Counted from the first letter of the stretch, positions 1-64,000 are shown. The stretch is DNA of 64,000 bases from Bacteroidota bacterium (GCA_041168605.1 JBEEKN010000004.1:4130-68129), one strand, 5' to 3'. The notes: generated by a model not told the origin, from the letters alone. Numbers and translations: made by a program.

Positions 1-151
1 CCGCTTGAAATATCTAGTGTAGCCAGGGCTGCGTGGAGTTTATCTTGGTTTCTAGCGGTGAGGCATACAGAAAAGCCATCTTTTGAAAGTTTTTGAGCAA
101 TAGCCAAGCCAATGCCTTGGGTAGAGCCGCAAACGAGTGCACGAAGAGAAG
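1..151 (-). CDS. SDR family oxidoreductase, N-terminal fragment (gene continues past the left edge)
   Basis: The reverse complement of 1..151 reads MTPASLRALVCGSTQGIGLAIAQKLSKDGFSVCLTARNQDKLHAALATLDISS. The G-S-T-Q-G-I-G Rossmann dinucleotide-binding motif is typical of classical short-chain dehydrogenases. It is absent from the ORF track because it is truncated. Confidence 0.6.
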
Positions 152-205
152 CGGGTGTCATGTTTAGAGAAATGAATTTATTTTCAGTACAAATAAAATT
201 ATGTA

Positions 206-213
206 TACATTTG
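206..213 (+). promoter_or_regulatory. Bacteroidota -7 promoter box TAnnTTTG (tacatttg) upstream of the 2316-aa cargo gene
   Basis: Exact match to TAnnTTTG, 28 nt upstream of the ATG at 242, in an AT-rich divergent intergenic region. Confidence 0.45.
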
Positions 214-241
214 CTAAATTACGAATACTAAAGTTATTTCT

Positions 242-3200
242 ATGAAAAGTTTTACAAGACTAATTCTTACGACTTTTGCGATGCTGTCTTTGGCATTGAG
301 CGCTGCTTGGGCACAGGTATCAGTCACTGCAACAGGAGGTACTGCCTCTGGTTCGTACGCCACAATTAGCGCTGCCTTCGCTGCGATTAATGCGGGTACG
401 CACACAGGAAGCATCCAAATTACAGTAACTGCCAACATCACAGAGCCAGCAGCTGTTACACCTCTTGAGGCAAGTGGAGTAGGTTTGGCTAGTTACACAG
501 CCATTTCCCTCAAGCCATCAGGCAACGTAACGGTGAGTTCGGATGCAACGCCAACAACCAACCGCGGTCTTGTTGAGCTGAAAGCCGCTGACAACGTAAC
601 CATTGACGGTGACGACCCGCTCACAGCAGGTGTGCGCAACCTCACCTTCCAAATGGCAACTAGTACCAACATCACGGCGGTCATTCGTATTTCTTCTAAC
701 AGTACTACAGGTACCGCAGGTGCAGACAACAACACTGTTAAGAACTGTATCATCATCGGTTCACGCCCAACGGGTATTGCAACAACCATGAGTTACGGTA
801 TCAACGTTTCCAACTATTCTACCACAAGTTTAACTACTGGTGGTTACAGCTGTTTAAACACAACCATAGACAACAACGAAATTCGCCGTTGTTACCGCGG
901 TATTCACCACAATGGTGTAAGTGCTACTTACCCAAATACAGGTATTTATGTGACCAACAACATCATCGGTTCTGCAACTTTGGCCGACAACGTTGGTAAC
1001 TGTGGTATCTTCGTTTCTTATTCTAACATCACAGGAGGCACTACACTTTCCCTCATTGAAGGCAATGACGTTCGTTGTGGAGATGTCTCTCCAACGGGGG
1101 CAGGTTTTAGTTCAACTGTTTCAGGTATCGATCTCGGTACCGTTAACTCTGGTATCCGTGTATTGCGCAACAACATCCATGACATCATGCAGCCTACAAC
1201 TTTCGGTTACGGCGCAAACGGCATCAACATTTCTGGAGCTGCACAATGTGAAAACTTCCTCATTGCCAACAACATGATCAATAATGTTGTCGCTATGAAG
1301 TACACTACCGGTGCTACGAGTTCTTTTATTGCAAATGGTATTCGTTTCTCTGCTGGCGCAACATTTGCTCGCATCATCAATAATACTATTGTTGTAAATG
1401 CTGCACAAACTGGTGCAACTGTCAACTACGCACAACACGGCATCTACTTGGTTTCTACCATGACTGCTGCGCAAATCTTGAACAATATCGTCATTAACAA
1501 TGGTGTGGGTACAGGTTCTTATGCCATCTACTCGGCAACCAACGCCAACATTACTGCAGCTACCGTAAATAACAATAACTATTCGGCTCCAAGTGGTGTA
1601 GTTGGTTTTTATGGAGGTGCAGCACAACCAACACTTGCTGCGTGGCAAGCTGCGACCGGTAAAGATGCAAACAGCTTCAATATTACGCCTGGTTTTGTAA
1701 GTGCAAACGACTTGCACCTTACTACTGCGCCAACTCCTTTAGAGTCTGCAGGTGCTTCAGTTGCAGTAACACTTGTTACCAACGACATCGACAACCAATT
1801 GCGTCCGGGCCCAGTTGCCTCTGTAAATGGTGGTGGTACGAACCCAGATATCGGTGCCGATGAAATGGATGCAACGCAAATTTTCGCTCCAACTTTGAGT
1901 TTTACAAGCATTACGGGTACAGATTGTAATGCAGCAATTGCCCACACCGTTGTGGCAGACGCAGCACCAGTTTCTGGTACTTTCTCTTCTTTGGTTGTCA
2001 ACTATAGTTTTGATGGTGTGGCGCAGACGCCAATCACCATGACCAACACTACGGGTAATACCTATACTGCAACGATCCCTGCAGCCACAACCCCTTTTAA
2101 CGCCAACGTAACTTGGTCAATTGTAGCGACCAACTCCTTTGGTCTCGTCACACAATACACAGGAACAGCCTACACAGATTACTTGTTGTTTGGCATCACT
2201 GCTTCTGCAGTGGCTACGCCAGCTACAATTTGTGCAGGTCAATCAACTGTATTGTCTGCAACCTTTAATACAGCATTAGCTACTTACGATTCTCCAAGTG
2301 TTGGTGCGCCAACAGCAGATGAAGATTTAGGCAACGTGACTATTTCTCAAGCAGGTAATATTTTGTTGAACAACACCACAACCATCAACTCTCTAACAGG
2401 TACGCTTGGTACGGCAGTTGGTACAGCGGGTAGTTTCTCAAACTTTACCGATTTGGCTACTGTAAACATGGCTGCTGGTCAAACTTACGACTTCTCTATC
2501 TCTAGCTTAACAACTGGCCCAACGAACTATACCAACTCATTGGCTATTTTCATCGACTGGAACCGCAATGGTTTGTTCACAGATGCAGGCGAGATGGTTT
2601 ACACACCACCAGCCACAATTTCTGGTCCGCACACACGTACAGGTTCATTTACTGTTCCTGCATGGGCTTTCGGTAAAATGCGCATGCGTGTTGTTTGTTT
2701 AGAGACGCTAATTACTGGTTACGGAACAACTTCATCTTACGGTGAGCGCGAAGACTATATGTTGAATGTTATTGGCGCCGCTACATGGTACCAAGGTACA
2801 ACAGTCATTGCGACAACACCTACTGTAGGTCAGACACCGGCTACTACCACTGATTATTATGCAACTGTAGGTGCGCAAGGCTGTCAAACAACTTCTGCTC
2901 CGGTAACTGTTACTGTTAATCAATTGCCAATTGCTCCTATCGCTGCACCAAGTTCACAGTGTGGTGTTGGAGTACCAACTGCTTCTGTAGCTTCTGGCGC
3001 AGGTGCTGCTGGTTCAGGTTCATTTTATTGGTATGATGCAGCTACTGCTGGTAACATCGTCCAAATGCCACCAGTTGCCTCAACTTGGTCTACATTCTAC
3101 ACTACTGATTTCAATACTGGAACTTCACCAGGTGCAACCGAAAGCGGAACAGCAACAACTACAGCTATCCCAGGATGGTTGCAATTGACTGGTGCTGTAA

Positions 3201-6200
3201 ACAGCCAACAAGGTGGCATCACTGTAGCGCAAGGCATTAATGCTCCAGCTTACAAAGTGGAGTTTGATGTACAAACAACAGCCGGGGGTGCAGATGGTTT
3301 CTCTTGGAGTTTTGCACCAGATGCAAGTGCAACGGCTACTGCCCCAGCGGCAGAGCAAGGTACTGGTACAAAAGTAAAAATCTCTTTTGATGCCTACGGT
3401 GCCATGCCAAATGGCGCAGGTACTTATTTGTTGTACAACAACACAACAACTTCTTTCAACGCAACCTCTGCAGGTGTATTGGGCTTTAACGCTGCTACAC
3501 CTTGGTTGGGTGCTGCTTCTGCACACGTCATCATCACCATCAACGAACTTGGTCAATTGACCTTGAATGTAGATGGTACCGACTTATTTACCAACGTAGC
3601 GCTTCCTGCATCTTATTTAACAGACAATAAAGCTTCTTGGAAACATGTGATCTCTGCCCGTACGGGTGGCTTGAATATGCTTACTGCTATCGATAACCTT
3701 TCTGTTCAGTACAAAGGTTATGGTGCTGGTAATGCCACAATCGGCAATACAATCGCAGCGACTACAACATATTATGTTTCTGAGATGGGTGCAAATGGTT
3801 GTTTCAGTGCGCTTACGCCATTGGTTGCAACGGTTGTGAACCCGAACCCAATTGTATTGACAAACGGTCTTACACCAACTTATTGCCAAGGCGCTACTTA
3901 TACTGAGACAGCAACGTCATCTGCATCACCAGCATATACCTTTACTTGGACTGCTGCCAACCCGAACTCTGGAATTACAGCGCCTGTAAATGCTGCAGCT
4001 TTAGCTCTAACGCCAGTACCTGGTGTTTACACCATTACAGTTACCGGTACAAACGGTGTTTGTACAGCTGTACAAGATGTTACTTTAACAATCAACCCCA
4101 ACCCAATCATCACAACAGCAACTGCTACCAGCGCTATCTGTACTGGCGACACCGTACAATTAGCTGCTACAAGTATTGTTGCGGTGAATGGTCCGGCAAC
4201 AATGAACACGGGTATTGGTTTAAACACCACTACCACCTATCCTTCGCCTTTTGCAAATTGGTACTGGGGAGCTCGACAGCAATACTTGTTTACAGCTGCT
4301 GAATTAACAGCTTTGAACGTATTGCCAGGTAACATTACTTCAGTCGGATTTGATGTCACTCAACAATCAACTGCTGCTGGCTTTACAGATTACACCATCA
4401 AAATGGCGAACTCTTCTGTCACTGCATTGACAACAACTTTTGAAACAGGCCTCACGCAAGTTTATTACAATGCCAACCTTGTACCTAGTGGTTTGGGTTA
4501 TGCAAACAACACACTTGCTTTCCAAACACCATTTGTTTGGGATGGCACTTCTAATGTAGTGATTGAAATCTGTTTCAACAACGGTTCTTACACGAACAAC
4601 GCTATTGCAACAAATTCAACTACTTTCGCTGGTGCTGGTCACTGGGTATTTGCCGACAACGCTAACAACTGTTCAAACCCAAGTGGTGGTACGCTTTCTA
4701 ACATTCGCATCAATATGCAATTTGGCGCAAGTATTGGCACCAACTACACAAGCTTATTGAACTGGTTGTGGACAAGCGGTTTGAATACTACAGGTACTAC
4801 GGCTTCTTCTATCGAGTTCAACACTGGTTCAGCTCCGATTACAGAGGCTTACACAGTTCAAGCAACCTATCCATTAACGGGTTGTCAGTCTGTTGGTACT
4901 ACCAACTTTGCAACAATCAACCCGCTCCCGGTTGTAGGTGCGGGTCCGAACGTTGTGATCTGCTCTAACAACGCAACTGAGCAGCAAACTTTAGCTGGTA
5001 CAGGCGCTGCTACATACACATGGAACAACGGTGTTACCAATAACGTTCCTTTTGCTGTTGGCGCAACAAGTAACTACATTGTTACTGGTACAGATGTCAA
5101 TGGTTGTGTAAACGTGGATACCATGTTACTCACATACTCTACAATTCCTGTTGCCAATGCAGGTGTTGATCAAGCGATTTGTTTTGGTCAGACAGCTACT
5201 TTAAATGCAAGTGGTTTGGCTCCATTCAACTGGACCATGACTAACTATGCAAACAGTGGTTTGACTGCGGGTGTAAACAATGTTCCGTCATTGGTTGTAA
5301 CGCCTACATCACCTGGTACATATACTTACCAAGTGAACGTTCAAAACACTGTGGGATGTACAAATAACGATGCTGCTACTTTAACAGTATACACGCTTCC
5401 AGTTGTGAACGCTGGTGTTGACCAAACGATTTGTAATGCTTCGCCAGTGATTATCTCTGGTTCTGGAGCGTTGTCTTATGCTTGGAACAACGGTGTAACG
5501 AATGCTACGCCATTCTTCCCTGGATCTACAGCGACTTATACTGTAATCGGTACAGACGCAAACGGATGTCAGAACCAAGACCAAGTCATTGTAAATGTAT
5601 TGCCGCAACCAATCGTATTGGGTGGTTTAGACCAAACAATTTGTGCGGGTACGCCAATCATCTTGAACGCATCTACAACTTCTGCTACACCAACAGCTGT
5701 TACAGGCTTCCAGTGGAGCAACAACGTGCCAAACAACACGCAATACGTACCTACAAACTCTGCAACGCTTACGGTTACAGCTACAGGTGCTAACGGTTGT
5801 ACAAACCAAGACCAAATCTTGGTGACTGTATTGGCATTGCCAACTGTAAATGCTGGTCAAGACATCACGGTTTGTGCTGGCTTGAGTGCAACACTTAACG
5901 CTTCAGGCGCGGTTTCTTATGCTTGGAACAACGGTGTAACACAAGGCATTCCTTTCTATCCGAACGCAACGCAAACTTACACAGTAGTAGGTACAGGTGC
6001 TAACGGTTGTACGAACAACGACCAATTATTGGTAACTGTTTCTACTGGCCCAACAGTCAACTTGTCAGCTCCTCAAACAGTCTGTGCGAACACACCGGCT
6101 TCTATCAGTGCAGCAGTTCAAAATAGCCTTGGTGGTTTCTGGACTACAACCAACGGGACAGGTGTGATTTCACCTAACGTTACCAACGGTACAGTTACTT

Positions 6201-7192
6201 ATACACCAGCTGTTACAGATCCAGTTGTTGTCAACTTGACTTACGTAGCTACCAACGCTTGTGGTTCTGCATCGCAAAACACAACAGTTACTGTATTGCC
6301 AATCCCGGTTGTCAACGCAGGTCCTGACTTCGCAGTATGTCAAGGTACTTCTGCTACACTTACAGCTACCGGTACAGGTTTCTTAACTTGGACTACTCCA
6401 AACGTAACCAACGGTGTTGCTTTTGTTCCTGCAACTACAACAACTTACAATGTAGTCGCTACAGGTTTCAATAACTGTACAAACAACGACCAAGTAACTG
6501 TCACAATTCTTGCTTTACCTGATGTTAACGCTGGCGCTGACCAAACAATCTGTTCTGGTGAGTCAGTTACATTGAATGGTCAAGGAGCTGTTTCATACCA
6601 ATGGAATGGTGGTGCTGCCAACGGTGTAGCTTTTGCACCATCTACAACGGCTACTTATACAGTTACAGGTACAGGTGTGAACGGTTGTGAGAACACAGAC
6701 CAAATGAGTGTAACAGTAAATGCTACGCCAGTGGCAAGCATCTCTGTTGTGAACGACGTAACACTTGCTGCAACGCCAGCAGGCATGAACTACCAATGGA
6801 TCAACTGTGCTTCTGGTACAGATGTGCCTAACGGTTCTACTGCTAACTTTACAGCAATTGAAAATGGTTCTTATGCAGTTATCGTTACTTCTGCTCAAGG
6901 TTGTTCTGATCAGTCTGACTGTGAAGTCATCGATGCAGTAGGTTTAGATCAAATTGCAGCCATCGAGATGTCTGTTAATCCGAACCCAACGGCGGGTGAC
7001 TTAACCATCAATATGCCAACAGAATTGACCGCTCAAGCGCAAGTATTTGATGCTCAAGGTAAATTGGTATTAGATGCCTCAAATGTTTCAAATGGTTCTG
7101 TATTGAATCTCCAAAACATGACAACAGGTGTTTATGTGGTACGTATTACAGCTTCAAATTCTGTACAAACATTCAGAGTGGTTAAACACTAA
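242..7192 (+). CDS. Giant secreted T9SS cargo protein (parallel beta-helix, GEVED, lectin-like domain, Ig-like repeat array, type A C-terminal sorting domain)
   Basis: 2316-aa ORF with signal peptide MKSFTRLILTTFAMLSLALSAAWAQ. PbH1-like repeats are present (NNTVKNCIIIGS, IDNNEIRRC, VLRNNIHDI, IANNMINNV, IINNTIVVN). A GEVED-type domain ends YGEREDYMLNV at about 2741..2770. Nine modules of about 75 aa follow (PVVNAG-DQTIC...Y-WNNGVT...GTD-NGC). The C-terminus NPNPTAGDLTINMP...GVYVVRITASNSVQTFRVVKH matches the T9SS type A sorting domain. Confidence 0.9.
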   Translation: MKSFTRLILTTFAMLSLALSAAWAQVSVTATGGTASGSYATISAAFAAINAGTHTGSIQITVTANITEPAAVTPLEASGVGLASYTAISLKPSGNVTVSSDATPTTNRGLVELKAADNVTIDGDDPLTAGVRNLTFQMATSTNITAVIRISSNSTTGTAGADNNTVKNCIIIGSRPTGIATTMSYGINVSNYSTTSLTTGGYSCLNTTIDNNEIRRCYRGIHHNGVSATYPNTGIYVTNNIIGSATLADNVGNCGIFVSYSNITGGTTLSLIEGNDVRCGDVSPTGAGFSSTVSGIDLGTVNSGIRVLRNNIHDIMQPTTFGYGANGINISGAAQCENFLIANNMINNVVAMKYTTGATSSFIANGIRFSAGATFARIINNTIVVNAAQTGATVNYAQHGIYLVSTMTAAQILNNIVINNGVGTGSYAIYSATNANITAATVNNNNYSAPSGVVGFYGGAAQPTLAAWQAATGKDANSFNITPGFVSANDLHLTTAPTPLESAGASVAVTLVTNDIDNQLRPGPVASVNGGGTNPDIGADEMDATQIFAPTLSFTSITGTDCNAAIAHTVVADAAPVSGTFSSLVVNYSFDGVAQTPITMTNTTGNTYTATIPAATTPFNANVTWSIVATNSFGLVTQYTGTAYTDYLLFGITASAVATPATICAGQSTVLSATFNTALATYDSPSVGAPTADEDLGNVTISQAGNILLNNTTTINSLTGTLGTAVGTAGSFSNFTDLATVNMAAGQTYDFSISSLTTGPTNYTNSLAIFIDWNRNGLFTDAGEMVYTPPATISGPHTRTGSFTVPAWAFGKMRMRVVCLETLITGYGTTSSYGEREDYMLNVIGAATWYQGTTVIATTPTVGQTPATTTDYYATVGAQGCQTTSAPVTVTVNQLPIAPIAAPSSQCGVGVPTASVASGAGAAGSGSFYWYDAATAGNIVQMPPVASTWSTFYTTDFNTGTSPGATESGTATTTAIPGWLQLTGAVNSQQGGITVAQGINAPAYKVEFDVQTTAGGADGFSWSFAPDASATATAPAAEQGTGTKVKISFDAYGAMPNGAGTYLLYNNTTTSFNATSAGVLGFNAATPWLGAASAHVIITINELGQLTLNVDGTDLFTNVALPASYLTDNKASWKHVISARTGGLNMLTAIDNLSVQYKGYGAGNATIGNTIAATTTYYVSEMGANGCFSALTPLVATVVNPNPIVLTNGLTPTYCQGATYTETATSSASPAYTFTWTAANPNSGITAPVNAAALALTPVPGVYTITVTGTNGVCTAVQDVTLTINPNPIITTATATSAICTGDTVQLAATSIVAVNGPATMNTGIGLNTTTTYPSPFANWYWGARQQYLFTAAELTALNVLPGNITSVGFDVTQQSTAAGFTDYTIKMANSSVTALTTTFETGLTQVYYNANLVPSGLGYANNTLAFQTPFVWDGTSNVVIEICFNNGSYTNNAIATNSTTFAGAGHWVFADNANNCSNPSGGTLSNIRINMQFGASIGTNYTSLLNWLWTSGLNTTGTTASSIEFNTGSAPITEAYTVQATYPLTGCQSVGTTNFATINPLPVVGAGPNVVICSNNATEQQTLAGTGAATYTWNNGVTNNVPFAVGATSNYIVTGTDVNGCVNVDTMLLTYSTIPVANAGVDQAICFGQTATLNASGLAPFNWTMTNYANSGLTAGVNNVPSLVVTPTSPGTYTYQVNVQNTVGCTNNDAATLTVYTLPVVNAGVDQTICNASPVIISGSGALSYAWNNGVTNATPFFPGSTATYTVIGTDANGCQNQDQVIVNVLPQPIVLGGLDQTICAGTPIILNASTTSATPTAVTGFQWSNNVPNNTQYVPTNSATLTVTATGANGCTNQDQILVTVLALPTVNAGQDITVCAGLSATLNASGAVSYAWNNGVTQGIPFYPNATQTYTVVGTGANGCTNNDQLLVTVSTGPTVNLSAPQTVCANTPASISAAVQNSLGGFWTTTNGTGVISPNVTNGTVTYTPAVTDPVVVNLTYVATNACGSASQNTTVTVLPIPVVNAGPDFAVCQGTSATLTATGTGFLTWTTPNVTNGVAFVPATTTTYNVVATGFNNCTNNDQVTVTILALPDVNAGADQTICSGESVTLNGQGAVSYQWNGGAANGVAFAPSTTATYTVTGTGVNGCENTDQMSVTVNATPVASISVVNDVTLAATPAGMNYQWINCASGTDVPNGSTANFTAIENGSYAVIVTSAQGCSDQSDCEVIDAVGLDQIAAIEMSVNPNPTAGDLTINMPTELTAQAQVFDAQGKLVLDASNVSNGSVLNLQNMTTGVYVVRITASNSVQTFRVVKH
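4922..6931 (+). repeat. In-frame array of 9 diverged Ig-like modules of about 70-85 aa (CHU_C-associated type) inside the 2316-aa gene
   Basis: Each module starts P-x-V-N-A-G-x-D-Q-T-I-C and ends G-x-N-G-C-x-N-x-D-Q-x-x-V-T-V. The period is about 210-250 nt. Copies are diverged at DNA level and in frame, so this is protein-domain repetition rather than a CRISPR array or satellite. Confidence 0.8.
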
Positions 7193-7213
7193 TTGAACTA
7201 CCTCGAATATTCG

Positions 7214-7241
7214 AAAGCCACCCCTTGGGGTGGCTTTTTTG
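7214..7241 (+). terminator. Rho-independent terminator after the 2316-aa gene
   Basis: aaagccacccc-ttg-gggtggcttttttg: a GC-rich hairpin followed by a T-tract, 22 nt after the stop codon. Confidence 0.75.
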
Positions 7242-7253
7242 TTTACTTAATGT

Positions 7254-7261
7254 TACCTTTG
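7254..7261 (+). promoter_or_regulatory. -7 promoter box TAnnTTTG (tacctttg) for the first bicistronic paralog unit
   Basis: Exact TAnnTTTG match 19 nt upstream of the ATG at 7281, immediately after a terminator. Confidence 0.5.
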
Positions 7262-7280
7262 GGAACCTTAAAATATTATC

Positions 7281-10200
7281 ATGAGAAAACTATACGTATT
7301 AAGTTTGATTTTCCTGTTTTTTAGCCAAATTGGTTGGTCCCAATTTATTCAGATCGGAACCGGAACAGCTTCTAGCTATTTGAGTGGACCAATTTATAGA
7401 AGTGCGGCCACCTCAACTTTTAATTGGTCTAAGTATGCCTACATCTATACGGCTACAGAATTAGCAGCGATACCCGCAGGCTCCATGATTACCCAAATTG
7501 AGTGGGAAAAGGCTACGGGTACGATCACTGCTCCTAATACTTTTGAAATTTTATTGGCCAATAATTCTGCAACGGTCTTAACTACAGGCACCACTTGGGG
7601 AACAATCAGTGCAGGGGCTACCTCAGTTTATAACAATACCAACCAAGCATTTACAGGTACTGCTCCTGGTTGGGAATCCTATATTTTAACTACGCCTTTT
7701 ATTTATACGGGTGGTACGCTTCAAGTCATGACTGACCACGTGAAAGCGGGTACAGCGAGTGGCGCGGTTAATTACTACCGTACTGCAGCCACAGGGATGG
7801 CTATCGGCTGGGCTGCTGGCGCAGCAGGGTCTGCGGCATCGTCTTTAACAACTACGTATGGTAATAACCGCCCAAATATCAAAATCCATTATGTACCGGG
7901 CAATGCTTGTACTGGCGCTGTAACTGCTGGAACGGCTGTTTCTTCAGTTCCAACTGTATGCCCATCTGTACCTTATTCGGTTTCTTTGAGCGGAAGTACT
8001 TTAGCTTCGGGCATCACTTACCAATGGCAATCAGCAACAAGCGCATCGGGCCCTTTCTCAAATATTACTGGCGCTACAAACAGCAGCTACCAAGCAACTC
8101 AAACCGTTGATACTTGGTATCAGTGTGTAGTAACCTGTACAGCTTCAGGTTCAACCCAAACATCTTCAGTTGTTGGTGTCACTACCAACAACTTCTATAA
8201 TTGTTATTGTACGAGTGGCGCCACTTCTGCAACCTATGGTGATATCCAACGCGTAGAATTGAACACAATTGACAATAGCTCTACAGCATGTAATGGGATG
8301 TATTCGGATTTCACGAGTATCTCTACATTGCTTTCTCCAGGGGTTACTTACCCAATGGAACTCGATTTATTCAATTGTACTGGAGGTACCTACAACTATG
8401 GAACTCGCGTTTGGATAGATACCGACCACAACGGTCAGTTCGATACCTACGAGTTACTTTATGATGCGAGCAATTCTTTGCCGGCTCTTACAACCATAAA
8501 CGTTCCATTTAACATTACTATTCCACCAACAGCACTTTCAGGCATGACGAGAATGCGTGTGGTGATCATCGAATCGAACGCCACACCTCCTGCGTGTGGA
8601 ACCTATACTTGGGGTGAGACAGAAGATTACATGATCAATATCTCAGCACCACCAACTTGTCCGCAACCAACTTTATTGAATGTTGTGAGCACTACCTTGA
8701 ATCAAGCTATTATTGACTGGACGCCAGGTGGCGCAGAAACGCAATGGCAAATTGAATACGGTCCGCAAGGTTTCACACCAGGAACAGGTACATTGGTTTA
8801 TACGTCAGCGCACCCATTCACAATTGGATCTTTAACACCTTATAGCTTCTATCAAGCACGCGTGCGCGCAGTATGTACACCTGGCGACTCTTCGTTTTGG
8901 TCACCGGCAATATCTTGGAACACCTATGATCAAGGTCAGTACATTACCTGGGACAACGAATGCCCAGCAACTGGCTTCATTGATATTTCAGCTAACCCTA
9001 CAGCTACCTACACCAACATTGCTTATTTAGGTGAAATCGGTCTGACTTTGCCGTTCCCAATTTTGTACCAAGGTACGTTGGTTACGGTTGCTACAATTGG
9101 TAACACAGGTGGTGTCAAGTTCGGCACGACAAACGCACAACTCAATTACGTAATGGAGCCAGGTAACGGTTTGTATCCATATATTCAGCAATTGGCGCAG
9201 TCTTATGCAGTGGGTGGAGGTATTTACTACGAGCAAATTGGCACTTCGCCGAATAGCCAGTTAGTAATTCAATGGAAAGACATTCCTCACTGGAACTCTC
9301 CTATTTTCCCTAACGGCGCAACTTTTGAATTGATCATCGACGAAGCGACCCAAGAGATTTACTACGTATACGATGACGTCATCATGGGCAACCCAACAGC
9401 TTGGGACTTCGGTGCCGATGCCGAGATTGGCGTTCGCGGTGCACAGAACATCAACGTTTCAATGAACAACCAAACGTATTTGCAAAACAACAGCTGTGTG
9501 CATTTCTACTACGTAGACTGCCCGAACCCTGTTGCTTTAACTACTTCTTATTTGTTCCCTAATGAGGCAGCCTTTACCTGGACAGCCAGTGCAGCAGGTG
9601 AAACATCTTGGACTGTAGTTTACGGCCCTGCAGGTTTTGACCCACTTACTAGCGGCACAACGCTAACTGTAACTGCAGCTTCTGTTCAACTTTTGAACCT
9701 CATTCCACTTGCCAACTACGACATGTACATCTACTCTGCTTGTGCGGGTGGTTTGCAAAGTGCTGGTTTGTTCTACAACTTCCAAACCCCACCAATTTGT
9801 TCTAACCCAACGGCCTTTACAAGCACTGCAGGTTTAGACAGCCTCATGAGCAGCTGGAGCTGGAGCCCATACACGAGCTTCTATCCTTCTACAGGCTTCA
9901 ACTTACAAGTAGTAGCACAAGATTCTGCTTTGTACACAGGCACTGTTTATGCTTTAGACAACAACAACAACGATACCACCACTAACGCGGCATGGTATCC
10001 AGGCCAAGCGGTTCAGGTATATGTTCAGGCAGTATGTGGCCAGGATACATCAGCCTATGTAGGTCCAATTAGCATTATCATGCCAATCAGCAATGACAAC
10101 GCATGTGGCGCTCACCCGATTACTGTTGGCGCCCCAGGTTTGTTGTACAACAACACCGGCGCTACAGTTTCAGCTGAAGAACTCGGTATTGTTCCGCCAG

Positions 10201-11270
10201 TAACCGGCGCACAAACCACAACTGGTTGGGCCAACAACAACCTCAACCACACCACTTGGTTCAAGTTCACTGCGCCAGCATCAGGCAATGTGCGCGTAGA
10301 CGCAACGGGTGTTGAATACAACGGTCAAATTGGTGTGTACTACGGTGCAGACTGTAGCATCTTGCCAAGCTTCACATTAGAAGGCGCCAATGACAACGAA
10401 ATCGACGGCACTTCTGAAGCACCAAACTTTACAGTATGTGGCCTTACGCCAGGTGCAGAGTACTACATCATGCACGACGGTTCAGGAACTGCAGGCAATT
10501 ACACCATTGCGATCAGCGAAGTAAGCGTTTACGCAGGCGTAGAGGGTGAAGTACTCGAGATCTGCTACGGCGAGAGCACCAACTTGTTCTTAGGTATTGC
10601 CAACTACACGCTAGGCGGCGAATGGATTGCTACCTCACCAGCGGTTGTACTCCAAAGCAATACCTTCAACTCTACAGACTACGCTTCACAAACTTACACA
10701 TTCAACTATGTTGTCAGCGATGGTTGTGCGGTAGACCAAGCCACTTCTACTGTTGTTGTTTACGCAGCGCCAAGCGCAGGCCAAGATGGCAGCATTACCG
10801 TATGTTTGAATGAGCCATTTGTATTATGGAATGGCCTATCTGGCAACATCGATGCCAACGGAACTTGGTACAACGCAAGCAACAACGCACTTACAGCAGC
10901 TCAAGATACCTCAGGTAACTTGGCAGGACAGTTCAACTACGACTATATCGTCACGAGCCCAGTTTGCCCAAGCGACACTTCAAATGTATTGGTTGTTGTA
11001 GATGGTTCTTGTGACTTTACAGCATCTATCGAAGAAAACCAAATGGGTCTTTCGGTGTATCCTAACCCAACTTCAGGCATCTTGCAAATTTCTAAATCAC
11101 AAATTGGTTCAGCAAGTGTAGAGGTTCTCGATTTAAATGGCAAAGTGCTTAAAAATAGCGCTATGCAACAGCATTTAACACTCGACCTTAGTGCTTACCC
11201 GCGCGGTATGTATATGGTCAAAGTTCAAATGAATGGCGTGAGCATCATCGAAAGAATCGCAGTTCAATAA
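7281..11270 (+). CDS. T9SS cargo protein, tandem paralog 1 (head domain, YQWQS Cys module, GEVED, Fn3-like x3, NIDO-like module, PPC-like domain, Ig-like x2, type A CTD)
   Basis: 1329-aa ORF with signal peptide MRKLYVLSLIFLFFSQIGWSQ. GEVED ends WGETEDYMINI. Fn3-like segment: PPTCPQPT...ETQWQIEYGPQGFTPGTGT. C-terminus YPNPTSGILQISK...GMYMVKVQMNGVSIIERIAVQ matches the T9SS type A sorting domain. It is colinear with the three following genes. Confidence 0.9.
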   Translation: MRKLYVLSLIFLFFSQIGWSQFIQIGTGTASSYLSGPIYRSAATSTFNWSKYAYIYTATELAAIPAGSMITQIEWEKATGTITAPNTFEILLANNSATVLTTGTTWGTISAGATSVYNNTNQAFTGTAPGWESYILTTPFIYTGGTLQVMTDHVKAGTASGAVNYYRTAATGMAIGWAAGAAGSAASSLTTTYGNNRPNIKIHYVPGNACTGAVTAGTAVSSVPTVCPSVPYSVSLSGSTLASGITYQWQSATSASGPFSNITGATNSSYQATQTVDTWYQCVVTCTASGSTQTSSVVGVTTNNFYNCYCTSGATSATYGDIQRVELNTIDNSSTACNGMYSDFTSISTLLSPGVTYPMELDLFNCTGGTYNYGTRVWIDTDHNGQFDTYELLYDASNSLPALTTINVPFNITIPPTALSGMTRMRVVIIESNATPPACGTYTWGETEDYMINISAPPTCPQPTLLNVVSTTLNQAIIDWTPGGAETQWQIEYGPQGFTPGTGTLVYTSAHPFTIGSLTPYSFYQARVRAVCTPGDSSFWSPAISWNTYDQGQYITWDNECPATGFIDISANPTATYTNIAYLGEIGLTLPFPILYQGTLVTVATIGNTGGVKFGTTNAQLNYVMEPGNGLYPYIQQLAQSYAVGGGIYYEQIGTSPNSQLVIQWKDIPHWNSPIFPNGATFELIIDEATQEIYYVYDDVIMGNPTAWDFGADAEIGVRGAQNINVSMNNQTYLQNNSCVHFYYVDCPNPVALTTSYLFPNEAAFTWTASAAGETSWTVVYGPAGFDPLTSGTTLTVTAASVQLLNLIPLANYDMYIYSACAGGLQSAGLFYNFQTPPICSNPTAFTSTAGLDSLMSSWSWSPYTSFYPSTGFNLQVVAQDSALYTGTVYALDNNNNDTTTNAAWYPGQAVQVYVQAVCGQDTSAYVGPISIIMPISNDNACGAHPITVGAPGLLYNNTGATVSAEELGIVPPVTGAQTTTGWANNNLNHTTWFKFTAPASGNVRVDATGVEYNGQIGVYYGADCSILPSFTLEGANDNEIDGTSEAPNFTVCGLTPGAEYYIMHDGSGTAGNYTIAISEVSVYAGVEGEVLEICYGESTNLFLGIANYTLGGEWIATSPAVVLQSNTFNSTDYASQTYTFNYVVSDGCAVDQATSTVVVYAAPSAGQDGSITVCLNEPFVLWNGLSGNIDANGTWYNASNNALTAAQDTSGNLAGQFNYDYIVTSPVCPSDTSNVLVVVDGSCDFTASIEENQMGLSVYPNPTSGILQISKSQIGSASVEVLDLNGKVLKNSAMQQHLTLDLSAYPRGMYMVKVQMNGVSIIERIAVQ
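9313..10821 (+). repeat. Copy 1 of a 1509-bp perfect direct repeat (offset 3999 nt) inside paralog 1
   Basis: A line-by-line comparison with 13312..14820 found no mismatch. The encoded 503 aa and the frame-shifted shadow ORFs (10112..10321 = 14111..14320; 10622..10813 = 14621..14812) are identical. Mismatches begin at 9312/13311 and 10822/14821. Confidence 0.9.
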
Positions 11271-11288
11271 TTTCAAATACATTAAGAA

Positions 11289-14200
11289 ATGAAAGCAAAT
11301 ATGAAAAGTCTATTTAGTGTTTTTGCCTTATTGCTCAGCTCTTTTTTGGGTGCGCAAATAACGCTCAACACCACTCATACCAACAACAATGGTGCGAGCT
11401 CAATTATCTTTAATGTGCAAAACACCAATGCTAATGATATCATCATAACGGGTGTGAATTGCCACTTAGGAACAAGTACGGCCAACAACCTACAGTTATT
11501 GTATAGAACAACGCCATTAATTGACAATACTACACCTTGGGACCACGGTATTGTGGGTGCGGGGCAGAATGGCTGGATCTCAGTTGCTACCGGTACGGCG
11601 AACTCCAATACGACCAATGGTATTGTACCTGCACTGACGAACTTGAATTTAATTGTACCAGCAGGGGCAACCTATCAGTTGGCCTTTTCGGGCACCACAA
11701 TTCAGTACATGACACTTACTAATGGTGCTGGCTTGAATACTTTCTCTGCGGGTGGTGTAAATATCATTACTGGTGACGGCATCAGTTGGGCTGGTGGCGC
11801 TTACCCAGCCACGCCTGTCAATTATCCGCGTGGTTTGGTTGGTGGCATCACCTTTATTTCCGGAACAGCTTGTACAGGAACGCCAAATGCAGGTGTAACC
11901 GCAACAGCAACAAACCCCGTTTGCCCCTCTGTGCCTTTTAGCCTTACAATGGCCAGCGCAACATTTACTTCGGGTCTGACATACCAATGGCAGTCTGCAC
12001 CTTCGGCAACTGGCCCATGGACAAATATTGCTGGTGCGAATACCCCAGGTTATGCAGCTTCACAACTCGTAGATACCTGGTACCAATGTATTGTAACTTG
12101 CTCAGCAACCTCAAGTTCTTCAACTTCTACGCCTCTTTTGGTTACCACAAATAGTTTTGTGAATTGTTATTGTGCCTCCAATGCAACGAGCGCAGCCGAT
12201 GAAGAAATCTTAAATGTTACCTTGAGTACACTCAACAATTCCTCGATTTGTGGCGTTGCGGCACCTGGAGCGGGTTCGGTGGTAAGTCAATATTCGAATT
12301 TCACAACTTCGGTTGCCGCACCTATTTTAGCGCCGGGTGTTTTTTATCCTTTTTCTGTAGAGATCGGCACTTGTAATGGCAACTACAATAACTGGACAAA
12401 AGCTTGGATTGACTTCAATCAAAATGGTTTGTTTACAGACGCTGGAGAAGAGATTTATTCGTCCACCATCGCCACAAACGGACCACATATTGAATCCGGA
12501 ATTATTTCTGTTCCTACAACAGCTGCACAAGGCATCACTCGCATGCGTGTGGTGAATGTCGAAACAACTGTTACTACCGGTGTTAACCCATGCGGAACCT
12601 ATACTTGGGGTGAAACTGAAGATTATTTTGTTCAAATTGCTTCACCACCAACATGCCCGCAGCCAACTGCTCCAACCTTAGTGAGCACCAGCTTAAATGA
12701 TGCTACTATTGACTGGGTTCCAGGCGGATCTGAAACACAATGGCAAATTCAGTATGGCCCGCAAGGTTTTGCGCTTGGCACCGGAACAACTATTAACGTA
12801 ACAACACATCCTTACACCATCAGCGCATTAACACCATATAGCTTCTACCAAGCTTATGTGCGTGCTATTTGTACACCAGGTGACTCTTCTTACTGGACAC
12901 CATCTGTTTCTTGGAATACTTATGATCAAGGTCAGTACATCGCCTATGACAACGAATGCCCAGCAACAGGCTTCATTGATATCTCAACGAACCCTGCAGC
13001 AACCAATACGAACATTGCTTATTTGGGTGAAACCGGTATTACGCTTCCTTTCCCGCTTTTGTATCAAGGCACTTTGTTTACCAATGCAACAATCGGCGCT
13101 ACTGGTGGTGTTAAATTAGGTACCACTACGGCAGCACTCAATTACGTCATGGACGCAGGCAATGGTTTGTATCCATTTATTCAGCAGCTTTACACATCAT
13201 ATCCAGTCGGAAGCGGCGGTGTATATTACCAACAAGTGGGTACTTCACCAAACAGTAAGTTTGTGATCCAATGGAAGAATCTGCCACACTGGAATTCACC
13301 AATTATTCCCGACGGCGCAACTTTTGAATTGATCATCGACGAAGCGACCCAAGAGATTTACTACGTATACGATGACGTCATCATGGGCAACCCAACAGCT
13401 TGGGACTTCGGTGCCGATGCCGAGATTGGCGTTCGCGGTGCACAGAACATCAACGTTTCAATGAACAACCAAACGTATTTGCAAAACAACAGCTGTGTGC
13501 ATTTCTACTACGTAGACTGCCCGAACCCTGTTGCTTTAACTACTTCTTATTTGTTCCCTAATGAGGCAGCCTTTACCTGGACAGCCAGTGCAGCAGGTGA
13601 AACATCTTGGACTGTAGTTTACGGCCCTGCAGGTTTTGACCCACTTACTAGCGGCACAACGCTAACTGTAACTGCAGCTTCTGTTCAACTTTTGAACCTC
13701 ATTCCACTTGCCAACTACGACATGTACATCTACTCTGCTTGTGCGGGTGGTTTGCAAAGTGCTGGTTTGTTCTACAACTTCCAAACCCCACCAATTTGTT
13801 CTAACCCAACGGCCTTTACAAGCACTGCAGGTTTAGACAGCCTCATGAGCAGCTGGAGCTGGAGCCCATACACGAGCTTCTATCCTTCTACAGGCTTCAA
13901 CTTACAAGTAGTAGCACAAGATTCTGCTTTGTACACAGGCACTGTTTATGCTTTAGACAACAACAACAACGATACCACCACTAACGCGGCATGGTATCCA
14001 GGCCAAGCGGTTCAGGTATATGTTCAGGCAGTATGTGGCCAGGATACATCAGCCTATGTAGGTCCAATTAGCATTATCATGCCAATCAGCAATGACAACG
14101 CATGTGGCGCTCACCCGATTACTGTTGGCGCCCCAGGTTTGTTGTACAACAACACCGGCGCTACAGTTTCAGCTGAAGAACTCGGTATTGTTCCGCCAGT

Positions 14201-15278
14201 AACCGGCGCACAAACCACAACTGGTTGGGCCAACAACAACCTCAACCACACCACTTGGTTCAAGTTCACTGCGCCAGCATCAGGCAATGTGCGCGTAGAC
14301 GCAACGGGTGTTGAATACAACGGTCAAATTGGTGTGTACTACGGTGCAGACTGTAGCATCTTGCCAAGCTTCACATTAGAAGGCGCCAATGACAACGAAA
14401 TCGACGGCACTTCTGAAGCACCAAACTTTACAGTATGTGGCCTTACGCCAGGTGCAGAGTACTACATCATGCACGACGGTTCAGGAACTGCAGGCAATTA
14501 CACCATTGCGATCAGCGAAGTAAGCGTTTACGCAGGCGTAGAGGGTGAAGTACTCGAGATCTGCTACGGCGAGAGCACCAACTTGTTCTTAGGTATTGCC
14601 AACTACACGCTAGGCGGCGAATGGATTGCTACCTCACCAGCGGTTGTACTCCAAAGCAATACCTTCAACTCTACAGACTACGCTTCACAAACTTACACAT
14701 TCAACTATGTTGTCAGCGATGGTTGTGCGGTAGACCAAGCCACTTCTACTGTTGTTGTTTACGCAGCGCCAAGCGCAGGCCAAGATGGCAGCATTACCGT
14801 ATGTTTGAATGAGCCATTTGATTTGCTCACCGGAATAGGTGGCAACGTAGATTTAGGCGGTACTTGGTATAACCCGAGCAACCAAACATTGCCAGGAAGC
14901 TTAGATACTTCTGGTTCTTTGGCGGGTCAGTACAATTACGATTACATTGTCACGAGCACAATTTGCCCGAACGATTCTGCAAACGTTATAGTGATTGTAG
15001 ATGGTTCTTGCGACTACACTGCTTCAATTAATGAACTTGCAGCTCAGTGGGAAATCTATCCAAATCCTGCCTCAGCGGCTTTAACAATTACCAATCATAA
15101 GGGTCTTGCAATTTCTAATCTAGAGATTTTAGACATCAATGGCAAGGTAATTTTAAGCGGAAAACCAACGCAGCAACTTCAAAATGAAATCGATCTTACA
15201 GCGCTTCAAACGGGTATGTATATCGTCAGAATTAAATGCGAAGATCAAATGCTCAGTAAGCGTTTTATTAAACAATAA
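11289..15278 (+). CDS. T9SS cargo protein, tandem paralog 2 (different head domain, same downstream architecture as paralog 1)
   Basis: 1329-aa ORF only 18 nt after paralog 1. Signal peptide MKSLFSVFALLLSSFLGAQ (an alternative ATG lies at 11301). GEVED ends WGETEDYFVQI. Type A CTD: YPNPASAALTITN...GMYIVRIKCEDQMLSKRFIKQ. Confidence 0.9.
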   Translation: MKANMKSLFSVFALLLSSFLGAQITLNTTHTNNNGASSIIFNVQNTNANDIIITGVNCHLGTSTANNLQLLYRTTPLIDNTTPWDHGIVGAGQNGWISVATGTANSNTTNGIVPALTNLNLIVPAGATYQLAFSGTTIQYMTLTNGAGLNTFSAGGVNIITGDGISWAGGAYPATPVNYPRGLVGGITFISGTACTGTPNAGVTATATNPVCPSVPFSLTMASATFTSGLTYQWQSAPSATGPWTNIAGANTPGYAASQLVDTWYQCIVTCSATSSSSTSTPLLVTTNSFVNCYCASNATSAADEEILNVTLSTLNNSSICGVAAPGAGSVVSQYSNFTTSVAAPILAPGVFYPFSVEIGTCNGNYNNWTKAWIDFNQNGLFTDAGEEIYSSTIATNGPHIESGIISVPTTAAQGITRMRVVNVETTVTTGVNPCGTYTWGETEDYFVQIASPPTCPQPTAPTLVSTSLNDATIDWVPGGSETQWQIQYGPQGFALGTGTTINVTTHPYTISALTPYSFYQAYVRAICTPGDSSYWTPSVSWNTYDQGQYIAYDNECPATGFIDISTNPAATNTNIAYLGETGITLPFPLLYQGTLFTNATIGATGGVKLGTTTAALNYVMDAGNGLYPFIQQLYTSYPVGSGGVYYQQVGTSPNSKFVIQWKNLPHWNSPIIPDGATFELIIDEATQEIYYVYDDVIMGNPTAWDFGADAEIGVRGAQNINVSMNNQTYLQNNSCVHFYYVDCPNPVALTTSYLFPNEAAFTWTASAAGETSWTVVYGPAGFDPLTSGTTLTVTAASVQLLNLIPLANYDMYIYSACAGGLQSAGLFYNFQTPPICSNPTAFTSTAGLDSLMSSWSWSPYTSFYPSTGFNLQVVAQDSALYTGTVYALDNNNNDTTTNAAWYPGQAVQVYVQAVCGQDTSAYVGPISIIMPISNDNACGAHPITVGAPGLLYNNTGATVSAEELGIVPPVTGAQTTTGWANNNLNHTTWFKFTAPASGNVRVDATGVEYNGQIGVYYGADCSILPSFTLEGANDNEIDGTSEAPNFTVCGLTPGAEYYIMHDGSGTAGNYTIAISEVSVYAGVEGEVLEICYGESTNLFLGIANYTLGGEWIATSPAVVLQSNTFNSTDYASQTYTFNYVVSDGCAVDQATSTVVVYAAPSAGQDGSITVCLNEPFDLLTGIGGNVDLGGTWYNPSNQTLPGSLDTSGSLAGQYNYDYIVTSTICPNDSANVIVIVDGSCDYTASINELAAQWEIYPNPASAALTITNHKGLAISNLEILDINGKVILSGKPTQQLQNEIDLTALQTGMYIVRIKCEDQMLSKRFIKQ
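13312..14820 (+). repeat. Copy 2 of the 1509-bp perfect direct repeat inside paralog 2
   Basis: Identical to 9313..10821. Flanking sequence on both sides drops to roughly 65-70% nucleotide identity by eye. Confidence 0.9.
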
Positions 15279-15305
15279 ATCATTTGTAAATATTACATTG
15301 TTCAT

Positions 15306-15332
15306 AAAGGGAGGCACTGCCTCCCTTTTTTT
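15306..15332 (+). terminator. Rho-independent terminator after paralog 2
   Basis: aaagggaggc-act-gcctccctttttttt: a hairpin plus T-tract 28 nt after the stop codon. Confidence 0.75.
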
Positions 15333-15348
15333 GTTCAATAAAAAATCT

Positions 15349-15356
15349 TATATTTG
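15349..15356 (+). promoter_or_regulatory. -7 promoter box TAnnTTTG (tatatttg) for the second bicistronic paralog unit
   Basis: Exact match 28 nt upstream of the ATG at 15385, just after a terminator. Confidence 0.5.
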
Positions 15357-15384
15357 AGATATTTAAAACTATAATTTCTTAATT

Positions 15385-18300
15385 ATGATGAGAAAACTTT
15401 ACCTCAAACTGTTCTTTCTCGTATTTTCAGCTCTTGGCACTAGCGCTTTTGCGCAGTACTGCACGCCAACATTTGTTAGCGGCTGTTCTTTCGGTGACCA
15501 AATCCTGAATTTCAATACTACGGGAGGCGCTAGCAACATTACCAACAACGGCTCTGGCTGTAGTGCTGGTTATTACCAGTATTTCACAGGCCAGACGGTA
15601 TCGCAATTGCAAGGCCAAGATGTCACACTCAATATGCAAGCGGGCCCAACTTGGGGTCAGGGCTTCAAAGTCTGGATTGACTGGAACAACAACCAATCTT
15701 TTGCCGATGCAGGAGAATTGGTCTATACCTCTCCAGGATCTGGTGTTGCTGTAAACAGTGCGGTAGTTACCGTTCCTTTTTCTGCAACTACAGGTACAGT
15801 GCGCATGCGCGTAGTTTGTAGCTATGCAGGAATCCCTCTTGCGATGGATGGCTGCCCAACGAATCAATCTTACGGCGAATGCGAAGACTACGACTTTGTA
15901 GTATTGGCTTCTGCTGCATGTTCTGGAACCCCAACTGCAGGTACGGCTGTAACTTCATCAGCAACCATTTGCCCGAGTGTCGACTACACGCTTTCTTTGT
16001 CTGGTGCTACACTTGCAGCTGGTCTTTCTTACCAATGGCAGTCTGCGCCAAGCGCAACAGGCCCATGGACAAACATTACTGCGGGTACAACTCCGAACTT
16101 CATCACCTCTCAAACGGTTGACACCTGGTACCAATGCATCGTAACTTGTTCTGGTCAGAGCGCAACATCTTCTGTTGTTGGTGTAACGACAAATTCATTT
16201 TTGGCTTGTTACTGTACAAGTACAGCAACTTCAACGTTTGACGAAGAAATCCTCAACGTTACGCTAAACACCCTCAACAACACTTCAACTTGTGGCGTAG
16301 CTGCGCCAGGCCCTGGGTCTACTGCAAGCCTGTATTCAAACTACACTACTTTAACACCAACCATTCTTTCTCCAGGAGTAGTTTATCCTTTGTCTGTTGA
16401 AATTGGAACTTGTAACGGCAGTTATACCAACTGTACTAAAGTTTGGATTGACTTCAATCAAAACGGTTTGTTTACAGATGCAGGAGAAAATGTATATACT
16501 TCAGCTGCAACTTCTGTAGGTCCTCATTTTGAATTAGGAAACATTACAATTCCATCTGGTGCTATTTCTGGCAACACGCTCATGCGGGTTGTAAACGTAG
16601 AAACTTGGGATCCAGCAAACATCAACCCTTGTGGTACTTATACTTGGGGCGAGACCGAAGACTACCTAGTCAATATCTCTGCGCCGCCAACATGTCCACA
16701 GCCTACGAACTTCTCTTTGATCCAAGCAAACAACATAATTGCACAAGTAGAGTGGATTGCAGGTGGTACAGAAACACAATGGCAAATTGAATACGGCCCA
16801 CAAGGCTTTACGCCAGGATCAGGAACATCAGTCATTGTGACGACCAACCCTTACACCATTACTGGTCTTACAGCAAATTCATTCTATCAAGCATATATCC
16901 AAGGTATTTGTACACCTGGTGACACCTCTTATTTTACGCCGCCAGTTGCTTGGAATACTTACAACCAAGGTCAGTTTGTCGACTGGGACAACGCTTGTCC
17001 AACAAACGGTTTTGAAGACATTGCCGGTTTTGCAACCAATGCCAATTTAACTGATGATTCAGAGGCAGGCGTTACACTTCCATTTACATTCTTATATCAA
17101 GGTATACTCATGAATACCATGACAATCGGTAACAACGGCGGCGTAATTCTTGGTTCAACAACAGCTCAAGTAAACTATAACATGCCTGCCTCTGGAAATG
17201 GTTTATTTCCTTTCATTCAAGATTTAGGTACAGCAACTTCACCAAATGGCGTTTATTATGGTCAAGTAGGAAATTCACCAAATGCCAAATTCATTGTTCA
17301 ATGGAACAACGTACCTCACTATGGTTTCCCGACGCCAACAAATGGAGCGAGCTTCCAATTGGTAATTGAAGAGGCTACAAATGAAATCTATTATGTTTAC
17401 GACGATGTAGAAATGGGCAACACAGCTTGGGACAACGGTGCCGACGCAGAAATTGGTTTGCGTGGCCCGAATAACGTGAATGTCTCTTTGAACAACACTG
17501 CTTATTTACAAGATAACAGTTGTGTTCACTTCTACTACACCAACTGTCCGAAGCCAACAACCTTTGCAACTAGCTATGTTGCGCCAGACGAAGCCATGAT
17601 TACCTGGACAGCAGGCGCTGCGGCAGAAACCAACTGGACCATCATCTACGGCCCAACAGGTTTCAACCCAGCAACAGGCGGTACAACGACTACATCTACT
17701 GCTAACAGTGCTATTTTAACTGGACTTGCGCAACTTACAACTTACGATGTATACATCTATGCAGATTGCGCAGTTGGTCTTCAAAGTTTAGGTTTAGAAG
17801 GTAGCTTTACGACGCCTCCTTTCTGTTCAAACCCAACGAACTTATTTGCAAGCACTGAAGTAGATAGCCTTATTTCTTCTTGGTCTTGGACTGGTTACTC
17901 TGCGCTTTATCCATCAACAAGCTTCAACCTTCAACTTGTACAACCTGGTGGAGCTTTGTACAGTGGCGCTATTTACAACCTAGATAACAACACAACAGAC
18001 ACCACTTATGATGCAGAATTCATGGCAGGTCAGACTTTCGATGTCTATGTTCAGGCAGTTTGTGGCCAGGACACCTCTTTCTACGTAGGTCCGTTCAATG
18101 TGGTTTTCCCACTTACAAACGATACCCTTTGTGGAGCACAAATGATTCCTGTAAATGGTCAGATGTATATGTTTAATAACACAGGAGCAACATTTGATGT
18201 AGCAGAACTAGCGATGGTTCCACCTGCAACTGGTGCGCAGACCACAACAGGTTGGGCTAACCAAAACTTAGAAATGACCACATGGTTTAAGTTTATTGCA

Positions 18301-19305
18301 CCACCTTCAGGGGCAGTTCGCATCAATTGTACTGGCGTTGCCTACAATGGTCAGATGGCGGTATATGGTTCGCCAAACTGTAGCAACATTGCCGGTTTCC
18401 AAATGATGGCGGCCAACGACGACGACTTAGGTGGAATGAACCAAGCACCAAACTTCACAGTTTGTGGCATGACACCAGGTACTGAATACTACATGATGCA
18501 CGACGCCTTTAACTTTACTGCGGGCAACCATGCCATTCAACTATACGAAATCGTCTTGAATGCCGGCGTAGAAGGGGAGCAACTCGAAGTATGTTACGGC
18601 GACACCGTTAACTTATTCTTAGGTATTGCAAACTACCAATTGGAAGGTACTTGGTCAGAAACCACACCAACACTTGGTTTGAATGACAACTTATTCAACA
18701 CCAATGGTTTGGCTTCAACGCTTTACGAATTCACATATACCGTTCAAGATGGTTGTGCCTCTGATGCAGCCAATGCTTATGTACAAATCTATTCTGCACC
18801 TAACCCGGGTGTAGGTGGAACCATCAACGTATGTTTGAACGAACCATTCAACTTGGTTTCTGGTATCAGCGGCTTAGTTGATCTAGACGGTGTTTGGTAC
18901 AATAACGCTTCTATGGAAACGCTACCAAGCTCAGTAGATACCTCAGGGGCTACAGGCGGAAACGTCACGTATACATATACTGCTAGCAATGGTGTTTGCC
19001 CGGATGAGTCAACTACCGTTACAGTTGTTGTCAACAATGGTTGTGACTTCACAGCTGGCATAGACGAGCTCGCGGCTGGTTTTGAATTATATCCAAACCC
19101 TACAAGATCTTCCGTTGCGATTTCTTGGAGAGCAAATGGAGAAACAACCCTTACACTCACAGATTTGAATGGCAAGGTCTTGTTGAACGCAGTGAGTCAG
19201 GCATCGCAATATGCCATGGATTTATCCAATTTTGCACCAGGTGTTTACATCGTTACGGTTCAAAATGGCGATCAATTACTTACTGAGCGCATCATCAAAC
19301 AATAA
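15385..19305 (+). CDS. T9SS cargo protein, tandem paralog 3 (N-terminal GEVED head, second GEVED, Fn3-like, NIDO-like, PPC-like, type A CTD)
   Basis: 1306-aa ORF with signal peptide MMRKLYLKLFFLVFSALGTSAFAQ. There are two GEVED domains (YGECEDYDFVV and WGETEDYLVNI). CTD: YPNPTRSSVAISW...GVYIVTVQNGDQLLTERIIKQ. It is about 60-70% identical to paralogs 1 and 2 over the shared modules. Confidence 0.9.
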   Translation: MMRKLYLKLFFLVFSALGTSAFAQYCTPTFVSGCSFGDQILNFNTTGGASNITNNGSGCSAGYYQYFTGQTVSQLQGQDVTLNMQAGPTWGQGFKVWIDWNNNQSFADAGELVYTSPGSGVAVNSAVVTVPFSATTGTVRMRVVCSYAGIPLAMDGCPTNQSYGECEDYDFVVLASAACSGTPTAGTAVTSSATICPSVDYTLSLSGATLAAGLSYQWQSAPSATGPWTNITAGTTPNFITSQTVDTWYQCIVTCSGQSATSSVVGVTTNSFLACYCTSTATSTFDEEILNVTLNTLNNTSTCGVAAPGPGSTASLYSNYTTLTPTILSPGVVYPLSVEIGTCNGSYTNCTKVWIDFNQNGLFTDAGENVYTSAATSVGPHFELGNITIPSGAISGNTLMRVVNVETWDPANINPCGTYTWGETEDYLVNISAPPTCPQPTNFSLIQANNIIAQVEWIAGGTETQWQIEYGPQGFTPGSGTSVIVTTNPYTITGLTANSFYQAYIQGICTPGDTSYFTPPVAWNTYNQGQFVDWDNACPTNGFEDIAGFATNANLTDDSEAGVTLPFTFLYQGILMNTMTIGNNGGVILGSTTAQVNYNMPASGNGLFPFIQDLGTATSPNGVYYGQVGNSPNAKFIVQWNNVPHYGFPTPTNGASFQLVIEEATNEIYYVYDDVEMGNTAWDNGADAEIGLRGPNNVNVSLNNTAYLQDNSCVHFYYTNCPKPTTFATSYVAPDEAMITWTAGAAAETNWTIIYGPTGFNPATGGTTTTSTANSAILTGLAQLTTYDVYIYADCAVGLQSLGLEGSFTTPPFCSNPTNLFASTEVDSLISSWSWTGYSALYPSTSFNLQLVQPGGALYSGAIYNLDNNTTDTTYDAEFMAGQTFDVYVQAVCGQDTSFYVGPFNVVFPLTNDTLCGAQMIPVNGQMYMFNNTGATFDVAELAMVPPATGAQTTTGWANQNLEMTTWFKFIAPPSGAVRINCTGVAYNGQMAVYGSPNCSNIAGFQMMAANDDDLGGMNQAPNFTVCGMTPGTEYYMMHDAFNFTAGNHAIQLYEIVLNAGVEGEQLEVCYGDTVNLFLGIANYQLEGTWSETTPTLGLNDNLFNTNGLASTLYEFTYTVQDGCASDAANAYVQIYSAPNPGVGGTINVCLNEPFNLVSGISGLVDLDGVWYNNASMETLPSSVDTSGATGGNVTYTYTASNGVCPDESTTVTVVVNNGCDFTAGIDELAAGFELYPNPTRSSVAISWRANGETTLTLTDLNGKVLLNAVSQASQYAMDLSNFAPGVYIVTVQNGDQLLTERIIKQ

Positions 19306-19328
19306 TATACTGCTTAAAAGCACAACAT

Positions 19329-22300
19329 ATGAAAACAAAAATTCAATCTCTATTTACGGCTATACTGCTCCTCGTTGGAGCAGTAAATAGCCAGTGTCTG
19401 ATGACGAGCCAATATGGTTCAGCAACAGCTCCTACCACTGCTGGAGCGATTAATATTTCGACTTGTTCTTTTTATGGGGAATATTCTGTCATCAATAGTG
19501 TTCAGGCAGCTACTACCTACATTTGTACGGTTGCAGGCCCTGGTTATGTCACCATTACAGAGGGTTCTTCAACTGGACCAATCATCGGGTTTGGGATGTC
19601 GCCATTAACATGGTCGTCTACAACTGCTGGTACATACTACGCACACTGGGCACAAGATGCTGCTTGTGGAACTTTAATTGCTTGCCAAACAACGACTATT
19701 GATTATGTAGGCCCATCAGCTGCTTGTATCAATCCTGTTGCTGCAGGTGCTGCACAGTGTAGCCCTACATTGGCTTGTAGTGGTCAAAACATTAACCTCT
19801 CACTAAACGGAGCTACCCTTGGCTCAGGAATGACCTATCAGTGGCAAAGTTCTGCTACAACAGGTGGCCCATGGACAGCAATTGCCGGCGCAACCAACGG
19901 CAGTTTATCAACTACTCAAACAACGGCTACTTATTACCGTTGTGAGGTCATTTGTAGTGCGGGTACGCCAGCTTACTCTACTGAAGTTTTTGTTGGCATG
20001 AATTCATTCATGAACTGCTATTGTAACTCAGCTGCTACTCAAGCAATATATGATGAAGAGATTTACAGCGTAACAGTCAATGGTGGTTCTACTGACCCAT
20101 TGTATGCCAATACAAACGGTTGTTCAACCGCAGCTCCAGGTCCAGGATCAATTTTAGGAGGTTATTCAAGCTTTACAACAATAGCTCCTATTACAACAGT
20201 AACAACTGGCCAAACCGTTGCTTTCTCAATTCAACAAGATGAGTGTGACGGCGCAACGTATTATGCAAATGGAATCGGTGTCTGGATAGACTTTGACCAG
20301 AATGGAACTTTTGACAACCCAGCAGAATTGGTTTACATGGATCAAACAACAGTGATGGGTCCGCGCACCGTAACGGGTTCTATCACCATTCCACCAACGG
20401 CGTTAACAGGAAATACGGTAATGCGTGTTGTTTGTGCCGAAGGAGCATCTGCTACATCATTTACAGTACTTACACCATGTCTTTCTTATGGCTATGGTGA
20501 AACTGAAGACCACCTTATTAATATCATTGCGGCTAACCCTTGTGTGGGTACACCAGACGCAGGATCTGCTTTGGCTTCTTTAACCACGGCTTGTCCGACT
20601 ACGCCGGTAAACATGTCCTTAGACAGCGCAACGGTAGCATCTGGAATTACTTACCAATGGTTGAGCTCAGCGTCTGCAAATGGTCCTTGGACAGCAGTAG
20701 CCGGTGCGAACAACGCAACCCACAGCACTACAGTTTCAGCTGATACTTATTTTGCTTGTGTGCTTACATGTACAAATTCATCATCTTCCGATACTTCAAG
20801 TGCTGTTCAGGTATTGTCTACACCATTTTATCAGTGTTACTGTAACACAGTTAATGCAGGTGGTGCAGGTTCACTAATGGATAACGTCGCATTTGCTTTT
20901 GGAGGCGCTAGCTTTTGGAACAACAATACTGCTGCAACTCAACCAACTGCAAGTCCTTATTACAGTGCATTTACTTCTGGCCCTGCTGTCATTCAAGGAA
21001 TGGAATACGGAATGGGTGTTACTGTTCAAGCACCATCGGTATATACAGGTGCAATCGTATCTGTTTGGATAGACTACGACCACAGCGGTTCTTATGAGCC
21101 AACTGAATGGACGCAAGTAGGGGTCAATATTGCTGGAGGTACAACAGGAACAGTGAACATCACCATTCCAATGACCGCAATGACAGGAAACACAGGCATG
21201 CGTGTCCGTTCAAGAGGTGCATTTAACACCAACGGTGCTATTGACGCATGTACCAACATGGGTTCAGGTGAAACAGAAGACTACGTCATCAATATTTTGC
21301 CGGCACCAGATTGTGCCAACCCAACGAATATCACTGCTACCTCTGGTGTAGATAGCATCATGACCAACTGGAACTGGGCTCAAACTTTATTGCCAATTAC
21401 GGGCTACAACTACCAATTGGTAGAAGCCGGTATGCCTTTCTCAACTGGTACTAGCTACGTGATTGACGCCAACACAAACGATACACTCGTTGATCCGTCA
21501 TTTATTGCAGGTCAGTCTTTTGAAGTCTATCTTCAGGCTGTTTGTGGTCAAGACACCTCTTATTTCATCGGGCCAGTACCTGTTGTATTGCCAATGACAA
21601 ATAATATGATGTGTGATGCTGCAGAAATTCCTGTAGATGGTCATGCTTATATTTTCAATAACACAGGTGCAACAGTTGATCCAACTGAAGTAACAGTTGT
21701 GCCACCAGCAACAGGTGCACAAACCACAACGGGCTGGTCAAATCAAAACTTGAACCTCACTACTTGGTTTACGTTTGTCGCTCCTCCATCAGGAAATGTA
21801 CGCATCAACTCAACAGCTGTGAACTACAATGGTCAGATCGCTGTGTATGCCGCAACAGACTGTGCCATTACAGGTTCATTTACCCTTCAAGCAGCCAATG
21901 ATGATGATTTAGACGGAGCAAATGCAGCGCCTAACTTCACGATCTGTGGTTTGACTCCGGGCGACACCTATTACCTTCTCAACGATGCTTTCAACAATAC
22001 CGCAGGCAACTATGCAATTGCAATCTCTGAGATTGACTTGAACGCAGGTGTAGAAGGAGAAGTCATTGAAGCATGTTATGGTGACACCATCAACTTGTTC
22101 AACGGCATCGCCAACTACCAATTGGGTGGAACATGGACACAAACCATTCCAACACTTGGTTTACAAGGTTCGGATTTCATCACAACTGGTTTGGCTACTG
22201 TATTCTTTGAATTCACATATACCATGCAAGATGGTTGTGCTTCAGACGATGTCAATGCATATGTAGATGTTTATCCAGCGTCAAGTGCAGGTGTAAACGG

Positions 22301-22796
22301 TACTTTTACAGTTTGTAAAAATGAGCCGTTCAACCTGCTTGCTGGCTTAGGCGGCGTAGTAGACATGGGCGGTTATTGGTTAGACCCAAGCAACAATCCA
22401 ATTGGTGGCAATATTGACACCGCGTCGAATATACCGGGTAACTTTAACTACGATTATATCGTGAGCAATGGCGTATGCCCAGCTGATACTGCTACAGTTC
22501 TTGTGGTTGTAGATGCAGGTTGTGATTTCACAGCGGGCATGGAAACTTTGGCTGGCAGCTTTGCCGTCTATCCAAATCCATCTGCTGATGTCCTTCACAT
22601 CGAGAACAGCTTAGGTTTGGTTATCGATCAAATTGAATTACTTGACATGAGCGGAAGAGTTGTTTTGGTTGCCCTCAAAGGAGCATTTAACAACGAACTT
22701 GCTCAAATTAACGTGATGAACCTCACAACTGGTGTTTATACTTTAAAGATGACATCTGGTGTACAAACATTCACCAACCGCATCATCAAGCAGTAA
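19329..22796 (+). CDS. T9SS cargo protein, tandem paralog 4 (Cys-rich head, two YQW-module plus GEVED pairs, PPC-like, type A CTD; lacks the Fn3/NIDO-like block)
   Basis: 1155-aa ORF 23 nt after paralog 3, with signal peptide MKTKIQSLFTAILLLVGAVNSQ. GEVED ends YGETEDHLINI and SGETEDYVINI. CTD: YPNPSADVLHIEN...GVYTLKMTSGVQTFTNRIIKQ. Confidence 0.9.
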   Translation: MKTKIQSLFTAILLLVGAVNSQCLMTSQYGSATAPTTAGAINISTCSFYGEYSVINSVQAATTYICTVAGPGYVTITEGSSTGPIIGFGMSPLTWSSTTAGTYYAHWAQDAACGTLIACQTTTIDYVGPSAACINPVAAGAAQCSPTLACSGQNINLSLNGATLGSGMTYQWQSSATTGGPWTAIAGATNGSLSTTQTTATYYRCEVICSAGTPAYSTEVFVGMNSFMNCYCNSAATQAIYDEEIYSVTVNGGSTDPLYANTNGCSTAAPGPGSILGGYSSFTTIAPITTVTTGQTVAFSIQQDECDGATYYANGIGVWIDFDQNGTFDNPAELVYMDQTTVMGPRTVTGSITIPPTALTGNTVMRVVCAEGASATSFTVLTPCLSYGYGETEDHLINIIAANPCVGTPDAGSALASLTTACPTTPVNMSLDSATVASGITYQWLSSASANGPWTAVAGANNATHSTTVSADTYFACVLTCTNSSSSDTSSAVQVLSTPFYQCYCNTVNAGGAGSLMDNVAFAFGGASFWNNNTAATQPTASPYYSAFTSGPAVIQGMEYGMGVTVQAPSVYTGAIVSVWIDYDHSGSYEPTEWTQVGVNIAGGTTGTVNITIPMTAMTGNTGMRVRSRGAFNTNGAIDACTNMGSGETEDYVINILPAPDCANPTNITATSGVDSIMTNWNWAQTLLPITGYNYQLVEAGMPFSTGTSYVIDANTNDTLVDPSFIAGQSFEVYLQAVCGQDTSYFIGPVPVVLPMTNNMMCDAAEIPVDGHAYIFNNTGATVDPTEVTVVPPATGAQTTTGWSNQNLNLTTWFTFVAPPSGNVRINSTAVNYNGQIAVYAATDCAITGSFTLQAANDDDLDGANAAPNFTICGLTPGDTYYLLNDAFNNTAGNYAIAISEIDLNAGVEGEVIEACYGDTINLFNGIANYQLGGTWTQTIPTLGLQGSDFITTGLATVFFEFTYTMQDGCASDDVNAYVDVYPASSAGVNGTFTVCKNEPFNLLAGLGGVVDMGGYWLDPSNNPIGGNIDTASNIPGNFNYDYIVSNGVCPADTATVLVVVDAGCDFTAGMETLAGSFAVYPNPSADVLHIENSLGLVIDQIELLDMSGRVVLVALKGAFNNELAQINVMNLTTGVYTLKMTSGVQTFTNRIIKQ

Positions 22797-22812
22797 ACAA
22801 CGCTTTAACATG

Positions 22813-22843
22813 AAAAAGGCGCACTATTTAGTGCGCCTTTTTT
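22813..22843 (+). terminator. Rho-independent terminator after paralog 4
   Basis: aaaaaggcgcac-tattta-gtgcgcctttttt: a hairpin plus T-tract 17 nt after the stop codon. Confidence 0.75.
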
Positions 22844-22942
22844 GTGTCTTTTTGTGCGCTTTTTTTGGAAGTGGGTACAGGTATTTACGGATGCTAAGGT
22901 GCATACTAAGGAGGTTGTTATTGGAAATCAAATCATTTTGTA

Positions 22943-22950
22943 TACATTTG
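22943..22950 (+). promoter_or_regulatory. -7 promoter box TAnnTTTG (tacatttg) upstream of the type B CTD megaprotein
   Basis: Exact match. The surrounding 18-mer, att-N-tgtatacatttg-Y-t, is shared 16/18 with the box at 198..215. It implies a 5' leader of about 170 nt if the ATG at 23127 is the start. Confidence 0.4.
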
Positions 22951-23126
22951 TTCGATACCGATTTTGATAAATTGGTGAATTTTGTATTGTTTTCTAATAA
23001 AATTGAGTATATGGAAATCAGCTAATTACCTTGATTATCAGGTTTTTAATTGTTTCTTTTAATTTATATTACCAGCCAACTATGAGACTTCACAACCTAA
23101 CAAGCCTCTCTACAACCCCACAGCAA

Positions 23127-26100
23127 ATGAAGAATGTATTTTTATTGAAAGGTTACAAAACAACCTTTTTGACTTTCTTATGGTCGGTCCTTTTGATGAT
23201 TGGTGTCAGCTTCCGAGGGCAGGCGCAGACTCCCCCTACAGTTACATCAGTCTCAGACTTGACACTTTGTGCGGGTGCAGTGGGTAATATTAGCTTTACA
23301 GGTGTTCCCTCTGCCACATTCTTTACTTGGGCAAATGATAACCCAAGCGTTGGTATTTCGGCATTAGGAAGCGGAAACATCAGCTTCACTGCAGTGAACA
23401 CAACCAGTACTACCCAAACTGCAAATATTACAGTAACACCGAAAATTTTAGTTACTGACGGTTATATTTTCCAATCAGTATCTGAGAACCAAACTTTGCT
23501 TTTAACTGCACCAGCAGGAAAAGTCATTACAAGTGTTGAGTTCGCTAGCTTTGGTACACCTACAGGAACAGGCGGTAACTACTCTATCGGTTCTTGTCAC
23601 GCCGCCAACTCAGCATCTATCGTAAGTGCTGCGGCTTTGGGTCAAACATCGCTTACTATTGCTGCATCAACATCAGTATTTGGCAACCCTTGTGTGGGGA
23701 CTTCAAAAATACTAGCAATTAAATTGGGTGTTGGTGAGCTGGTCAGTGGAAGCGCAGATGTTTTCCAGGTTACGGTCAACCCACTTCCAACAGCTACTGT
23801 TACCGCTAGTGGTGCTACAACATTCTGTCAAGGTGCCTCTGTTACCCTCACAGCAAATGGTGGAACTGGTTTATCCTACCAGTGGTCAAACGGAAGCAAT
23901 AATCAAACACTTCATGTCACTACTGCAGGAAGCTACACAGTTACATTAACTAATGCCAACGGATGTTCAAGTACTTCTGCGGCAACTGTAGTAACAGTGA
24001 ATAGCTTGCCAAGTGCACCTGCTATTACTGGTACTGCTGCAGTTTGTGTTGGATCTACAACCCTACTCAGCACAACAGCAAGCAACCCTGTCTGGAGTTC
24101 TGCAAATACTGCAGTTGCGACAGTTGCGGCAAACGGATTGGTAACAGGCGTTAGTGCAGGAACAGTTGCATTGACTTACACGACAACCAATGCAAATGGC
24201 TGTGTAAATTCTCAAAGTGTAACGGTAACGGTTAATACCTTGCCAACCGCTGCTATCTCGACAATGGGTGCTACTACCTTCTGTCAAGGTGGTTCTGTAA
24301 CACTTCTTGCTTCAAGTCCTACAGCGGGCATGACTTACACTTACCAATGGAGATTAAACGGTACGGCCATCACAGGCGCAACGGCGAGTACTTATGTTGC
24401 GAATGCGAGTGGTGCTTATGCGGTTACAATTACAACAAACAGTGGTTGTTCGGCAACTTCTGCCACGACAACAGTTACAGTAAATCCACTACCAGTTCTT
24501 GCTGCAAATGCGGGTGCAACTTCAGTATGTGAAAACAGCACTTCCGTCATCACAAATGCACAAGCTGGCGGTTTGTGGTCAACTGCTAACAATACGGTTG
24601 CAACAATCAACGCAACAACAGGTACGGTAACAGGCGTCAACCCTGGTACTACATCATTGACTTATACCTTTACCAACGCAAATGGCTGTGTCAATAGCGT
24701 ATCAACAAACTTCACAGTGAATGCACTACCATCAGCAGTGATTACCGCAGGTGGTGCAACAACATTCTGTCAAGGTGGTTCTGTTGCATTGACAGCTAGT
24801 ACAGGTACTTCTTATTTGTGGAGTACAGGTGCTACAACACAATCAATTACGGTAAGCACAATACAAGATGTTTCAGTGACTGTAACAAATGCAAATGGCT
24901 GTGCTGCAACTTCAGCAGTAACAGCTGTTGTTGTAAATGAACTTCCATTAGCGAACATTACTTCTTTGAATGGAAATAGCTTCTGTCAAGGTGGTTCTGT
25001 AACGCTTGTTGCATCAAACGGTGCCGCATACGCTTGGTCTAATGGTGCCATTACACAAAGCATTACTTTATCTGCAAGTGCAAGTGTTACTGTTACGGTA
25101 ACAAATTCAGACGGTTGTTCGGCAACTTCTGCTCCATTTGCTGTAACCATGAATCCTGCTCCATTTGCAACTGTTACGGCCGGTGGCCCCACAACATTCT
25201 GTGCAGGTGGATTTGTTACACTTACAGCTCCAGTAGCAGCTTCATACCTTTGGAGCTCAGGAGAAACTACGCAATCTATCGTGGCTTCTGTCGATGGTCC
25301 TTATTCTGTAACTATTACCGATGGTAACGGCTGTACTGCGACATCAGCAAATACAAATATCTCAGTCTTGGCTGTGCCAGTTGTTCAAGCAATCGCAGGA
25401 AGCAACGCAGTGTGTGAAGGTGGTACAACCACACTTACAAACGCTACAATTGGCGGCACGTGGTCTTCATCAAATACAGGTGCGGCTACAGTAGGTGCTG
25501 CTGGTTTACTTACAGGTGTAAGCAATGGTGCGACGACAATCACATATAGCGTAACGATTGCGAACGGATGTACTACAGCTGTTCAGTTCAATGTAAACGT
25601 CAACGCAAACCCTGTGTTAACTGCCATTACTGGTGCTGCAGCGGTTTGTGAAGGATCTTCTACAACTTTAGCCAACGCACAAGCAGGCGGCATCTGGTCT
25701 TCTTCGGATGTTGCTGTTTCTGAAGTTGCTGCAAACGGATCTGTTACTGGAATCAGCCCAGGCACAGTAACAATATCTTATACTTATACCAATGCTGCGG
25801 GCTGTACTGCTCAGGTTTCAACTTCGGTACAAATCAATGCTTTACCAGTAGCAACAGTTACTGCTAGTGGCGCTACAACATTCTGTGCTGGTGGTTCGGT
25901 TAGCTTGACAGCTCCAGCGGGCATGACCTACGCTTGGTCTACAGGTGAGTCAACTCAAGCAATTACCGCTACAACAACAGGTTCCTATTCTGTGACTATC
26001 ACGAACGCAAACGGATGTTCAGCAACTTCTGCTCCTGTGGTTGTAACTGTCAATGCCCTTCCGGCTGTATCGATTGCCAATGTAGGAGCAACTACATTCT

Positions 26101-28406
26101 GCGCAGGGGGATCAGTTACCCTCATTGCACCACTGAATTCTAACTATACTTATACTTGGAACAACGGACCTGGTGCAATTACAGGTGCATCTAACAACAC
26201 ATATGTAGCCAACGCAACTGGTTCATATTCACTTACCGTAACTGATGCAAACGGATGTACAGCAACATCTGCCGCTGTTTCTGTTACAGTTAATGTGCTT
26301 CCAGTGGTTACTGCAACAGCAAATGGTGCTTCAACTTTCTGTGACGGCGGTTCTGTAACTTTAACTGCAACAGGCGCCACAACATACGTTTGGTCAAATG
26401 GTGCAACTTCTCCTTCGATTACAGTAAGTACTTCTGGCAACTACAGCGTTACGGGTACTTCATTAGAGGGTTGTTCATCAACAAGTAACAACATTGCTGT
26501 CGTAGTCAATGCTTTACCAACAGCTAGTATCGCTACATCTGGTTCTACCGCATGTTTGGGTGCTACGGTCACGCTTACGGCATCAGGAGGTTCAACTTAT
26601 GCTTGGAGCAACGGCTCAACAAATGCAAGCATCAACGTGACGGCTGCAAACACTTACACAGTTACAGTGACAAGTGCTGAAGGCTGTAGTTCAGTTGCAA
26701 GTGAAACCGTTGTCTTCAACGCCAATCCAGCAGTTGTTATGAATGCTAACGGCCCTACGGTCTTCTGTGCTGGTGGTTCCTTGACGCTTACTGCTACAGG
26801 TGGTTCTAACTATGTTTGGAGCAACGGTGACCAAGGTGCTTCAACAACAGTAAACCAATCTGGTAATTACTATGTGCTTGTGACAAACCCTGCTGGTTGT
26901 ACTACCCAATCATCAGTTGTGAGTGTAACGGTAAATAACAATCCTGTTGTTGCTGCAATAACAGGTGCAAACACAGTTTGTGAAGGCGGCACAATGCTAT
27001 TGACTTCTGCAACACAAGGTGGTGTATGGTCAGCAGCCAATAACTTCATTGCAAATATCGATGCTGCAGGTTATGTAACAGGCTTGAATGCTGGTTCAAC
27101 TACAGTAACTTATACGGTCACTGTTAATGGTTGTACTGTTTCAACAAGTGCACAAGTGAGTGTACTCAATAATCCAGTAACACCTACAATTACAGCAAGC
27201 GGCACAACAACCCTTTGCCCAGGTGGAACAGTAGTCTTGTTTGCTTCGAATGCGGCGAACTACCAATGGAACAACGGACCAACTACACCATTTATCGTAG
27301 CCAATCAGTCTGGTTCTTACACTGTTTCAGTTACAGCTACAAATGGTTGTTCTGCAACATCATTGCCAATCGAAGTATTTATTGGCGACAACACTTCTCC
27401 TGTCATTTCTGCACCGTTAAATGTTACTACAACACCAAATCTCGGTTGTGAGGCTATCGGTGTGTCATTAGGCACTCCAATTACATCTGATAACTGTGGT
27501 GTTGCATCCGTAACAAACGATGCGCCGACAATCTTCCCAATAGGCCCAACAGTTGTAACCTGGACTGTTACAGATAACTCTGGTAACAGCTCAACAGCTA
27601 CACAAGTGGTTACAGTAGTTGATAACACCGCTCCAACGGTACAAGCGCCAGCAAATGTTGTTGTAGCGAGCAATGTATACTGCGAGGCAATTGGTGTCAA
27701 TCTAGGCAATCCTATTGCTACTGACAACTGTACAGAAAACTTAACAATTACAAACAATGCACCAGCTGTTTACCCACTAGGGAATACAACAGTAACATGG
27801 ACGGTTGTAGATGGCGCAGGTAACGTAACAACAGTTGACCAAGTTGTAACTGTAAATGACGAGTCTGCACCTTTGGTATTGTTGGCTAATACATCAGTAA
27901 TTCTTGATGCCAACGGAAACGCAACTATTGGTTTTGAAGATCTTGATAATGGTAGCGTAGACAACTGTGGTATTGCAAGTGCGGGACTCAGTCAATCGGC
28001 CTTTGATTGCGCTAATGTTGGTGAGAACTTCATTACAGTAATAGTTACAGATAACTCAGGTAATCAATCAAGCGCGAGTGTACTCGTTACAGTTGTAGCT
28101 TCTGACGCTTGTGGTGGTGATCAATGGGCCGGCCCAAGTGTTCCAGATGCCTTTACGCCTAACGGTAACAACTACAACGACACATGGGTAATTCCAGGTC
28201 TCGAAGGTTACACGACTAAGTCAATGGAAGTATATAGCCGTTACGGAACAATTGTTTACAAAGCTGATAGCTACGCTAATGATTGGGATGGTACCTTGTT
28301 AAACACTGGAACACCAGTTCCAGATGGAACTTACTATTACATCCTCACTTTGAATGGTGGTAAACAATTGAATGGTTACGTATACGTGAATCGCGTACAG
28401 AAATAA
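23127..28406 (+). CDS. Giant cell-surface protein with T9SS type B (gliding motility-associated) C-terminal domain; SUEL-lectin-like domain, 16 Ig-like modules, HYR repeats
   Basis: The ORF is open from TTG 23031. In-frame ATGs lie at 23082 and 23127, and the signal-peptide-like segment MKNVFLLKGYKTTFLTFLWSVLLMIGVSFRGQAQ starts at 23127. The C-terminus PDAFTPNGNNYNDTWVIPGLEGY...DGTYYYILTLNGGKQLNGYVYVNRVQK matches the TIGR04131 type B sorting domain. Confidence 0.85.
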   Translation: MKNVFLLKGYKTTFLTFLWSVLLMIGVSFRGQAQTPPTVTSVSDLTLCAGAVGNISFTGVPSATFFTWANDNPSVGISALGSGNISFTAVNTTSTTQTANITVTPKILVTDGYIFQSVSENQTLLLTAPAGKVITSVEFASFGTPTGTGGNYSIGSCHAANSASIVSAAALGQTSLTIAASTSVFGNPCVGTSKILAIKLGVGELVSGSADVFQVTVNPLPTATVTASGATTFCQGASVTLTANGGTGLSYQWSNGSNNQTLHVTTAGSYTVTLTNANGCSSTSAATVVTVNSLPSAPAITGTAAVCVGSTTLLSTTASNPVWSSANTAVATVAANGLVTGVSAGTVALTYTTTNANGCVNSQSVTVTVNTLPTAAISTMGATTFCQGGSVTLLASSPTAGMTYTYQWRLNGTAITGATASTYVANASGAYAVTITTNSGCSATSATTTVTVNPLPVLAANAGATSVCENSTSVITNAQAGGLWSTANNTVATINATTGTVTGVNPGTTSLTYTFTNANGCVNSVSTNFTVNALPSAVITAGGATTFCQGGSVALTASTGTSYLWSTGATTQSITVSTIQDVSVTVTNANGCAATSAVTAVVVNELPLANITSLNGNSFCQGGSVTLVASNGAAYAWSNGAITQSITLSASASVTVTVTNSDGCSATSAPFAVTMNPAPFATVTAGGPTTFCAGGFVTLTAPVAASYLWSSGETTQSIVASVDGPYSVTITDGNGCTATSANTNISVLAVPVVQAIAGSNAVCEGGTTTLTNATIGGTWSSSNTGAATVGAAGLLTGVSNGATTITYSVTIANGCTTAVQFNVNVNANPVLTAITGAAAVCEGSSTTLANAQAGGIWSSSDVAVSEVAANGSVTGISPGTVTISYTYTNAAGCTAQVSTSVQINALPVATVTASGATTFCAGGSVSLTAPAGMTYAWSTGESTQAITATTTGSYSVTITNANGCSATSAPVVVTVNALPAVSIANVGATTFCAGGSVTLIAPLNSNYTYTWNNGPGAITGASNNTYVANATGSYSLTVTDANGCTATSAAVSVTVNVLPVVTATANGASTFCDGGSVTLTATGATTYVWSNGATSPSITVSTSGNYSVTGTSLEGCSSTSNNIAVVVNALPTASIATSGSTACLGATVTLTASGGSTYAWSNGSTNASINVTAANTYTVTVTSAEGCSSVASETVVFNANPAVVMNANGPTVFCAGGSLTLTATGGSNYVWSNGDQGASTTVNQSGNYYVLVTNPAGCTTQSSVVSVTVNNNPVVAAITGANTVCEGGTMLLTSATQGGVWSAANNFIANIDAAGYVTGLNAGSTTVTYTVTVNGCTVSTSAQVSVLNNPVTPTITASGTTTLCPGGTVVLFASNAANYQWNNGPTTPFIVANQSGSYTVSVTATNGCSATSLPIEVFIGDNTSPVISAPLNVTTTPNLGCEAIGVSLGTPITSDNCGVASVTNDAPTIFPIGPTVVTWTVTDNSGNSSTATQVVTVVDNTAPTVQAPANVVVASNVYCEAIGVNLGNPIATDNCTENLTITNNAPAVYPLGNTTVTWTVVDGAGNVTTVDQVVTVNDESAPLVLLANTSVILDANGNATIGFEDLDNGSVDNCGIASAGLSQSAFDCANVGENFITVIVTDNSGNQSSASVLVTVVASDACGGDQWAGPSVPDAFTPNGNNYNDTWVIPGLEGYTTKSMEVYSRYGTIVYKADSYANDWDGTLLNTGTPVPDGTYYYILTLNGGKQLNGYVYVNRVQK
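23781..27386 (+). repeat. In-frame array of 16 Ig-like modules of two alternating kinds (11 ATTFCQGGSVTL type, 5 Big_2-like VCEGxTTxL...GGxWSS type)
   Basis: Module order read from the translation is A B A B A A A B B A A A A A B A. Each is about 72-83 aa and ends V-T-V-N-x-L-P. Copies are diverged at DNA level. Confidence 0.75.
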
Positions 28407-28428
28407 TAATAAGACTAGACCTCTAGAT

Positions 28429-29349
28429 ATGAAAAAGATCAATAGCATCATTTTGACAATAGGCGCTGTGTTAGTTGGCTTCACCTCACAAGCACAAGAT
28501 CCAAATTACCGTCAAAATCAGTTCAATGCCCTGATGTTGAATCCTGCACAAGCTGGTGCAAACAGTTATAACGACATCTCAACGCTTGCCAATTCACAAT
28601 GGACTGGTTTGCGTGGTGCACCAAAGACAATTACTGTTTCAGGGAATTTCAATATCATGAAAAACTTCGGCTTGGGCGTTTCTTTGCTTCAAGATGAATT
28701 GGGCCCTGTGAAATCTACACAGTTTGCTGTAAATGGCGCTTATCACCTTAAATTGAGCCCGAAATGGCGCTTCTCTTTAGGTATTCGTGCAATGGCATTA
28801 AATACAACAGTAAACCTAACAGATTTGGTTACTACAGTTGGCAATGACCCAGACATGATGAGCAACCTTTCTACAGGTATGCAGTTCAATGCAGGTTACG
28901 GTGCTTTGCTATATCACAAAAACTTCTATTTAGGCTTTTCTCAGGTTCGTGTAGCTGGTTTGAGTTTCAAGGATCGCAACATGACTCTTTTCGTTGAGAA
29001 CCGTGGTGGTTACGTTGGTTATGTAGGAGGAAATGTAAAATTAGGTTCTGCGGTTACATGGCGTCCAAATGTTGTGGGTCGTTACATGCAAGGTTTACCT
29101 TACACAATTGACTGTAACATGATTTTTACACACAAAGTCGGTCTTGATTTCGGTGCTTCTTACCAAGTAAACAGCGCTATTGGCGGCATCGTGGGTTATG
29201 ATTTTGGGAACAAATTTTATGTTGGTTACTCATATACCTTCCCGTTGTCAAATCTCAATACCGTTTCCATTCAGTCGCATGAATTGGCCTTACGCTACAA
29301 GTTCAACAACAGCGCAAGCCGTTGCCAAGGACCTCGCTTTTTCAATTGA
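28429..29349 (+). CDS. PorP/SprF family type IX secretion system membrane protein
   Basis: 306 aa with a signal peptide, then QDPNYRQNQFNALMLNPAQAGAN, the conserved N-terminal signature of the PorP/SprF family (TIGR03519). It lies 22 nt downstream of a type B CTD protein, which is the canonical genetic context. Confidence 0.85.
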   Translation: MKKINSIILTIGAVLVGFTSQAQDPNYRQNQFNALMLNPAQAGANSYNDISTLANSQWTGLRGAPKTITVSGNFNIMKNFGLGVSLLQDELGPVKSTQFAVNGAYHLKLSPKWRFSLGIRAMALNTTVNLTDLVTTVGNDPDMMSNLSTGMQFNAGYGALLYHKNFYLGFSQVRVAGLSFKDRNMTLFVENRGGYVGYVGGNVKLGSAVTWRPNVVGRYMQGLPYTIDCNMIFTHKVGLDFGASYQVNSAIGGIVGYDFGNKFYVGYSYTFPLSNLNTVSIQSHELALRYKFNNSASRCQGPRFFN

Positions 29350-29368
29350 TTTATCTTAACTGAACTCC

Positions 29369-31306
29369 ATGCGTTTTTGGCTCGCAGCTTTTTTCGGAAT
29401 TACGATTACGTCTTTACTTCACGCACAAGGTGTTGAATTAAAATCGGCTTGTTTCAACACGCCGTACGATGACTTTGCGGCCAGACAGTATGGTGGTAAA
29501 ATCTATGTTTTATCGGCAGCAATAAACGCTTGCGATGATGCAGATATGGATGAATTCGCTAAGAAGCCATTTTCAGATTTGTATGTGGTGGATAGTTGTA
29601 AGCTCAAGCAAGCCACTATTCTTAGTGCAAGTGAGAAGTCTGACATGATGTTGAGTACTTGTTACTACGACGGTCCTGTCGCTTCCAACAGCGCTAATGA
29701 TATCCTGTTTTTTACAAATAACCAAGGATCTGACAAAAACCAAACCTTGACCATTCATTATGCAACCAAAAATGCAAAAGGTGAATGGAATGCTCCTGTT
29801 GCTTTTGCATATAACAACGACGCATACAATACCACTCATCCTTTCTTCGATGAAAAAAGCAATACACTTTATTTTGCTTCGGATATGCCTGGAGGTCAAG
29901 GTGGAATGGACATTTATAAGTGCACTTTTCAGAATGGAAAGTTCGGTGCAAAAGAAAGCGTCCGCGGCGTGAATACTGATAAGAATGATGTCTTTCCAGC
30001 TTTGCAGAACGGTAAATTATACTTAAGCTCACAAGGACATCAGTCTACAGGAGGTTATGATTTATTTGTGCTAGAGAACCTTGAGGTTAAATCCATGGGC
30101 GCACCGTTCAACACCGCCTATGATGACCTCGCTATTTTCTTTACTAGTGAGAAGCAAGGATTCATGACTTCTAACCGTGCCACTAACGGTGCAACCGACG
30201 ATATCTATTTATTTACCATCAAAGAAAAATATGTAGATATTCCGCTCGAGTATGTTGTGAAAGACATGCAATTTGGTGCACCAATTGAAGGTGTAGCGGT
30301 TCGTATTGTCGATGATTCTACGGGAATGGTATTGTTTGAAGGTACTACAGATGCATTAGGTGGTCTTGCCCAGCTACTAGATAGCGTTATCATCGGTGAG
30401 AACGTACGCATCAAGGTATCTTTGGATAAAGAAGGATATGCTTCTAAGGAGGTAACTTTCAATATCACAGCAAAAGATTCTACCAAAATCAATGTAAGAG
30501 ACCTCGTCAATCTTGACTTAGAGCCTTTGCTTCAAGATATGGAGATCACAGCGCTTCTTGGCCTACAATCAATTTACTATGATTTCAACAAAGCAGACCT
30601 CAGACCGGATGCCATTATCGAATTGGATAAAGTCGTTCGTTTTATGAACAAACATCCTAAAATTGAGGTGGAGTTAGGTTCACATACTGACTGTCGTGGA
30701 TCAGCTATCTACAATCAAGATTTATCTGATCGCCGTGCTAAGAATGCAGCTACTTATATTCAATCTCGCATTTCAAGTCCAGAACGCATCACTTACAAAG
30801 GTTATGGCGAGGCGCAACTACGTATAGATTGTCCTTGTGAAGGCGGTCAGAAGTCACAGTGTTCTGAACAAGAGAACCAACTCAATCGTCGTACGGAATT
30901 CATCATTCGTGGTTTGAATATCTCAACAGGATCAGATCAAGTCAAACCAAAAGGCGGTGTTCAAGGTGGTAATATGAATTTTAAAGTCGAGGACAGCCCT
31001 AAACCTGATTACCGTTTGGATGGTATTTCAAATGAAAAAGGAGTTCATTTCCGTGTTCAAGTTGAATCTACAAAAGTTCAAATTCCGAATCCAACAGTCT
31101 ACTACAACCGCGAAGATGTCTATGAATATGAATTAGAGGGCTATTTCAAATATTGTTTAGGTATGACAGTGAAGACTATAGATGAAGCGATCGCTTTGCA
31201 AAACCAATTGCGCAATGCTGGTTTTACAGGTGCATTTGTCGTTGCCTTCAACGACAGAACCCGTATTACTTTAGACATCGCAAGAAAGTTGTTATTGGGT
31301 CAATAA
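29369..31306 (+). CDS. OmpA family protein with PorE-like architecture (TolB-type beta-propeller repeats, carboxypeptidase-regulatory-like domain, OmpA_C peptidoglycan-binding domain, SPOR-like tail)
   Basis: 645 aa with a signal peptide. PD40-like repeats are present (LYFASDMPGGQGGMDIYKC). OmpA_C core: IYYDFNKADLRPDAIIELDKVVRFMNKHPKIEVELGSHTDCRGSAIYNQDLSDRRAKNAATYI...NRRTEFII. The C-terminal segment HFRVQVES...GFTGAFVVAFNDRTRI is SPOR-like. Confidence 0.8.
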   Translation: MRFWLAAFFGITITSLLHAQGVELKSACFNTPYDDFAARQYGGKIYVLSAAINACDDADMDEFAKKPFSDLYVVDSCKLKQATILSASEKSDMMLSTCYYDGPVASNSANDILFFTNNQGSDKNQTLTIHYATKNAKGEWNAPVAFAYNNDAYNTTHPFFDEKSNTLYFASDMPGGQGGMDIYKCTFQNGKFGAKESVRGVNTDKNDVFPALQNGKLYLSSQGHQSTGGYDLFVLENLEVKSMGAPFNTAYDDLAIFFTSEKQGFMTSNRATNGATDDIYLFTIKEKYVDIPLEYVVKDMQFGAPIEGVAVRIVDDSTGMVLFEGTTDALGGLAQLLDSVIIGENVRIKVSLDKEGYASKEVTFNITAKDSTKINVRDLVNLDLEPLLQDMEITALLGLQSIYYDFNKADLRPDAIIELDKVVRFMNKHPKIEVELGSHTDCRGSAIYNQDLSDRRAKNAATYIQSRISSPERITYKGYGEAQLRIDCPCEGGQKSQCSEQENQLNRRTEFIIRGLNISTGSDQVKPKGGVQGGNMNFKVEDSPKPDYRLDGISNEKGVHFRVQVESTKVQIPNPTVYYNREDVYEYELEGYFKYCLGMTVKTIDEAIALQNQLRNAGFTGAFVVAFNDRTRITLDIARKLLLGQ

Positions 31307-31316
31307 TCTTGGCGTC

Positions 31317-32447
31317 ATGTTGCATTCCAAGCTCCCAAATGTCGGGACAACCATCTTCACCACCATGTCTGCATTGGCTGTCAAGTATAATGCCATCAAT
31401 CTAGCGCAAGGCTTTCCCAACTTTGCTATAGATGCTCAATTACAGAATTGCTTAATAGAAGCAGCGAACGCAAATGCGCATCAATATGCGCCTATGGCGG
31501 GATTACTCACCTTGCGTGAACAGATTGCTGCGTTAGTCGAAAAGCAATACAAAAGATTGCTCGATCCAGAGCAAGTACTGATCACTGCGGGCGCTACACA
31601 AGCTATTTTTACGACCATACAAGCGCTTGTGCATGCCGGAGAAGAGGTAGTTATACTCGACCCAAGTTACGACTGCTACGAAGCACCTATTATATTAGCT
31701 GGCGCGCAGCCAAAACGCATTCCGTTGGCAGCTGATTTCAAGCCTAACTGGAAACGTATTGCGGCGGCCATTACGCCGAAAACTAAAATGCTCATCACCA
31801 ATAATCCACACAATCCGAGCGGTACAATTTGGGATGAGCAAGATTTTCAGGCTTTGGAAGCTTTGCTGCAAGCGCATCCGCAATTGTTGTTACTTTCTGA
31901 TGAAGTATATGAATATATTTCATTTGAAGACCAATTTAAATCTATCAATGCGTATCCGAACATTCGAGAACGCGCCATCATTGTTTCTTCCTTTGGCAAA
32001 ACTTTTCATATTACCGGTTGGAAGGTAGGATACTTGATTTGTAGTACAGAACTCATGAGAGAAATCCATAAAGTGCACCAATTTCTTGTTTTTAGTGTGA
32101 ATAGCATTGCTCAACATGCCTTATCGGCCTATTTGGATCGGATAGATGTCTCTTTGCTTGGCGCATTTTACCAAGAAAAACGCGATTTTTTTCGGGCATG
32201 CTTGCTCAAAAGCCGTTTTGAATTGCTTCCTGCGCAAGGTAGTTATTTTCAAGTGGCTTCTTTTGCCAACATCTCAGATCTTCCGGATACACGCTTTTGT
32301 GAAGAATTGACCATTCAACATGGCGTGGCGGCAATTCCGCTTTCCGTATTTAATGAGAATGGAGAAGACCGCAAATTGATTCGCTTTTGCTATGCAAAGA
32401 CGACAGAAACATTAGCAGCTGCAAGCGAGCGTTTATGCAAGATTTAA
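31317..32447 (+). CDS. PLP-dependent aminotransferase, YbdL/glutamine transaminase K-like (methionine aminotransferase)
   Basis: 376 aa. The N-terminus SKLPNVGTTIFTTMSALAVKYNAINLAQGFPNF and the PLP-lysine motif SSFGKTFHITGWKVGY are typical of class I aminotransferases of the YbdL group. Confidence 0.8.
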   Translation: MLHSKLPNVGTTIFTTMSALAVKYNAINLAQGFPNFAIDAQLQNCLIEAANANAHQYAPMAGLLTLREQIAALVEKQYKRLLDPEQVLITAGATQAIFTTIQALVHAGEEVVILDPSYDCYEAPIILAGAQPKRIPLAADFKPNWKRIAAAITPKTKMLITNNPHNPSGTIWDEQDFQALEALLQAHPQLLLLSDEVYEYISFEDQFKSINAYPNIRERAIIVSSFGKTFHITGWKVGYLICSTELMREIHKVHQFLVFSVNSIAQHALSAYLDRIDVSLLGAFYQEKRDFFRACLLKSRFELLPAQGSYFQVASFANISDLPDTRFCEELTIQHGVAAIPLSVFNENGEDRKLIRFCYAKTTETLAAASERLCKI

Positions 32448-33205
32448 GAGTAGGCATATTGCAATTGGATCAAGTTTGGCAAGACAAAACTGTCAATTAT
32501 GAGCGCATATCAGGTTTATTAGCAACACTTCAGCAAATTGATTTACTGCTTTTGCCTGAAATGTTTCATACCGGTTTTTCAATGGATGTCAGATTTGCAG
32601 ACGATTGGCAAGCATCAGAAGGGCTTCAATTTTTGAAGGAATTAGCGGGACGTCATCAGATGGCTATTTATACATCTTTAATGGTAAAGGCTGGTGGCAA
32701 GTATTTCAATAGAGGGGTATTTGTGTATCCAAATGGTCAGGTCAAGACCTATGACAAGCGGAAAGCTTTTGGCTTGGGAGGAGAAGATCAATATTTTAGT
32801 TCAGGTAAAAATGAAGTCATTGTAAGCTACCTTGGTTGGAATTTGAATCTACAAATCTGTTATGATTTGCGCTTTCCAGAACTTATACGCAATCGGGTGA
32901 ATAAAGCCGGCGCAGCAGCTTATGACATACTTTTAAATATTGCCAATTGGCCTAAAAAGCGAATTGCGCATTGGGATGCATTGGTTCAAGCACGCGCAAT
33001 TGAGAATCAGTGCTATTTTATTGGTTGCAATCGGGTGGGTCAAGATGGCAGTAACCTTATTTACAACGGGCATAGCCAAGCTGTTGATTTGTTGGGCAAT
33101 TATTTACTTACGCCCCACGAACAAGAAGGTTTGAACGTTGTTATTTGTTCGGTATCAAACCTCAAGGAAGGCCGAATTTCATTGCCTTTTTTGAAGGACG
33201 CATAG
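32435..33205 (+). CDS. Carbon-nitrogen hydrolase family amidohydrolase, YafV/omega-amidase-like
   Basis: The ATG at 32435 gives MQDLRVGILQLDQVW... The catalytic context LLLLPEMFHTGF (Glu), KRKAFG (Lys) and LNLQICYDLRFPE (Cys) forms the nitrilase-superfamily E-K-C triad. It overlaps the aminotransferase stop by 13 nt. Confidence 0.8.
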   Translation: MQDLRVGILQLDQVWQDKTVNYERISGLLATLQQIDLLLLPEMFHTGFSMDVRFADDWQASEGLQFLKELAGRHQMAIYTSLMVKAGGKYFNRGVFVYPNGQVKTYDKRKAFGLGGEDQYFSSGKNEVIVSYLGWNLNLQICYDLRFPELIRNRVNKAGAAAYDILLNIANWPKKRIAHWDALVQARAIENQCYFIGCNRVGQDGSNLIYNGHSQAVDLLGNYLLTPHEQEGLNVVICSVSNLKEGRISLPFLKDA

Positions 33206-33238
33206 AAATCACTATATTTATTACCTAATTACACAAAA

Positions 33239-35059
33239 ATGAAAAAACTAATACTCTTCGTAAGCGCACTTGCTTCTGTAGCTTATGCTCAAAAGGCACC
33301 GCGCATCCAGACTTTCCAAGAATTGGTAAAGGCGCCCAAAGTAGCAACTGAGGCTGCAGCCGATGAAAAAATCCTTGGTGTTACCCTTTGGTCTGACGAC
33401 TTCTCTAACCCAGCCAACTGGACACTCGACAATTCTGGACAGAGCGGTATTGAGTTTGGTTGGAATATCAACAATAACAACGATGGTTGGTGGGCAACAA
33501 GTGGCATTGCTTCTACATCAGGCGGCAATTGTGCCGAGCTTGTAAATGGTGACCCAACAGCTTCTCCAGCTACACAAGCTTTGAATGTTGTTTACACCCT
33601 TACTTCTGCACAACCTATAGATATCGCCAACTTAGGTGGTAGCAACCAAGTTTCTTTGCAATTCCAACAATACGGAGCGCGTTTCAACGACCTTCAAGAA
33701 ATGCAAATTTCTACAGATGGCACTACTTGGGTTACTGTTGGTAACAACCAAGACAAACCAGTATTGTCTTCTGCTGGTGGTTCTGCTTATGCCAATCCAG
33801 ATACCAAAATCATTAACCTTGCTACCTTCTTGACGGCTACACCAAGCCCAATCTGGGTACGTTTCTCTTGGACAACAGGTTTCCCTGCTTCAGCAGCAAA
33901 TGCAAACGTATGGGTTACTTATGGTTGGTACATCGACGACGTCAAAATCGTAACTAATCCAACTAACGACCTTTCTGTTACCTCTACTTTCTGGGGTACA
34001 GCAGGTTTGCCATATTTCCAAATTCCTGATGAGCAAGTCACTGAAATCGGTTTTGCGGCAGACGTATTTAACGGTGGTGTCAATACACAAACCAACGTGA
34101 AATTGAACATCGACGCAAACAACGGCGCTTGGACAGGCTCTTCAACAGCAGCAAGCATCAACTCTTTAGATACTGCAGCTATCGAGCTCACTACTTTTTA
34201 CACGCCGCCTGCAACGCCAGGTAACATCTCTATTACGCGCAGCATCACTGCAGATTCAACAGACGACATCCCTGCAAATAACGTGATGTCTAACATCGAT
34301 TTCGCTGTAACAGACTTCATCTATGCACGCGACAACGGAACGCCATCAGGAAGTACTTCAAATGGTACAGATGGTTTTGAATCGGGTAACCTTTTTGACA
34401 TTTTCCAAGATGCAACCCTCAAAGCAATCAACGTGCGTTTGCCAGGTGGTGCTTCTGGAGCAACAGTTGGAACTGAAATTTTTGTGAAATTGTATTCAGT
34501 AGACGCCACTACCGGTGACTTCGTTTTTGAATCAGAATCTGCACCACTTGTATTGGCTGCCAACAACCTCAACGTAAACATGGTTATGGAACTCAACCCA
34601 TACGTAGATGTATTTGCCGGCACAACATATTTAGCTGTTGTAGGTGCTTATTCTGCTGGTTTGCGTGTTTCAAACGCAGGTAAGTCTGAACCACAAACTA
34701 CATTCTTCTTAGACATGGCAGACAACACTTGGTACTACTCTACCAACACGCCAATGGTCCGCATGAACTTCGATCCAATTTTGAATGTAACTGAGCAAAC
34801 AGAATTGAGCCAAGCAGTTGTGATGCCAAACCCAACAGCTGCCAATGCTGCTTTGCGTTTTGACTTGAAAAACACAAGCGATGTAAGTATCGTTGTAACT
34901 GACATTACTGGAAAAGTGATGCAAACCAATGCACTTGCACAATTGACTGCTGGTGCACAAGAAGTATCTTTAGCTTCAGAACAGTGGGCTGCAGGCATTT
35001 ACACGGTTAGCATTACTTCTAACGGTAGCACACTTACTAAGAAATTTGTGAAGCGTTAA
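33239..35059 (+). CDS. Secreted T9SS cargo protein of unknown function (type A CTD)
   Basis: 606 aa with signal peptide MKKLILFVSALASVAYAQ. C-terminus MPNPTAANAALRFDLKN...GIYTVSITSNGSTLTKKFVKR matches the type A sorting domain. Confidence 0.8.
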   Translation: MKKLILFVSALASVAYAQKAPRIQTFQELVKAPKVATEAAADEKILGVTLWSDDFSNPANWTLDNSGQSGIEFGWNINNNNDGWWATSGIASTSGGNCAELVNGDPTASPATQALNVVYTLTSAQPIDIANLGGSNQVSLQFQQYGARFNDLQEMQISTDGTTWVTVGNNQDKPVLSSAGGSAYANPDTKIINLATFLTATPSPIWVRFSWTTGFPASAANANVWVTYGWYIDDVKIVTNPTNDLSVTSTFWGTAGLPYFQIPDEQVTEIGFAADVFNGGVNTQTNVKLNIDANNGAWTGSSTAASINSLDTAAIELTTFYTPPATPGNISITRSITADSTDDIPANNVMSNIDFAVTDFIYARDNGTPSGSTSNGTDGFESGNLFDIFQDATLKAINVRLPGGASGATVGTEIFVKLYSVDATTGDFVFESESAPLVLAANNLNVNMVMELNPYVDVFAGTTYLAVVGAYSAGLRVSNAGKSEPQTTFFLDMADNTWYYSTNTPMVRMNFDPILNVTEQTELSQAVVMPNPTAANAALRFDLKNTSDVSIVVTDITGKVMQTNALAQLTAGAQEVSLASEQWAAGIYTVSITSNGSTLTKKFVKR

Positions 35060-35079
35060 TTGCTTTCGCATTAAATTTG

Positions 35080-35104
35080 AAAAGCCGGGCAACCGGCTTT
35101 TTTT
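35080..35104 (+). terminator. Rho-independent terminator
   Basis: aaaagccgg-gcaa-ccggcttttttt: a hairpin plus T-tract 21 nt after the stop codon at 35059. Confidence 0.75.
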
Positions 35105-35110
35105 GTACTT

Positions 35111-35539
35111 ATGAGTTTTGAATACGGATATCTTGGCTTGTTTTTAGCTAGCTTTTTAGCAGCTACCATATTGCCTGTGGCTTCAGAAATATTCCTGACA
35201 ACAATGCTCTTTATGGGTTTTGAGCCCTGGACCTGCATTATTGTAGCTACTGCTGGCAATACATCCGGAGCTTGGCTGAATTATGGCATCGGTTATTTAG
35301 GCAAACCTGCTTGGCTTCAAAAATTAGGCGCAAAACCAGAAGCAATTGAGCGCTGGCATGTAAAAATACATCGTTACGGGAGTTGGATGGCGCTGCTGTG
35401 TTGGCTTCCTTTGATAGGCGATATCATTGGCATCGCTTTAGGTTTTTTTCGCGCGCCATGGCTACCCACGTTTATCCTGATGGGTGTTGGAAAGTTGTTT
35501 CGCTACCTTTTGGTGTGGGCGGGTTATTATTTTTGGTAA
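35111..35539 (+). CDS. YqaA/DedA-like small inner membrane protein
   Basis: 142 aa with four predicted hydrophobic helices. The N-terminus YGYLGLFLASFLAATILPVASEIFL resembles the YqaA family. Confidence 0.6.
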   Translation: MSFEYGYLGLFLASFLAATILPVASEIFLTTMLFMGFEPWTCIIVATAGNTSGAWLNYGIGYLGKPAWLQKLGAKPEAIERWHVKIHRYGSWMALLCWLPLIGDIIGIALGFFRAPWLPTFILMGVGKLFRYLLVWAGYYFW

Positions 35540-37005
35540 CCTTTAAGGTATTCCAAAAACGGATCGCGCTGCTCAATGATGTCTTCTCTGGTGGCCTTGA
35601 TGAGTACATCAGGGTCTATAGCCGAAAGGATGCGTTCTTGTATATGAAATGGCGTAAATTTCAAGGTGGCTACCATGACATCCATATGCGCATGTTTCAA
35701 AGTGATAATAGCCGGATTTCCGAAAGTACCACCCATGCCGCCCATACATGGCGTTCCTAGAATTTGGCCCCGCTCGATGTACTTGAACCACGCAGCAAAC
35801 AAAACTGATGCAGACATCGAATTGCCGTTCAAAACCAGATCACAAGTCCCTTTAAAGACATAATTGCGGTCGTTTTCGGGAAGGTAGTCGTACAAAATAG
35901 TTTTAGTGGCTCCTTTTGGCAATTTGTAGAAATCATATTCTTTTGAAATGAGGCCGTTGGGATATACATTTTTAGCGCGGTTTTCAAATTGCATTTGTTG
36001 CATCGGGCTTAAAAGTGCAAAACGGTCGTAATTGCTGCGTTTGTAGAGGTAATTTGTTTTGATAGAAGCTTGCTTGGTATTGATATAGCTAAAGAGGTAT
36101 TCCTCGGCGCGCAAGAGCCCACCCAGGTTGTTGCGAAGGTCAATATAAATAGCAGTACAGCGGCGATTTTGTACTTCTTCAAAGAATTCATCGATTTGCT
36201 TTTTATAGATGTTAAGCGAAAGCGGCTGAAAGGATTCCACAACCAAGATGCCATTATTGTTTTCATCGAAAGAATAGCGCACTTCCTCTTCTTGACTACT
36301 GAATAGGCCAGCCAAAAAGTATTTCCATGAGGTGCTAAATGCAATATCTTTTTGGAGGGTATCCCCTGCAGGGCTAACCATTTGAACTTTGGCGCTTTTG
36401 GCTTGCCTCAAATTCATGGAGAGTAAATTGTAGACCACACTGATGTATTCGCTGGCCACTTCTTCTTTCGCAGCCGTGGCATCACCTTCACTCAAACTCA
36501 GCGCCAAGGCGTAGTTATACAATTGTTTGACGCTAAATGAATCGATCTGTAAGAGTTCAGCACCAATAATGAAGTCTGGGCTGAAGGCACCGCTGACGTA
36601 AAATTTATCGCTGACCATTTCAACAAAGAAGGGCAATACTTTTCGCTGGCCATTGACTTCGTATAGAAATTGTTTAGGGTTGATACCTGTATGTGAATCT
36701 TTGAGCGCAAACAAATAGGTATTCACCACCAATGAGAATTCAAAGACACTTAAGGGTTTCTCGACTTGAGCTTTGGCTGCGTCGTAAGCTTCGCTGAGGT
36801 CAGTGAGACTGCCGTAGTATGTGGGGTTTGGATGCGTTTCTAAGATATGCTTGTGCAGCTGCGCTAAATCTGCTTGCATGGCTTCTGGGCACAAATAGGT
36901 ATGTGCGGCAAGTTCTTTTTTGGGATGAAAAGTACTTTGGCATGGCTGCGCAAAGCCAATGAATTGAAGCAGGAAAAAAATCGAAAAAGAAGTCCAATGA
37001 CGCAT
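35527..37005 (-). CDS. S41 family peptidase (secreted)
   Basis: The ATG at 37005 gives MRHWTSFSIFFLLQFIGFAQ (the track start at 37011 is TTG). S41-like motifs are IYIDLRNNLGGLL and LVLNGNSMSASVLFAAWFK. Confidence 0.65.
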   Translation of the reverse strand: MRHWTSFSIFFLLQFIGFAQPCQSTFHPKKELAAHTYLCPEAMQADLAQLHKHILETHPNPTYYGSLTDLSEAYDAAKAQVEKPLSVFEFSLVVNTYLFALKDSHTGINPKQFLYEVNGQRKVLPFFVEMVSDKFYVSGAFSPDFIIGAELLQIDSFSVKQLYNYALALSLSEGDATAAKEEVASEYISVVYNLLSMNLRQAKSAKVQMVSPAGDTLQKDIAFSTSWKYFLAGLFSSQEEEVRYSFDENNNGILVVESFQPLSLNIYKKQIDEFFEEVQNRRCTAIYIDLRNNLGGLLRAEEYLFSYINTKQASIKTNYLYKRSNYDRFALLSPMQQMQFENRAKNVYPNGLISKEYDFYKLPKGATKTILYDYLPENDRNYVFKGTCDLVLNGNSMSASVLFAAWFKYIERGQILGTPCMGGMGGTFGNPAIITLKHAHMDVMVATLKFTPFHIQERILSAIDPDVLIKATREDIIEQRDPFLEYLKGYQK

Positions 37006-37027
37006 GCGCAAGTCTACGAGATTGTTT

Positions 37028-37035
37028 TAAATTTG
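37028..37035 (+). promoter_or_regulatory. -7 promoter box TAnnTTTG (taaatttg), 7 nt before the ATG at 37043
   Basis: Exact match in a divergent intergenic region. The spacing implies a leaderless or near-leaderless transcript. Confidence 0.4.
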
Positions 37036-37042
37036 TTCAACA

Positions 37043-37309
37043 ATGAGTCTTATAAAATTAAGCATTTCTTTTCTTGCGGCAGCAGCACTCCTTTCGGCTT
37101 GTTCTCAGCCCGATTCAGCACAATGCGCCTGCCTCAAGCAAGCACAAAAAGTCAATCGCCTCACGGAGGTCATATGGTCTGCAAACGCAACACACCAAGA
37201 CTCCATTTTATTGAAACGAGCGCTTGAAAAAAAGCAGGCCGCATGTAAAGCATTGCAAGAAAGCGCACCTGAAGCACTGCAAAATCTCAAAGAAATATGT
37301 CCACAGTAA
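37043..37309 (+). CDS. Small hypothetical lipoprotein
   Basis: 88 aa with a lipobox, MSLIKLSISFLAAAALLSAC. No recognisable domain. Confidence 0.5.
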   Translation: MSLIKLSISFLAAAALLSACSQPDSAQCACLKQAQKVNRLTEVIWSANATHQDSILLKRALEKKQAACKALQESAPEALQNLKEICPQ

Positions 37310-38205
37310 GAGACGACATGCCAACCGTGCTCATTGCGGGCGGCTCAGGCCTCATTGGCGGCCATTTAACGCGTCATTTCAAAGACCGCGGCTATAGAGT
37401 CTACAAACTCACTAGAAAACCCAAAAAACACGGCCAAATCTATTGGGATCCAGAGCGTGGGAAAATCAACACCAGCAAATTGGCTAAGGTCGATATTTTG
37501 ATTAATCTAGCTGGAGAGAACATCGGCTCAAAGCGTTGGACGACCGCACGAAAGGCACAAATTCTCACTTCTCGGGTGCAGAGCACCGAATTTTTAGCCT
37601 CGGTCATCCCGCAAATGACCAACCTCAAATATTATATTGGGGCTTCTGGCGTCAATTGTTATGAAAACAACCCCGATCAAGTTTTCGAAGAAGACGCGCC
37701 ATACGGAGCTGATTTCTTGGCTACTGTTGTCAAAGACTGGGAGCGCGCACATCAGCAGGTTTTGCAACAAGTGCCAGGCGCCATTTTGCGCATTTCAATG
37801 GTTTTGTCAAGACACGGCGGTTCTTTACACCTCATGAAACAACCCATTTATTGGGGAGTAGGCGCAGCTGTTGGCCCTGGAACGCAAAGCAGTCCTTGGG
37901 TCCATATCGATGATTTATGTCGTTTGGTTTTATTTGCTTATGATCAGCGTATAGAAGGAACTTACAATGTGCTCGGGGCAAATTCTACCAATAAAGAAAT
38001 GACAACACGCTTGGCCAAATGGTTGAAAAGACCACTTTTCTTGCCGAATATCCCCGCTTTCTTTTTGCGCTTTTTGCTTGGCGAACGGGCTGTTTTAGTC
38101 TTAGCTGATCTCAAGGCGAGCAACGAAAAAATCAAAAATACCGGTTTTACCTTCAAATATTCCACCCTAGACGCAGCCTTTAAGTCCTTCTTTAAGAAGC
38201 CTTAA
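37297..38205 (+). CDS. TIGR01777 (YfcH-like) epimerase family protein, NAD(P)-binding with DUF1731 C-terminus
   Basis: Rossmann motif VLIAGGSGLIGGHL. The C-terminal GFTFKYSTLDAAFKSF resembles the DUF1731 end of YfcH. An alternative ATG lies at 37318. Confidence 0.7.
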   Translation: MSTVRDDMPTVLIAGGSGLIGGHLTRHFKDRGYRVYKLTRKPKKHGQIYWDPERGKINTSKLAKVDILINLAGENIGSKRWTTARKAQILTSRVQSTEFLASVIPQMTNLKYYIGASGVNCYENNPDQVFEEDAPYGADFLATVVKDWERAHQQVLQQVPGAILRISMVLSRHGGSLHLMKQPIYWGVGAAVGPGTQSSPWVHIDDLCRLVLFAYDQRIEGTYNVLGANSTNKEMTTRLAKWLKRPLFLPNIPAFFLRFLLGERAVLVLADLKASNEKIKNTGFTFKYSTLDAAFKSFFKKP

Positions 38206-38238
38206 CGCTGAGTTTATGCCAACTTGGCCAACGACCTT

Positions 38239-39102
38239 TTATAATTTGATTGGCGCAATGCGCAGCAACTCTCCGCAATACAGCGTTTTTTCGGTTTGGC
38301 TTTCTAAGTAAAGCTCGCTGTGCTCAGCTTTTCGACCTTCGAAATACATTTCGGATAACTCTGTTAGGAGATTGGCTTCAATAGACGGCGAGTAGGTATT
38401 GAGCGTAAGGCGCCCGGTGGGGCTGAGTATTTGCGCACAAGCAGCAAAAAGCTGATCGATTTTATCTTCGAGTTTCCACTTTTCTCCTTTGACGCCATTG
38501 CCCCAAGCGGGTGGGTCCATGAGGATGTAGTTGTATTGATGGCCGCGGCGCGCTTCTCTTTCGGCAAACTTAAGGGCGTCTTCGAGTACCCAATGGATAT
38601 TGAGTAGGCGGCTGGCGTCCATGTTTTGGCTGGCCCAATTCAAGATCGATTTCGAAGAGTCGATGTGAAAGGTGTCGGCGCCTTTGAGCCTAGCCATGCA
38701 ACTTGCAGCGCCTGTATAGGCAAAAAGATTCAGGAATTTATCGTCGGAAGCAACGTGCGCATCGATGTGCGCCCAGTTGATGGCTTGTTCAGGGAAGAGG
38801 CCAACATGTTTGAAGGTAGAGGTCCCGAGTACAAATTTCAAGCGCCCATAAGAGATTTGCCATTCAGTTGGCGCATCTTTTTTGAGGGCTTTCCAGCGAC
38901 CCGTTTTGCCTGGACTTTCGGTGAATTCCCAATGGGCTAATTCTTTCCATTCGGCAAAGGGTTTGCCACTGTGAAAGTATGCCTGTACGTCGGGTCTGAT
39001 GGTAATGACCTGGCCCCAGCGCTCGAGTTTCTTACCACCTCCGGCATCAATTAATTGGTAATCTGGCCAAGAAGGCGCAACAGCGCGAGGTGTTTGAGAC
39101 AT
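38239..39102 (-). CDS. Class I SAM-dependent methyltransferase (RlmI/Methyltrans_SAM-like)
   Basis: The ATG at 39102 gives MSQTPRAV... (the track start at 39135 is GTG and would overlap the upstream gene). Motifs FLNLFAYTGAAS (SAM binding) and YNYILMDPPAWG (catalytic DPP-x-F/W). Confidence 0.65.
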   Translation of the reverse strand: MSQTPRAVAPSWPDYQLIDAGGGKKLERWGQVITIRPDVQAYFHSGKPFAEWKELAHWEFTESPGKTGRWKALKKDAPTEWQISYGRLKFVLGTSTFKHVGLFPEQAINWAHIDAHVASDDKFLNLFAYTGAASCMARLKGADTFHIDSSKSILNWASQNMDASRLLNIHWVLEDALKFAEREARRGHQYNYILMDPPAWGNGVKGEKWKLEDKIDQLFAACAQILSPTGRLTLNTYSPSIEANLLTELSEMYFEGRKAEHSELYLESQTEKTLYCGELLRIAPIKL

Positions 39103-39103
39103 A

Positions 39104-39685
39104 TTAACGCATTTTAGGGGTTTTCTTGCGACCACCCGTCATTTGGGCCATACGCATTTGATTTTTGGAAGGCGCCATCTGGAGTTGTTGTTGTAACATT
39201 TTGATTTGATCGCGCAACATGCCGTTTTTATCGTGTTTTTTGGCTTCTGCAAGCAAGGCTAAAGCTTCTGGACGGCGGCCAGTTTGGGCACAGATACCTG
39301 CCAAGTGCATACGGGCAACGGCGTTGTCTTCTTTTTGACGCAAGCCTAAGCCGATGGCTTTGCGCAGTAATTGTTCGGAGGCGGCAAAGCCCAGTTCTTG
39401 TGCGCCGAGTACCGCTTTGAGGTACAGAATGTACGCGTGTTGCTTTTTAGGCAATAAATGCGGGTGTGTGATTTTGTTGATATATGCTTTGGCTTTGTCT
39501 TGGTTACCGACGCGCATTTGATTGAGCGCAAGGATCATGTTTTCGTTGCGGAAAAATGTCAGGACGATCAGGGCCGTAATGAAAATAAAGAAAATGCCCC
39601 AGCCCCAGTGTCCGGATACAAAGAGATAAACATTAAAAAAAGCGGCAACAAGCGCTAAAACGATGCGGATGATAAAAGCAGTCAT
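39104..39685 (-). CDS. Hypothetical membrane protein with TPR-like C-terminal region
   Basis: 193 aa with two N-terminal hydrophobic helices followed by helical repeats. Its stop lies 1 nt before the next start. Confidence 0.5.
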   Translation of the reverse strand: MTAFIIRIVLALVAAFFNVYLFVSGHWGWGIFFIFITALIVLTFFRNENMILALNQMRVGNQDKAKAYINKITHPHLLPKKQHAYILYLKAVLGAQELGFAASEQLLRKAIGLGLRQKEDNAVARMHLAGICAQTGRRPEALALLAEAKKHDKNGMLRDQIKMLQQQLQMAPSKNQMRMAQMTGGRKKTPKMR

Positions 39686-39688
39686 AAG

Positions 39689-40126
39689 TTAAGATTCAAT
39701 AGTGGCAATACATTTGAGTTCGATGGCAATAGGGGTAGGTAGAGAGGAAATCTCGACGGTGGTGCGGCAAGGCAAGTTGTCTTTGAAATACTCGGCGTAC
39801 AATTTGTTGTAGGTATGGAAATCGCGTTTCATGTTGACCAAAAAGACGGTGACATCTACAAGCTGATCCCAAGAAGAGCCAGAAGCTTCTAGAATGATGC
39901 GCACGTTTTCAAATACACTGCGGCACTGCGCTTCAAAATCAAAGGTGATGAAATTACCATTGTGATCGAGCTTGAGACCTGGTACTGAGGAATCATTGGC
40001 ATCAGAACCAGCAACGCGCGGTCCGACACCAGATAAAAACAACAAATTGCCAACACGGCGTGCGTGCGGGTACAGACCTACTGGTTTGGGAGCGTTGTCT
40101 GTAGAGATACGTTCATTTACTGACAT
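39689..40126 (-). CDS. RidA/YjgF family reactive-intermediate deaminase
   Basis: The ATG at 40126 gives MSVNERISTDNAPKPVGLYPHARRVGNLLFLSGVGP..., ending CRTTVEISSLPTPIAIELKCIATIE. The track start at 40144 is TTG and would overlap the -7 box. Confidence 0.75.
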   Translation of the reverse strand: MSVNERISTDNAPKPVGLYPHARRVGNLLFLSGVGPRVAGSDANDSSVPGLKLDHNGNFITFDFEAQCRSVFENVRIILEASGSSWDQLVDVTVFLVNMKRDFHTYNKLYAEYFKDNLPCRTTVEISSLPTPIAIELKCIATIES

Positions 40127-40141
40127 TTCACGGAATTTACG

Positions 40142-40149
40142 CAAATATA
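40142..40149 (-). promoter_or_regulatory. -7 promoter box TAnnTTTG (tatatttg on the minus strand) for the RidA operon
   Basis: Exact match 15 nt upstream of the ATG at 40126. Confidence 0.45.
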
Positions 40150-40228
40150 GGGAAAGGCGAGCGATTTAAGCCGAACTCGGGTGTAAACCCTAGTGAAAAG
40201 AACAGATTATTCATTAATTTCGTGGGGC

Positions 40229-41194
40229 ATGAGCAGCGCAAGCCACATAGAACTTTCACTTGTCATTCCGACCTTCAACGAGGAAGGCAATGTGCAACGC
40301 TTGTACAGCGAGCTGCGCCTCGTTTTGGAGCAACTCCAAATTGTAGACTACGAAGTCATTTTTATTGACGACGGCAGCTCAGACGCATCGCTTTTGCGCA
40401 TCGAGGAGTTGCGGGCCCAAGACGCACACGTTCATTACCTACAATTCAGCCGCAATTTTGGTCACCAGCATGCGCTCAAGGCAGGCCTAGACCACGCCCG
40501 TGGCGCCGCTGTGATTAGCTTAGACGCAGACCTCCAGCATCCGCCTGCACTTATCGCCGACATGGTACAGTTGTGGCGCGCTGGCGCTGAGGTGGTGTAC
40601 ACGCGTCGCCAAGACAAACAAAACGTTGGCTTTTTCAAGAAAATGAGCGCAAAAGCCTTTTATTGGTTGGCCAATCGCCTTTCTGAAGTCCCGATAGAAG
40701 AAGGTACCGCCGATTTTCGCTTGCTCGACCGCAAAGTAGTGGCCGCCATCAAATCTTTTAAAGAATCGCATTTGTTTTTGCGCGGCCTGATTCCAACCTT
40801 AGGTTTCAAGCAAGTTGCCCTAGACTACCAGCCCGCTGCGCGCTTCAGTGGTCAAAGCAAATATTCGCTGGCCAAAATGTTTCATTTTGCCATCAATGGC
40901 ATTACTTCCTCCAGTGCTAAACCGCTGTATTTTTCGATCTATCTCGGCCTCTTTTTTGCCTTTTTGGCGTTCGTTTACGGATGCTACGCAATTTACATTG
41001 CCGTGTTTACCGATGCGGCCATCACCGGCTGGACCTCCCTCATAGCCTCGGTATTATTCATCGGTGGCATCCAAATGATCCTCATCGGAATTGTTGGCAT
41101 TTATTTAGGCAAGCTTTTTGTGCAAAGCAAGCAGCGCCCCACTTACATCATCAAAACAGAAACCCTTACCTCAGTTGCTCCTCATGAAGGCTAA
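40229..41194 (+). CDS. GT2 family polyprenyl-phosphate glycosyltransferase (GtrB/ArnC/DPM1-like)
   Basis: LSLVIPTFNEEGNV, VIFIDDGSSD and SLDADLQHPP (DxD region), plus two C-terminal transmembrane helices. ATG 40229 is preferred over GTG 40193 because the near-consensus box taatttcg ends 6 nt upstream. Confidence 0.8.
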   Translation: MSSASHIELSLVIPTFNEEGNVQRLYSELRLVLEQLQIVDYEVIFIDDGSSDASLLRIEELRAQDAHVHYLQFSRNFGHQHALKAGLDHARGAAVISLDADLQHPPALIADMVQLWRAGAEVVYTRRQDKQNVGFFKKMSAKAFYWLANRLSEVPIEEGTADFRLLDRKVVAAIKSFKESHLFLRGLIPTLGFKQVALDYQPAARFSGQSKYSLAKMFHFAINGITSSSAKPLYFSIYLGLFFAFLAFVYGCYAIYIAVFTDAAITGWTSLIASVLFIGGIQMILIGIVGIYLGKLFVQSKQRPTYIIKTETLTSVAPHEG

Positions 41195-43511
41195 ATATCT
41201 TTTTCTCTTGCTGTTGCTGCACCTTGGCATGATGGCCAATGCACAGATCCCGATGGGCAGCTGGAAATTCCACGTGGCGAGTGCAAAGGCAATCGATATC
41301 GTCTCAGATGGCGAGCGCATTTTTACCGCACTCGAAAACGGCCTTTATATCTACAACCCATATACCGAAGAAGGCGTCCTGAAAACCGCCCTAAATGGTT
41401 TGTCAGACATCGCCATCTCTTGTTTGTACCATGATCGCACCGCCGATGCCATCTACATTGGTTACGCCAACGGCAACATCGACAAATGGCAGGCCGGACA
41501 AATCACCAACTTACCCGCCATCAAATTGGCGCAAATCACCAATTCAAAGCGCATCAATAAATTTGAGCGCTCCGGGGCCTATATTTATGTGGCCAACGAT
41601 TTCTCGATTGTCTTGATCGATGTCGCCAAAGAAGAAATCAAAGACACCTACTATCCAACCAATGGCCTTGAGGCCATTGTCGATGTAGCGCTCACACAAG
41701 ATTCTATTTTTGCGCTCACTTCAACGCAAATGCTCAAAGGGCTGCGCACTAACCCCGCCTTACCCGACTACTCACAATGGGATCGCGACTTGCGTTTTCC
41801 GTATCAGTCTGAAAACAAATACAAAGAGCTACAAACTTTCAATCAACAATTTTGGGTCTTGCGTACCAACGACGCTTATGGGCAAGATTCCGTTTTTCGC
41901 TTAGAGAACAATTTGTTGGTCAACGTCATTAACGAACCATTTAGTTACCAAATCAATAGCATCCATGTGCTGGGTACAGAGATGGGTATTTCTATGGACG
42001 GCGGCATTCTATTTTACAACGCAAGTGGTGTACAATTGAATTCCTATTCTGCAAGCCTGCTAGACCGCTGGATCAACCCTTCGCGCGTGTGTCAGCTCGG
42101 CAACTCTTATTGGACTGCAGACCAAGCTTGGGGCCTACAGGAGCATCCAAACGCCTTTACTTGTAAGCGCTATCCAATTGAAGGGCTGGCCAACCAGTAC
42201 GTTTATGCCATGGATTGGCAAGAAGGTGTTTTGGCTGTTGGTTCGGGTCGTTTGGAGGGTGAAATAGCACCTGCATTTACGCGCAACGGTATTCATATTC
42301 TCGAAGAAAACCAATGGCGCTTTCACAATACGCCAACGGTAACTACCTGGGATTTCAATGCACTCTGGGATTTTATCGGTGTCGCCGTGAACCCTAAAAA
42401 CCCAAAGGAAATTGCAGCGGGCACCTATTCATTTGCGCCTTTAACACTCTTCAATGAAACAGATACTTTGGTTTTCAATCAAAATAATTCTCCATTAGAG
42501 CCCGTTTCTTTAGGCAATGGTTGGTCTTTGGTTTCTGGTCTAAAGTTTGACGCAAAAGGCAATTTGTGGAGTGTTAATGGCTACACAGATCGACCGCTCA
42601 AAGTGCGCAAAGCAGATGGCGTATGGGCGAGCTATTACCTGGGTGCAGGGGCGGCCAACAAAATGACCACCGACATTGAAATTGATTTCCAAGACAATAT
42701 CTGGATGGGTACCTATGCCAATGGGCTCGTCGGTTTGCAGCACCAAGGCACCCTAGATGACCTCAGCGACGACAAAACCATTCAACTCACCACCGGCGAA
42801 TTGCTCGGCGCACTGCCTTCCAACAAAATCACCGCTTTGGCCGCAGATTTTGACGGCGAGCTCTGGATTGGCACCGATGCCGGTTTCGCCGTCTTGTACA
42901 ATGCCAACGGCAGCTTTACTGCAGGTGCGGGTAATTTTGACGCCCAGCGCATCCTGATTCCATTTGAAGGTAATTTTGAAGAAGTGCTCGGCGACGCCAA
43001 CATCACCGATATCGAGGTAGATGGCGGCAATCGCAAATGGATGTCCACAGCCAATGCGGGCTTGGTGTTACTCTCAGCAGATGGTACTCAAATCATTGCC
43101 CAATACAACGAAGATAACTCCCCACTTATTTCCAACACCATCTACGACATCGAACTCAACCACACCACAGGTGAACTTTATATCGTAACCGACAAAGGCT
43201 TGGTGTCTTTTCGTATAGACGCAACTTATGAGGACGCCACCTATGAATCCCTCAATGTTTTTCCTAATCCTGTGAAGCCAGATTATTTTGGCCCAATTAC
43301 CGTTCAAGGCCTCCGTTACAACTCAGATGTCAAAATCACTGACGCAGGCGGCAACTTGATTTATAAAACGCAATCCAATGGGGGCACAGTAACCTGGGAT
43401 GGTCAAAATCTGAATGGTGAAAAAGTGCCAACCGGCGTTTATTTCTTCTGGACTGCCAATAACTACCAAGGCGGCGAGCGCAAAGTAGCTAAGGTTCTCG
43501 TGATCCGCTGA
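41184..43511 (+). CDS. PorZ-like double beta-propeller protein with T9SS C-terminal domain
   Basis: The ATG at 41184 gives the signal peptide MKAKYLFLLLLLHLGMMANAQ. The protein is about 775 aa with two-component-regulator-propeller-type repeats. C-terminus VFPNPVKPDYFGPITVQGLRYNSDVKITDAGGNLIYKTQSNGGTVTWDG...GVYFFW...KVLVIR. Size and architecture match the PorZ family. It overlaps the GT2 stop by 11 nt. Confidence 0.6.
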   Translation: MKAKYLFLLLLLHLGMMANAQIPMGSWKFHVASAKAIDIVSDGERIFTALENGLYIYNPYTEEGVLKTALNGLSDIAISCLYHDRTADAIYIGYANGNIDKWQAGQITNLPAIKLAQITNSKRINKFERSGAYIYVANDFSIVLIDVAKEEIKDTYYPTNGLEAIVDVALTQDSIFALTSTQMLKGLRTNPALPDYSQWDRDLRFPYQSENKYKELQTFNQQFWVLRTNDAYGQDSVFRLENNLLVNVINEPFSYQINSIHVLGTEMGISMDGGILFYNASGVQLNSYSASLLDRWINPSRVCQLGNSYWTADQAWGLQEHPNAFTCKRYPIEGLANQYVYAMDWQEGVLAVGSGRLEGEIAPAFTRNGIHILEENQWRFHNTPTVTTWDFNALWDFIGVAVNPKNPKEIAAGTYSFAPLTLFNETDTLVFNQNNSPLEPVSLGNGWSLVSGLKFDAKGNLWSVNGYTDRPLKVRKADGVWASYYLGAGAANKMTTDIEIDFQDNIWMGTYANGLVGLQHQGTLDDLSDDKTIQLTTGELLGALPSNKITALAADFDGELWIGTDAGFAVLYNANGSFTAGAGNFDAQRILIPFEGNFEEVLGDANITDIEVDGGNRKWMSTANAGLVLLSADGTQIIAQYNEDNSPLISNTIYDIELNHTTGELYIVTDKGLVSFRIDATYEDATYESLNVFPNPVKPDYFGPITVQGLRYNSDVKITDAGGNLIYKTQSNGGTVTWDGQNLNGEKVPTGVYFFWTANNYQGGERKVAKVLVIR

Positions 43512-43512
43512 T

Positions 43513-44115
43513 ATGGTAGGTTTTGACTTTCTATCTCCGCTCTTGGAATTATCTGCTGCCATCTTAGGCTTCATTTATGTCTATCTCATTGCCACTGAAA
43601 AATCAATAGGATGGTTCTTCGGCATCATCAGCGCCTTTTTGTACGCCATTTTTTTCTACCGAATGGATACTTGGGGCTTGTTTAGCCAGCAAATTGCCTA
43701 TATCATTTTAGGTTTTTACGGATTATTTACGTGGTCCGATCAAAAAGAAGCCTTGCCTGTTCGGTCAATGGGGAAAGCAATCTGGATTTGGGTTTTATTG
43801 AGTTTCTTGGTTGGTATTTTGTTTTTCTCTCTTGTCTTGTGGTTTGAATTCGGCGTTAAATTGACGTTCTCCATTTATTTATTATATGCCTGGCGAGAAG
43901 CACTAGACGCGCAGTTCTTTGTATTTTCCTTACTCGCCACTTGGCTCACGACCAGAAAGGTTCTTGAGAACTGGTTGGTTTGGATTGTCGTGAACATCGT
44001 TGGGGTCATTTGGTTCTGCACCGAACATTGGTGGTCTACCGCCATTTTGTATTTCGCCTATCTCTTACTTGCTTTTAACGGCTATAGAAAATGGAAAAAG
44101 CAGCTCTCCGCATAG
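43513..44115 (+). CDS. pnuC: Nicotinamide riboside transporter PnuC
   Basis: 200 aa with 7 hydrophobic helices and PnuC-like motifs (GWFFGIISAFLYAIFF, WLVWIVVNIVGVIWF). Confidence 0.8.
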   Translation: MVGFDFLSPLLELSAAILGFIYVYLIATEKSIGWFFGIISAFLYAIFFYRMDTWGLFSQQIAYIILGFYGLFTWSDQKEALPVRSMGKAIWIWVLLSFLVGILFFSLVLWFEFGVKLTFSIYLLYAWREALDAQFFVFSLLATWLTTRKVLENWLVWIVVNIVGVIWFCTEHWWSTAILYFAYLLLAFNGYRKWKKQLSA

Positions 44116-44597
44116 CATTTACTGGGCCAGAGTCTAGCGGCAAAACAACGCTTGCTGCGTGGCTTTCTTCGTTTTTAGAACTGCCATTTATAGAGGAATA
44201 CGCCAGAATGTATTTAGCCGACAAAACGAGCTACATCCAACAAGATTTGGATGCCATGGCCCAGCAACAAGTAGCAAATTGGCCCAAAGGCGCCTTGATA
44301 GCCGATACCGAAATGCATGTTTTTCAGGTTTGGTCACAAGTAAAGTATGCTGAGGTAAGTCCGATTGTTAGCGAACTTTTGAAAGCACAACAATTTGACC
44401 ATTATTTTTTGTGTGCCCCGGATATCCCTTGGGAAGCCGACCCCCTCAGAGAAAACCCTTTGAACAGAGAGATGCTGTTTGGTTTATATCGCGAACAACT
44501 TGAAAAATATGGCCGCAATTTTACCATTCTCACTGGCAATTTAGAAAATCGGCAAGAACTGATCAAAGTCAGTATTTCTCAGCTCTTGAATCCGTAA
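44091..44597 (+). CDS. AAA_28/NadR-type ATPase, probable ribosylnicotinamide kinase
   Basis: 168 aa with Walker A motif IAFTGPESSGKTTLA. It resembles the C-terminal kinase domain of NadR and overlaps pnuC by 25 nt. Confidence 0.65.
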   Translation: MEKAALRIAFTGPESSGKTTLAAWLSSFLELPFIEEYARMYLADKTSYIQQDLDAMAQQQVANWPKGALIADTEMHVFQVWSQVKYAEVSPIVSELLKAQQFDHYFLCAPDIPWEADPLRENPLNREMLFGLYREQLEKYGRNFTILTGNLENRQELIKVSISQLLNP

Positions 44598-44602
44598 TTT
44601 TG
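44595..44602 (+). promoter_or_regulatory. -7 promoter box TAnnTTTG (taattttg), 4 nt before the ATG at 44607
   Basis: Exact match. It implies a leaderless transcript for the SCO gene. Confidence 0.4.
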
Positions 44603-44606
44603 TACC

Positions 44607-45275
44607 ATGAAACGGATTCTTTTTCTAGTTGTATTTTTCCTCATTTTGGTGCCAATTGGCTATTATTTCTTAAGTGATCAAAGCAAGGTAAAGCCGCTTC
44701 CGGTGATCAATCCGATAGACGTACAGCAAGATATGGTAGACCCCGAAATGCTGCGCATGGGCAAAGGACATCGCATTGGCGCGTTTCGTTTTGAAAACCA
44801 AGATGGCATATGGATCAGCGACGCAGACATGAAAGGCAAGGTGAGCGTTGTGGAATATTTCTTTACGACATGCAAGAGTATTTGCCCCATCATGAACAGC
44901 CAAATGCAACGCATTCAGCGCAAGTTTGCTACTGAAAAAGACGTCCGTATTTTTAGTTTTACCGTAGACCCCGATACAGACACAATTGCGCAAATGAAGC
45001 GTTACGCCACGGCCCACAATGCCAAAGCAGGGCAATGGCATTTTTTGACTGGAAAAAAAGCCGATTTATACGGCCTAGCTAGGCGCTCGTTCTTTATACT
45101 GAAACCTGCAGAAGCGCAGAATCTAGGCGATGCCGGCAGCGATTTTATCCATACCAATAATTTTGTCTTGGTAGACCAAAAACTGCGCATCAGAGGCTAT
45201 TACGACGGCACCAATCCGAAGGAAGTAAGTCTACTCCAAGCACATATCGCGCAACTGCTCAACGAGCCTCAATAA
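44607..45275 (+). CDS. SCO1/SenC family copper chaperone (thioredoxin fold)
   Basis: 222 aa with an N-terminal transmembrane anchor, the CxxxC motif FFTTCKSICP and a conserved downstream His (FIHTNNFVLVD). Confidence 0.8.
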   Translation: MKRILFLVVFFLILVPIGYYFLSDQSKVKPLPVINPIDVQQDMVDPEMLRMGKGHRIGAFRFENQDGIWISDADMKGKVSVVEYFFTTCKSICPIMNSQMQRIQRKFATEKDVRIFSFTVDPDTDTIAQMKRYATAHNAKAGQWHFLTGKKADLYGLARRSFFILKPAEAQNLGDAGSDFIHTNNFVLVDQKLRIRGYYDGTNPKEVSLLQAHIAQLLNEPQ

Positions 45276-45293
45276 AGGCATTTTCTTTTTGCC

Positions 45294-45301
45294 TATCTTT
45301 G
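45294..45301 (+). promoter_or_regulatory. -7 promoter box TAnnTTTG (tatctttg), 7 nt before the ATG at 45309
   Basis: Exact match in a 33-nt intergenic spacer. Confidence 0.4.
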
Positions 45302-45308
45302 TACCCAA

Positions 45309-46163
45309 ATGAGACAACCAAAGAAAACAGGTGCAAAACCTAAAGTAAGCGGTGCCAAAGATGCACCAAAGGTGAGTGCCCGTGACAAGCGCAAATACAT
45401 CGATTACAAAATCAAAGTCAAAAAAGGCGACCCCTTGCCTAGTTTCCGCGAAGATGCCATTCGCCTCAATAAGTTTTTATCCAATGCAGGGATTTGTTCG
45501 CGTCGCGAGGCAGATGTCCTCATTGAAACAGGCGTGGTATCAATTAACGGTGTTATTATCACAGAATTAGGCTACAAAGTCAAGCCCGGAGACGCAGTAC
45601 AATACGATGGCGAAACCATCACAACCGGTACCAAACGCTACGTTTTGCTCAATAAACCAAAAGGTTATATTACTGCCATCGACGACCCTCGTGGCCGTAA
45701 AACTGTCATGACCCTCGTGAGCAAAGCTTGTCGTGAGCAAATCTTCCCAGTTGGCCGCATGGAACGCGAAACCACCGGCCTGATGCTCTTCACCAACGAT
45801 GGCGACATGATGAAAAAACTCATGCACCCGCGCTACCACGCGCGCAAAATTTACCATATCGAGACCAACAAAGCGGTATCTCGCGAAGACATCGAAAAAA
45901 TGACGCGCGGCATCGACCTCGACGACGGTCGATTCAAAGCTGAGGCAGCAAGTTTTGTGGAAGGCGGCGCAAGCAACGAAATTGGCGTAGAAATCCGTTC
46001 GGGCAAAAACCAAGTTGTTCGCAGAATGGTAGAAGCGCTTGGCTATCAAGTCATCAAGCTAGACCGCGTCATGTATGCTGGCCTTACCAAAAAAGATTTA
46101 CCGCGCGGCTATTACCGCCACCTCACCGAACAAGAAGTTGCGTTCTTAAAGATGTCTAAATGA
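45309..46163 (+). CDS. RsuA/RluB family pseudouridine synthase with S4 domain
   Basis: Lys-rich N-terminus, S4 domain IRLNKFLSNAGICSRREADVLIETGVVSINGV, and catalytic region FPVGRMERETTGLMLFTNDGD. Confidence 0.8.
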   Translation: MRQPKKTGAKPKVSGAKDAPKVSARDKRKYIDYKIKVKKGDPLPSFREDAIRLNKFLSNAGICSRREADVLIETGVVSINGVIITELGYKVKPGDAVQYDGETITTGTKRYVLLNKPKGYITAIDDPRGRKTVMTLVSKACREQIFPVGRMERETTGLMLFTNDGDMMKKLMHPRYHARKIYHIETNKAVSREDIEKMTRGIDLDDGRFKAEAASFVEGGASNEIGVEIRSGKNQVVRRMVEALGYQVIKLDRVMYAGLTKKDLPRGYYRHLTEQEVAFLKMSK

Positions 46164-46876
46164 AAAAATGGGTATTTTTTGGCTTGTTAATTCTCGGCGC
46201 TACCATTATCGGATGGTTTGTCAAGGGGTATGTTTCTGAAGAAAAATTTGCATACACGAGTCAAAACCCCAATGCCGCTTTCTTTTACCCGCTAGACACC
46301 GTTCCAAAAATCTATCAATACCGCAACATTGCAAACGGTTTAGACGAAGAATTTCATCGGATTTATACCGTTGAAGATGCACTGGGCCCCCATCTTATTG
46401 TGGAGGTTTATGCTGGCGATGGCCGTTTGCGCGAAGCCATCAATTACAACATAGACTCACTCGTTGTGCAGGACCACATGGTTGTCAATCGCGAGCAAAG
46501 CAAAGAAAAGGCGCTGCTCTACAAGAACCAATTTTTTCCGTTCGACCTTCATAAAGAAACTTGGTTTGCGTCTAAATTTAGTGGGGTAACTGACTCTACG
46601 GTCATTCTCCAAGAGGTATTTCGTAAATTCCAAAGCAAGCAGACAACTCGTGTTTTGGCTAAAAAGAAGGCCTCATCGCTACTTTTTAAAGACAAAATCC
46701 GCCGCACAGTACTCAATCCCTTCACCAGAACAGAAAAAGAAGTGATAGGCCTGCAGTACAGTATTTTTGCCGAGGGCTACGGACTCGTGGCTTGGCACAA
46801 CCGTAACAAGTCCATTCATTTTCGTTTAGAACGCATTCTGACCCAAAAGGAGTGGATTCAAATTATCGCCCGATGA
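46160..46876 (+). CDS. Hypothetical membrane-anchored protein
   Basis: 238 aa with an N-terminal hydrophobic helix. It shares an ATGA overlap with the upstream gene. No recognisable domain. Confidence 0.55.
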   Translation: MKKWVFFGLLILGATIIGWFVKGYVSEEKFAYTSQNPNAAFFYPLDTVPKIYQYRNIANGLDEEFHRIYTVEDALGPHLIVEVYAGDGRLREAINYNIDSLVVQDHMVVNREQSKEKALLYKNQFFPFDLHKETWFASKFSGVTDSTVILQEVFRKFQSKQTTRVLAKKKASSLLFKDKIRRTVLNPFTRTEKEVIGLQYSIFAEGYGLVAWHNRNKSIHFRLERILTQKEWIQIIAR

Positions 46877-47739
46877 AACAACTTATCATTTTTTCGCTGT
46901 TCCTTTTTTTAGGAGCAAGCGCACAGGCTCAATACGGCAATCAAAAAAAATCAACAGGTCCGGGAACACTCTTCTTTTATTGGGGCTATAACCGCAGTAT
47001 TTATACCCCCAGTACCATTCGCTTTATTGGCCCGGGTTATGATTTCAAACTCCAAGGCGTTGAGGCTGCAGACCGCCCCTCGACCGATTTCAATGAGTAC
47101 ATCAACTTAAAAACCTTTACGGTACCACAATTCGATGTACGTGTGGGTTATAATTTCAAGCGCAATTGGGCAGTCTCTCTAGGTTACGAGCACATGAAAT
47201 ACGTCATGAAACACGGGCCCACTTATTATTTGAGCGGCACCATTAGCCCTGGGATTGATCAAGCGACAGGCTTATCAGGCACTTACAGCGGCGACTCCAT
47301 CACCACCAATGAAAACACCTTTCATTACGAAAACACCAACGGGCTCAATTACATCAATGTGCAGCTCACCAACGTGTTCAAGGTCTACAAAACTGAGAAA
47401 GGCAACTTTGCATTAACAACACTCATGGGTGTAGGGGCAGGCCCGGTGCTTTCTTACAATGACTTTACTTTTGCGGGCGAGAAGTCCATGGAAACCGTTT
47501 CGCTTTCGGGCGTGGGTGCATCTGGGCACTTTGGATTGCGCGCAGAGTTTTTCAAGCATTTATTTGTGGCAGCGAACGTGCAAGGTGGTTTTATTGGCCA
47601 GTACCGTGTCAAAACCCGCCCTAACGACTACGATTCTCATGCCAAGCAAGCATTCTTATATGGCCAGCGCGACATCGTAGTGGGCGCATTATTCTATTTG
47701 AATCAAGCTGACAAATGCAATACCTGTCCAAATTGGTAA
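46873..47739 (+). CDS. Hypothetical outer-membrane beta-barrel-like protein
   Basis: The ATG at 46873 gives the signal peptide MKQLIIFSLFLFLGASAQAQ. The sequence shows an alternating aromatic/hydrophobic beta-strand pattern. ATGA overlap with the upstream gene. Confidence 0.55.
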   Translation: MKQLIIFSLFLFLGASAQAQYGNQKKSTGPGTLFFYWGYNRSIYTPSTIRFIGPGYDFKLQGVEAADRPSTDFNEYINLKTFTVPQFDVRVGYNFKRNWAVSLGYEHMKYVMKHGPTYYLSGTISPGIDQATGLSGTYSGDSITTNENTFHYENTNGLNYINVQLTNVFKVYKTEKGNFALTTLMGVGAGPVLSYNDFTFAGEKSMETVSLSGVGASGHFGLRAEFFKHLFVAANVQGGFIGQYRVKTRPNDYDSHAKQAFLYGQRDIVVGALFYLNQADKCNTCPNW

Positions 47740-47740
47740 A

Positions 47741-48304
47741 ATGAAATACCTGATTGTCGGTTTAGGAAATCCTGGCGCTGAATACCTTGAAACACGCCAC
47801 AACATTGGCTTCAAGGTCTTGGATGAGCTTGCCGCTGATCTCGGCGCTTCCTTTTCCTTAGATAAAGCGGCGTTTAGAGCAGAGGCTAAATACAAAGGTC
47901 GTCAGCTTATTTTGATCAAGCCGATTACTTTCATGAACTTATCCGGAAAAGCGGTCAATTATTGGCTGCAAACCGAGAAAATCCCCGTTGGCAACTTGCT
48001 GGTCATTACCGACGACATCGCCTTGCCCTTTGGCACCTTGCGCATGAAAGCAAAAGGAAGCGACGGCGGCCATAACGGGCTCAAAGACATCCAAGCCTTG
48101 CTCAAAACCCAAGAATATCCGCGTTTGCGCTTTGGTGTAGGTGCTGACTTTTCGAAAGGTCGCCAAGCCGATTACGTTTTGGGTAATTGGAAACCCGACG
48201 AAGATAAAGCCCTTCCAGAAAGGATCCAAACGGCCGCTTCTGTAGCCAAGAGTTTTGTTTTTGATGGCTTACCAATGGCCATGACCAACTGGAACAATAA
48301 GTAG
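47741..48304 (+). CDS. pth: Peptidyl-tRNA hydrolase
   Basis: MKYLIVGLGNPGAEYLETRHNIGF...GGHNGLKDI are canonical Pth motifs. Confidence 0.9.
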   Translation: MKYLIVGLGNPGAEYLETRHNIGFKVLDELAADLGASFSLDKAAFRAEAKYKGRQLILIKPITFMNLSGKAVNYWLQTEKIPVGNLLVITDDIALPFGTLRMKAKGSDGGHNGLKDIQALLKTQEYPRLRFGVGADFSKGRQADYVLGNWKPDEDKALPERIQTAASVAKSFVFDGLPMAMTNWNNK

Positions 48305-48368
48305 CCACGTCATATTAAGCTATTGTTAACTGCTTTTTTTTATTTATCTTGCGGTAAACTACTAGCTA

Positions 48369-49499
48369 ATGAAACACAGTTACTTACTGCTTTTCGCCCT
48401 GTTTCAATTCCCCATCTTTGCACAATATTGCACCAACGTAGGCCCTTCAAGCACCGTAGATTCTAATGTAGAAAGCGTTGTAATGAGCGGCGTGGTGGGC
48501 ACCATCAATTATGTGGGTTGCCCGGGTGTTGTTGGGCTGCACGACCTCTCGCAAAGTGTCAATGTATCGCTCAACGCCGGTGGCACGTATACCATTTCTG
48601 TCAAATTTGGAACCTGCAGCGGTAATTATGCCGGAGTAGGTGAAGCCTGGATAGATTTTGATCAGAACGGAAATTTCGATGCTTATGAAAGCTTGGGTAC
48701 ATGGGCCGGAACGCCACCGGCGCTTTTACAAAATTGGACTTTTTCGGTTCCGCCCAATGCCGTAAACGGCATCACCCGCTTGCGCGTGATGCAGCGTGAA
48801 GCGGGCACCCTACCACTCAACCCTTGTGGAACTTTTACTTGGGGTTCGGTTACTGATTTTGGCATTACCCTCACCAATGGCCTAGACTGCACGGGTTATC
48901 CTGGCGATGACGCAAACGATCCGATTGTGGTCGGTGCACTTCCGTATACAGACACGCGTTCGACAGAAGTCTGTTACTCCAACCAAAACTACGTGTATCC
49001 TTCGCCAGACATCTACTATTATTTTGAGCCCAATCCGTTGCTTGCCGAGGTCAATGTCTCGCTTTGCGGCGCCAATTTTGATACTTTTTTGAGTGTTGTG
49101 GACCTAAATGGGAATGTGGTGGCCTACAACGACGACGCACCCGAATGTGCGCCACAATCTGCTTTATCCTTCGATGCAGCTGATTTGGGTCCATTGTATA
49201 TTATTGTTGAAGGATGGGGCGCATTCAATGGCGACTACACCTTGCAAATCAACGCAAGTTATGTCGGTCTCGAAACCGCCGAGCTCAAAGCATTCAATGC
49301 GTATCCAAACCCTAGTCAAGGCTCATTGCACCTCACGGCAAATACCGGCGCGTATCAATTTTTGGATCTGCAGGGGCAATTACTACAAACTTTAGACACC
49401 CAACAACAGGACGTTTTTAATATGGAGAATTTGAAAGCGGGGGTGTATATCCTAAAACAACAAGAGACAGCGCGCATACAAAAATGGCAGAAGTTATGA
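48369..49499 (+). CDS. Secreted T9SS cargo protein with GEVED-like and PPC-like domains
   Basis: 376 aa. The signal peptide is followed by AQYCTN. A GEVED-like domain (AWIDFDQNGNFD...TRLRVMQRE...WGSVTDFGITL) is followed by a PPC-like domain (DANDPIVVG...AYNDDAPEC...GDYTLQINA). CTD: YPNPSQGSLHLTAN...GVYILKQQE. Confidence 0.8.
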   Translation: MKHSYLLLFALFQFPIFAQYCTNVGPSSTVDSNVESVVMSGVVGTINYVGCPGVVGLHDLSQSVNVSLNAGGTYTISVKFGTCSGNYAGVGEAWIDFDQNGNFDAYESLGTWAGTPPALLQNWTFSVPPNAVNGITRLRVMQREAGTLPLNPCGTFTWGSVTDFGITLTNGLDCTGYPGDDANDPIVVGALPYTDTRSTEVCYSNQNYVYPSPDIYYYFEPNPLLAEVNVSLCGANFDTFLSVVDLNGNVVAYNDDAPECAPQSALSFDAADLGPLYIIVEGWGAFNGDYTLQINASYVGLETAELKAFNAYPNPSQGSLHLTANTGAYQFLDLQGQLLQTLDTQQQDVFNMENLKAGVYILKQQETARIQKWQKL

Positions 49500-50641
49500 G
49501 GCATTTTGTTTTATTGCTTTGTTTGGCATTAGCACCGCAACTAGCTGCTCAATTTTGGATACAAAAATCGAGTTTGGGGGCTGTTGGTAGGCACCGCGCC
49601 ACTGGTTGTGCCACCTCGCACAGGGGTTACATTGGCTTGGGTCACGTGAATGGCTCAGGGCAAGATATCTCCTATAAAGATTGGTGGGAGTACGATCCCG
49701 CCTCCGATACCTGGACTCAACGGGCAAATTTCCCCGTGAGCACGCATGGCGCTGTATCATTTGTGGTAGACAACTGCCCAGTTGTGGGTGGCGGATCAGC
49801 TTTGAGCACGCAGTTTTATAAGTTTGATCCTGCTCAAAATACCTGGACGCCAATTGCCAATTGTATCTTACCCAATCCGGGCGATAGCCAAGGGTTTGCG
49901 ATAAACAACCGCGGTTTTGTGTATCAAGCCAACCAATTGGCTAAGTACAACCCTAATACCGACACTTGGTCTTTGTGTGCAAATGCGCCTATGTCTTTTG
50001 GGCAATGGACGTGTTCATTTGTGATTGAAGGGAGCGCCTTTATCAAAGGCGGCGCGCAGCTCTGGGAATACAAACCGCTGCACGACCAATGGCTGCAACG
50101 CGCGAGTTTTCCGGGTGTTTCTACCGGCGGAAGCGCAGGATTTGCGATTCAACAACGCGGCTACGTGACTTCTGGTTATGTCGGCGGTTTGTCGGTTGTT
50201 ACGGAGCAGGTTTGGTCTTTTCATCCGGCGACGAATACTTGGCAGCAAGAAATTGATTTCCCTGGTTCTAAACGCAGATTTATTGTTGCTTTTGCCATTC
50301 ACGACCGCGGTTACATTGGTACAGGCACCAACGGCATCAACTTCAATGACTTCTGGCAGTTCAACCCTACAGACAACACTATTGGTATAGAAGAAGCAAC
50401 ACCAGAGGTAAGTATATTTCCTAATCCATTTACAGATATGGTGTGTGTGAAATCCTCTTTTCTTCAAACGACAGATGGTTCAATCGCTATATATGATTTA
50501 AATGGAAAACTGATACTTGAAGTTCCGCATCTCTATTTTCAACAAAACATCGATTTATCTTCTTTGCAGCCGGGAACCTATATTTTGAAAATCAGTCAAG
50601 GAAATCAAATCATTTACCAAGAAAAATTGATGAAGCGATGA
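49496..50641 (+). CDS. Kelch-repeat beta-propeller protein with T9SS type A CTD (paralog 1 of 3)
   Basis: The ATG at 49496 gives MRHFVLLLCLALAPQLAAQ. Repeated G-x-G...D-x-W-x-Y-D/N-P-x-x-N/D-x-W blades. CTD: IFPNPFTDMVCVKS...GTYILKISQGNQIIYQEKLMKR. ATGA overlap with the upstream gene. Confidence 0.8.
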   Translation: MRHFVLLLCLALAPQLAAQFWIQKSSLGAVGRHRATGCATSHRGYIGLGHVNGSGQDISYKDWWEYDPASDTWTQRANFPVSTHGAVSFVVDNCPVVGGGSALSTQFYKFDPAQNTWTPIANCILPNPGDSQGFAINNRGFVYQANQLAKYNPNTDTWSLCANAPMSFGQWTCSFVIEGSAFIKGGAQLWEYKPLHDQWLQRASFPGVSTGGSAGFAIQQRGYVTSGYVGGLSVVTEQVWSFHPATNTWQQEIDFPGSKRRFIVAFAIHDRGYIGTGTNGINFNDFWQFNPTDNTIGIEEATPEVSIFPNPFTDMVCVKSSFLQTTDGSIAIYDLNGKLILEVPHLYFQQNIDLSSLQPGTYILKISQGNQIIYQEKLMKR

Positions 50642-51846
50642 GGTTGTTTTATTTATGCTTGGTTTTTCTTCCTTTTTGGAGTGCTGCTCAGTATAACACC
50701 TGGACAAAACTCAATGATGTCGGCATGGGCAAGCGCGAACGCTCCACTGGTTTTTCGATAGGTGGTTTGGGTTATTTGTGTGGAGGCTTGGATACCGCTG
50801 AGGTCATCCATAAAGATTTATGGGCTTATGATCCGCAGACAGACGCATGGACGCAAAAAGCAGATTTGCCTGGGTCGGCTCGCCGCGATGCCATCTCTTT
50901 TGTGGTCAATAACTTTGCTTTTGTGGGCTCTGGAATGGACAGCATATCGGGGCCAACTGGCAACACCCTCAAAGATTTTTGGCGCTACAACCCAACAAGC
51001 AATTCCTGGTCGGCAATTGCTGATTTTCAGGGGGCTGGTGGAGAAGGCGTCTATTTTGCCACGGGTTTTGCTGTTGGTGGAAAAGGCTACCTCTGTGGCG
51101 GTAAAACAGGTCCAAATCTGTACAGTAGTCAACTTTGGGAATACAAGCCTGGAAACAATCAGTGGATCCAACGGGCTAGCTTCCCCGGAGGGGTTCGCTA
51201 CCAAATGTCTTCTTTTGTAGTGGGCTCGAAAGCTTATGTTGGCATGGGAACCGATCAAAATATTTTCAAAAAAGACATGTATTGTTATGACCCTGGCGCC
51301 AATACTTGGCAAACAATTGCTCCTTTCCCAGGCTATGAACGCAGCGCAGCGAGTACTTTTACTTTAGAAGGGCGTGGTTTCGTTTGTTTGGGTAACAACG
51401 GCGGCTTGCTTTCAGATGTAATCGAGTACAATCCCGAATCCGATACCTGGACCCTCAGAGCAGCCTTTGGCGGCAGTGAAAGAAAAAGCGCCGTCTCTTT
51501 TGTGATCGACAACAAGGCGTACGTGGGTACCGGAAAAGGATATTCTGGCAAAAAAGACAGTTGGTATGTCTATGCGCCATCGAATTATGCAGCACTAGAG
51601 GAGTTAGAAGTAACATTAAGCATCTATCCGAATCCGGTATGTACAGACCTTACAATTAAAGGCCTGACTTCATTTGTTGAGGATGTAAAAATCTACAATG
51701 CAATGGGGATTGAAGTTCTTCAATTGGAGGCCACTTCAGCTTATAGCTCAGCTATTGACTTAAGTATGTTGCCTGCCGGTAGTTACGTACTCTATTTTGG
51801 CTTTGCTGATGGTCAGTCACTCACCAAAAAAATCATCAAGATATGA
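50638..51846 (+). CDS. Kelch-repeat beta-propeller protein with T9SS type A CTD (paralog 2 of 3)
   Basis: 402 aa with signal peptide MRLFYLCLVFLPFWSAAQ, Kelch-like blades and CTD IYPNPVCTDLTIKG...GSYVLYFGFADGQSLTKKIIKI. ATGA overlap. Confidence 0.8.
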   Translation: MRLFYLCLVFLPFWSAAQYNTWTKLNDVGMGKRERSTGFSIGGLGYLCGGLDTAEVIHKDLWAYDPQTDAWTQKADLPGSARRDAISFVVNNFAFVGSGMDSISGPTGNTLKDFWRYNPTSNSWSAIADFQGAGGEGVYFATGFAVGGKGYLCGGKTGPNLYSSQLWEYKPGNNQWIQRASFPGGVRYQMSSFVVGSKAYVGMGTDQNIFKKDMYCYDPGANTWQTIAPFPGYERSAASTFTLEGRGFVCLGNNGGLLSDVIEYNPESDTWTLRAAFGGSERKSAVSFVIDNKAYVGTGKGYSGKKDSWYVYAPSNYAALEELEVTLSIYPNPVCTDLTIKGLTSFVEDVKIYNAMGIEVLQLEATSAYSSAIDLSMLPAGSYVLYFGFADGQSLTKKIIKI

Positions 51847-53063
51847 GTAAGTTCATTTTACTGTTGTGTGTGATTTTTACTTCCAAGCTAACTGCTTTTG
51901 GACAAGATTATTGGTTGCCAAAAGACACCGTTAATGGCGCACCTAAATCGGCCGCGAGTGCTTTTGTGATTGAGAACCGCGCTTATTTAGTAGCCGGTAC
52001 CGACGACTTCGAATACAAAAGAAAAATGTATTCTTATCGCGCAGATCAAAATGATTGGGACAATGAAGTTTCTTTAGGTGGCGATGGCGGCGATGGCTTG
52101 GCGCGCGTGGGAGCAACTTCTTTTTCTTTGCAGCACGAAGGTCAAACCAAAGGGTATGTAGCCCTGGGTCAGACGCAAACTATTGCGTTTATGAATGACT
52201 TATGGGAGTACGACCGCAGTACCGAAGCTTGGACACAAAAAGCAAATTTTACAGGCGCACCAAGACGAGAAGCCGTTAGTTTTGTTGTGGGTAACCAAGC
52301 ATTTGTAGGCACAGGAAATAGTGCAAATGGGTTCTTAAATGATTTTTATACCTATGACCCAACAAGCAATAGTTGGGCGCAAATCAGTGATTTTGCAGGT
52401 ACAGCTCGCCGCGCAGCAGTAGGCTTTTCAATGGAAAACTATGGTTTTATCGGAACGGGAGACGACGGCACACTGCGCAACGATTTTTGGATGTACAATC
52501 CACAAACTGACCAATGGATTCAAAAAGCAAATTTCCCTGGAGGAGCGCGCTCAGGTGCCTGCGGTTGGGCTGCTTTTCCGGTTTGCTATTTAGGGACGGG
52601 TCAAGACGCCAACTATACGTATCACCGCGACCTCTGGGAATTCAACTACTTTTTGAACAATTGGACCCAACGCGCCGACCTTCCTGGCCCGGGCAGAAAA
52701 AATGCGGTAGCGTTTTATTTGGATGGTTGGGGTTATATCGGAACGGGCTACAACAACGGTACTTTCTACGACGACCTCTGGGCTTATAGCGGCACCGCTG
52801 CAGTTGCCGAGCAACAAGCATTGACGCTCAAGGTATTTCCAAATCCAAGTTCAGATTTTATTGCCATTGACGTCCAAACAAACGCCCCCAACTTAGCGCT
52901 ATACAATCAATTGGGTCAAAAAATGGCTGTTAGTGTTCAAAAAACGGGTTCCAAATTAAACGTAGATATCCGCCAATTGCCAGCCGGCTTGTATTACCTC
53001 CAAATAAACGGCGATAAGCAACAGCAAAGCGCTACTTTTGTCAAATGCAACGGTTCTTATTAA
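51843..53063 (+). CDS. Kelch-repeat beta-propeller protein with T9SS type A CTD (paralog 3 of 3)
   Basis: 406 aa with a signal peptide, Kelch-like blades and CTD VFPNPSSDFIAIDV...GLYYLQINGDKQQQSATFVK. ATGA overlap. Confidence 0.8.
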   Translation: MSKFILLLCVIFTSKLTAFGQDYWLPKDTVNGAPKSAASAFVIENRAYLVAGTDDFEYKRKMYSYRADQNDWDNEVSLGGDGGDGLARVGATSFSLQHEGQTKGYVALGQTQTIAFMNDLWEYDRSTEAWTQKANFTGAPRREAVSFVVGNQAFVGTGNSANGFLNDFYTYDPTSNSWAQISDFAGTARRAAVGFSMENYGFIGTGDDGTLRNDFWMYNPQTDQWIQKANFPGGARSGACGWAAFPVCYLGTGQDANYTYHRDLWEFNYFLNNWTQRADLPGPGRKNAVAFYLDGWGYIGTGYNNGTFYDDLWAYSGTAAVAEQQALTLKVFPNPSSDFIAIDVQTNAPNLALYNQLGQKMAVSVQKTGSKLNVDIRQLPAGLYYLQINGDKQQQSATFVKCNGSY

Positions 53064-53422
53064 TCTTCTTTTTGTTGTTTGCTTGCCAGTCTGAGCCTCA
53101 AAAAAGCAGCGAATATAACACGGTACAAAAGCAGGTCCATACGCCATCTAAAAAGGGGTTAAAACCGCAAACCAAGCCTGAGAACAGCCATACTTTTGAA
53201 ATCACAACCCTTCAAAGTGCGAGTGGTTGGGGCTATCAAATCCGTCAAAATGGCAAACTTTTACTCGATCAGCCCAATATTCCGGGAAGGCCAGGAAACG
53301 CTGGTTTTCAGAGTCAAGCCGATGCGCAGCATGTGGCAGAATTGGTCAAAACGAAACTCCAGGCAAAAGTCTTTCCACCTACGGTTAGTGAAGACGATTT
53401 AAAGAATTTAAACATTCACTAA
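53045..53422 (+). CDS. Small lipoprotein, DUF4907-like
   Basis: 125 aa with lipobox LLFAC. The core WGYQIRQNGKLLLDQPNIPGRPGNAGFQSQADAQHVAELV resembles DUF4907. It overlaps the third Kelch gene by 19 nt. Confidence 0.5.
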   Translation: MQRFLLIFFLLFACQSEPQKSSEYNTVQKQVHTPSKKGLKPQTKPENSHTFEITTLQSASGWGYQIRQNGKLLLDQPNIPGRPGNAGFQSQADAQHVAELVKTKLQAKVFPPTVSEDDLKNLNIH

Positions 53423-53427
53423 CTTTG
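53420..53427 (+). promoter_or_regulatory. -7 promoter box TAnnTTTG (taactttg), 4 nt before the asnS ATG
   Basis: Exact match overlapping the preceding stop codon. Confidence 0.4.
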
Positions 53428-53431
53428 CAGC

Positions 53432-54877
53432 ATGAAAAGAATCCGCATCTCGCAAATTTTGGCTGGCCACGAGGCCTTGCTTGATCAAGAAATCACGGTA
53501 AAAGGTTGGGTAAGAGCCTTTCGTTCGAATCGTTTTGTACAGCTCAACGATGGTTCTTGTATGGCCAATTTACAGGCCGTTATTGATTTTGAGCAGTGGG
53601 ATGAAGCGCTATTGAAGCGCATCACTACAGCTGCCGCGCTTTCTTTGAGCGGAAAACTCATCGCCTCACAAGGTGCAGGGCAAGTTGTGGAACTTCAGGT
53701 AACAGGTATCGAAATTTTAGGTGATGCCCATCCGGATGAGGTCCAAAAGACAGTCATGCAGCCAAAGCGCCATAGCTTAGATTTTTTGCGCGAGCAAGCG
53801 CACTTGCGTTTCAGAACCAACACATTTGGTGCGGTATTCAGAATTCGCCATGCGGTGGCTTATGCCATTCACCAATTTTTCAATGAGCGCGGGTTTTATT
53901 ACCTACACACGCCAATTATCACGGGTTCGGACGCCGAAGGAGCAGGTGAAATGTTTAGAGTGAGTACACTCGACGCCAAAAACCCGCCTTTGAACGAAGA
54001 CGGAAACATCGATTACAAACAAGATTTCTTTGGCAAGCCTGTCAACTTAACGGTATCGGGCCAGCTAGAGGCCGAGTTGGCTGCTACAGCACTTGGGCAG
54101 GTCTATACTTTTGGCCCTACGTTTAGGGCAGAAAACTCCAACACGTCGCGTCACCTCGCGGAGTTCTGGATGATCGAGCCAGAGGTTGCCTTCAACGACC
54201 TCCAAGACAACATGGACCTCACCGAAGAATTCCTGAAATATATTGCAGCTTATGTACTAGAAAATTGTGCGGCCGATGTACAATTTTTACATGAACGCGA
54301 TGCCCAAGAGCAAGCGCAAAAACCAGCCAACGAGCGCCACGAAATGGGCCTTGTGGATCGCCTCAAATTTGTAATAGAAAACCCATTCAAGCGCCTCACT
54401 TACACCGAAGCCATTGACGTTTTATTGAATTCTAATCATTACAAGAAAAAGAAATTCAAGTATCCAGTAGAGTGGGGCATTGACCTCCAAAGCGAACACG
54501 AGCGTTACTTGGTCGAGAAAGAATTCAATTGCCCAGTGATCTTAACGGATTATCCAGCAAAAATCAAGGCCTTCTACATGCGCCTCAACGAAGACGGTAA
54601 AACGGTTGCGGCCATGGACGTACTTTTCCCCGGAATTGGCGAAATTGTAGGCGGTTCGCAGCGCGAAGAACGTTACGATATTTTGGTACAGAAGTGCGAA
54701 GAGTTTGGCATTCCTGCTGAAGAACTTTGGTGGTATTTTGACACCCGCCGTTTTGGAACGGTTCCGCATGCTGGCTTTGGGCTAGGTTTTGAACGCATGG
54801 TGATGTTCGTGACGGGCATGTCTAACATCCGCGACGTCATTCCATTCCCACGCACACCATTGAACGCAGAATTTTAA
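53432..54877 (+). CDS. asnS: Asparagine--tRNA ligase
   Basis: 481 aa with an OB-fold N-terminus and class IIb motifs ([36 protein letters not shown]). Confidence 0.9.
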
Positions 54878-54913
54878 CGGTTTTCAGCGTTTTTATCGGG
54901 AATATTCTTTGGT

Positions 54914-56140
54914 TTATTTACCCAAAGCGTGCTTGCCGGCAATGAAGCCTGTCGTCCAGGCAGCCTGGAAGTTGAACCCTCCGGTGATGCCGTCTATATC
55001 TAACACCTCACCTGCAAAAGACAATCGTGGGAACTTTTTGCTTTTCATGGTCTGAAAATCAATTTCACTCAAAGCGACGCCACCTGCTGTCACAAATTCT
55101 TCTTTGAAGGTTGTTTTGCCTTGCACCTCAAAGCGGTCATTGATCAAGGTATTGATCAGTTTATTGATTCCTTTTTTGCCAATTTCTGCCCAACGAAGCT
55201 CAGCGGAGATCTCTGCGCGTTCGAGTAAGTGGTTCCAAAGTCGATTGGTAAGTGGTGTGGGGTTCCAGTTGCTGAGTTTTTTGGCGCTGTGTTGAACGCT
55301 GGTATCCAAGAGTTCTTGGCGAAGTGGCTCTTCCTTTTTTTGATCGAGCCAATTGACCAAGATATGAAAGTGATAGGTTTTCTCGGCAAGTAAGCGCGCT
55401 CCCCAAGCGGAGAGCAGCAAGACGGCTGGGCCGCTCATACCCCAATGCGTGATGAGTAAAGGCCCTTGTCCGCTTAGTTTAGTGCCTTCAATTTTGACCG
55501 TTGCATTGGGCACAACCGTACCCATGAGTTCGCAGATCGGGTTTTTGGGCATATTGAAGGTAAATAACGAAGGAAGCGGCTCGATTATTTCTAGTCCGAT
55601 AGACTCAAGCCAAAGAAGACTGCTTCTTTTGGGATGCCCACCAGCGCAGATAATGACTTGGTCATAGGTCTGTATCTCTTCATTGTTCTGAATGGATACA
55701 TTTTCACTGTTGACTACAATATTGGAAATATGTTGTTGGGTATGCAGCTTGACGCCGAGTTGTCTGCAGGTATTCAGAAAGCAATCAATGATGACCTGCG
55801 AGTCATTGGCCAACGGAAAAATGCAGCCGTCTGGATATATTTTGAGTGGTATGCCGTGGCTTTCAAACCATTGAATGGTATCTGTAGCTGCAAACTGATG
55901 AAAAGCCTTGCGCAGCTGGGTGCTGCCTCTTGGGTAGGCTTTGGAGAGTTCGTTGATATCTGGGCTGTCGTGGGTCACATTGCAGCGTCCGCCGCCCGAA
56001 ATTTTTACTTTGGACAAGAACTTATTGCTTTTTTCTAGAAGGCAAACGCTGGCATCTGGCCAATGCTGTTTGGCAGCAATCGCTGCAAAAAAACCAGCAG
56101 CACCTCCTCCAATGATGGCAATTTTTGGCGTGCTGCTCAT
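54914..56140 (-). CDS. HI0933/BaiN-like NAD(P)/FAD-dependent oxidoreductase
   Basis: The ATG at 56140 gives MSSTPKIAIIGGGAAGFFAAIAA (the track start at 56245 is TTG). The C-terminus GEVLDIDGITGGFNFQAAWTTG is typical of the HI0933 family. Confidence 0.75.
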   Translation of the reverse strand: MSSTPKIAIIGGGAAGFFAAIAAKQHWPDASVCLLEKSNKFLSKVKISGGGRCNVTHDSPDINELSKAYPRGSTQLRKAFHQFAATDTIQWFESHGIPLKIYPDGCIFPLANDSQVIIDCFLNTCRQLGVKLHTQQHISNIVVNSENVSIQNNEEIQTYDQVIICAGGHPKRSSLLWLESIGLEIIEPLPSLFTFNMPKNPICELMGTVVPNATVKIEGTKLSGQGPLLITHWGMSGPAVLLLSAWGARLLAEKTYHFHILVNWLDQKKEEPLRQELLDTSVQHSAKKLSNWNPTPLTNRLWNHLLERAEISAELRWAEIGKKGINKLINTLINDRFEVQGKTTFKEEFVTAGGVALSEIDFQTMKSKKFPRLSFAGEVLDIDGITGGFNFQAAWTTGFIAGKHALGK

Positions 56141-56589
56141 TAGTAAATTTTGTTGATGATCCATTTTCGGCCATTGAACACGGCTCCCTGTTGTTCTTTT
56201 TTGCCTTTGAGGGCTTGAAAAAGTGGTGCGTCGGTACTCATGCAAAAAACGGTCATGGTGTCAAATTGGAGTTGTCCGTATGGGACGCTGCAGTAGTACC
56301 AATTGTGGTCGGATTCAAAAAGTGCACCGTTTTGTATTTGGGCGAAGGCAGCGCTCGGATCCATTTTTTGCAGGGCTTGTAGTTGTTGTTGGGCGAGTGC
56401 AATTTGCTTGTCGAGTTTTTCAATTTCGATTTGTGCAATGGCAATTCCGACTTCGTGTTTGTCGCCGGCAGACCCCTTGCCGCTTTCTGAACTTTCTATA
56501 CTTAATTGGCTTCGTTGGAGTTGCAGCGCAGATTTCCGACTTTCCAGTGCGTTAAATAAATGGTCGTGGAGCCTTGTTTTGAGGGTCAT
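56140..56589 (-). CDS. Hypothetical coiled-coil protein with a GreA/GreB C-terminal-like domain
   Basis: The ATG at 56589 gives MTLKTRLHDHL... (the track start at 56640 is TTG). A central coiled coil is followed by ...MSTDAPLFQALKGKKEQQGAVFNGRKWIINKIY, which resembles the S-P-L-G-x-A-L-x-G-K segment of Gre factors. A TAATG overlap links it to the downstream gene. Confidence 0.45.
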   Translation of the reverse strand: MTLKTRLHDHLFNALESRKSALQLQRSQLSIESSESGKGSAGDKHEVGIAIAQIEIEKLDKQIALAQQQLQALQKMDPSAAFAQIQNGALFESDHNWYYCSVPYGQLQFDTMTVFCMSTDAPLFQALKGKKEQQGAVFNGRKWIINKIY

Positions 56590-56595
56590 ATCTTG

Positions 56596-56603
56596 CAAAA
56601 ATA
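56596..56603 (-). promoter_or_regulatory. -7 promoter box TAnnTTTG (tatttttg on the minus strand), 6 nt before the ATG at 56589
   Basis: Exact match. It supports the shorter start. Confidence 0.4.
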
Positions 56604-56646
56604 GCCCGATTTGTCGTAAATTCGCGACTTTACAAAGCAAACGTTC

Positions 56647-59600
56647 ATGAAAGCAAAATATCCTGAGTACAAAGGATTAAATCTCCCCAATGTCGCTGCC
56701 AGCGTTCTTGAAAAATGGCAAAAAGAATCCATTTTTCAGCAATCGGTTGCTCAGCGCAATGGTGCACCTTCTTTTGTCTTTTATGAAGGGCCGCCTTCTG
56801 CCAATGGCTTACCGGGTATTCACCACGTCATGGGCCGTGCCATCAAAGATATCTTTTGCCGTTACCAAACGCTCAAAGGCAAGCAAGTACACCGCAAGGC
56901 GGGCTGGGACACCCATGGTTTGCCCGTAGAACTCGGTGTCGAAAAAGAACTCGGCATCACTAAAGAAGACATCGGCACCAAAATTTCCGTAGACGCCTAC
57001 AACGACGCTTGCAAAGAAGCCGTCATGCGCTACACCGATATCTGGAACCAACTCACCGAAAAAATGGGTTATTGGGTCGATATGCAAGACCCGTATATCA
57101 CCTACACGCCCAAATATATGGAGACCGTATGGTGGTTGTTGGCCCAACTCTACAACAAAGGATTGTTGTATAAAGGCTACACCATTCAACCTTACTCGCC
57201 CAAAGCAGGCACGGGGCTCTCTTCACATGAGCTCAACCAACCGGGTTGCTACAAAGATGTCAAAGACACCACTGTTGTGGCTATGTTTGAGTTATTGGGT
57301 GCTCAAGCGCTCCCTTTTGAGGCTCATTTCTGCGAAAAAACACATTTACTCGCCTGGACCACCACACCCTGGACGCTTCCTTCCAATACAGCACTTACGG
57401 TGGGTCCGCAAATTGAATATGCGGTTGTCGCGACCCACAACCAGTATACATATGAACCCATGCAAGTGATCCTCGCCAAAAATCTGGTGGCGTATCAATT
57501 TGCGAAAGGTTTTGTTGCAGTGGAAGATACCGCAGACCTAGCCACCTACACGGCCGGCGATAAGCAAATTCCTTACGCGGTTTTAGGCACTTGCAAAGGT
57601 CAAGACCTGATCGGGCTCAAGTACCAACAGCTCTTGGCTTATGCGCAGCCGGCAGAAAATGCCCAAGCAGCATTTAGGGTCATTGGTGGAGACTTCGTGA
57701 CGACCGAAGACGGCACCGGAATTGTACACACCGCTCCAACTTTTGGTGCAGATGACGCCCGTGTGGCGGCTGAAGCCGGTGTGCCAGGGCTGCTCGTCAC
57801 AGACGAGCGCGGCAACCTCGTTCCACTCGTCGACCTCCAAGGCCGCTTCAGACCTGAAGTAGGGCCATATGCCGGCATGTATGTCAAAAACGAATACTAC
57901 GACGCTGGCCAAGAGCCAGAGCGCTCAGTAGACGTCCAAATTGCGATCCAATTGAAAGAAGAGGGCAAGGCCTTCAAAGTAGAAAAATACGAACACTCGT
58001 ATCCACACTGCTGGCGCACAGACAAACCGGTTTTGTATTACCCATTAGACTCCTGGTTTATCCGTGTCACCGATCAAAAAGACCAACTTGTTGCCCTCAA
58101 CAAAGAAATCAACTGGAAACCAGAGGCTACTGGTACTGGCCGCTTTGGCAAATGGCTTGAAAACGCCAATGACTGGAACCTCTCGCGTTCGCGCTATTGG
58201 GGAATTCCCATTCCTATTTGGTCCAGCGAAGAAGGCGATGAGCGCATTTGCATCGATTCAATTGCCACACTCAAAAATGAAATTGACAAGTCAGTTAGTG
58301 CTGGCTTCATGACCGAAAATCCTTTTGCGGCTTTCGAACCAACTGATTTCTCCAACCAAAATTACGAGCTCATCGACCTCCATAAGCACCAGGTAGACCC
58401 CATCATTTTGGTTTCACCGAGTGGCAAGCCCATGAATCGAGAGGCAGACCTCATCGACGTCTGGTTCGACTCCGGCGCCATGCCGTATGCCCAATTGCAC
58501 TACCCTTTTGAGAACAAAGCACTCATAGACGACAACCTCGCTTTCCCAGCCGATTTCATCGCCGAAGGCGTCGATCAAACTCGTGGATGGTTTTATACGC
58601 TCCATGCCATTTCTACAATGGTCTTCGGACAAAAAGCCTACAAAAATGTAGTTTCCAATGGTTTGGTACTCGATAAAAACGGCCAAAAAATGTCCAAGCG
58701 CTTGGGCAATGCCATCGATCCATTTACCACCCTAGACAAATACGGCCCAGATGCCACGCGCTGGTACATGATCACCAACGCTCAACCCTGGGACAACCTC
58801 AAATTTGACCTCGAAGGCATTGCAGAAGTACAGCGCAAATTCTTCGGAACACTTTACAACACCTATTCATTCTTTGCGCTATACGCCAATATCGATGGCT
58901 TTACTTTTGAAGAAGCGGCCATCGCATTTTCACAAAGACCAGAAATTGACCAATGGGTGCTTTCAAAACTAAACTCCTTGGTAGCTGAGGTAGATGCAGC
59001 TTATGCAGCCTACGAACCTACCAAAGCGGGCCGCGCCATCCAAGAATTTGTCACCGAACAACTTTCCAACTGGTATGTGCGCCTGTGCCGCCGTCGCTTC
59101 TGGAAAAACGACGACGCTCAAGACAAACTCGCAGCCTACCAGACGCTTTACGCTTGTTTGGAAACCGTAGCGGTATTAGCGGCGCCAATTGCACCGTTTT
59201 ACATGGATCAGCTGTATTCAGATTTGAATCAAGCCACTGGCAGACAGACTACAACATCTGTACACCTCGCCGATTTCCCTAAAGCCATTAGCGAACAAAT
59301 GCTGCCAACCTTAGAAACACAAATGGAGTTGGCTCAGAAAACGTGTTCGTTGGTACTGGCCTTGCGCAAAAAGCAGCACATCCGCGTGCGTCAACCGCTA
59401 CAAAAAATCATGATCCCCGTCTTGAATGCCCAAGAAGCTGCCAATTTCCGCCATGTCACTGAGCTGATCTGTTCAGAGGTCAATGTCAAAGAACTCGAAT
59501 TACTCACGGATACCGGCATCCTCGTGAAGGCAATCAAGCCGAACTTCAAAACAATAGGCCCAAAATACGGCAAGCAAATGAAGGCCATCAGCCAAGTGGT

Positions 59601-60042
59601 GCAACAATTTGACCAAAATGACATTGCGCAAATTGAACTGAACCAAGGATGGAAAGGCCAAATTGAAGGAGAGGAAATCAGCTTAGAACTCACCGATTTT
59701 GAAATCCAGGCCCAAGATATTCCGGGTTGGTTGGTTGCCAATGAAAATGGCTTAACGGTGGCTTTAGATGTCACGATTTCTGACGAACTAAAGGCCGAAG
59801 GCTTGGCGCGTGAAATAGTCAATCGCATTCAGAATTTACGCAAGGAAAGCGCTTTTGATGTCACCGACCGCATCTTGGTGCAGATAGACACAACTGCCGC
59901 TATTCAAGCAGCAATTGCAACACATAAAGCTTATATTTGTACAGAGGTCTTGGCCAACGACATTCAATTTACAACGCTTTCTATTGAGAAAACAGAAGAA
60001 ATTGAAGCGCCTGCCGATACCGCTATTCAACTTTCAAAATAA
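56647..60042 (+). CDS. ileS: Isoleucine--tRNA ligase (long, type 2 form)
   Basis: 1131 aa with the HIGH-type motif PSANGLPGIHHVMG, the KMSKS motif GQKMSKRLGN and a CP1 editing domain. Confidence 0.95.
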   Translation: MKAKYPEYKGLNLPNVAASVLEKWQKESIFQQSVAQRNGAPSFVFYEGPPSANGLPGIHHVMGRAIKDIFCRYQTLKGKQVHRKAGWDTHGLPVELGVEKELGITKEDIGTKISVDAYNDACKEAVMRYTDIWNQLTEKMGYWVDMQDPYITYTPKYMETVWWLLAQLYNKGLLYKGYTIQPYSPKAGTGLSSHELNQPGCYKDVKDTTVVAMFELLGAQALPFEAHFCEKTHLLAWTTTPWTLPSNTALTVGPQIEYAVVATHNQYTYEPMQVILAKNLVAYQFAKGFVAVEDTADLATYTAGDKQIPYAVLGTCKGQDLIGLKYQQLLAYAQPAENAQAAFRVIGGDFVTTEDGTGIVHTAPTFGADDARVAAEAGVPGLLVTDERGNLVPLVDLQGRFRPEVGPYAGMYVKNEYYDAGQEPERSVDVQIAIQLKEEGKAFKVEKYEHSYPHCWRTDKPVLYYPLDSWFIRVTDQKDQLVALNKEINWKPEATGTGRFGKWLENANDWNLSRSRYWGIPIPIWSSEEGDERICIDSIATLKNEIDKSVSAGFMTENPFAAFEPTDFSNQNYELIDLHKHQVDPIILVSPSGKPMNREADLIDVWFDSGAMPYAQLHYPFENKALIDDNLAFPADFIAEGVDQTRGWFYTLHAISTMVFGQKAYKNVVSNGLVLDKNGQKMSKRLGNAIDPFTTLDKYGPDATRWYMITNAQPWDNLKFDLEGIAEVQRKFFGTLYNTYSFFALYANIDGFTFEEAAIAFSQRPEIDQWVLSKLNSLVAEVDAAYAAYEPTKAGRAIQEFVTEQLSNWYVRLCRRRFWKNDDAQDKLAAYQTLYACLETVAVLAAPIAPFYMDQLYSDLNQATGRQTTTSVHLADFPKAISEQMLPTLETQMELAQKTCSLVLALRKKQHIRVRQPLQKIMIPVLNAQEAANFRHVTELICSEVNVKELELLTDTGILVKAIKPNFKTIGPKYGKQMKAISQVVQQFDQNDIAQIELNQGWKGQIEGEEISLELTDFEIQAQDIPGWLVANENGLTVALDVTISDELKAEGLAREIVNRIQNLRKESAFDVTDRILVQIDTTAAIQAAIATHKAYICTEVLANDIQFTTLSIEKTEEIEAPADTAIQLSK

Positions 60043-60509
60043 TGCTCATGAACAAATGGTTCCTAGACGATAAAGAAACCCAAACCCTCAGTGGCGCTGC
60101 TGTCAAGTGGTTTGATCATCGCTTTTTTGAAATCAAGTTTGAAGGTAAAAAATACCATGGTGAGCTCGTTTCAGACCAATCCGAAACTGGTCAACTCACC
60201 ATTCGCATCAATCACCGCACGTTTCAGGTCAAGAAAGGCCATCCGCTAGATGCACTAATTGCTGCTATGGGCCTAGACCAACCCAAATTGCGCAAACTCA
60301 AAGAAATGCAGGCGCCTATGCCAGGCCGCGTAACGGCAATCCACGTTGAGGTGGGCCAAGAGGTAGAACCCGGAGCACCTTTACTTTCGTTAGAAGCCAT
60401 GAAAATGGAAAACGTCCTGAAGGCCGAAGGAATAGGAGTGGTTTCTGCGATTTCTATTCAGCAAGGAGATGTTGTCGAAAAAGGCGCGCTCTTGATTGAA
60501 TTTAGTTGA
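60042..60509 (+). CDS. Biotin/lipoyl attachment domain protein (biotin carboxyl carrier-like)
   Basis: 155 aa. The C-terminal 70 aa, MPGRVTAIHVEVGQEVEPGAPLLSLEAMKMENVLKAEGIGVV, carries the AMKM biotinylation motif. TAATG overlap with the ileS stop. Confidence 0.75.
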   Translation: MLMNKWFLDDKETQTLSGAAVKWFDHRFFEIKFEGKKYHGELVSDQSETGQLTIRINHRTFQVKKGHPLDALIAAMGLDQPKLRKLKEMQAPMPGRVTAIHVEVGQEVEPGAPLLSLEAMKMENVLKAEGIGVVSAISIQQGDVVEKGALLIEFS

Positions 60510-60540
60510 TCGGTTCACTTGCTCCGATTAACTCATTCGT

Positions 60541-60945
60541 TTACTTGATCCTGATCTGGCATTTTTTGTCTCGATCCAACACAATTTTTGCAGACTCAAA
60601 GCTAGGCGCGGAGAACATTTCTCGGGCGTTATTGGAAAAGCCATAGGCCTCTGTTGGTGCCCCAACTAGGTTTTTATCCAGTTTACCGTTTTTGTTCTCG
60701 TCGTGGTAAATGGCCAACGCATAGCTGTCTTTTGGTAAGTTTTTGAACTTATAGACATGACTTTTGCCCTCGTGCGTGACCACAACACCTTTGTATTGCT
60801 TGCCGAAACTCGGAAAGGAAGCACTTGAATTAAAGAGTCCGATAAATAGCGTTCCTTTGGTATTGGGGATGCCATCTACTTGCACTTCGAGGTCGTAAGT
60901 AGTGCCCAAAAGGCCAAGTAAAGAAAAGACGATCAGGAGTTTCAT
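60541..60945 (-). CDS. DUF2141 domain-containing secreted protein
   Basis: The ATG at 60945 gives MKLLIVFSLLGLLG (the track start at 60987 is TTG). GTLFIGLFNS...AIYHDENKNGKLDKNLVGAPTEAYGFSNNA matches DUF2141. Confidence 0.7.
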   Translation of the reverse strand: MKLLIVFSLLGLLGTTYDLEVQVDGIPNTKGTLFIGLFNSSASFPSFGKQYKGVVVTHEGKSHVYKFKNLPKDSYALAIYHDENKNGKLDKNLVGAPTEAYGFSNNAREMFSAPSFESAKIVLDRDKKCQIRIK

Positions 60946-60956
60946 ATAGCTACTAA

Positions 60957-60964
60957 CAAACTTA
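60957..60964 (-). promoter_or_regulatory. -7 promoter box TAnnTTTG (taagtttg on the minus strand) for the DUF2141 gene
   Basis: Exact match 11 nt upstream of the ATG at 60945. Confidence 0.4.
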
Positions 60965-60997
60965 ATGTAAAGCTGTTCAACAACCAACGGATTCTCC

Positions 60998-61005
60998 TAA
61001 CTTTG
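60998..61005 (+). promoter_or_regulatory. -7 promoter box TAnnTTTG (taactttg), 4 nt before the galE ATG
   Basis: Exact match in the divergent spacer. Confidence 0.4.
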
Positions 61006-61009
61006 TTTT

Positions 61010-62032
61010 ATGAATAAATACGTACTCGTTACAGGCGGTGCGGGCTATATTGGCTCACACACCGTGCTTGCTTTGCAGCAGCAAGGTTATACACCAGTAA
61101 TTGCCGATGACTTTCGCAATGCCAACAAAATTGTCTTAGCAGGTCTTCGTTCAATTTTAGGTCACGATCCGCTGCTTTATCCGATAGATATCTGCGACAG
61201 GCAAGCGCTAACGCAGTTGTTTGACAAATACACTTTTGAGGGCGTGATTCATTTTGCTGCCTACAAAGCAGTTGGCGAATCCGTAGACAAACCGCTGGAC
61301 TACTATCAGAACAATTTAGTGGGGCTGATCAACGTGCTTTCTTTATTGCAATCTCATCAAGTGAAGAATTTTGTGTTTTCCTCTTCTTGTACCGTTTACG
61401 GCGAACCCAAAGGCGAGAAAGAAGTCAGTGAAACGACCCCAAAGCAATTGCCAGAGTCACCATATGGCTATACCAAATGGATGGGCGAACAAATCATCGC
61501 TGATTTTCACCGCAGTGCGCCCGAGATCAAACTCATGAACCTCCGCTATTTCAATCCAGTTGGCGCGCATCCTTCGGCGCTTATTGGCGAGTTCCCGATC
61601 GGAAAACCCAATAACCTTTTACCTTTTGTAACCCAAACAGCCATCGGAAAGTATCCGCACCTGACCATTTTTGGCAACGATTACCCTACCCGAGACGGCT
61701 CTTGCATCCGAGACTACATTCATGTGCAAGATCTGGCAGAAGCGCACGTTGCGGCCCTAGACTTCTTGTCTAAACAACAAGAAGGGTTGCTAGAGGCGGT
61801 GAATATCGGCACCGGCACCGGCACATCCGTACTCGAAATTGTCACGGCATTTGAACGCGTTACCGGCCAGGCCTTGCCGCATGTCATTGGGCCAAGAAGA
61901 CAAGGCGACGTCATTGAAATTTACGCCAATGCCACCAAAGGTGAGCAACTGCTCGGCTGGAAGGCCCGCCTTGGCATAGGAGATGCGCTGCGCGACGCTT
62001 GGGCTTGGGAGCAATACCTCGCGACCTTATGA
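61010..62032 (+). CDS. galE: UDP-glucose 4-epimerase
   Basis: 340 aa with VLVTGGAGYIGSH, the catalytic YGYTK motif and strong overall GalE colinearity. Confidence 0.9.
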   Translation: MNKYVLVTGGAGYIGSHTVLALQQQGYTPVIADDFRNANKIVLAGLRSILGHDPLLYPIDICDRQALTQLFDKYTFEGVIHFAAYKAVGESVDKPLDYYQNNLVGLINVLSLLQSHQVKNFVFSSSCTVYGEPKGEKEVSETTPKQLPESPYGYTKWMGEQIIADFHRSAPEIKLMNLRYFNPVGAHPSALIGEFPIGKPNNLLPFVTQTAIGKYPHLTIFGNDYPTRDGSCIRDYIHVQDLAEAHVAALDFLSKQQEGLLEAVNIGTGTGTSVLEIVTAFERVTGQALPHVIGPRRQGDVIEIYANATKGEQLLGWKARLGIGDALRDAWAWEQYLATL

Positions 62033-62826
62033 TCATCGATACGCATTCACATCTCTACGCCGAAGAATTCGACCTCGACCGCGCTGAAGTACTGACGCGC
62101 GCTGCGCAAACCGGAGTAGGCGCTATTCTGTTGCCAAATATCGATGTTGAAAGCATTGCAGCTTTAGAAAATTTGGCTGACACCACCGCAAATTGCATCC
62201 CAATGATGGGCTTGCACCCCACTTACGTCAAAGCCAATTGGCAGCAAGAATTAGCCACCATAGAAAAACAGCTCTTTGCGGCTCCTGAGCGCTATTGCGC
62301 CGTGGGTGAAATCGGCTTAGACCTCTACTGGGACGACACCTTTCTCGACGCACAAAAAGAAGTATTTCGGATCCAAGTCCAGTGGGCAAAAAAACTCCAG
62401 TTACCCATTGCTATTCATGTGCGCAAGGCATTTGAAGAATTATTTGCCGTGCTCGACGAAGAGTGGACACCTGCGCTCAGCGGTGTTTTTCATTGCTTTA
62501 CCGGCAGTAAAGAACAAGTGCAGCGCATCTTGAAGTACCAACATTTTTATTTTGGAATTGGCGGCGTATTGACCTACAAAAATGCCGGCTTGGCCGAGGT
62601 GGTCAAGGAAATTCCTTTGGACAGGCTACTCTTAGAGACAGACGCCCCTTATTTGTCGCCGGTGCCGTTTCGGGGCAAGCGCAATGAGCCAAGTTACCTC
62701 ATAGAAGTGGTGACTAAACTCCAAGAAGTATTGGGTCTTAGCGCTGCGCAAATCGAAAAGCTCAGCTCAGACAACGCCATTCGTTTATTCGCTTTAGAAA
62801 AATTCCTTACTTTCGAGCATGCGTAA
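62029..62826 (+). CDS. TatD family metal-dependent hydrolase
   Basis: The ATG at 62029 gives MIIDTHSHLY, followed by GEIGLDLYW, HVR, HCFTG and ETDAPYL motifs. ATGA overlap with galE. Confidence 0.85.
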   Translation: MIIDTHSHLYAEEFDLDRAEVLTRAAQTGVGAILLPNIDVESIAALENLADTTANCIPMMGLHPTYVKANWQQELATIEKQLFAAPERYCAVGEIGLDLYWDDTFLDAQKEVFRIQVQWAKKLQLPIAIHVRKAFEELFAVLDEEWTPALSGVFHCFTGSKEQVQRILKYQHFYFGIGGVLTYKNAGLAEVVKEIPLDRLLLETDAPYLSPVPFRGKRNEPSYLIEVVTKLQEVLGLSAAQIEKLSSDNAIRLFALEKFLTFEHA

Positions 62827-63844
62827 ACTCTTACTGATTTATACGGGTGGCACCATTGGCATGATCACCAATGCGCAAACAGGCGCCCTCGAAAGTTTTG
62901 ATTTCTCGCACCTTTATGGGCATATTCCTGAGCTCAAACGCTTTGAACTCGACATCCAAGTCAAGAGTTTTGACCCGCCCCTAGATTCATCCGAAGTGGG
63001 CCCGCATCATTGGCAGCAACTTGCCAGTTGGATTGCATCAAGCTACGATCTTTTTGATGGTTTTGTGATCCTGCACGGTACCGACACCATGGCTTATACC
63101 GCAAGTGCTTTGAGTTTTATGCTGCAAGGCCTCCAAAAACCCATCGTATTTACCGGTTCACAATTGCCTATTGGTATCATCAGAACCGACGGCAAAGAAA
63201 ACCTGATTACAGCCATCGAAATTGCGGCGGCAACTGATGCGCAAGGTGCGCCCATTTTACAAGAAGTTGCGGTTTATTTTGAATATGCTTTGTTTAGAGC
63301 CAACCGCAGCTCCAAAGTTTCAGCACATCAGTTTGAGGCTTTTGCCTCTCCAAATTATCCCTTGTTGGCCAAAGCTGGCGTACAAATAGAATGGTTCCAT
63401 GAACGTTTGTTCAGAACAACGCTCCCTGCTTTGCAGGCGCAATTCGAAGTTTCCAATGAGGTCTTGATTTGGCGACTTTTCCCCGGAATGCCTTTTGAGC
63501 ACTATGCAAAAGCGCTGAGTTACCCCGACATCAAAATTTTGATCATCGAAACTTTCGGTGCAGGCAATGCATTTAGCAAGCCGAGCTTTCAAACTTTACT
63601 AGAAGCGTTTATTGCCGCAGGCGGAATGGTCTTGAATATCACGCAGTGTCAGAGCGGAGCAGTAAGACAAGGTGCTTACCAGACCAGTACGTTTTTCGAA
63701 AAAATTGGCGTGATCAGTGGTGCCGACCTTACGGCCGAGGCTGCGCTCACCAAATGTATGTTTGCATTGGCCAATGTGCCTGCAACCGAGCGTGCTGCTT
63801 TCATCCGAACGGCCATCGCCGGCGAACTTTCAGCTGCTAAATAG
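62819..63844 (+). CDS. ansA: Type I L-asparaginase
   Basis: 341 aa with LLLIYTGGTIGM (catalytic Thr), ILHGTDTMAYTASALS and overall AnsA colinearity. Confidence 0.85.
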   Translation: MRKLLLIYTGGTIGMITNAQTGALESFDFSHLYGHIPELKRFELDIQVKSFDPPLDSSEVGPHHWQQLASWIASSYDLFDGFVILHGTDTMAYTASALSFMLQGLQKPIVFTGSQLPIGIIRTDGKENLITAIEIAAATDAQGAPILQEVAVYFEYALFRANRSSKVSAHQFEAFASPNYPLLAKAGVQIEWFHERLFRTTLPALQAQFEVSNEVLIWRLFPGMPFEHYAKALSYPDIKILIIETFGAGNAFSKPSFQTLLEAFIAAGGMVLNITQCQSGAVRQGAYQTSTFFEKIGVISGADLTAEAALTKCMFALANVPATERAAFIRTAIAGELSAAK

Positions 63845-64000
63845 TCGTTTTTTCGACTAAATGGCCATCGAGTACTTCTAGAATCCTTCCTGGATAGTGG
63901 CGCACCATTTGCATGTCGTGGGTGGCCATCAAAATAGCGGTGTTTTCTTCTTTGGCTACGGCCAGCAAAAGCTCCATGATTTCTTTCGAAGTTTCTGGAT
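63837..64000 (-). CDS. ABC transporter ATP-binding protein, C-terminal fragment (FtsE/LolD-like); gene continues past the right edge
   Basis: The reverse complement reads ...PETSKEIMELLLAVAKEENTAILMATHDMQMVRHYPGRILEVLDGHLVEKTTI-stop. This is the post-D-loop and H-loop (ATHD) region of an ABC ATPase. It overlaps ansA convergently by 8 nt. Confidence 0.6.
   Translation of the reverse strand, partial: PETSKEIMELLLAVAKEENTAILMATHDMQMVRHYPGRILEVLDGHLVEKTTI

Follow-up and report, generated by a model that had tools for sequence, protein, structure and literature searches.

Neisseria pilE/pilS, Borrelia vlsE and Anaplasma msp2 each combine one expression site with silent, truncated, promoterless donor cassettes of differing sequence, and diversity is created by recombination between them. 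In Helicobacter pylori, conversion acts on parts of surface-protein paralogs, such that the segments are the same within a strain and different between strains, and chimeric genes occur. The H. pylori loci are dispersed, and their conversion, observed experimentally and during infection, is linked to host adaptation or antigenic variation. Reviews cover conversion and segment-level concerted evolution in the H. pylori babA/babB/babC and hop genes (PMC3960876, PMC4552749). Wang & Chen (2018, PMC6053082) documented recurrent concerted evolution for 26 prokaryotic genes, tuf, mtrA, cycB and fla among them. Among the Bacteroidota, the T9SS cargo genes rgpA, kgp and hagA of Porphyromonas gingivalis carry identical DNA stretches within and between genes that break short-read assemblies, and modular domain rearrangement and gene conversion have been invoked for them (Dashper et al. 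2017, PMC5266723).

We analysed a pair of paralogs, P1 and P2, in a 64-kb window (the whole stretch of DNA under study) that matches a JGI metagenome contig. The host clade is freshwater Flavobacteriales, its MAGs being variously labelled Crocinitomicaceae or Cryomorphaceae. A central segment of approximately 1.5 kb appears, with high probability, to have been kept identical or nearly so by recurrent interlocus gene conversion throughout the radiation of this clade, as concerted evolution of part of a gene. As with tufA/tufB, mtrA-1/mtrA-2, cycB and fla (PMC6053082), paralogs within a genome are closer over this tract than orthologs between genomes; the duplication is older than the clade, conflict among trees and a conserved gene context point to recurrent conversion, and, as for mtrA and fla, the pair is tandem. 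Unlike those cases, homogenisation is confined to an internal 38% of the gene, between saturated flanks, and the tract has a fixed 3' edge and a movable 5' edge. The proteins appear to be secreted and multi-domain rather than core components of complexes or pathways, so the "gene balance" rationale offered for the latter (PMC6053082) is not obviously applicable. As far as demonstrable, the time depth here is that of a clade inside a single family, compared to hundreds of millions of years (PMC6053082). P1 and P2 share with the P. gingivalis genes their status as Bacteroidota T9SS cargo, the breaking of short-read assemblies at identical stretches, and the invocation of domain rearrangement and conversion. 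The P. gingivalis genes, however, are dispersed and share whole adhesin modules, repeated and reordered (PMC5266723), whereas the adjacent P1 and P2 share one collinear tract with edges inside domains, for which concerted evolution across species is demonstrated. The resemblance to H. pylori bab and hop lies in part-gene conversion of surface-protein paralogs with identity within but not between genomes; the differences are the tandem arrangement, a free-living freshwater host and a case known from sequence alone. With pilE/pilS, vlsE and msp2 the pair has in common non-reciprocal recombination between homologous surface-protein sequences. Cassette-type antigenic variation was nonetheless rejected, and the pair is not a member of that class, because both genes are full-length 1329-aa ORFs, 18 nt apart, each with its own start, N-terminal signal-like sequence and sorting domain, the shared segment is identical, and the outcome is uniformity.

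P1 (7281..11270, + strand) has a P1-specific N-terminal region, followed by GEVED, FN3 and other beta-sandwich domains and a C-terminal sorting domain of type A. Its Pfam hits to GEVED, fn3 and Por_Secre_tail are all above cut-off, and its orthologs are 54–94% identical in amino acids. P2 (11289..15278, + strand) starts 18 nt downstream. Its N-terminal ~200 residues align poorly to P1 (~40% nucleotide identity), and its C-terminal module is diverged from that of P1 and fast-evolving: the last 95 residues are 41–69% identical among P2 orthologs versus 69–96% among P1 orthologs (88–96% for P1 in the nearest three genomes). A third paralog, P3 (15385..19305, + strand), and a shorter fourth, P4 (19329..22796, + strand), follow. 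Por_Secre_tail scores for P1 to P4 are 52.5, 51.7, 46.6 and 50.4 bits, respectively (Pfam cut-off 27). The same genome encodes T9SS components, namely PorP/SprF (28429–29349, 192 bits) and a protein that carries the N-terminal propeller of PorZ (41118–43511), and the N-termini of P1 and P2 are signal-peptide-like by eye. P1 and P2 are thus read as secreted, multi-domain T9SS cargo, probably surface or adhesin-like proteins. Of the relatives examined, the closest share the gene order A-P1-P2-P3-P4; those further away retain A-P1-P2 but have a different third gene.

Direct comparison of the two copies confirmed the 1509-bp identity with sharp breakpoints that the initial annotation had reported: positions 9313..10821 (P1, + strand; codons 678–1181 in part) and 13312..14820 (P2, + strand) match at a constant offset of 3999 with 0 mismatches, and the run is not extendable by a single base at either end. 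The first flanking mismatches fall, as had been stated, at 9311/9312 and 10822 on the P1 side. The tract is the sole exact direct repeat of at least 30 nt in the window. At the protein level the copies agree over 502 residues (P1 679–1180), one fewer than the 503 first counted: position 678 reads N in P1 but D in P2, so the quoted opening PDGATF belongs to P2 only. Flank identity at the same offset, estimated earlier at 65–70%, is ~0.65–0.72 over ~100–300 nt outside the tract and nearer 60% in the first 100 codons to its right, for an overall range of 60–72%. All 793 sites inside the tract that are polymorphic among the four paralogs are the same in P1 and P2, whereas 58% of the polymorphic sites outside differ between them, which places identity by chance at log10 P of about -295. 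P3 had been described as diverged through this segment, and it is: it is 52–72% identical to P1 and P2 through the tract (52–73% when P4 is included), groups as a separate orthologous clade in each partition and takes no part in the homogenisation, and so serves as an internal control. P4 is likewise not homogenised. The proposed domain content of the tract (two FN3-like domains, a jelly-roll and the first Ig-like domain, with both edges inside domains) fits an AlphaFold2 model (mean pLDDT 73) and weak Pfam matches. No Pfam match to a reverse transcriptase, recombinase, integrase or transposase was found in the 34 ORFs scanned (242 to 63844); a diversity-generating retroelement, which would combine a reverse transcriptase gene with template and variable repeats differing at adenines, was rejected on the missing reverse transcriptase match in these ORFs and on the zero mismatches between the copies.

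A P1/P2 pair with the same internal tract is present in ~15 related lineages from independent assemblies, 13 of which have identical or near-identical tract copies within the genome. (W denotes the genome of the window, L-numbers denote contigs or lineages of relatives, and tract positions are in P1 codons.) The tract is exact over 1513 nt in L002, the same with 1 mismatch in L003, and exact over 1510 nt in L004-7. It spans codons 677–1180 in L094, 679–1180 in L096, 685–1172 in L089, 688–1180 in L087, 691–1161 in L099/L110 and 704–1180 in L093. The 5' edge thus lies at codons 677–704 in W, L002/3, L004, L087, L089, L093, L094, L096 and L099. It is shifted in L100 (654–1177), L084 (~600–1172), L009 (726–1172 for the exact part) and L011 (887–1168). 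Two lineages carry lapsed tracts: L083, on a 2.59-Mb contig, retains ~94% identity with the same edges, and L010 retains ~88% over codons 880–1180. Tract ages accordingly differ by lineage, with divergences of 0%, ~0.1–1%, 6% and 12%. These nested tracts, of differing ages and 5' ends, record many conversion events, and the recurrence follows from their presence in 13 lineages with 5' ends at 600, 654, 677–704, 726 and 887.

Between genomes, the tract differs at ~15% of nucleotides (identity of W to L002 or L004 is 0.79–0.95 per 100-nt window). Synonymous divergence between P1 and P2 is saturated in the flanks (1.5–2.6), and within the tract it is 0 in W, L002 and L004, 0.01 in L084 and 0.03 in L009; over codons 680–1180 it is 0.33–0.82 in L083, L011 and L010. 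Between species, the tract shows a synonymous divergence of 0.66–0.77 to the nearest relatives and 1.0–1.6 or saturation further out. Neighbour-joining trees were built for eight genomes on separate partitions (left flank, right flank and core). In the core tree the partner of each P1 is the P2 from the same genome. The flank trees separate P1, P2 and P3 clades in all genomes, except that L011_P1 (left) and L009_P1 (right) fall outside their clade; in segment 680–885, L010 and L011 still group by paralog. The clades by paralog, the saturated flanks and the conserved A-P1-P2 order establish that the P1/P2 duplication is older than the divergence of the genomes compared. Within the tract, paralogs of one genome are closer than orthologs of different genomes, the mark of concerted evolution.

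These data bear on two other histories. The initial annotation favoured a recent non-reciprocal recombination. It was right to look to gene conversion between tandem paralogs of old origin and to set aside a simple whole-gene duplication, but with ~15 lineages carrying the tract the history is not one recent event. A single very recent conversion confined to this genome would fit the window's tract, with its lack of mismatches and its sharp edges, but is very unlikely. It is refuted, unless all those assemblies are wrong, by the core tree and by the relatives' tracts, near-identical within each of 13 lineages and diverged between them (synonymous 0.66–1.6); one recent event per lineage at the same edges would itself be recurrent conversion. 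The second history is an old segmental duplication held identical by strong purifying selection with no ongoing conversion. A comparison with related genomes had been named as the refuting experiment, recurrence of the block with the same edges being taken to indicate such a constrained duplication. The block does recur, with the same 3' edge and mostly the same 5' edge, and purifying selection on the tract protein is strong, the lapsed L083 pair having a synonymous divergence of 0.33 and a non-synonymous divergence of 0.009 (ratio ~0.03). The inference to constraint nevertheless fails on the difference between genomes: synonymous sites are identical within and diverged between genomes, which constraint cannot explain and recurrent conversion can. 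In L083 the synonymous sites drift freely while the protein stays unchanged, so selection acts on the protein and not on nucleotide identity. Refuted by the core tree and the synonymous divergences, a constrained duplication has practically no chance of being correct.

Under recurrent conversion, exchange would take place within one chromosome, from one copy to the other, or between sister chromosomes, presumably by general RecA-type recombination and repair machinery. Recombination requires ~25–30 bp of perfect match, and the longest in-register identical P1-P2 run outside the tract is 20 nt; the tract is therefore probably self-sustaining. Conversions that begin and finish inside it would leave the edges sharp and inherited. 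At the 5' edge zone (9250..9312, + strand), within the last beta-hairpin of the domain before the first FN3, the proteins are nearly alike and synonymous differences are dense. Rare events may push this edge outward, to codon 654 or 600, or produce recent tracts that are shorter (5' ends at 726 and 887). In L084, P2 has P1-type residues (D667, F676) across the usual 5' edge and P1 keeps its own, a pattern that fits P1-to-P2 transfer; in the main tract, donor and recipient appear indistinguishable. Where conversion lapses, as in L083 and L010, the copies would diverge almost only at synonymous sites.

The 3' edge (10821..10841 in P1 and 14820–14840 in P2, + strand) follows the residues C-L-N-E-P-F, with V-L-W-N-G-L-S in P1 and D-L-L-x-G-x-G in P2; each motif is kept within P1 or within P2 orthologs in 8/8 genomes aligned. 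In every lineage the edge lies at codon 1180/1181 or at most ~20 codons upstream and is never crossed, most of the recent 3' ends being at codons 1161–1180. It may be fixed by heterology (7 of the 12 adjoining nucleotides are mismatched between P1 and P2), by the conserved P1- and P2-type C-terminal modules, or by both, and conversion crossing it would be mechanically blocked, removed by selection, or both. A passive, self-sustaining tract is expected to erode inward at both edges with time. The near-invariant 3' edge of all lineages counts against such a tract unless selection or a strong heterology block is assumed in addition.

An invariant 3' edge with a variable 5' edge is also what initiation at a fixed site predicts, and the tract could have been selected as a recombination substrate, or contain a hotspot at the 3' edge, for reversible unequal crossover with conversion as a by-product. 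The unique segment between the copies (10822..13311, + strand), which holds the P1 C-terminal module (remainder of the second Ig-like domain and sorting domain), the 18-nt spacer and the N-terminal two-thirds of P2, is what such a crossover would lose or gain. This segment is absent from contig L082, which has a P1/P2 fusion gene, and MAG contig L013 consists of its equivalent plus one tract copy. Fused or chimeric models of both orientations (P0006, P0024, P0077, P0081) are known from at least two lineages, and similar mosaic patches are found in other tandem GEVED/T9SS arrays, in the Fluviicola chungangensis isolate genome (L033) and in a Fluviicola MAG (L053) with a 1811-nt exact repeat. 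All chimeras are, however, equally explicable by assemblers skipping or cycling the repeat loop, and for this reason the shuffling of surface proteins proposed earlier cannot be read from the head/tail chimeras in public data. Moreover, identity in the lapsed lineages shows no trend with distance from the 3' edge, and neither a recombinase nor a motif was identified. L083 and L010 have lost homogenisation and keep both genes intact, which argues against identity being strongly selected. On balance we consider selection as a substrate, or a hotspot, improbable.

Most of the assemblies used appear short-read, and exact identity rests on these. The source of the window is itself a metagenome assembly, the sister-sample contig L082 has its single fused gene in place of the pair, chimeric P2N-P1C models lie on short contigs, and strain SNPs are always mirrored in both copies. 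In all the assemblies that seem to be short-read, the copies differ only within ~175 nt of a tract edge, a distance close to the Illumina read length. Rare interior variants specific to one copy would be merged by a de Bruijn assembler. The tract described initially as perfectly identical has 0 mismatches in the assembly, but its interior is accordingly certifiable only as at least ~99.2% identical, possibly 100%; part of the interior identity, and the strain SNPs in both copies, could reflect collapsed variants rather than homogenisation. L083, the only contig that is clearly long, has copies that match at 94% and not at 100%. These limits leave intact the contrast between the tract and its saturated flanks. 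That the whole structure is an artefact, in which a collapsed or duplicated repeat or a mis-traversed graph loop stands for one real copy or two clearly different ones, deserves very little credence. Copies 30% diverged cannot be made identical by an assembler, and collapse presupposes near-identity; the path requires real reads joining 10822–13311 to the tract on both sides. The same two-copy structure appears in ~13 lineages from independent projects, with contig names pointing to several assemblers, and copy-specific differences are retained in L003, L084, L009 and L099. L011, L010 and L083, with shorter or decayed tracts, assemble unambiguously with the same two genes and edges. Contigs of other MAGs break at the tract edges, as expected of a real repeat: L012 and L013, from further species, end exactly at the 3' edge, and L014, L017, L021, L024, L042 and L045 end 90–180 nt inside the 5' edge.

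Were the tract indeed a recombination substrate or hotspot, then fusion, amplification and swaps of N-terminal heads and C-terminal tails would amount to copy-number or phase variation of surface proteins. Under the favoured reading, recurrent interlocus conversion, the P1/P2 tract would be a clean new example of a known process.

Comparison of the window with itself upheld the exact repeat with sharp breakpoints reported in the initial annotation. Positions 9313–10821 and 13312–14820, each 1509 nt long and offset by 3999 throughout, match with zero mismatch, the exactness of the interior being subject to a caveat that arises from the assemblies (see below). The exact run cannot be extended, even by one base, at either end, and no other exact direct repeat of at least 30 nt occurs in the 64 kb. 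It lies within the first two of four tandem paralogs of secreted cargo of the type IX secretion system (T9SS), P1 (7281–11270) and P2 (11289–15278), which are co-oriented, encode 1329 aa each and are separated by 18 nt. The third and fourth paralogs, P3 (15385–19305) and P4 (19329–22796), follow downstream. In a codon alignment, the identity of P1 and P2 is 1.00 in the tract and 0.54–0.86 in the homologous flanks; P3 and P4 match P1 and P2 at 0.40–0.73 in the tract columns, in agreement with the earlier statement that the third paralog has diverged through this segment. Sites that vary across the four paralogs number 793 in the tract, and P1 and P2 agree at every one; beyond the tract they disagree at 58% of such sites (log10 P of about −295). 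At the protein level the identity extends over 502 residues (679–1180), one fewer than the 503 originally counted, as P1 has N and P2 has D at residue 678. The exact P2 protein (11289–15275) was absent from the gene-position index, though a 1329-aa gene is listed at the corresponding place on the public contig L001; this is probably a database quirk.

Pfam searches identified the GEVED domain and the type-A C-terminal sorting domain (Por_Secre_tail) in all four paralogs, and an FN3 match in P1–P3. The AlphaFold2 model of P1 residues 534–1329 (mean pLDDT 73) is a row of beta-sandwich domains: an unnamed beta domain (residues ~552–697), an FN3 domain (739–835), an FN3-like domain (843–933), a jelly-roll (954–1080), two Ig-like domains (1092–1161 and 1170–1245) and the sorting domain (1257–1328). 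Its top structural matches are FN3/Ig arrays, among them the Aureispira grappling-hook protein. The tract (678–1180) starts within the last hairpin of the first modeled domain and ends in the second Ig-like domain, past its first strands. In the model both edges thus fall inside domains, as the initial annotation had held for the start of the tract, and domain boundaries are thereby discarded as the cause of the tract edges.

The neighborhood, as annotated with Pfam, contains gene A upstream (242–7192; a giant GEVED/T9SS protein), a CHU_C-type giant protein (23031–28406) with PorP/SprF and an OmpA-family gene after it, and a PorZ-like protein; the ordinary housekeeping genes nearby include those for Ile-type and Asn/Asp/Lys-type tRNA synthetases and peptidyl-tRNA hydrolase. 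The 34 window ORFs scanned gave zero Pfam matches to a reverse transcriptase, recombinase, integrase or transposase. A diversity-generating retroelement, a dedicated recombinase, a transposon and a cassette system were rejected, since Pfam matched none of the genes that they require in these ORFs. Gene A measures 2316–3020 aa in those relatives that have a complete copy (L002–L011) and contains many internal Ig-like repeats of ~70–75 aa (families D7, D11 and D13); its length and internal repeats suggest changes in repeat number. T9SS cargo genes form another tandem array at 48369–53063: a small GEVED protein (48369–49499) and, after it, three paralogs that have Kelch repeats and Por_Secre_tail (49484–50641, 50638–51846 and 51843–53063). 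This array has no shared exact repeats of at least 30 nt.

Protein searches returned P1 orthologs at 54–94% identity, with P2 orthologs on the same contigs. The loci of the relatives were collected by exact-protein look-up and two collection scans. They are labeled as Crocinitomicaceae, Cryomorphaceae or Flavobacteriales MAGs, and most sample names refer to lakes, ponds and rivers. The order A-P1-P2 is kept in the relatives. We set the tract limits by exact k-mer extension, as self-BLAST alignments (at least 95% identity) overran into the diverged flanks. The P1/P2 tract is again identical, or nearly so, inside the genome of each close relative. In codons of P1, and with the amino-acid identity of P1 to that of the window in parentheses, the tract spans 677–1180 in L002 (94%; 1513 nt exact) and L003 (94%; one mismatch), 678–1180 in L004–L007 (92%; 1510 nt exact), 688–1180 in L087 (88%), 685–1172 in L089 (84%), 679–1180 in L096 (82%), 704–1180 in L093 (80%) and 677–1180 in L094 (78%); in L099/L110 (90%) the exact part is 691–1161. 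The 5′ edge lies further left in L100 (84%; 654–1177) and in L084 (84%; ~600–1172). The tract covers 726–1172 in L009 (82%), with a few mismatches besides in 680–726, and 887–1168 in L011 (68%). Between genomes (the window genome against L002 or L004), the tract is 0.79–0.95 identical per 100-nt window. Two lineages have lapsed, their copies being no longer homogenized. In L083 (JGI 3300071567, a 2.59-Mb contig, 10001–17983), P1 and P2 are ~94% identical over 680–1180, and in L010 they are ~88% identical over 880–1180; in both, the edges are as elsewhere. The differences between the L083 copies are nearly all synonymous (synonymous divergence 0.33, non-synonymous 0.009), and this lineage is a natural escape from conversion with both genes intact. 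In the otherwise nearly identical strains L004 and L006, ~15 differences cluster in 55 nt of the N-terminal part of P2 (L004 14299–14353); the cluster resembles a small patch that was imported or is hypervariable.

The synonymous divergence of P1 from P2 is saturated in the flanks (1.5–2.6). In the tract it is 0 within the window genome, L002 and L004, 0.01 within L084 and 0.03 within L009. The tract of the window genome differs by 0.66–0.77 from those of L002, L004 or L083, and by 1.0–1.6 from those of L084 or L009. The lower of these between-species ranges, which holds among the window genome, L002, L004 and L083, lies below that of the same region of P3 (1.03–1.21) and below most flanks (0.68–2.6); composition, codon bias or exchange between species may be the cause. 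Neighbor-joining trees were built for the left flank (codons 240–590), the right flank (1181–1329), the core (890–1165) and the segment 680–885. In the flank trees, P1, P2 and P3 form clades with all genomes, only L011_P1 (left) and L009_P1 (right) falling outside their clade. In the core tree, every P1 pairs with the P2 of its own genome, and P3 is separate. L010 and L011 still group by paralog in segment 680–885, which agrees with the shorter tract there. The P2 of L084 bears P1-type residues beyond the usual 5′ edge, a pattern that fits an event of P1-to-P2 transfer. A single recent event, independent duplications in the several lineages and an old duplicate held by constraint are all ruled out by this pattern of divergence and trees. 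On these sequence comparisons, the history reads as gene conversion that has recurred throughout the whole clade and has made part of the gene evolve in concert. The recent non-reciprocal recombination originally proposed stands as gene conversion and falls as one recent event; the trees and the synonymous divergence point instead to a long-running and recurrent process.

How literally the perfect identity can be taken depends on the underlying data, which are metagenome assemblies, apparently mostly of short reads. A 78-kb contig in JGI metagenome 3300045479 corresponds to the window from position 354 onward, and the two agree at each of the 20,917 nt that were retrieved. The repeat is seen in ~13 lineages of independent projects, the contig names point to several assemblers, and copy-specific differences are retained in some assemblies. 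MAG contigs of further species stop exactly at the 3′ edge (L012 and L013), and others stop 90–180 nt inside the 5′ edge (L014, L017, L021, L024, L042 and L045), as is expected where a graph assembler meets a true repeat. An assembler is unable to equalize copies that have diverged by 30%, which likewise supports a real repeat. All copy-to-copy mismatches in these assemblies fall within ~175 nt of an edge, which is about the length of an Illumina read. The window and L081 (JGI 3300043450) differ at three positions in 21,270 nt; two of these, 9745 and 13744, are equivalent sites of both copies and carry an identical C>G change (A822G in the protein). The pair stems either from a very recent conversion or from a copy-specific variant that the assembly collapsed. 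Tract SNPs are mirrored in both copies in six of seven cases between L002 and L003, and in seven of seven among L004, L005 and L006. We do not take such mirrored strain SNPs as decisive proof of ongoing conversion, for a collapsed repeat node would mirror any interior variant, provided that a handful of fixed differences separated the copies; they may be true conversions. Given the confinement of mismatches to the edges and the mirrored SNPs, the identity of the interior is certified only at or above ~99.2%, in the sense that no two differences lie closer than the largest k-mer. No long-read assembly with ~100% identity was recognized in the metagenome and genome scans, in which L083 was the only assembly recognizable as long-read, and it has lapsed to 94%.

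Fused and chimeric genes also occur at the locus. The gene order in L082 (JGI 3300044700, Ga0451733_0000090), which comes from a sister sample and otherwise equals L081, is A, a P1/P2 fusion, P3 and P4. The fusion gene (10001–13999, 1332 aa) joins P1 residues 1–1180 to the C-terminus of P2 and lacks one 3999-nt unit; it corresponds to window 7281–10821 joined to 14821–15278. Chimeric models that combine a P1 head with a P2 tail (database proteins P0006 and P0024) are matched by models with a P2 head and a P1 tail (P0077 and P0081, on contigs of 6–7 kb); P0024, P0077 and P0081 belong to other lineages. The fused and chimeric genes either are real products of unequal crossover or arise where an assembler omits the repeat loop or circles through it; the sizes of the P0077 and P0081 contigs fit cyclic traversal of the loop, so the chimeras may be artefacts. 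The tract could be more than a passive by-product, namely a conserved recombination module in a tandem array of secreted adhesin-like genes, its fixed 3′ edge serving as a selected junction or an initiation site, a reading that we consider improbable. Under it, the L082 fusion and the reciprocal chimeras would be genuine population variants. Unequal crossover would let populations fuse and amplify the genes and combine N-terminal heads with other C-terminal tails, all reversibly, and the array would act as a copy-number or phase-variation switch of T9SS surface proteins in free-living freshwater Bacteroidota.

For recurrent conversion, the edges can be considered in terms of recombination substrates. 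The longest in-register identical run of P1 and P2 outside the tract is 20 nt, and that of P1 or P2 with P3 is at most 21 nt. Homologous recombination in E. coli needs a perfect match of ~25–30 bp and falls off steeply with divergence. With outside runs of no more than 20 nt set against this need, the tract would be the sole usable substrate. Conversions would start and finish within it, and such confinement would keep the copies identical and the edges in place. The initial annotation had proposed a comparison with sister strains; there, the same tract is found with its copies homogenized per genome and with a 5′ edge that moves. This edge has at times shifted outward (codons 600 and 654) or receded (726 and 887), and in the 5′ flank the P1 and P2 proteins are nearly alike, their differences being mostly synonymous. 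The 3′ edge has been crossed in none of the lineages examined, most recent 3′ ends lying at codons 1161–1180. Immediately after the motif C-L-N-E-P-F, all P1 orthologs read V-L-W-N-G-L-(S/T)-G and all P2 orthologs D-L-L-x-G-x-(G/S)-G, with seven mismatches in 12 nt. The last 95 aa of P1 are 88–96% identical among the nearest three genomes and 69–77% identical to those of L083 and L084, with a non-synonymous/synonymous ratio of ~0.04 in the C-terminal module. Those of P2 are 41–69% identical among orthologs, with a ratio of ~0.24 in the module, and P2 tails match other P2 tails best. The sorting domain of P2 is thus fast-evolving and that of the adjacent P1 conserved; the stretches compared were 14990–15275 of P2 and 10985–11267 of P1. 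The fixed 3′ edge may reflect a block by heterology, selection against a swap of the C-terminal module, or both. An initiation site for recombination at this edge is conceivable as well, but the lapsed lineages show no gradient of identity away from it. Inspection of the alignments by eye for a nucleotide motif at the edges revealed only the coding conservation of C-L-N-E-P-F at the 3′ edge.

Base composition was examined as a side test for GC-biased gene conversion. The GC content at third codon positions is 0.45–0.50 in the tract, compared to 0.28–0.44 in the flanks and 0.31–0.42 in the corresponding region of P3, which does not convert; in the window the values are 0.49 (9313–10821 and 13312–14820) and 0.41 in P3 (17400–18900). 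Six of six genomes also have the higher GC in the tract when only fourfold-degenerate sites that encode the same amino acid are counted (sign-test p of 0.005–0.43). The shift in composition is real. In outgroup-polarized counts, AT-to-GC changes in the tract about equal GC-to-AT changes, with no excess over unconverted DNA, parsimony being unreliable at such divergence.

Similar patches occur in other tandem GEVED/T9SS arrays of this bacterial family. A pair in a Fluviicola MAG (L053) shares an exact repeat of 1811 nt (12731–14541 and 17419–19229) that runs almost to the stop codon. Those in L023 and L056 have mosaic patches of 90–100% identity, and in the isolate Fluviicola chungangensis MAH-3 (L033; 13717–18618 against 18931–23286) a C-terminal block of 175 codons is 85–97% identical. 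Segmental conversion is also known for the bab/hop paralogs of Helicobacter. The case of P1 and P2 belongs to the known class of prokaryotic concerted evolution by gene conversion. Recurrent concerted evolution has been described for prokaryotic paralogs, with long-lasting cases considered rare, and a survey lists 26 genes that undergo it, including tuf, mtrA, cycB and fla (PMC6053082). In Bacteroidota, Porphyromonas gingivalis has identical adhesin-domain repeats in its T9SS cargo genes rgpA, kgp and hagA, and these repeats also break assemblies (PMC5266723). Compared with the known cases, the present one comes from uncultured freshwater bacteria and offers a tract that covers part of a gene, is well resolved and has a conserved edge, with many lineages at different stages. 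Literature searches on type IX secretion together with gene conversion and on the GEVED domain returned no earlier account of the P1/P2 locus, and the finding reveals no new mechanism or class of element.

The value of the locus is twofold, as a warning on assembly artefacts and as a natural system for the dynamics of conversion tracts. In metagenomics, short-read assemblies stop or take a wrong path at the repeat, with contigs that end at its edges, fused or chimeric gene models and mirrored SNPs; such misassembly places artefacts at this locus in MAG gene catalogues and in SNP-based strain analyses of abundant freshwater Flavobacteriales. Some 15 lineages with a common 3′ edge, differing 5′ edges and differing times since the last event, two of which have escaped, amount to a natural experiment on conversion tracts. 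The locus could be used to estimate the rate of conversion relative to mutation and the limit that divergence sets on the spread of a tract, and to test for GC bias.
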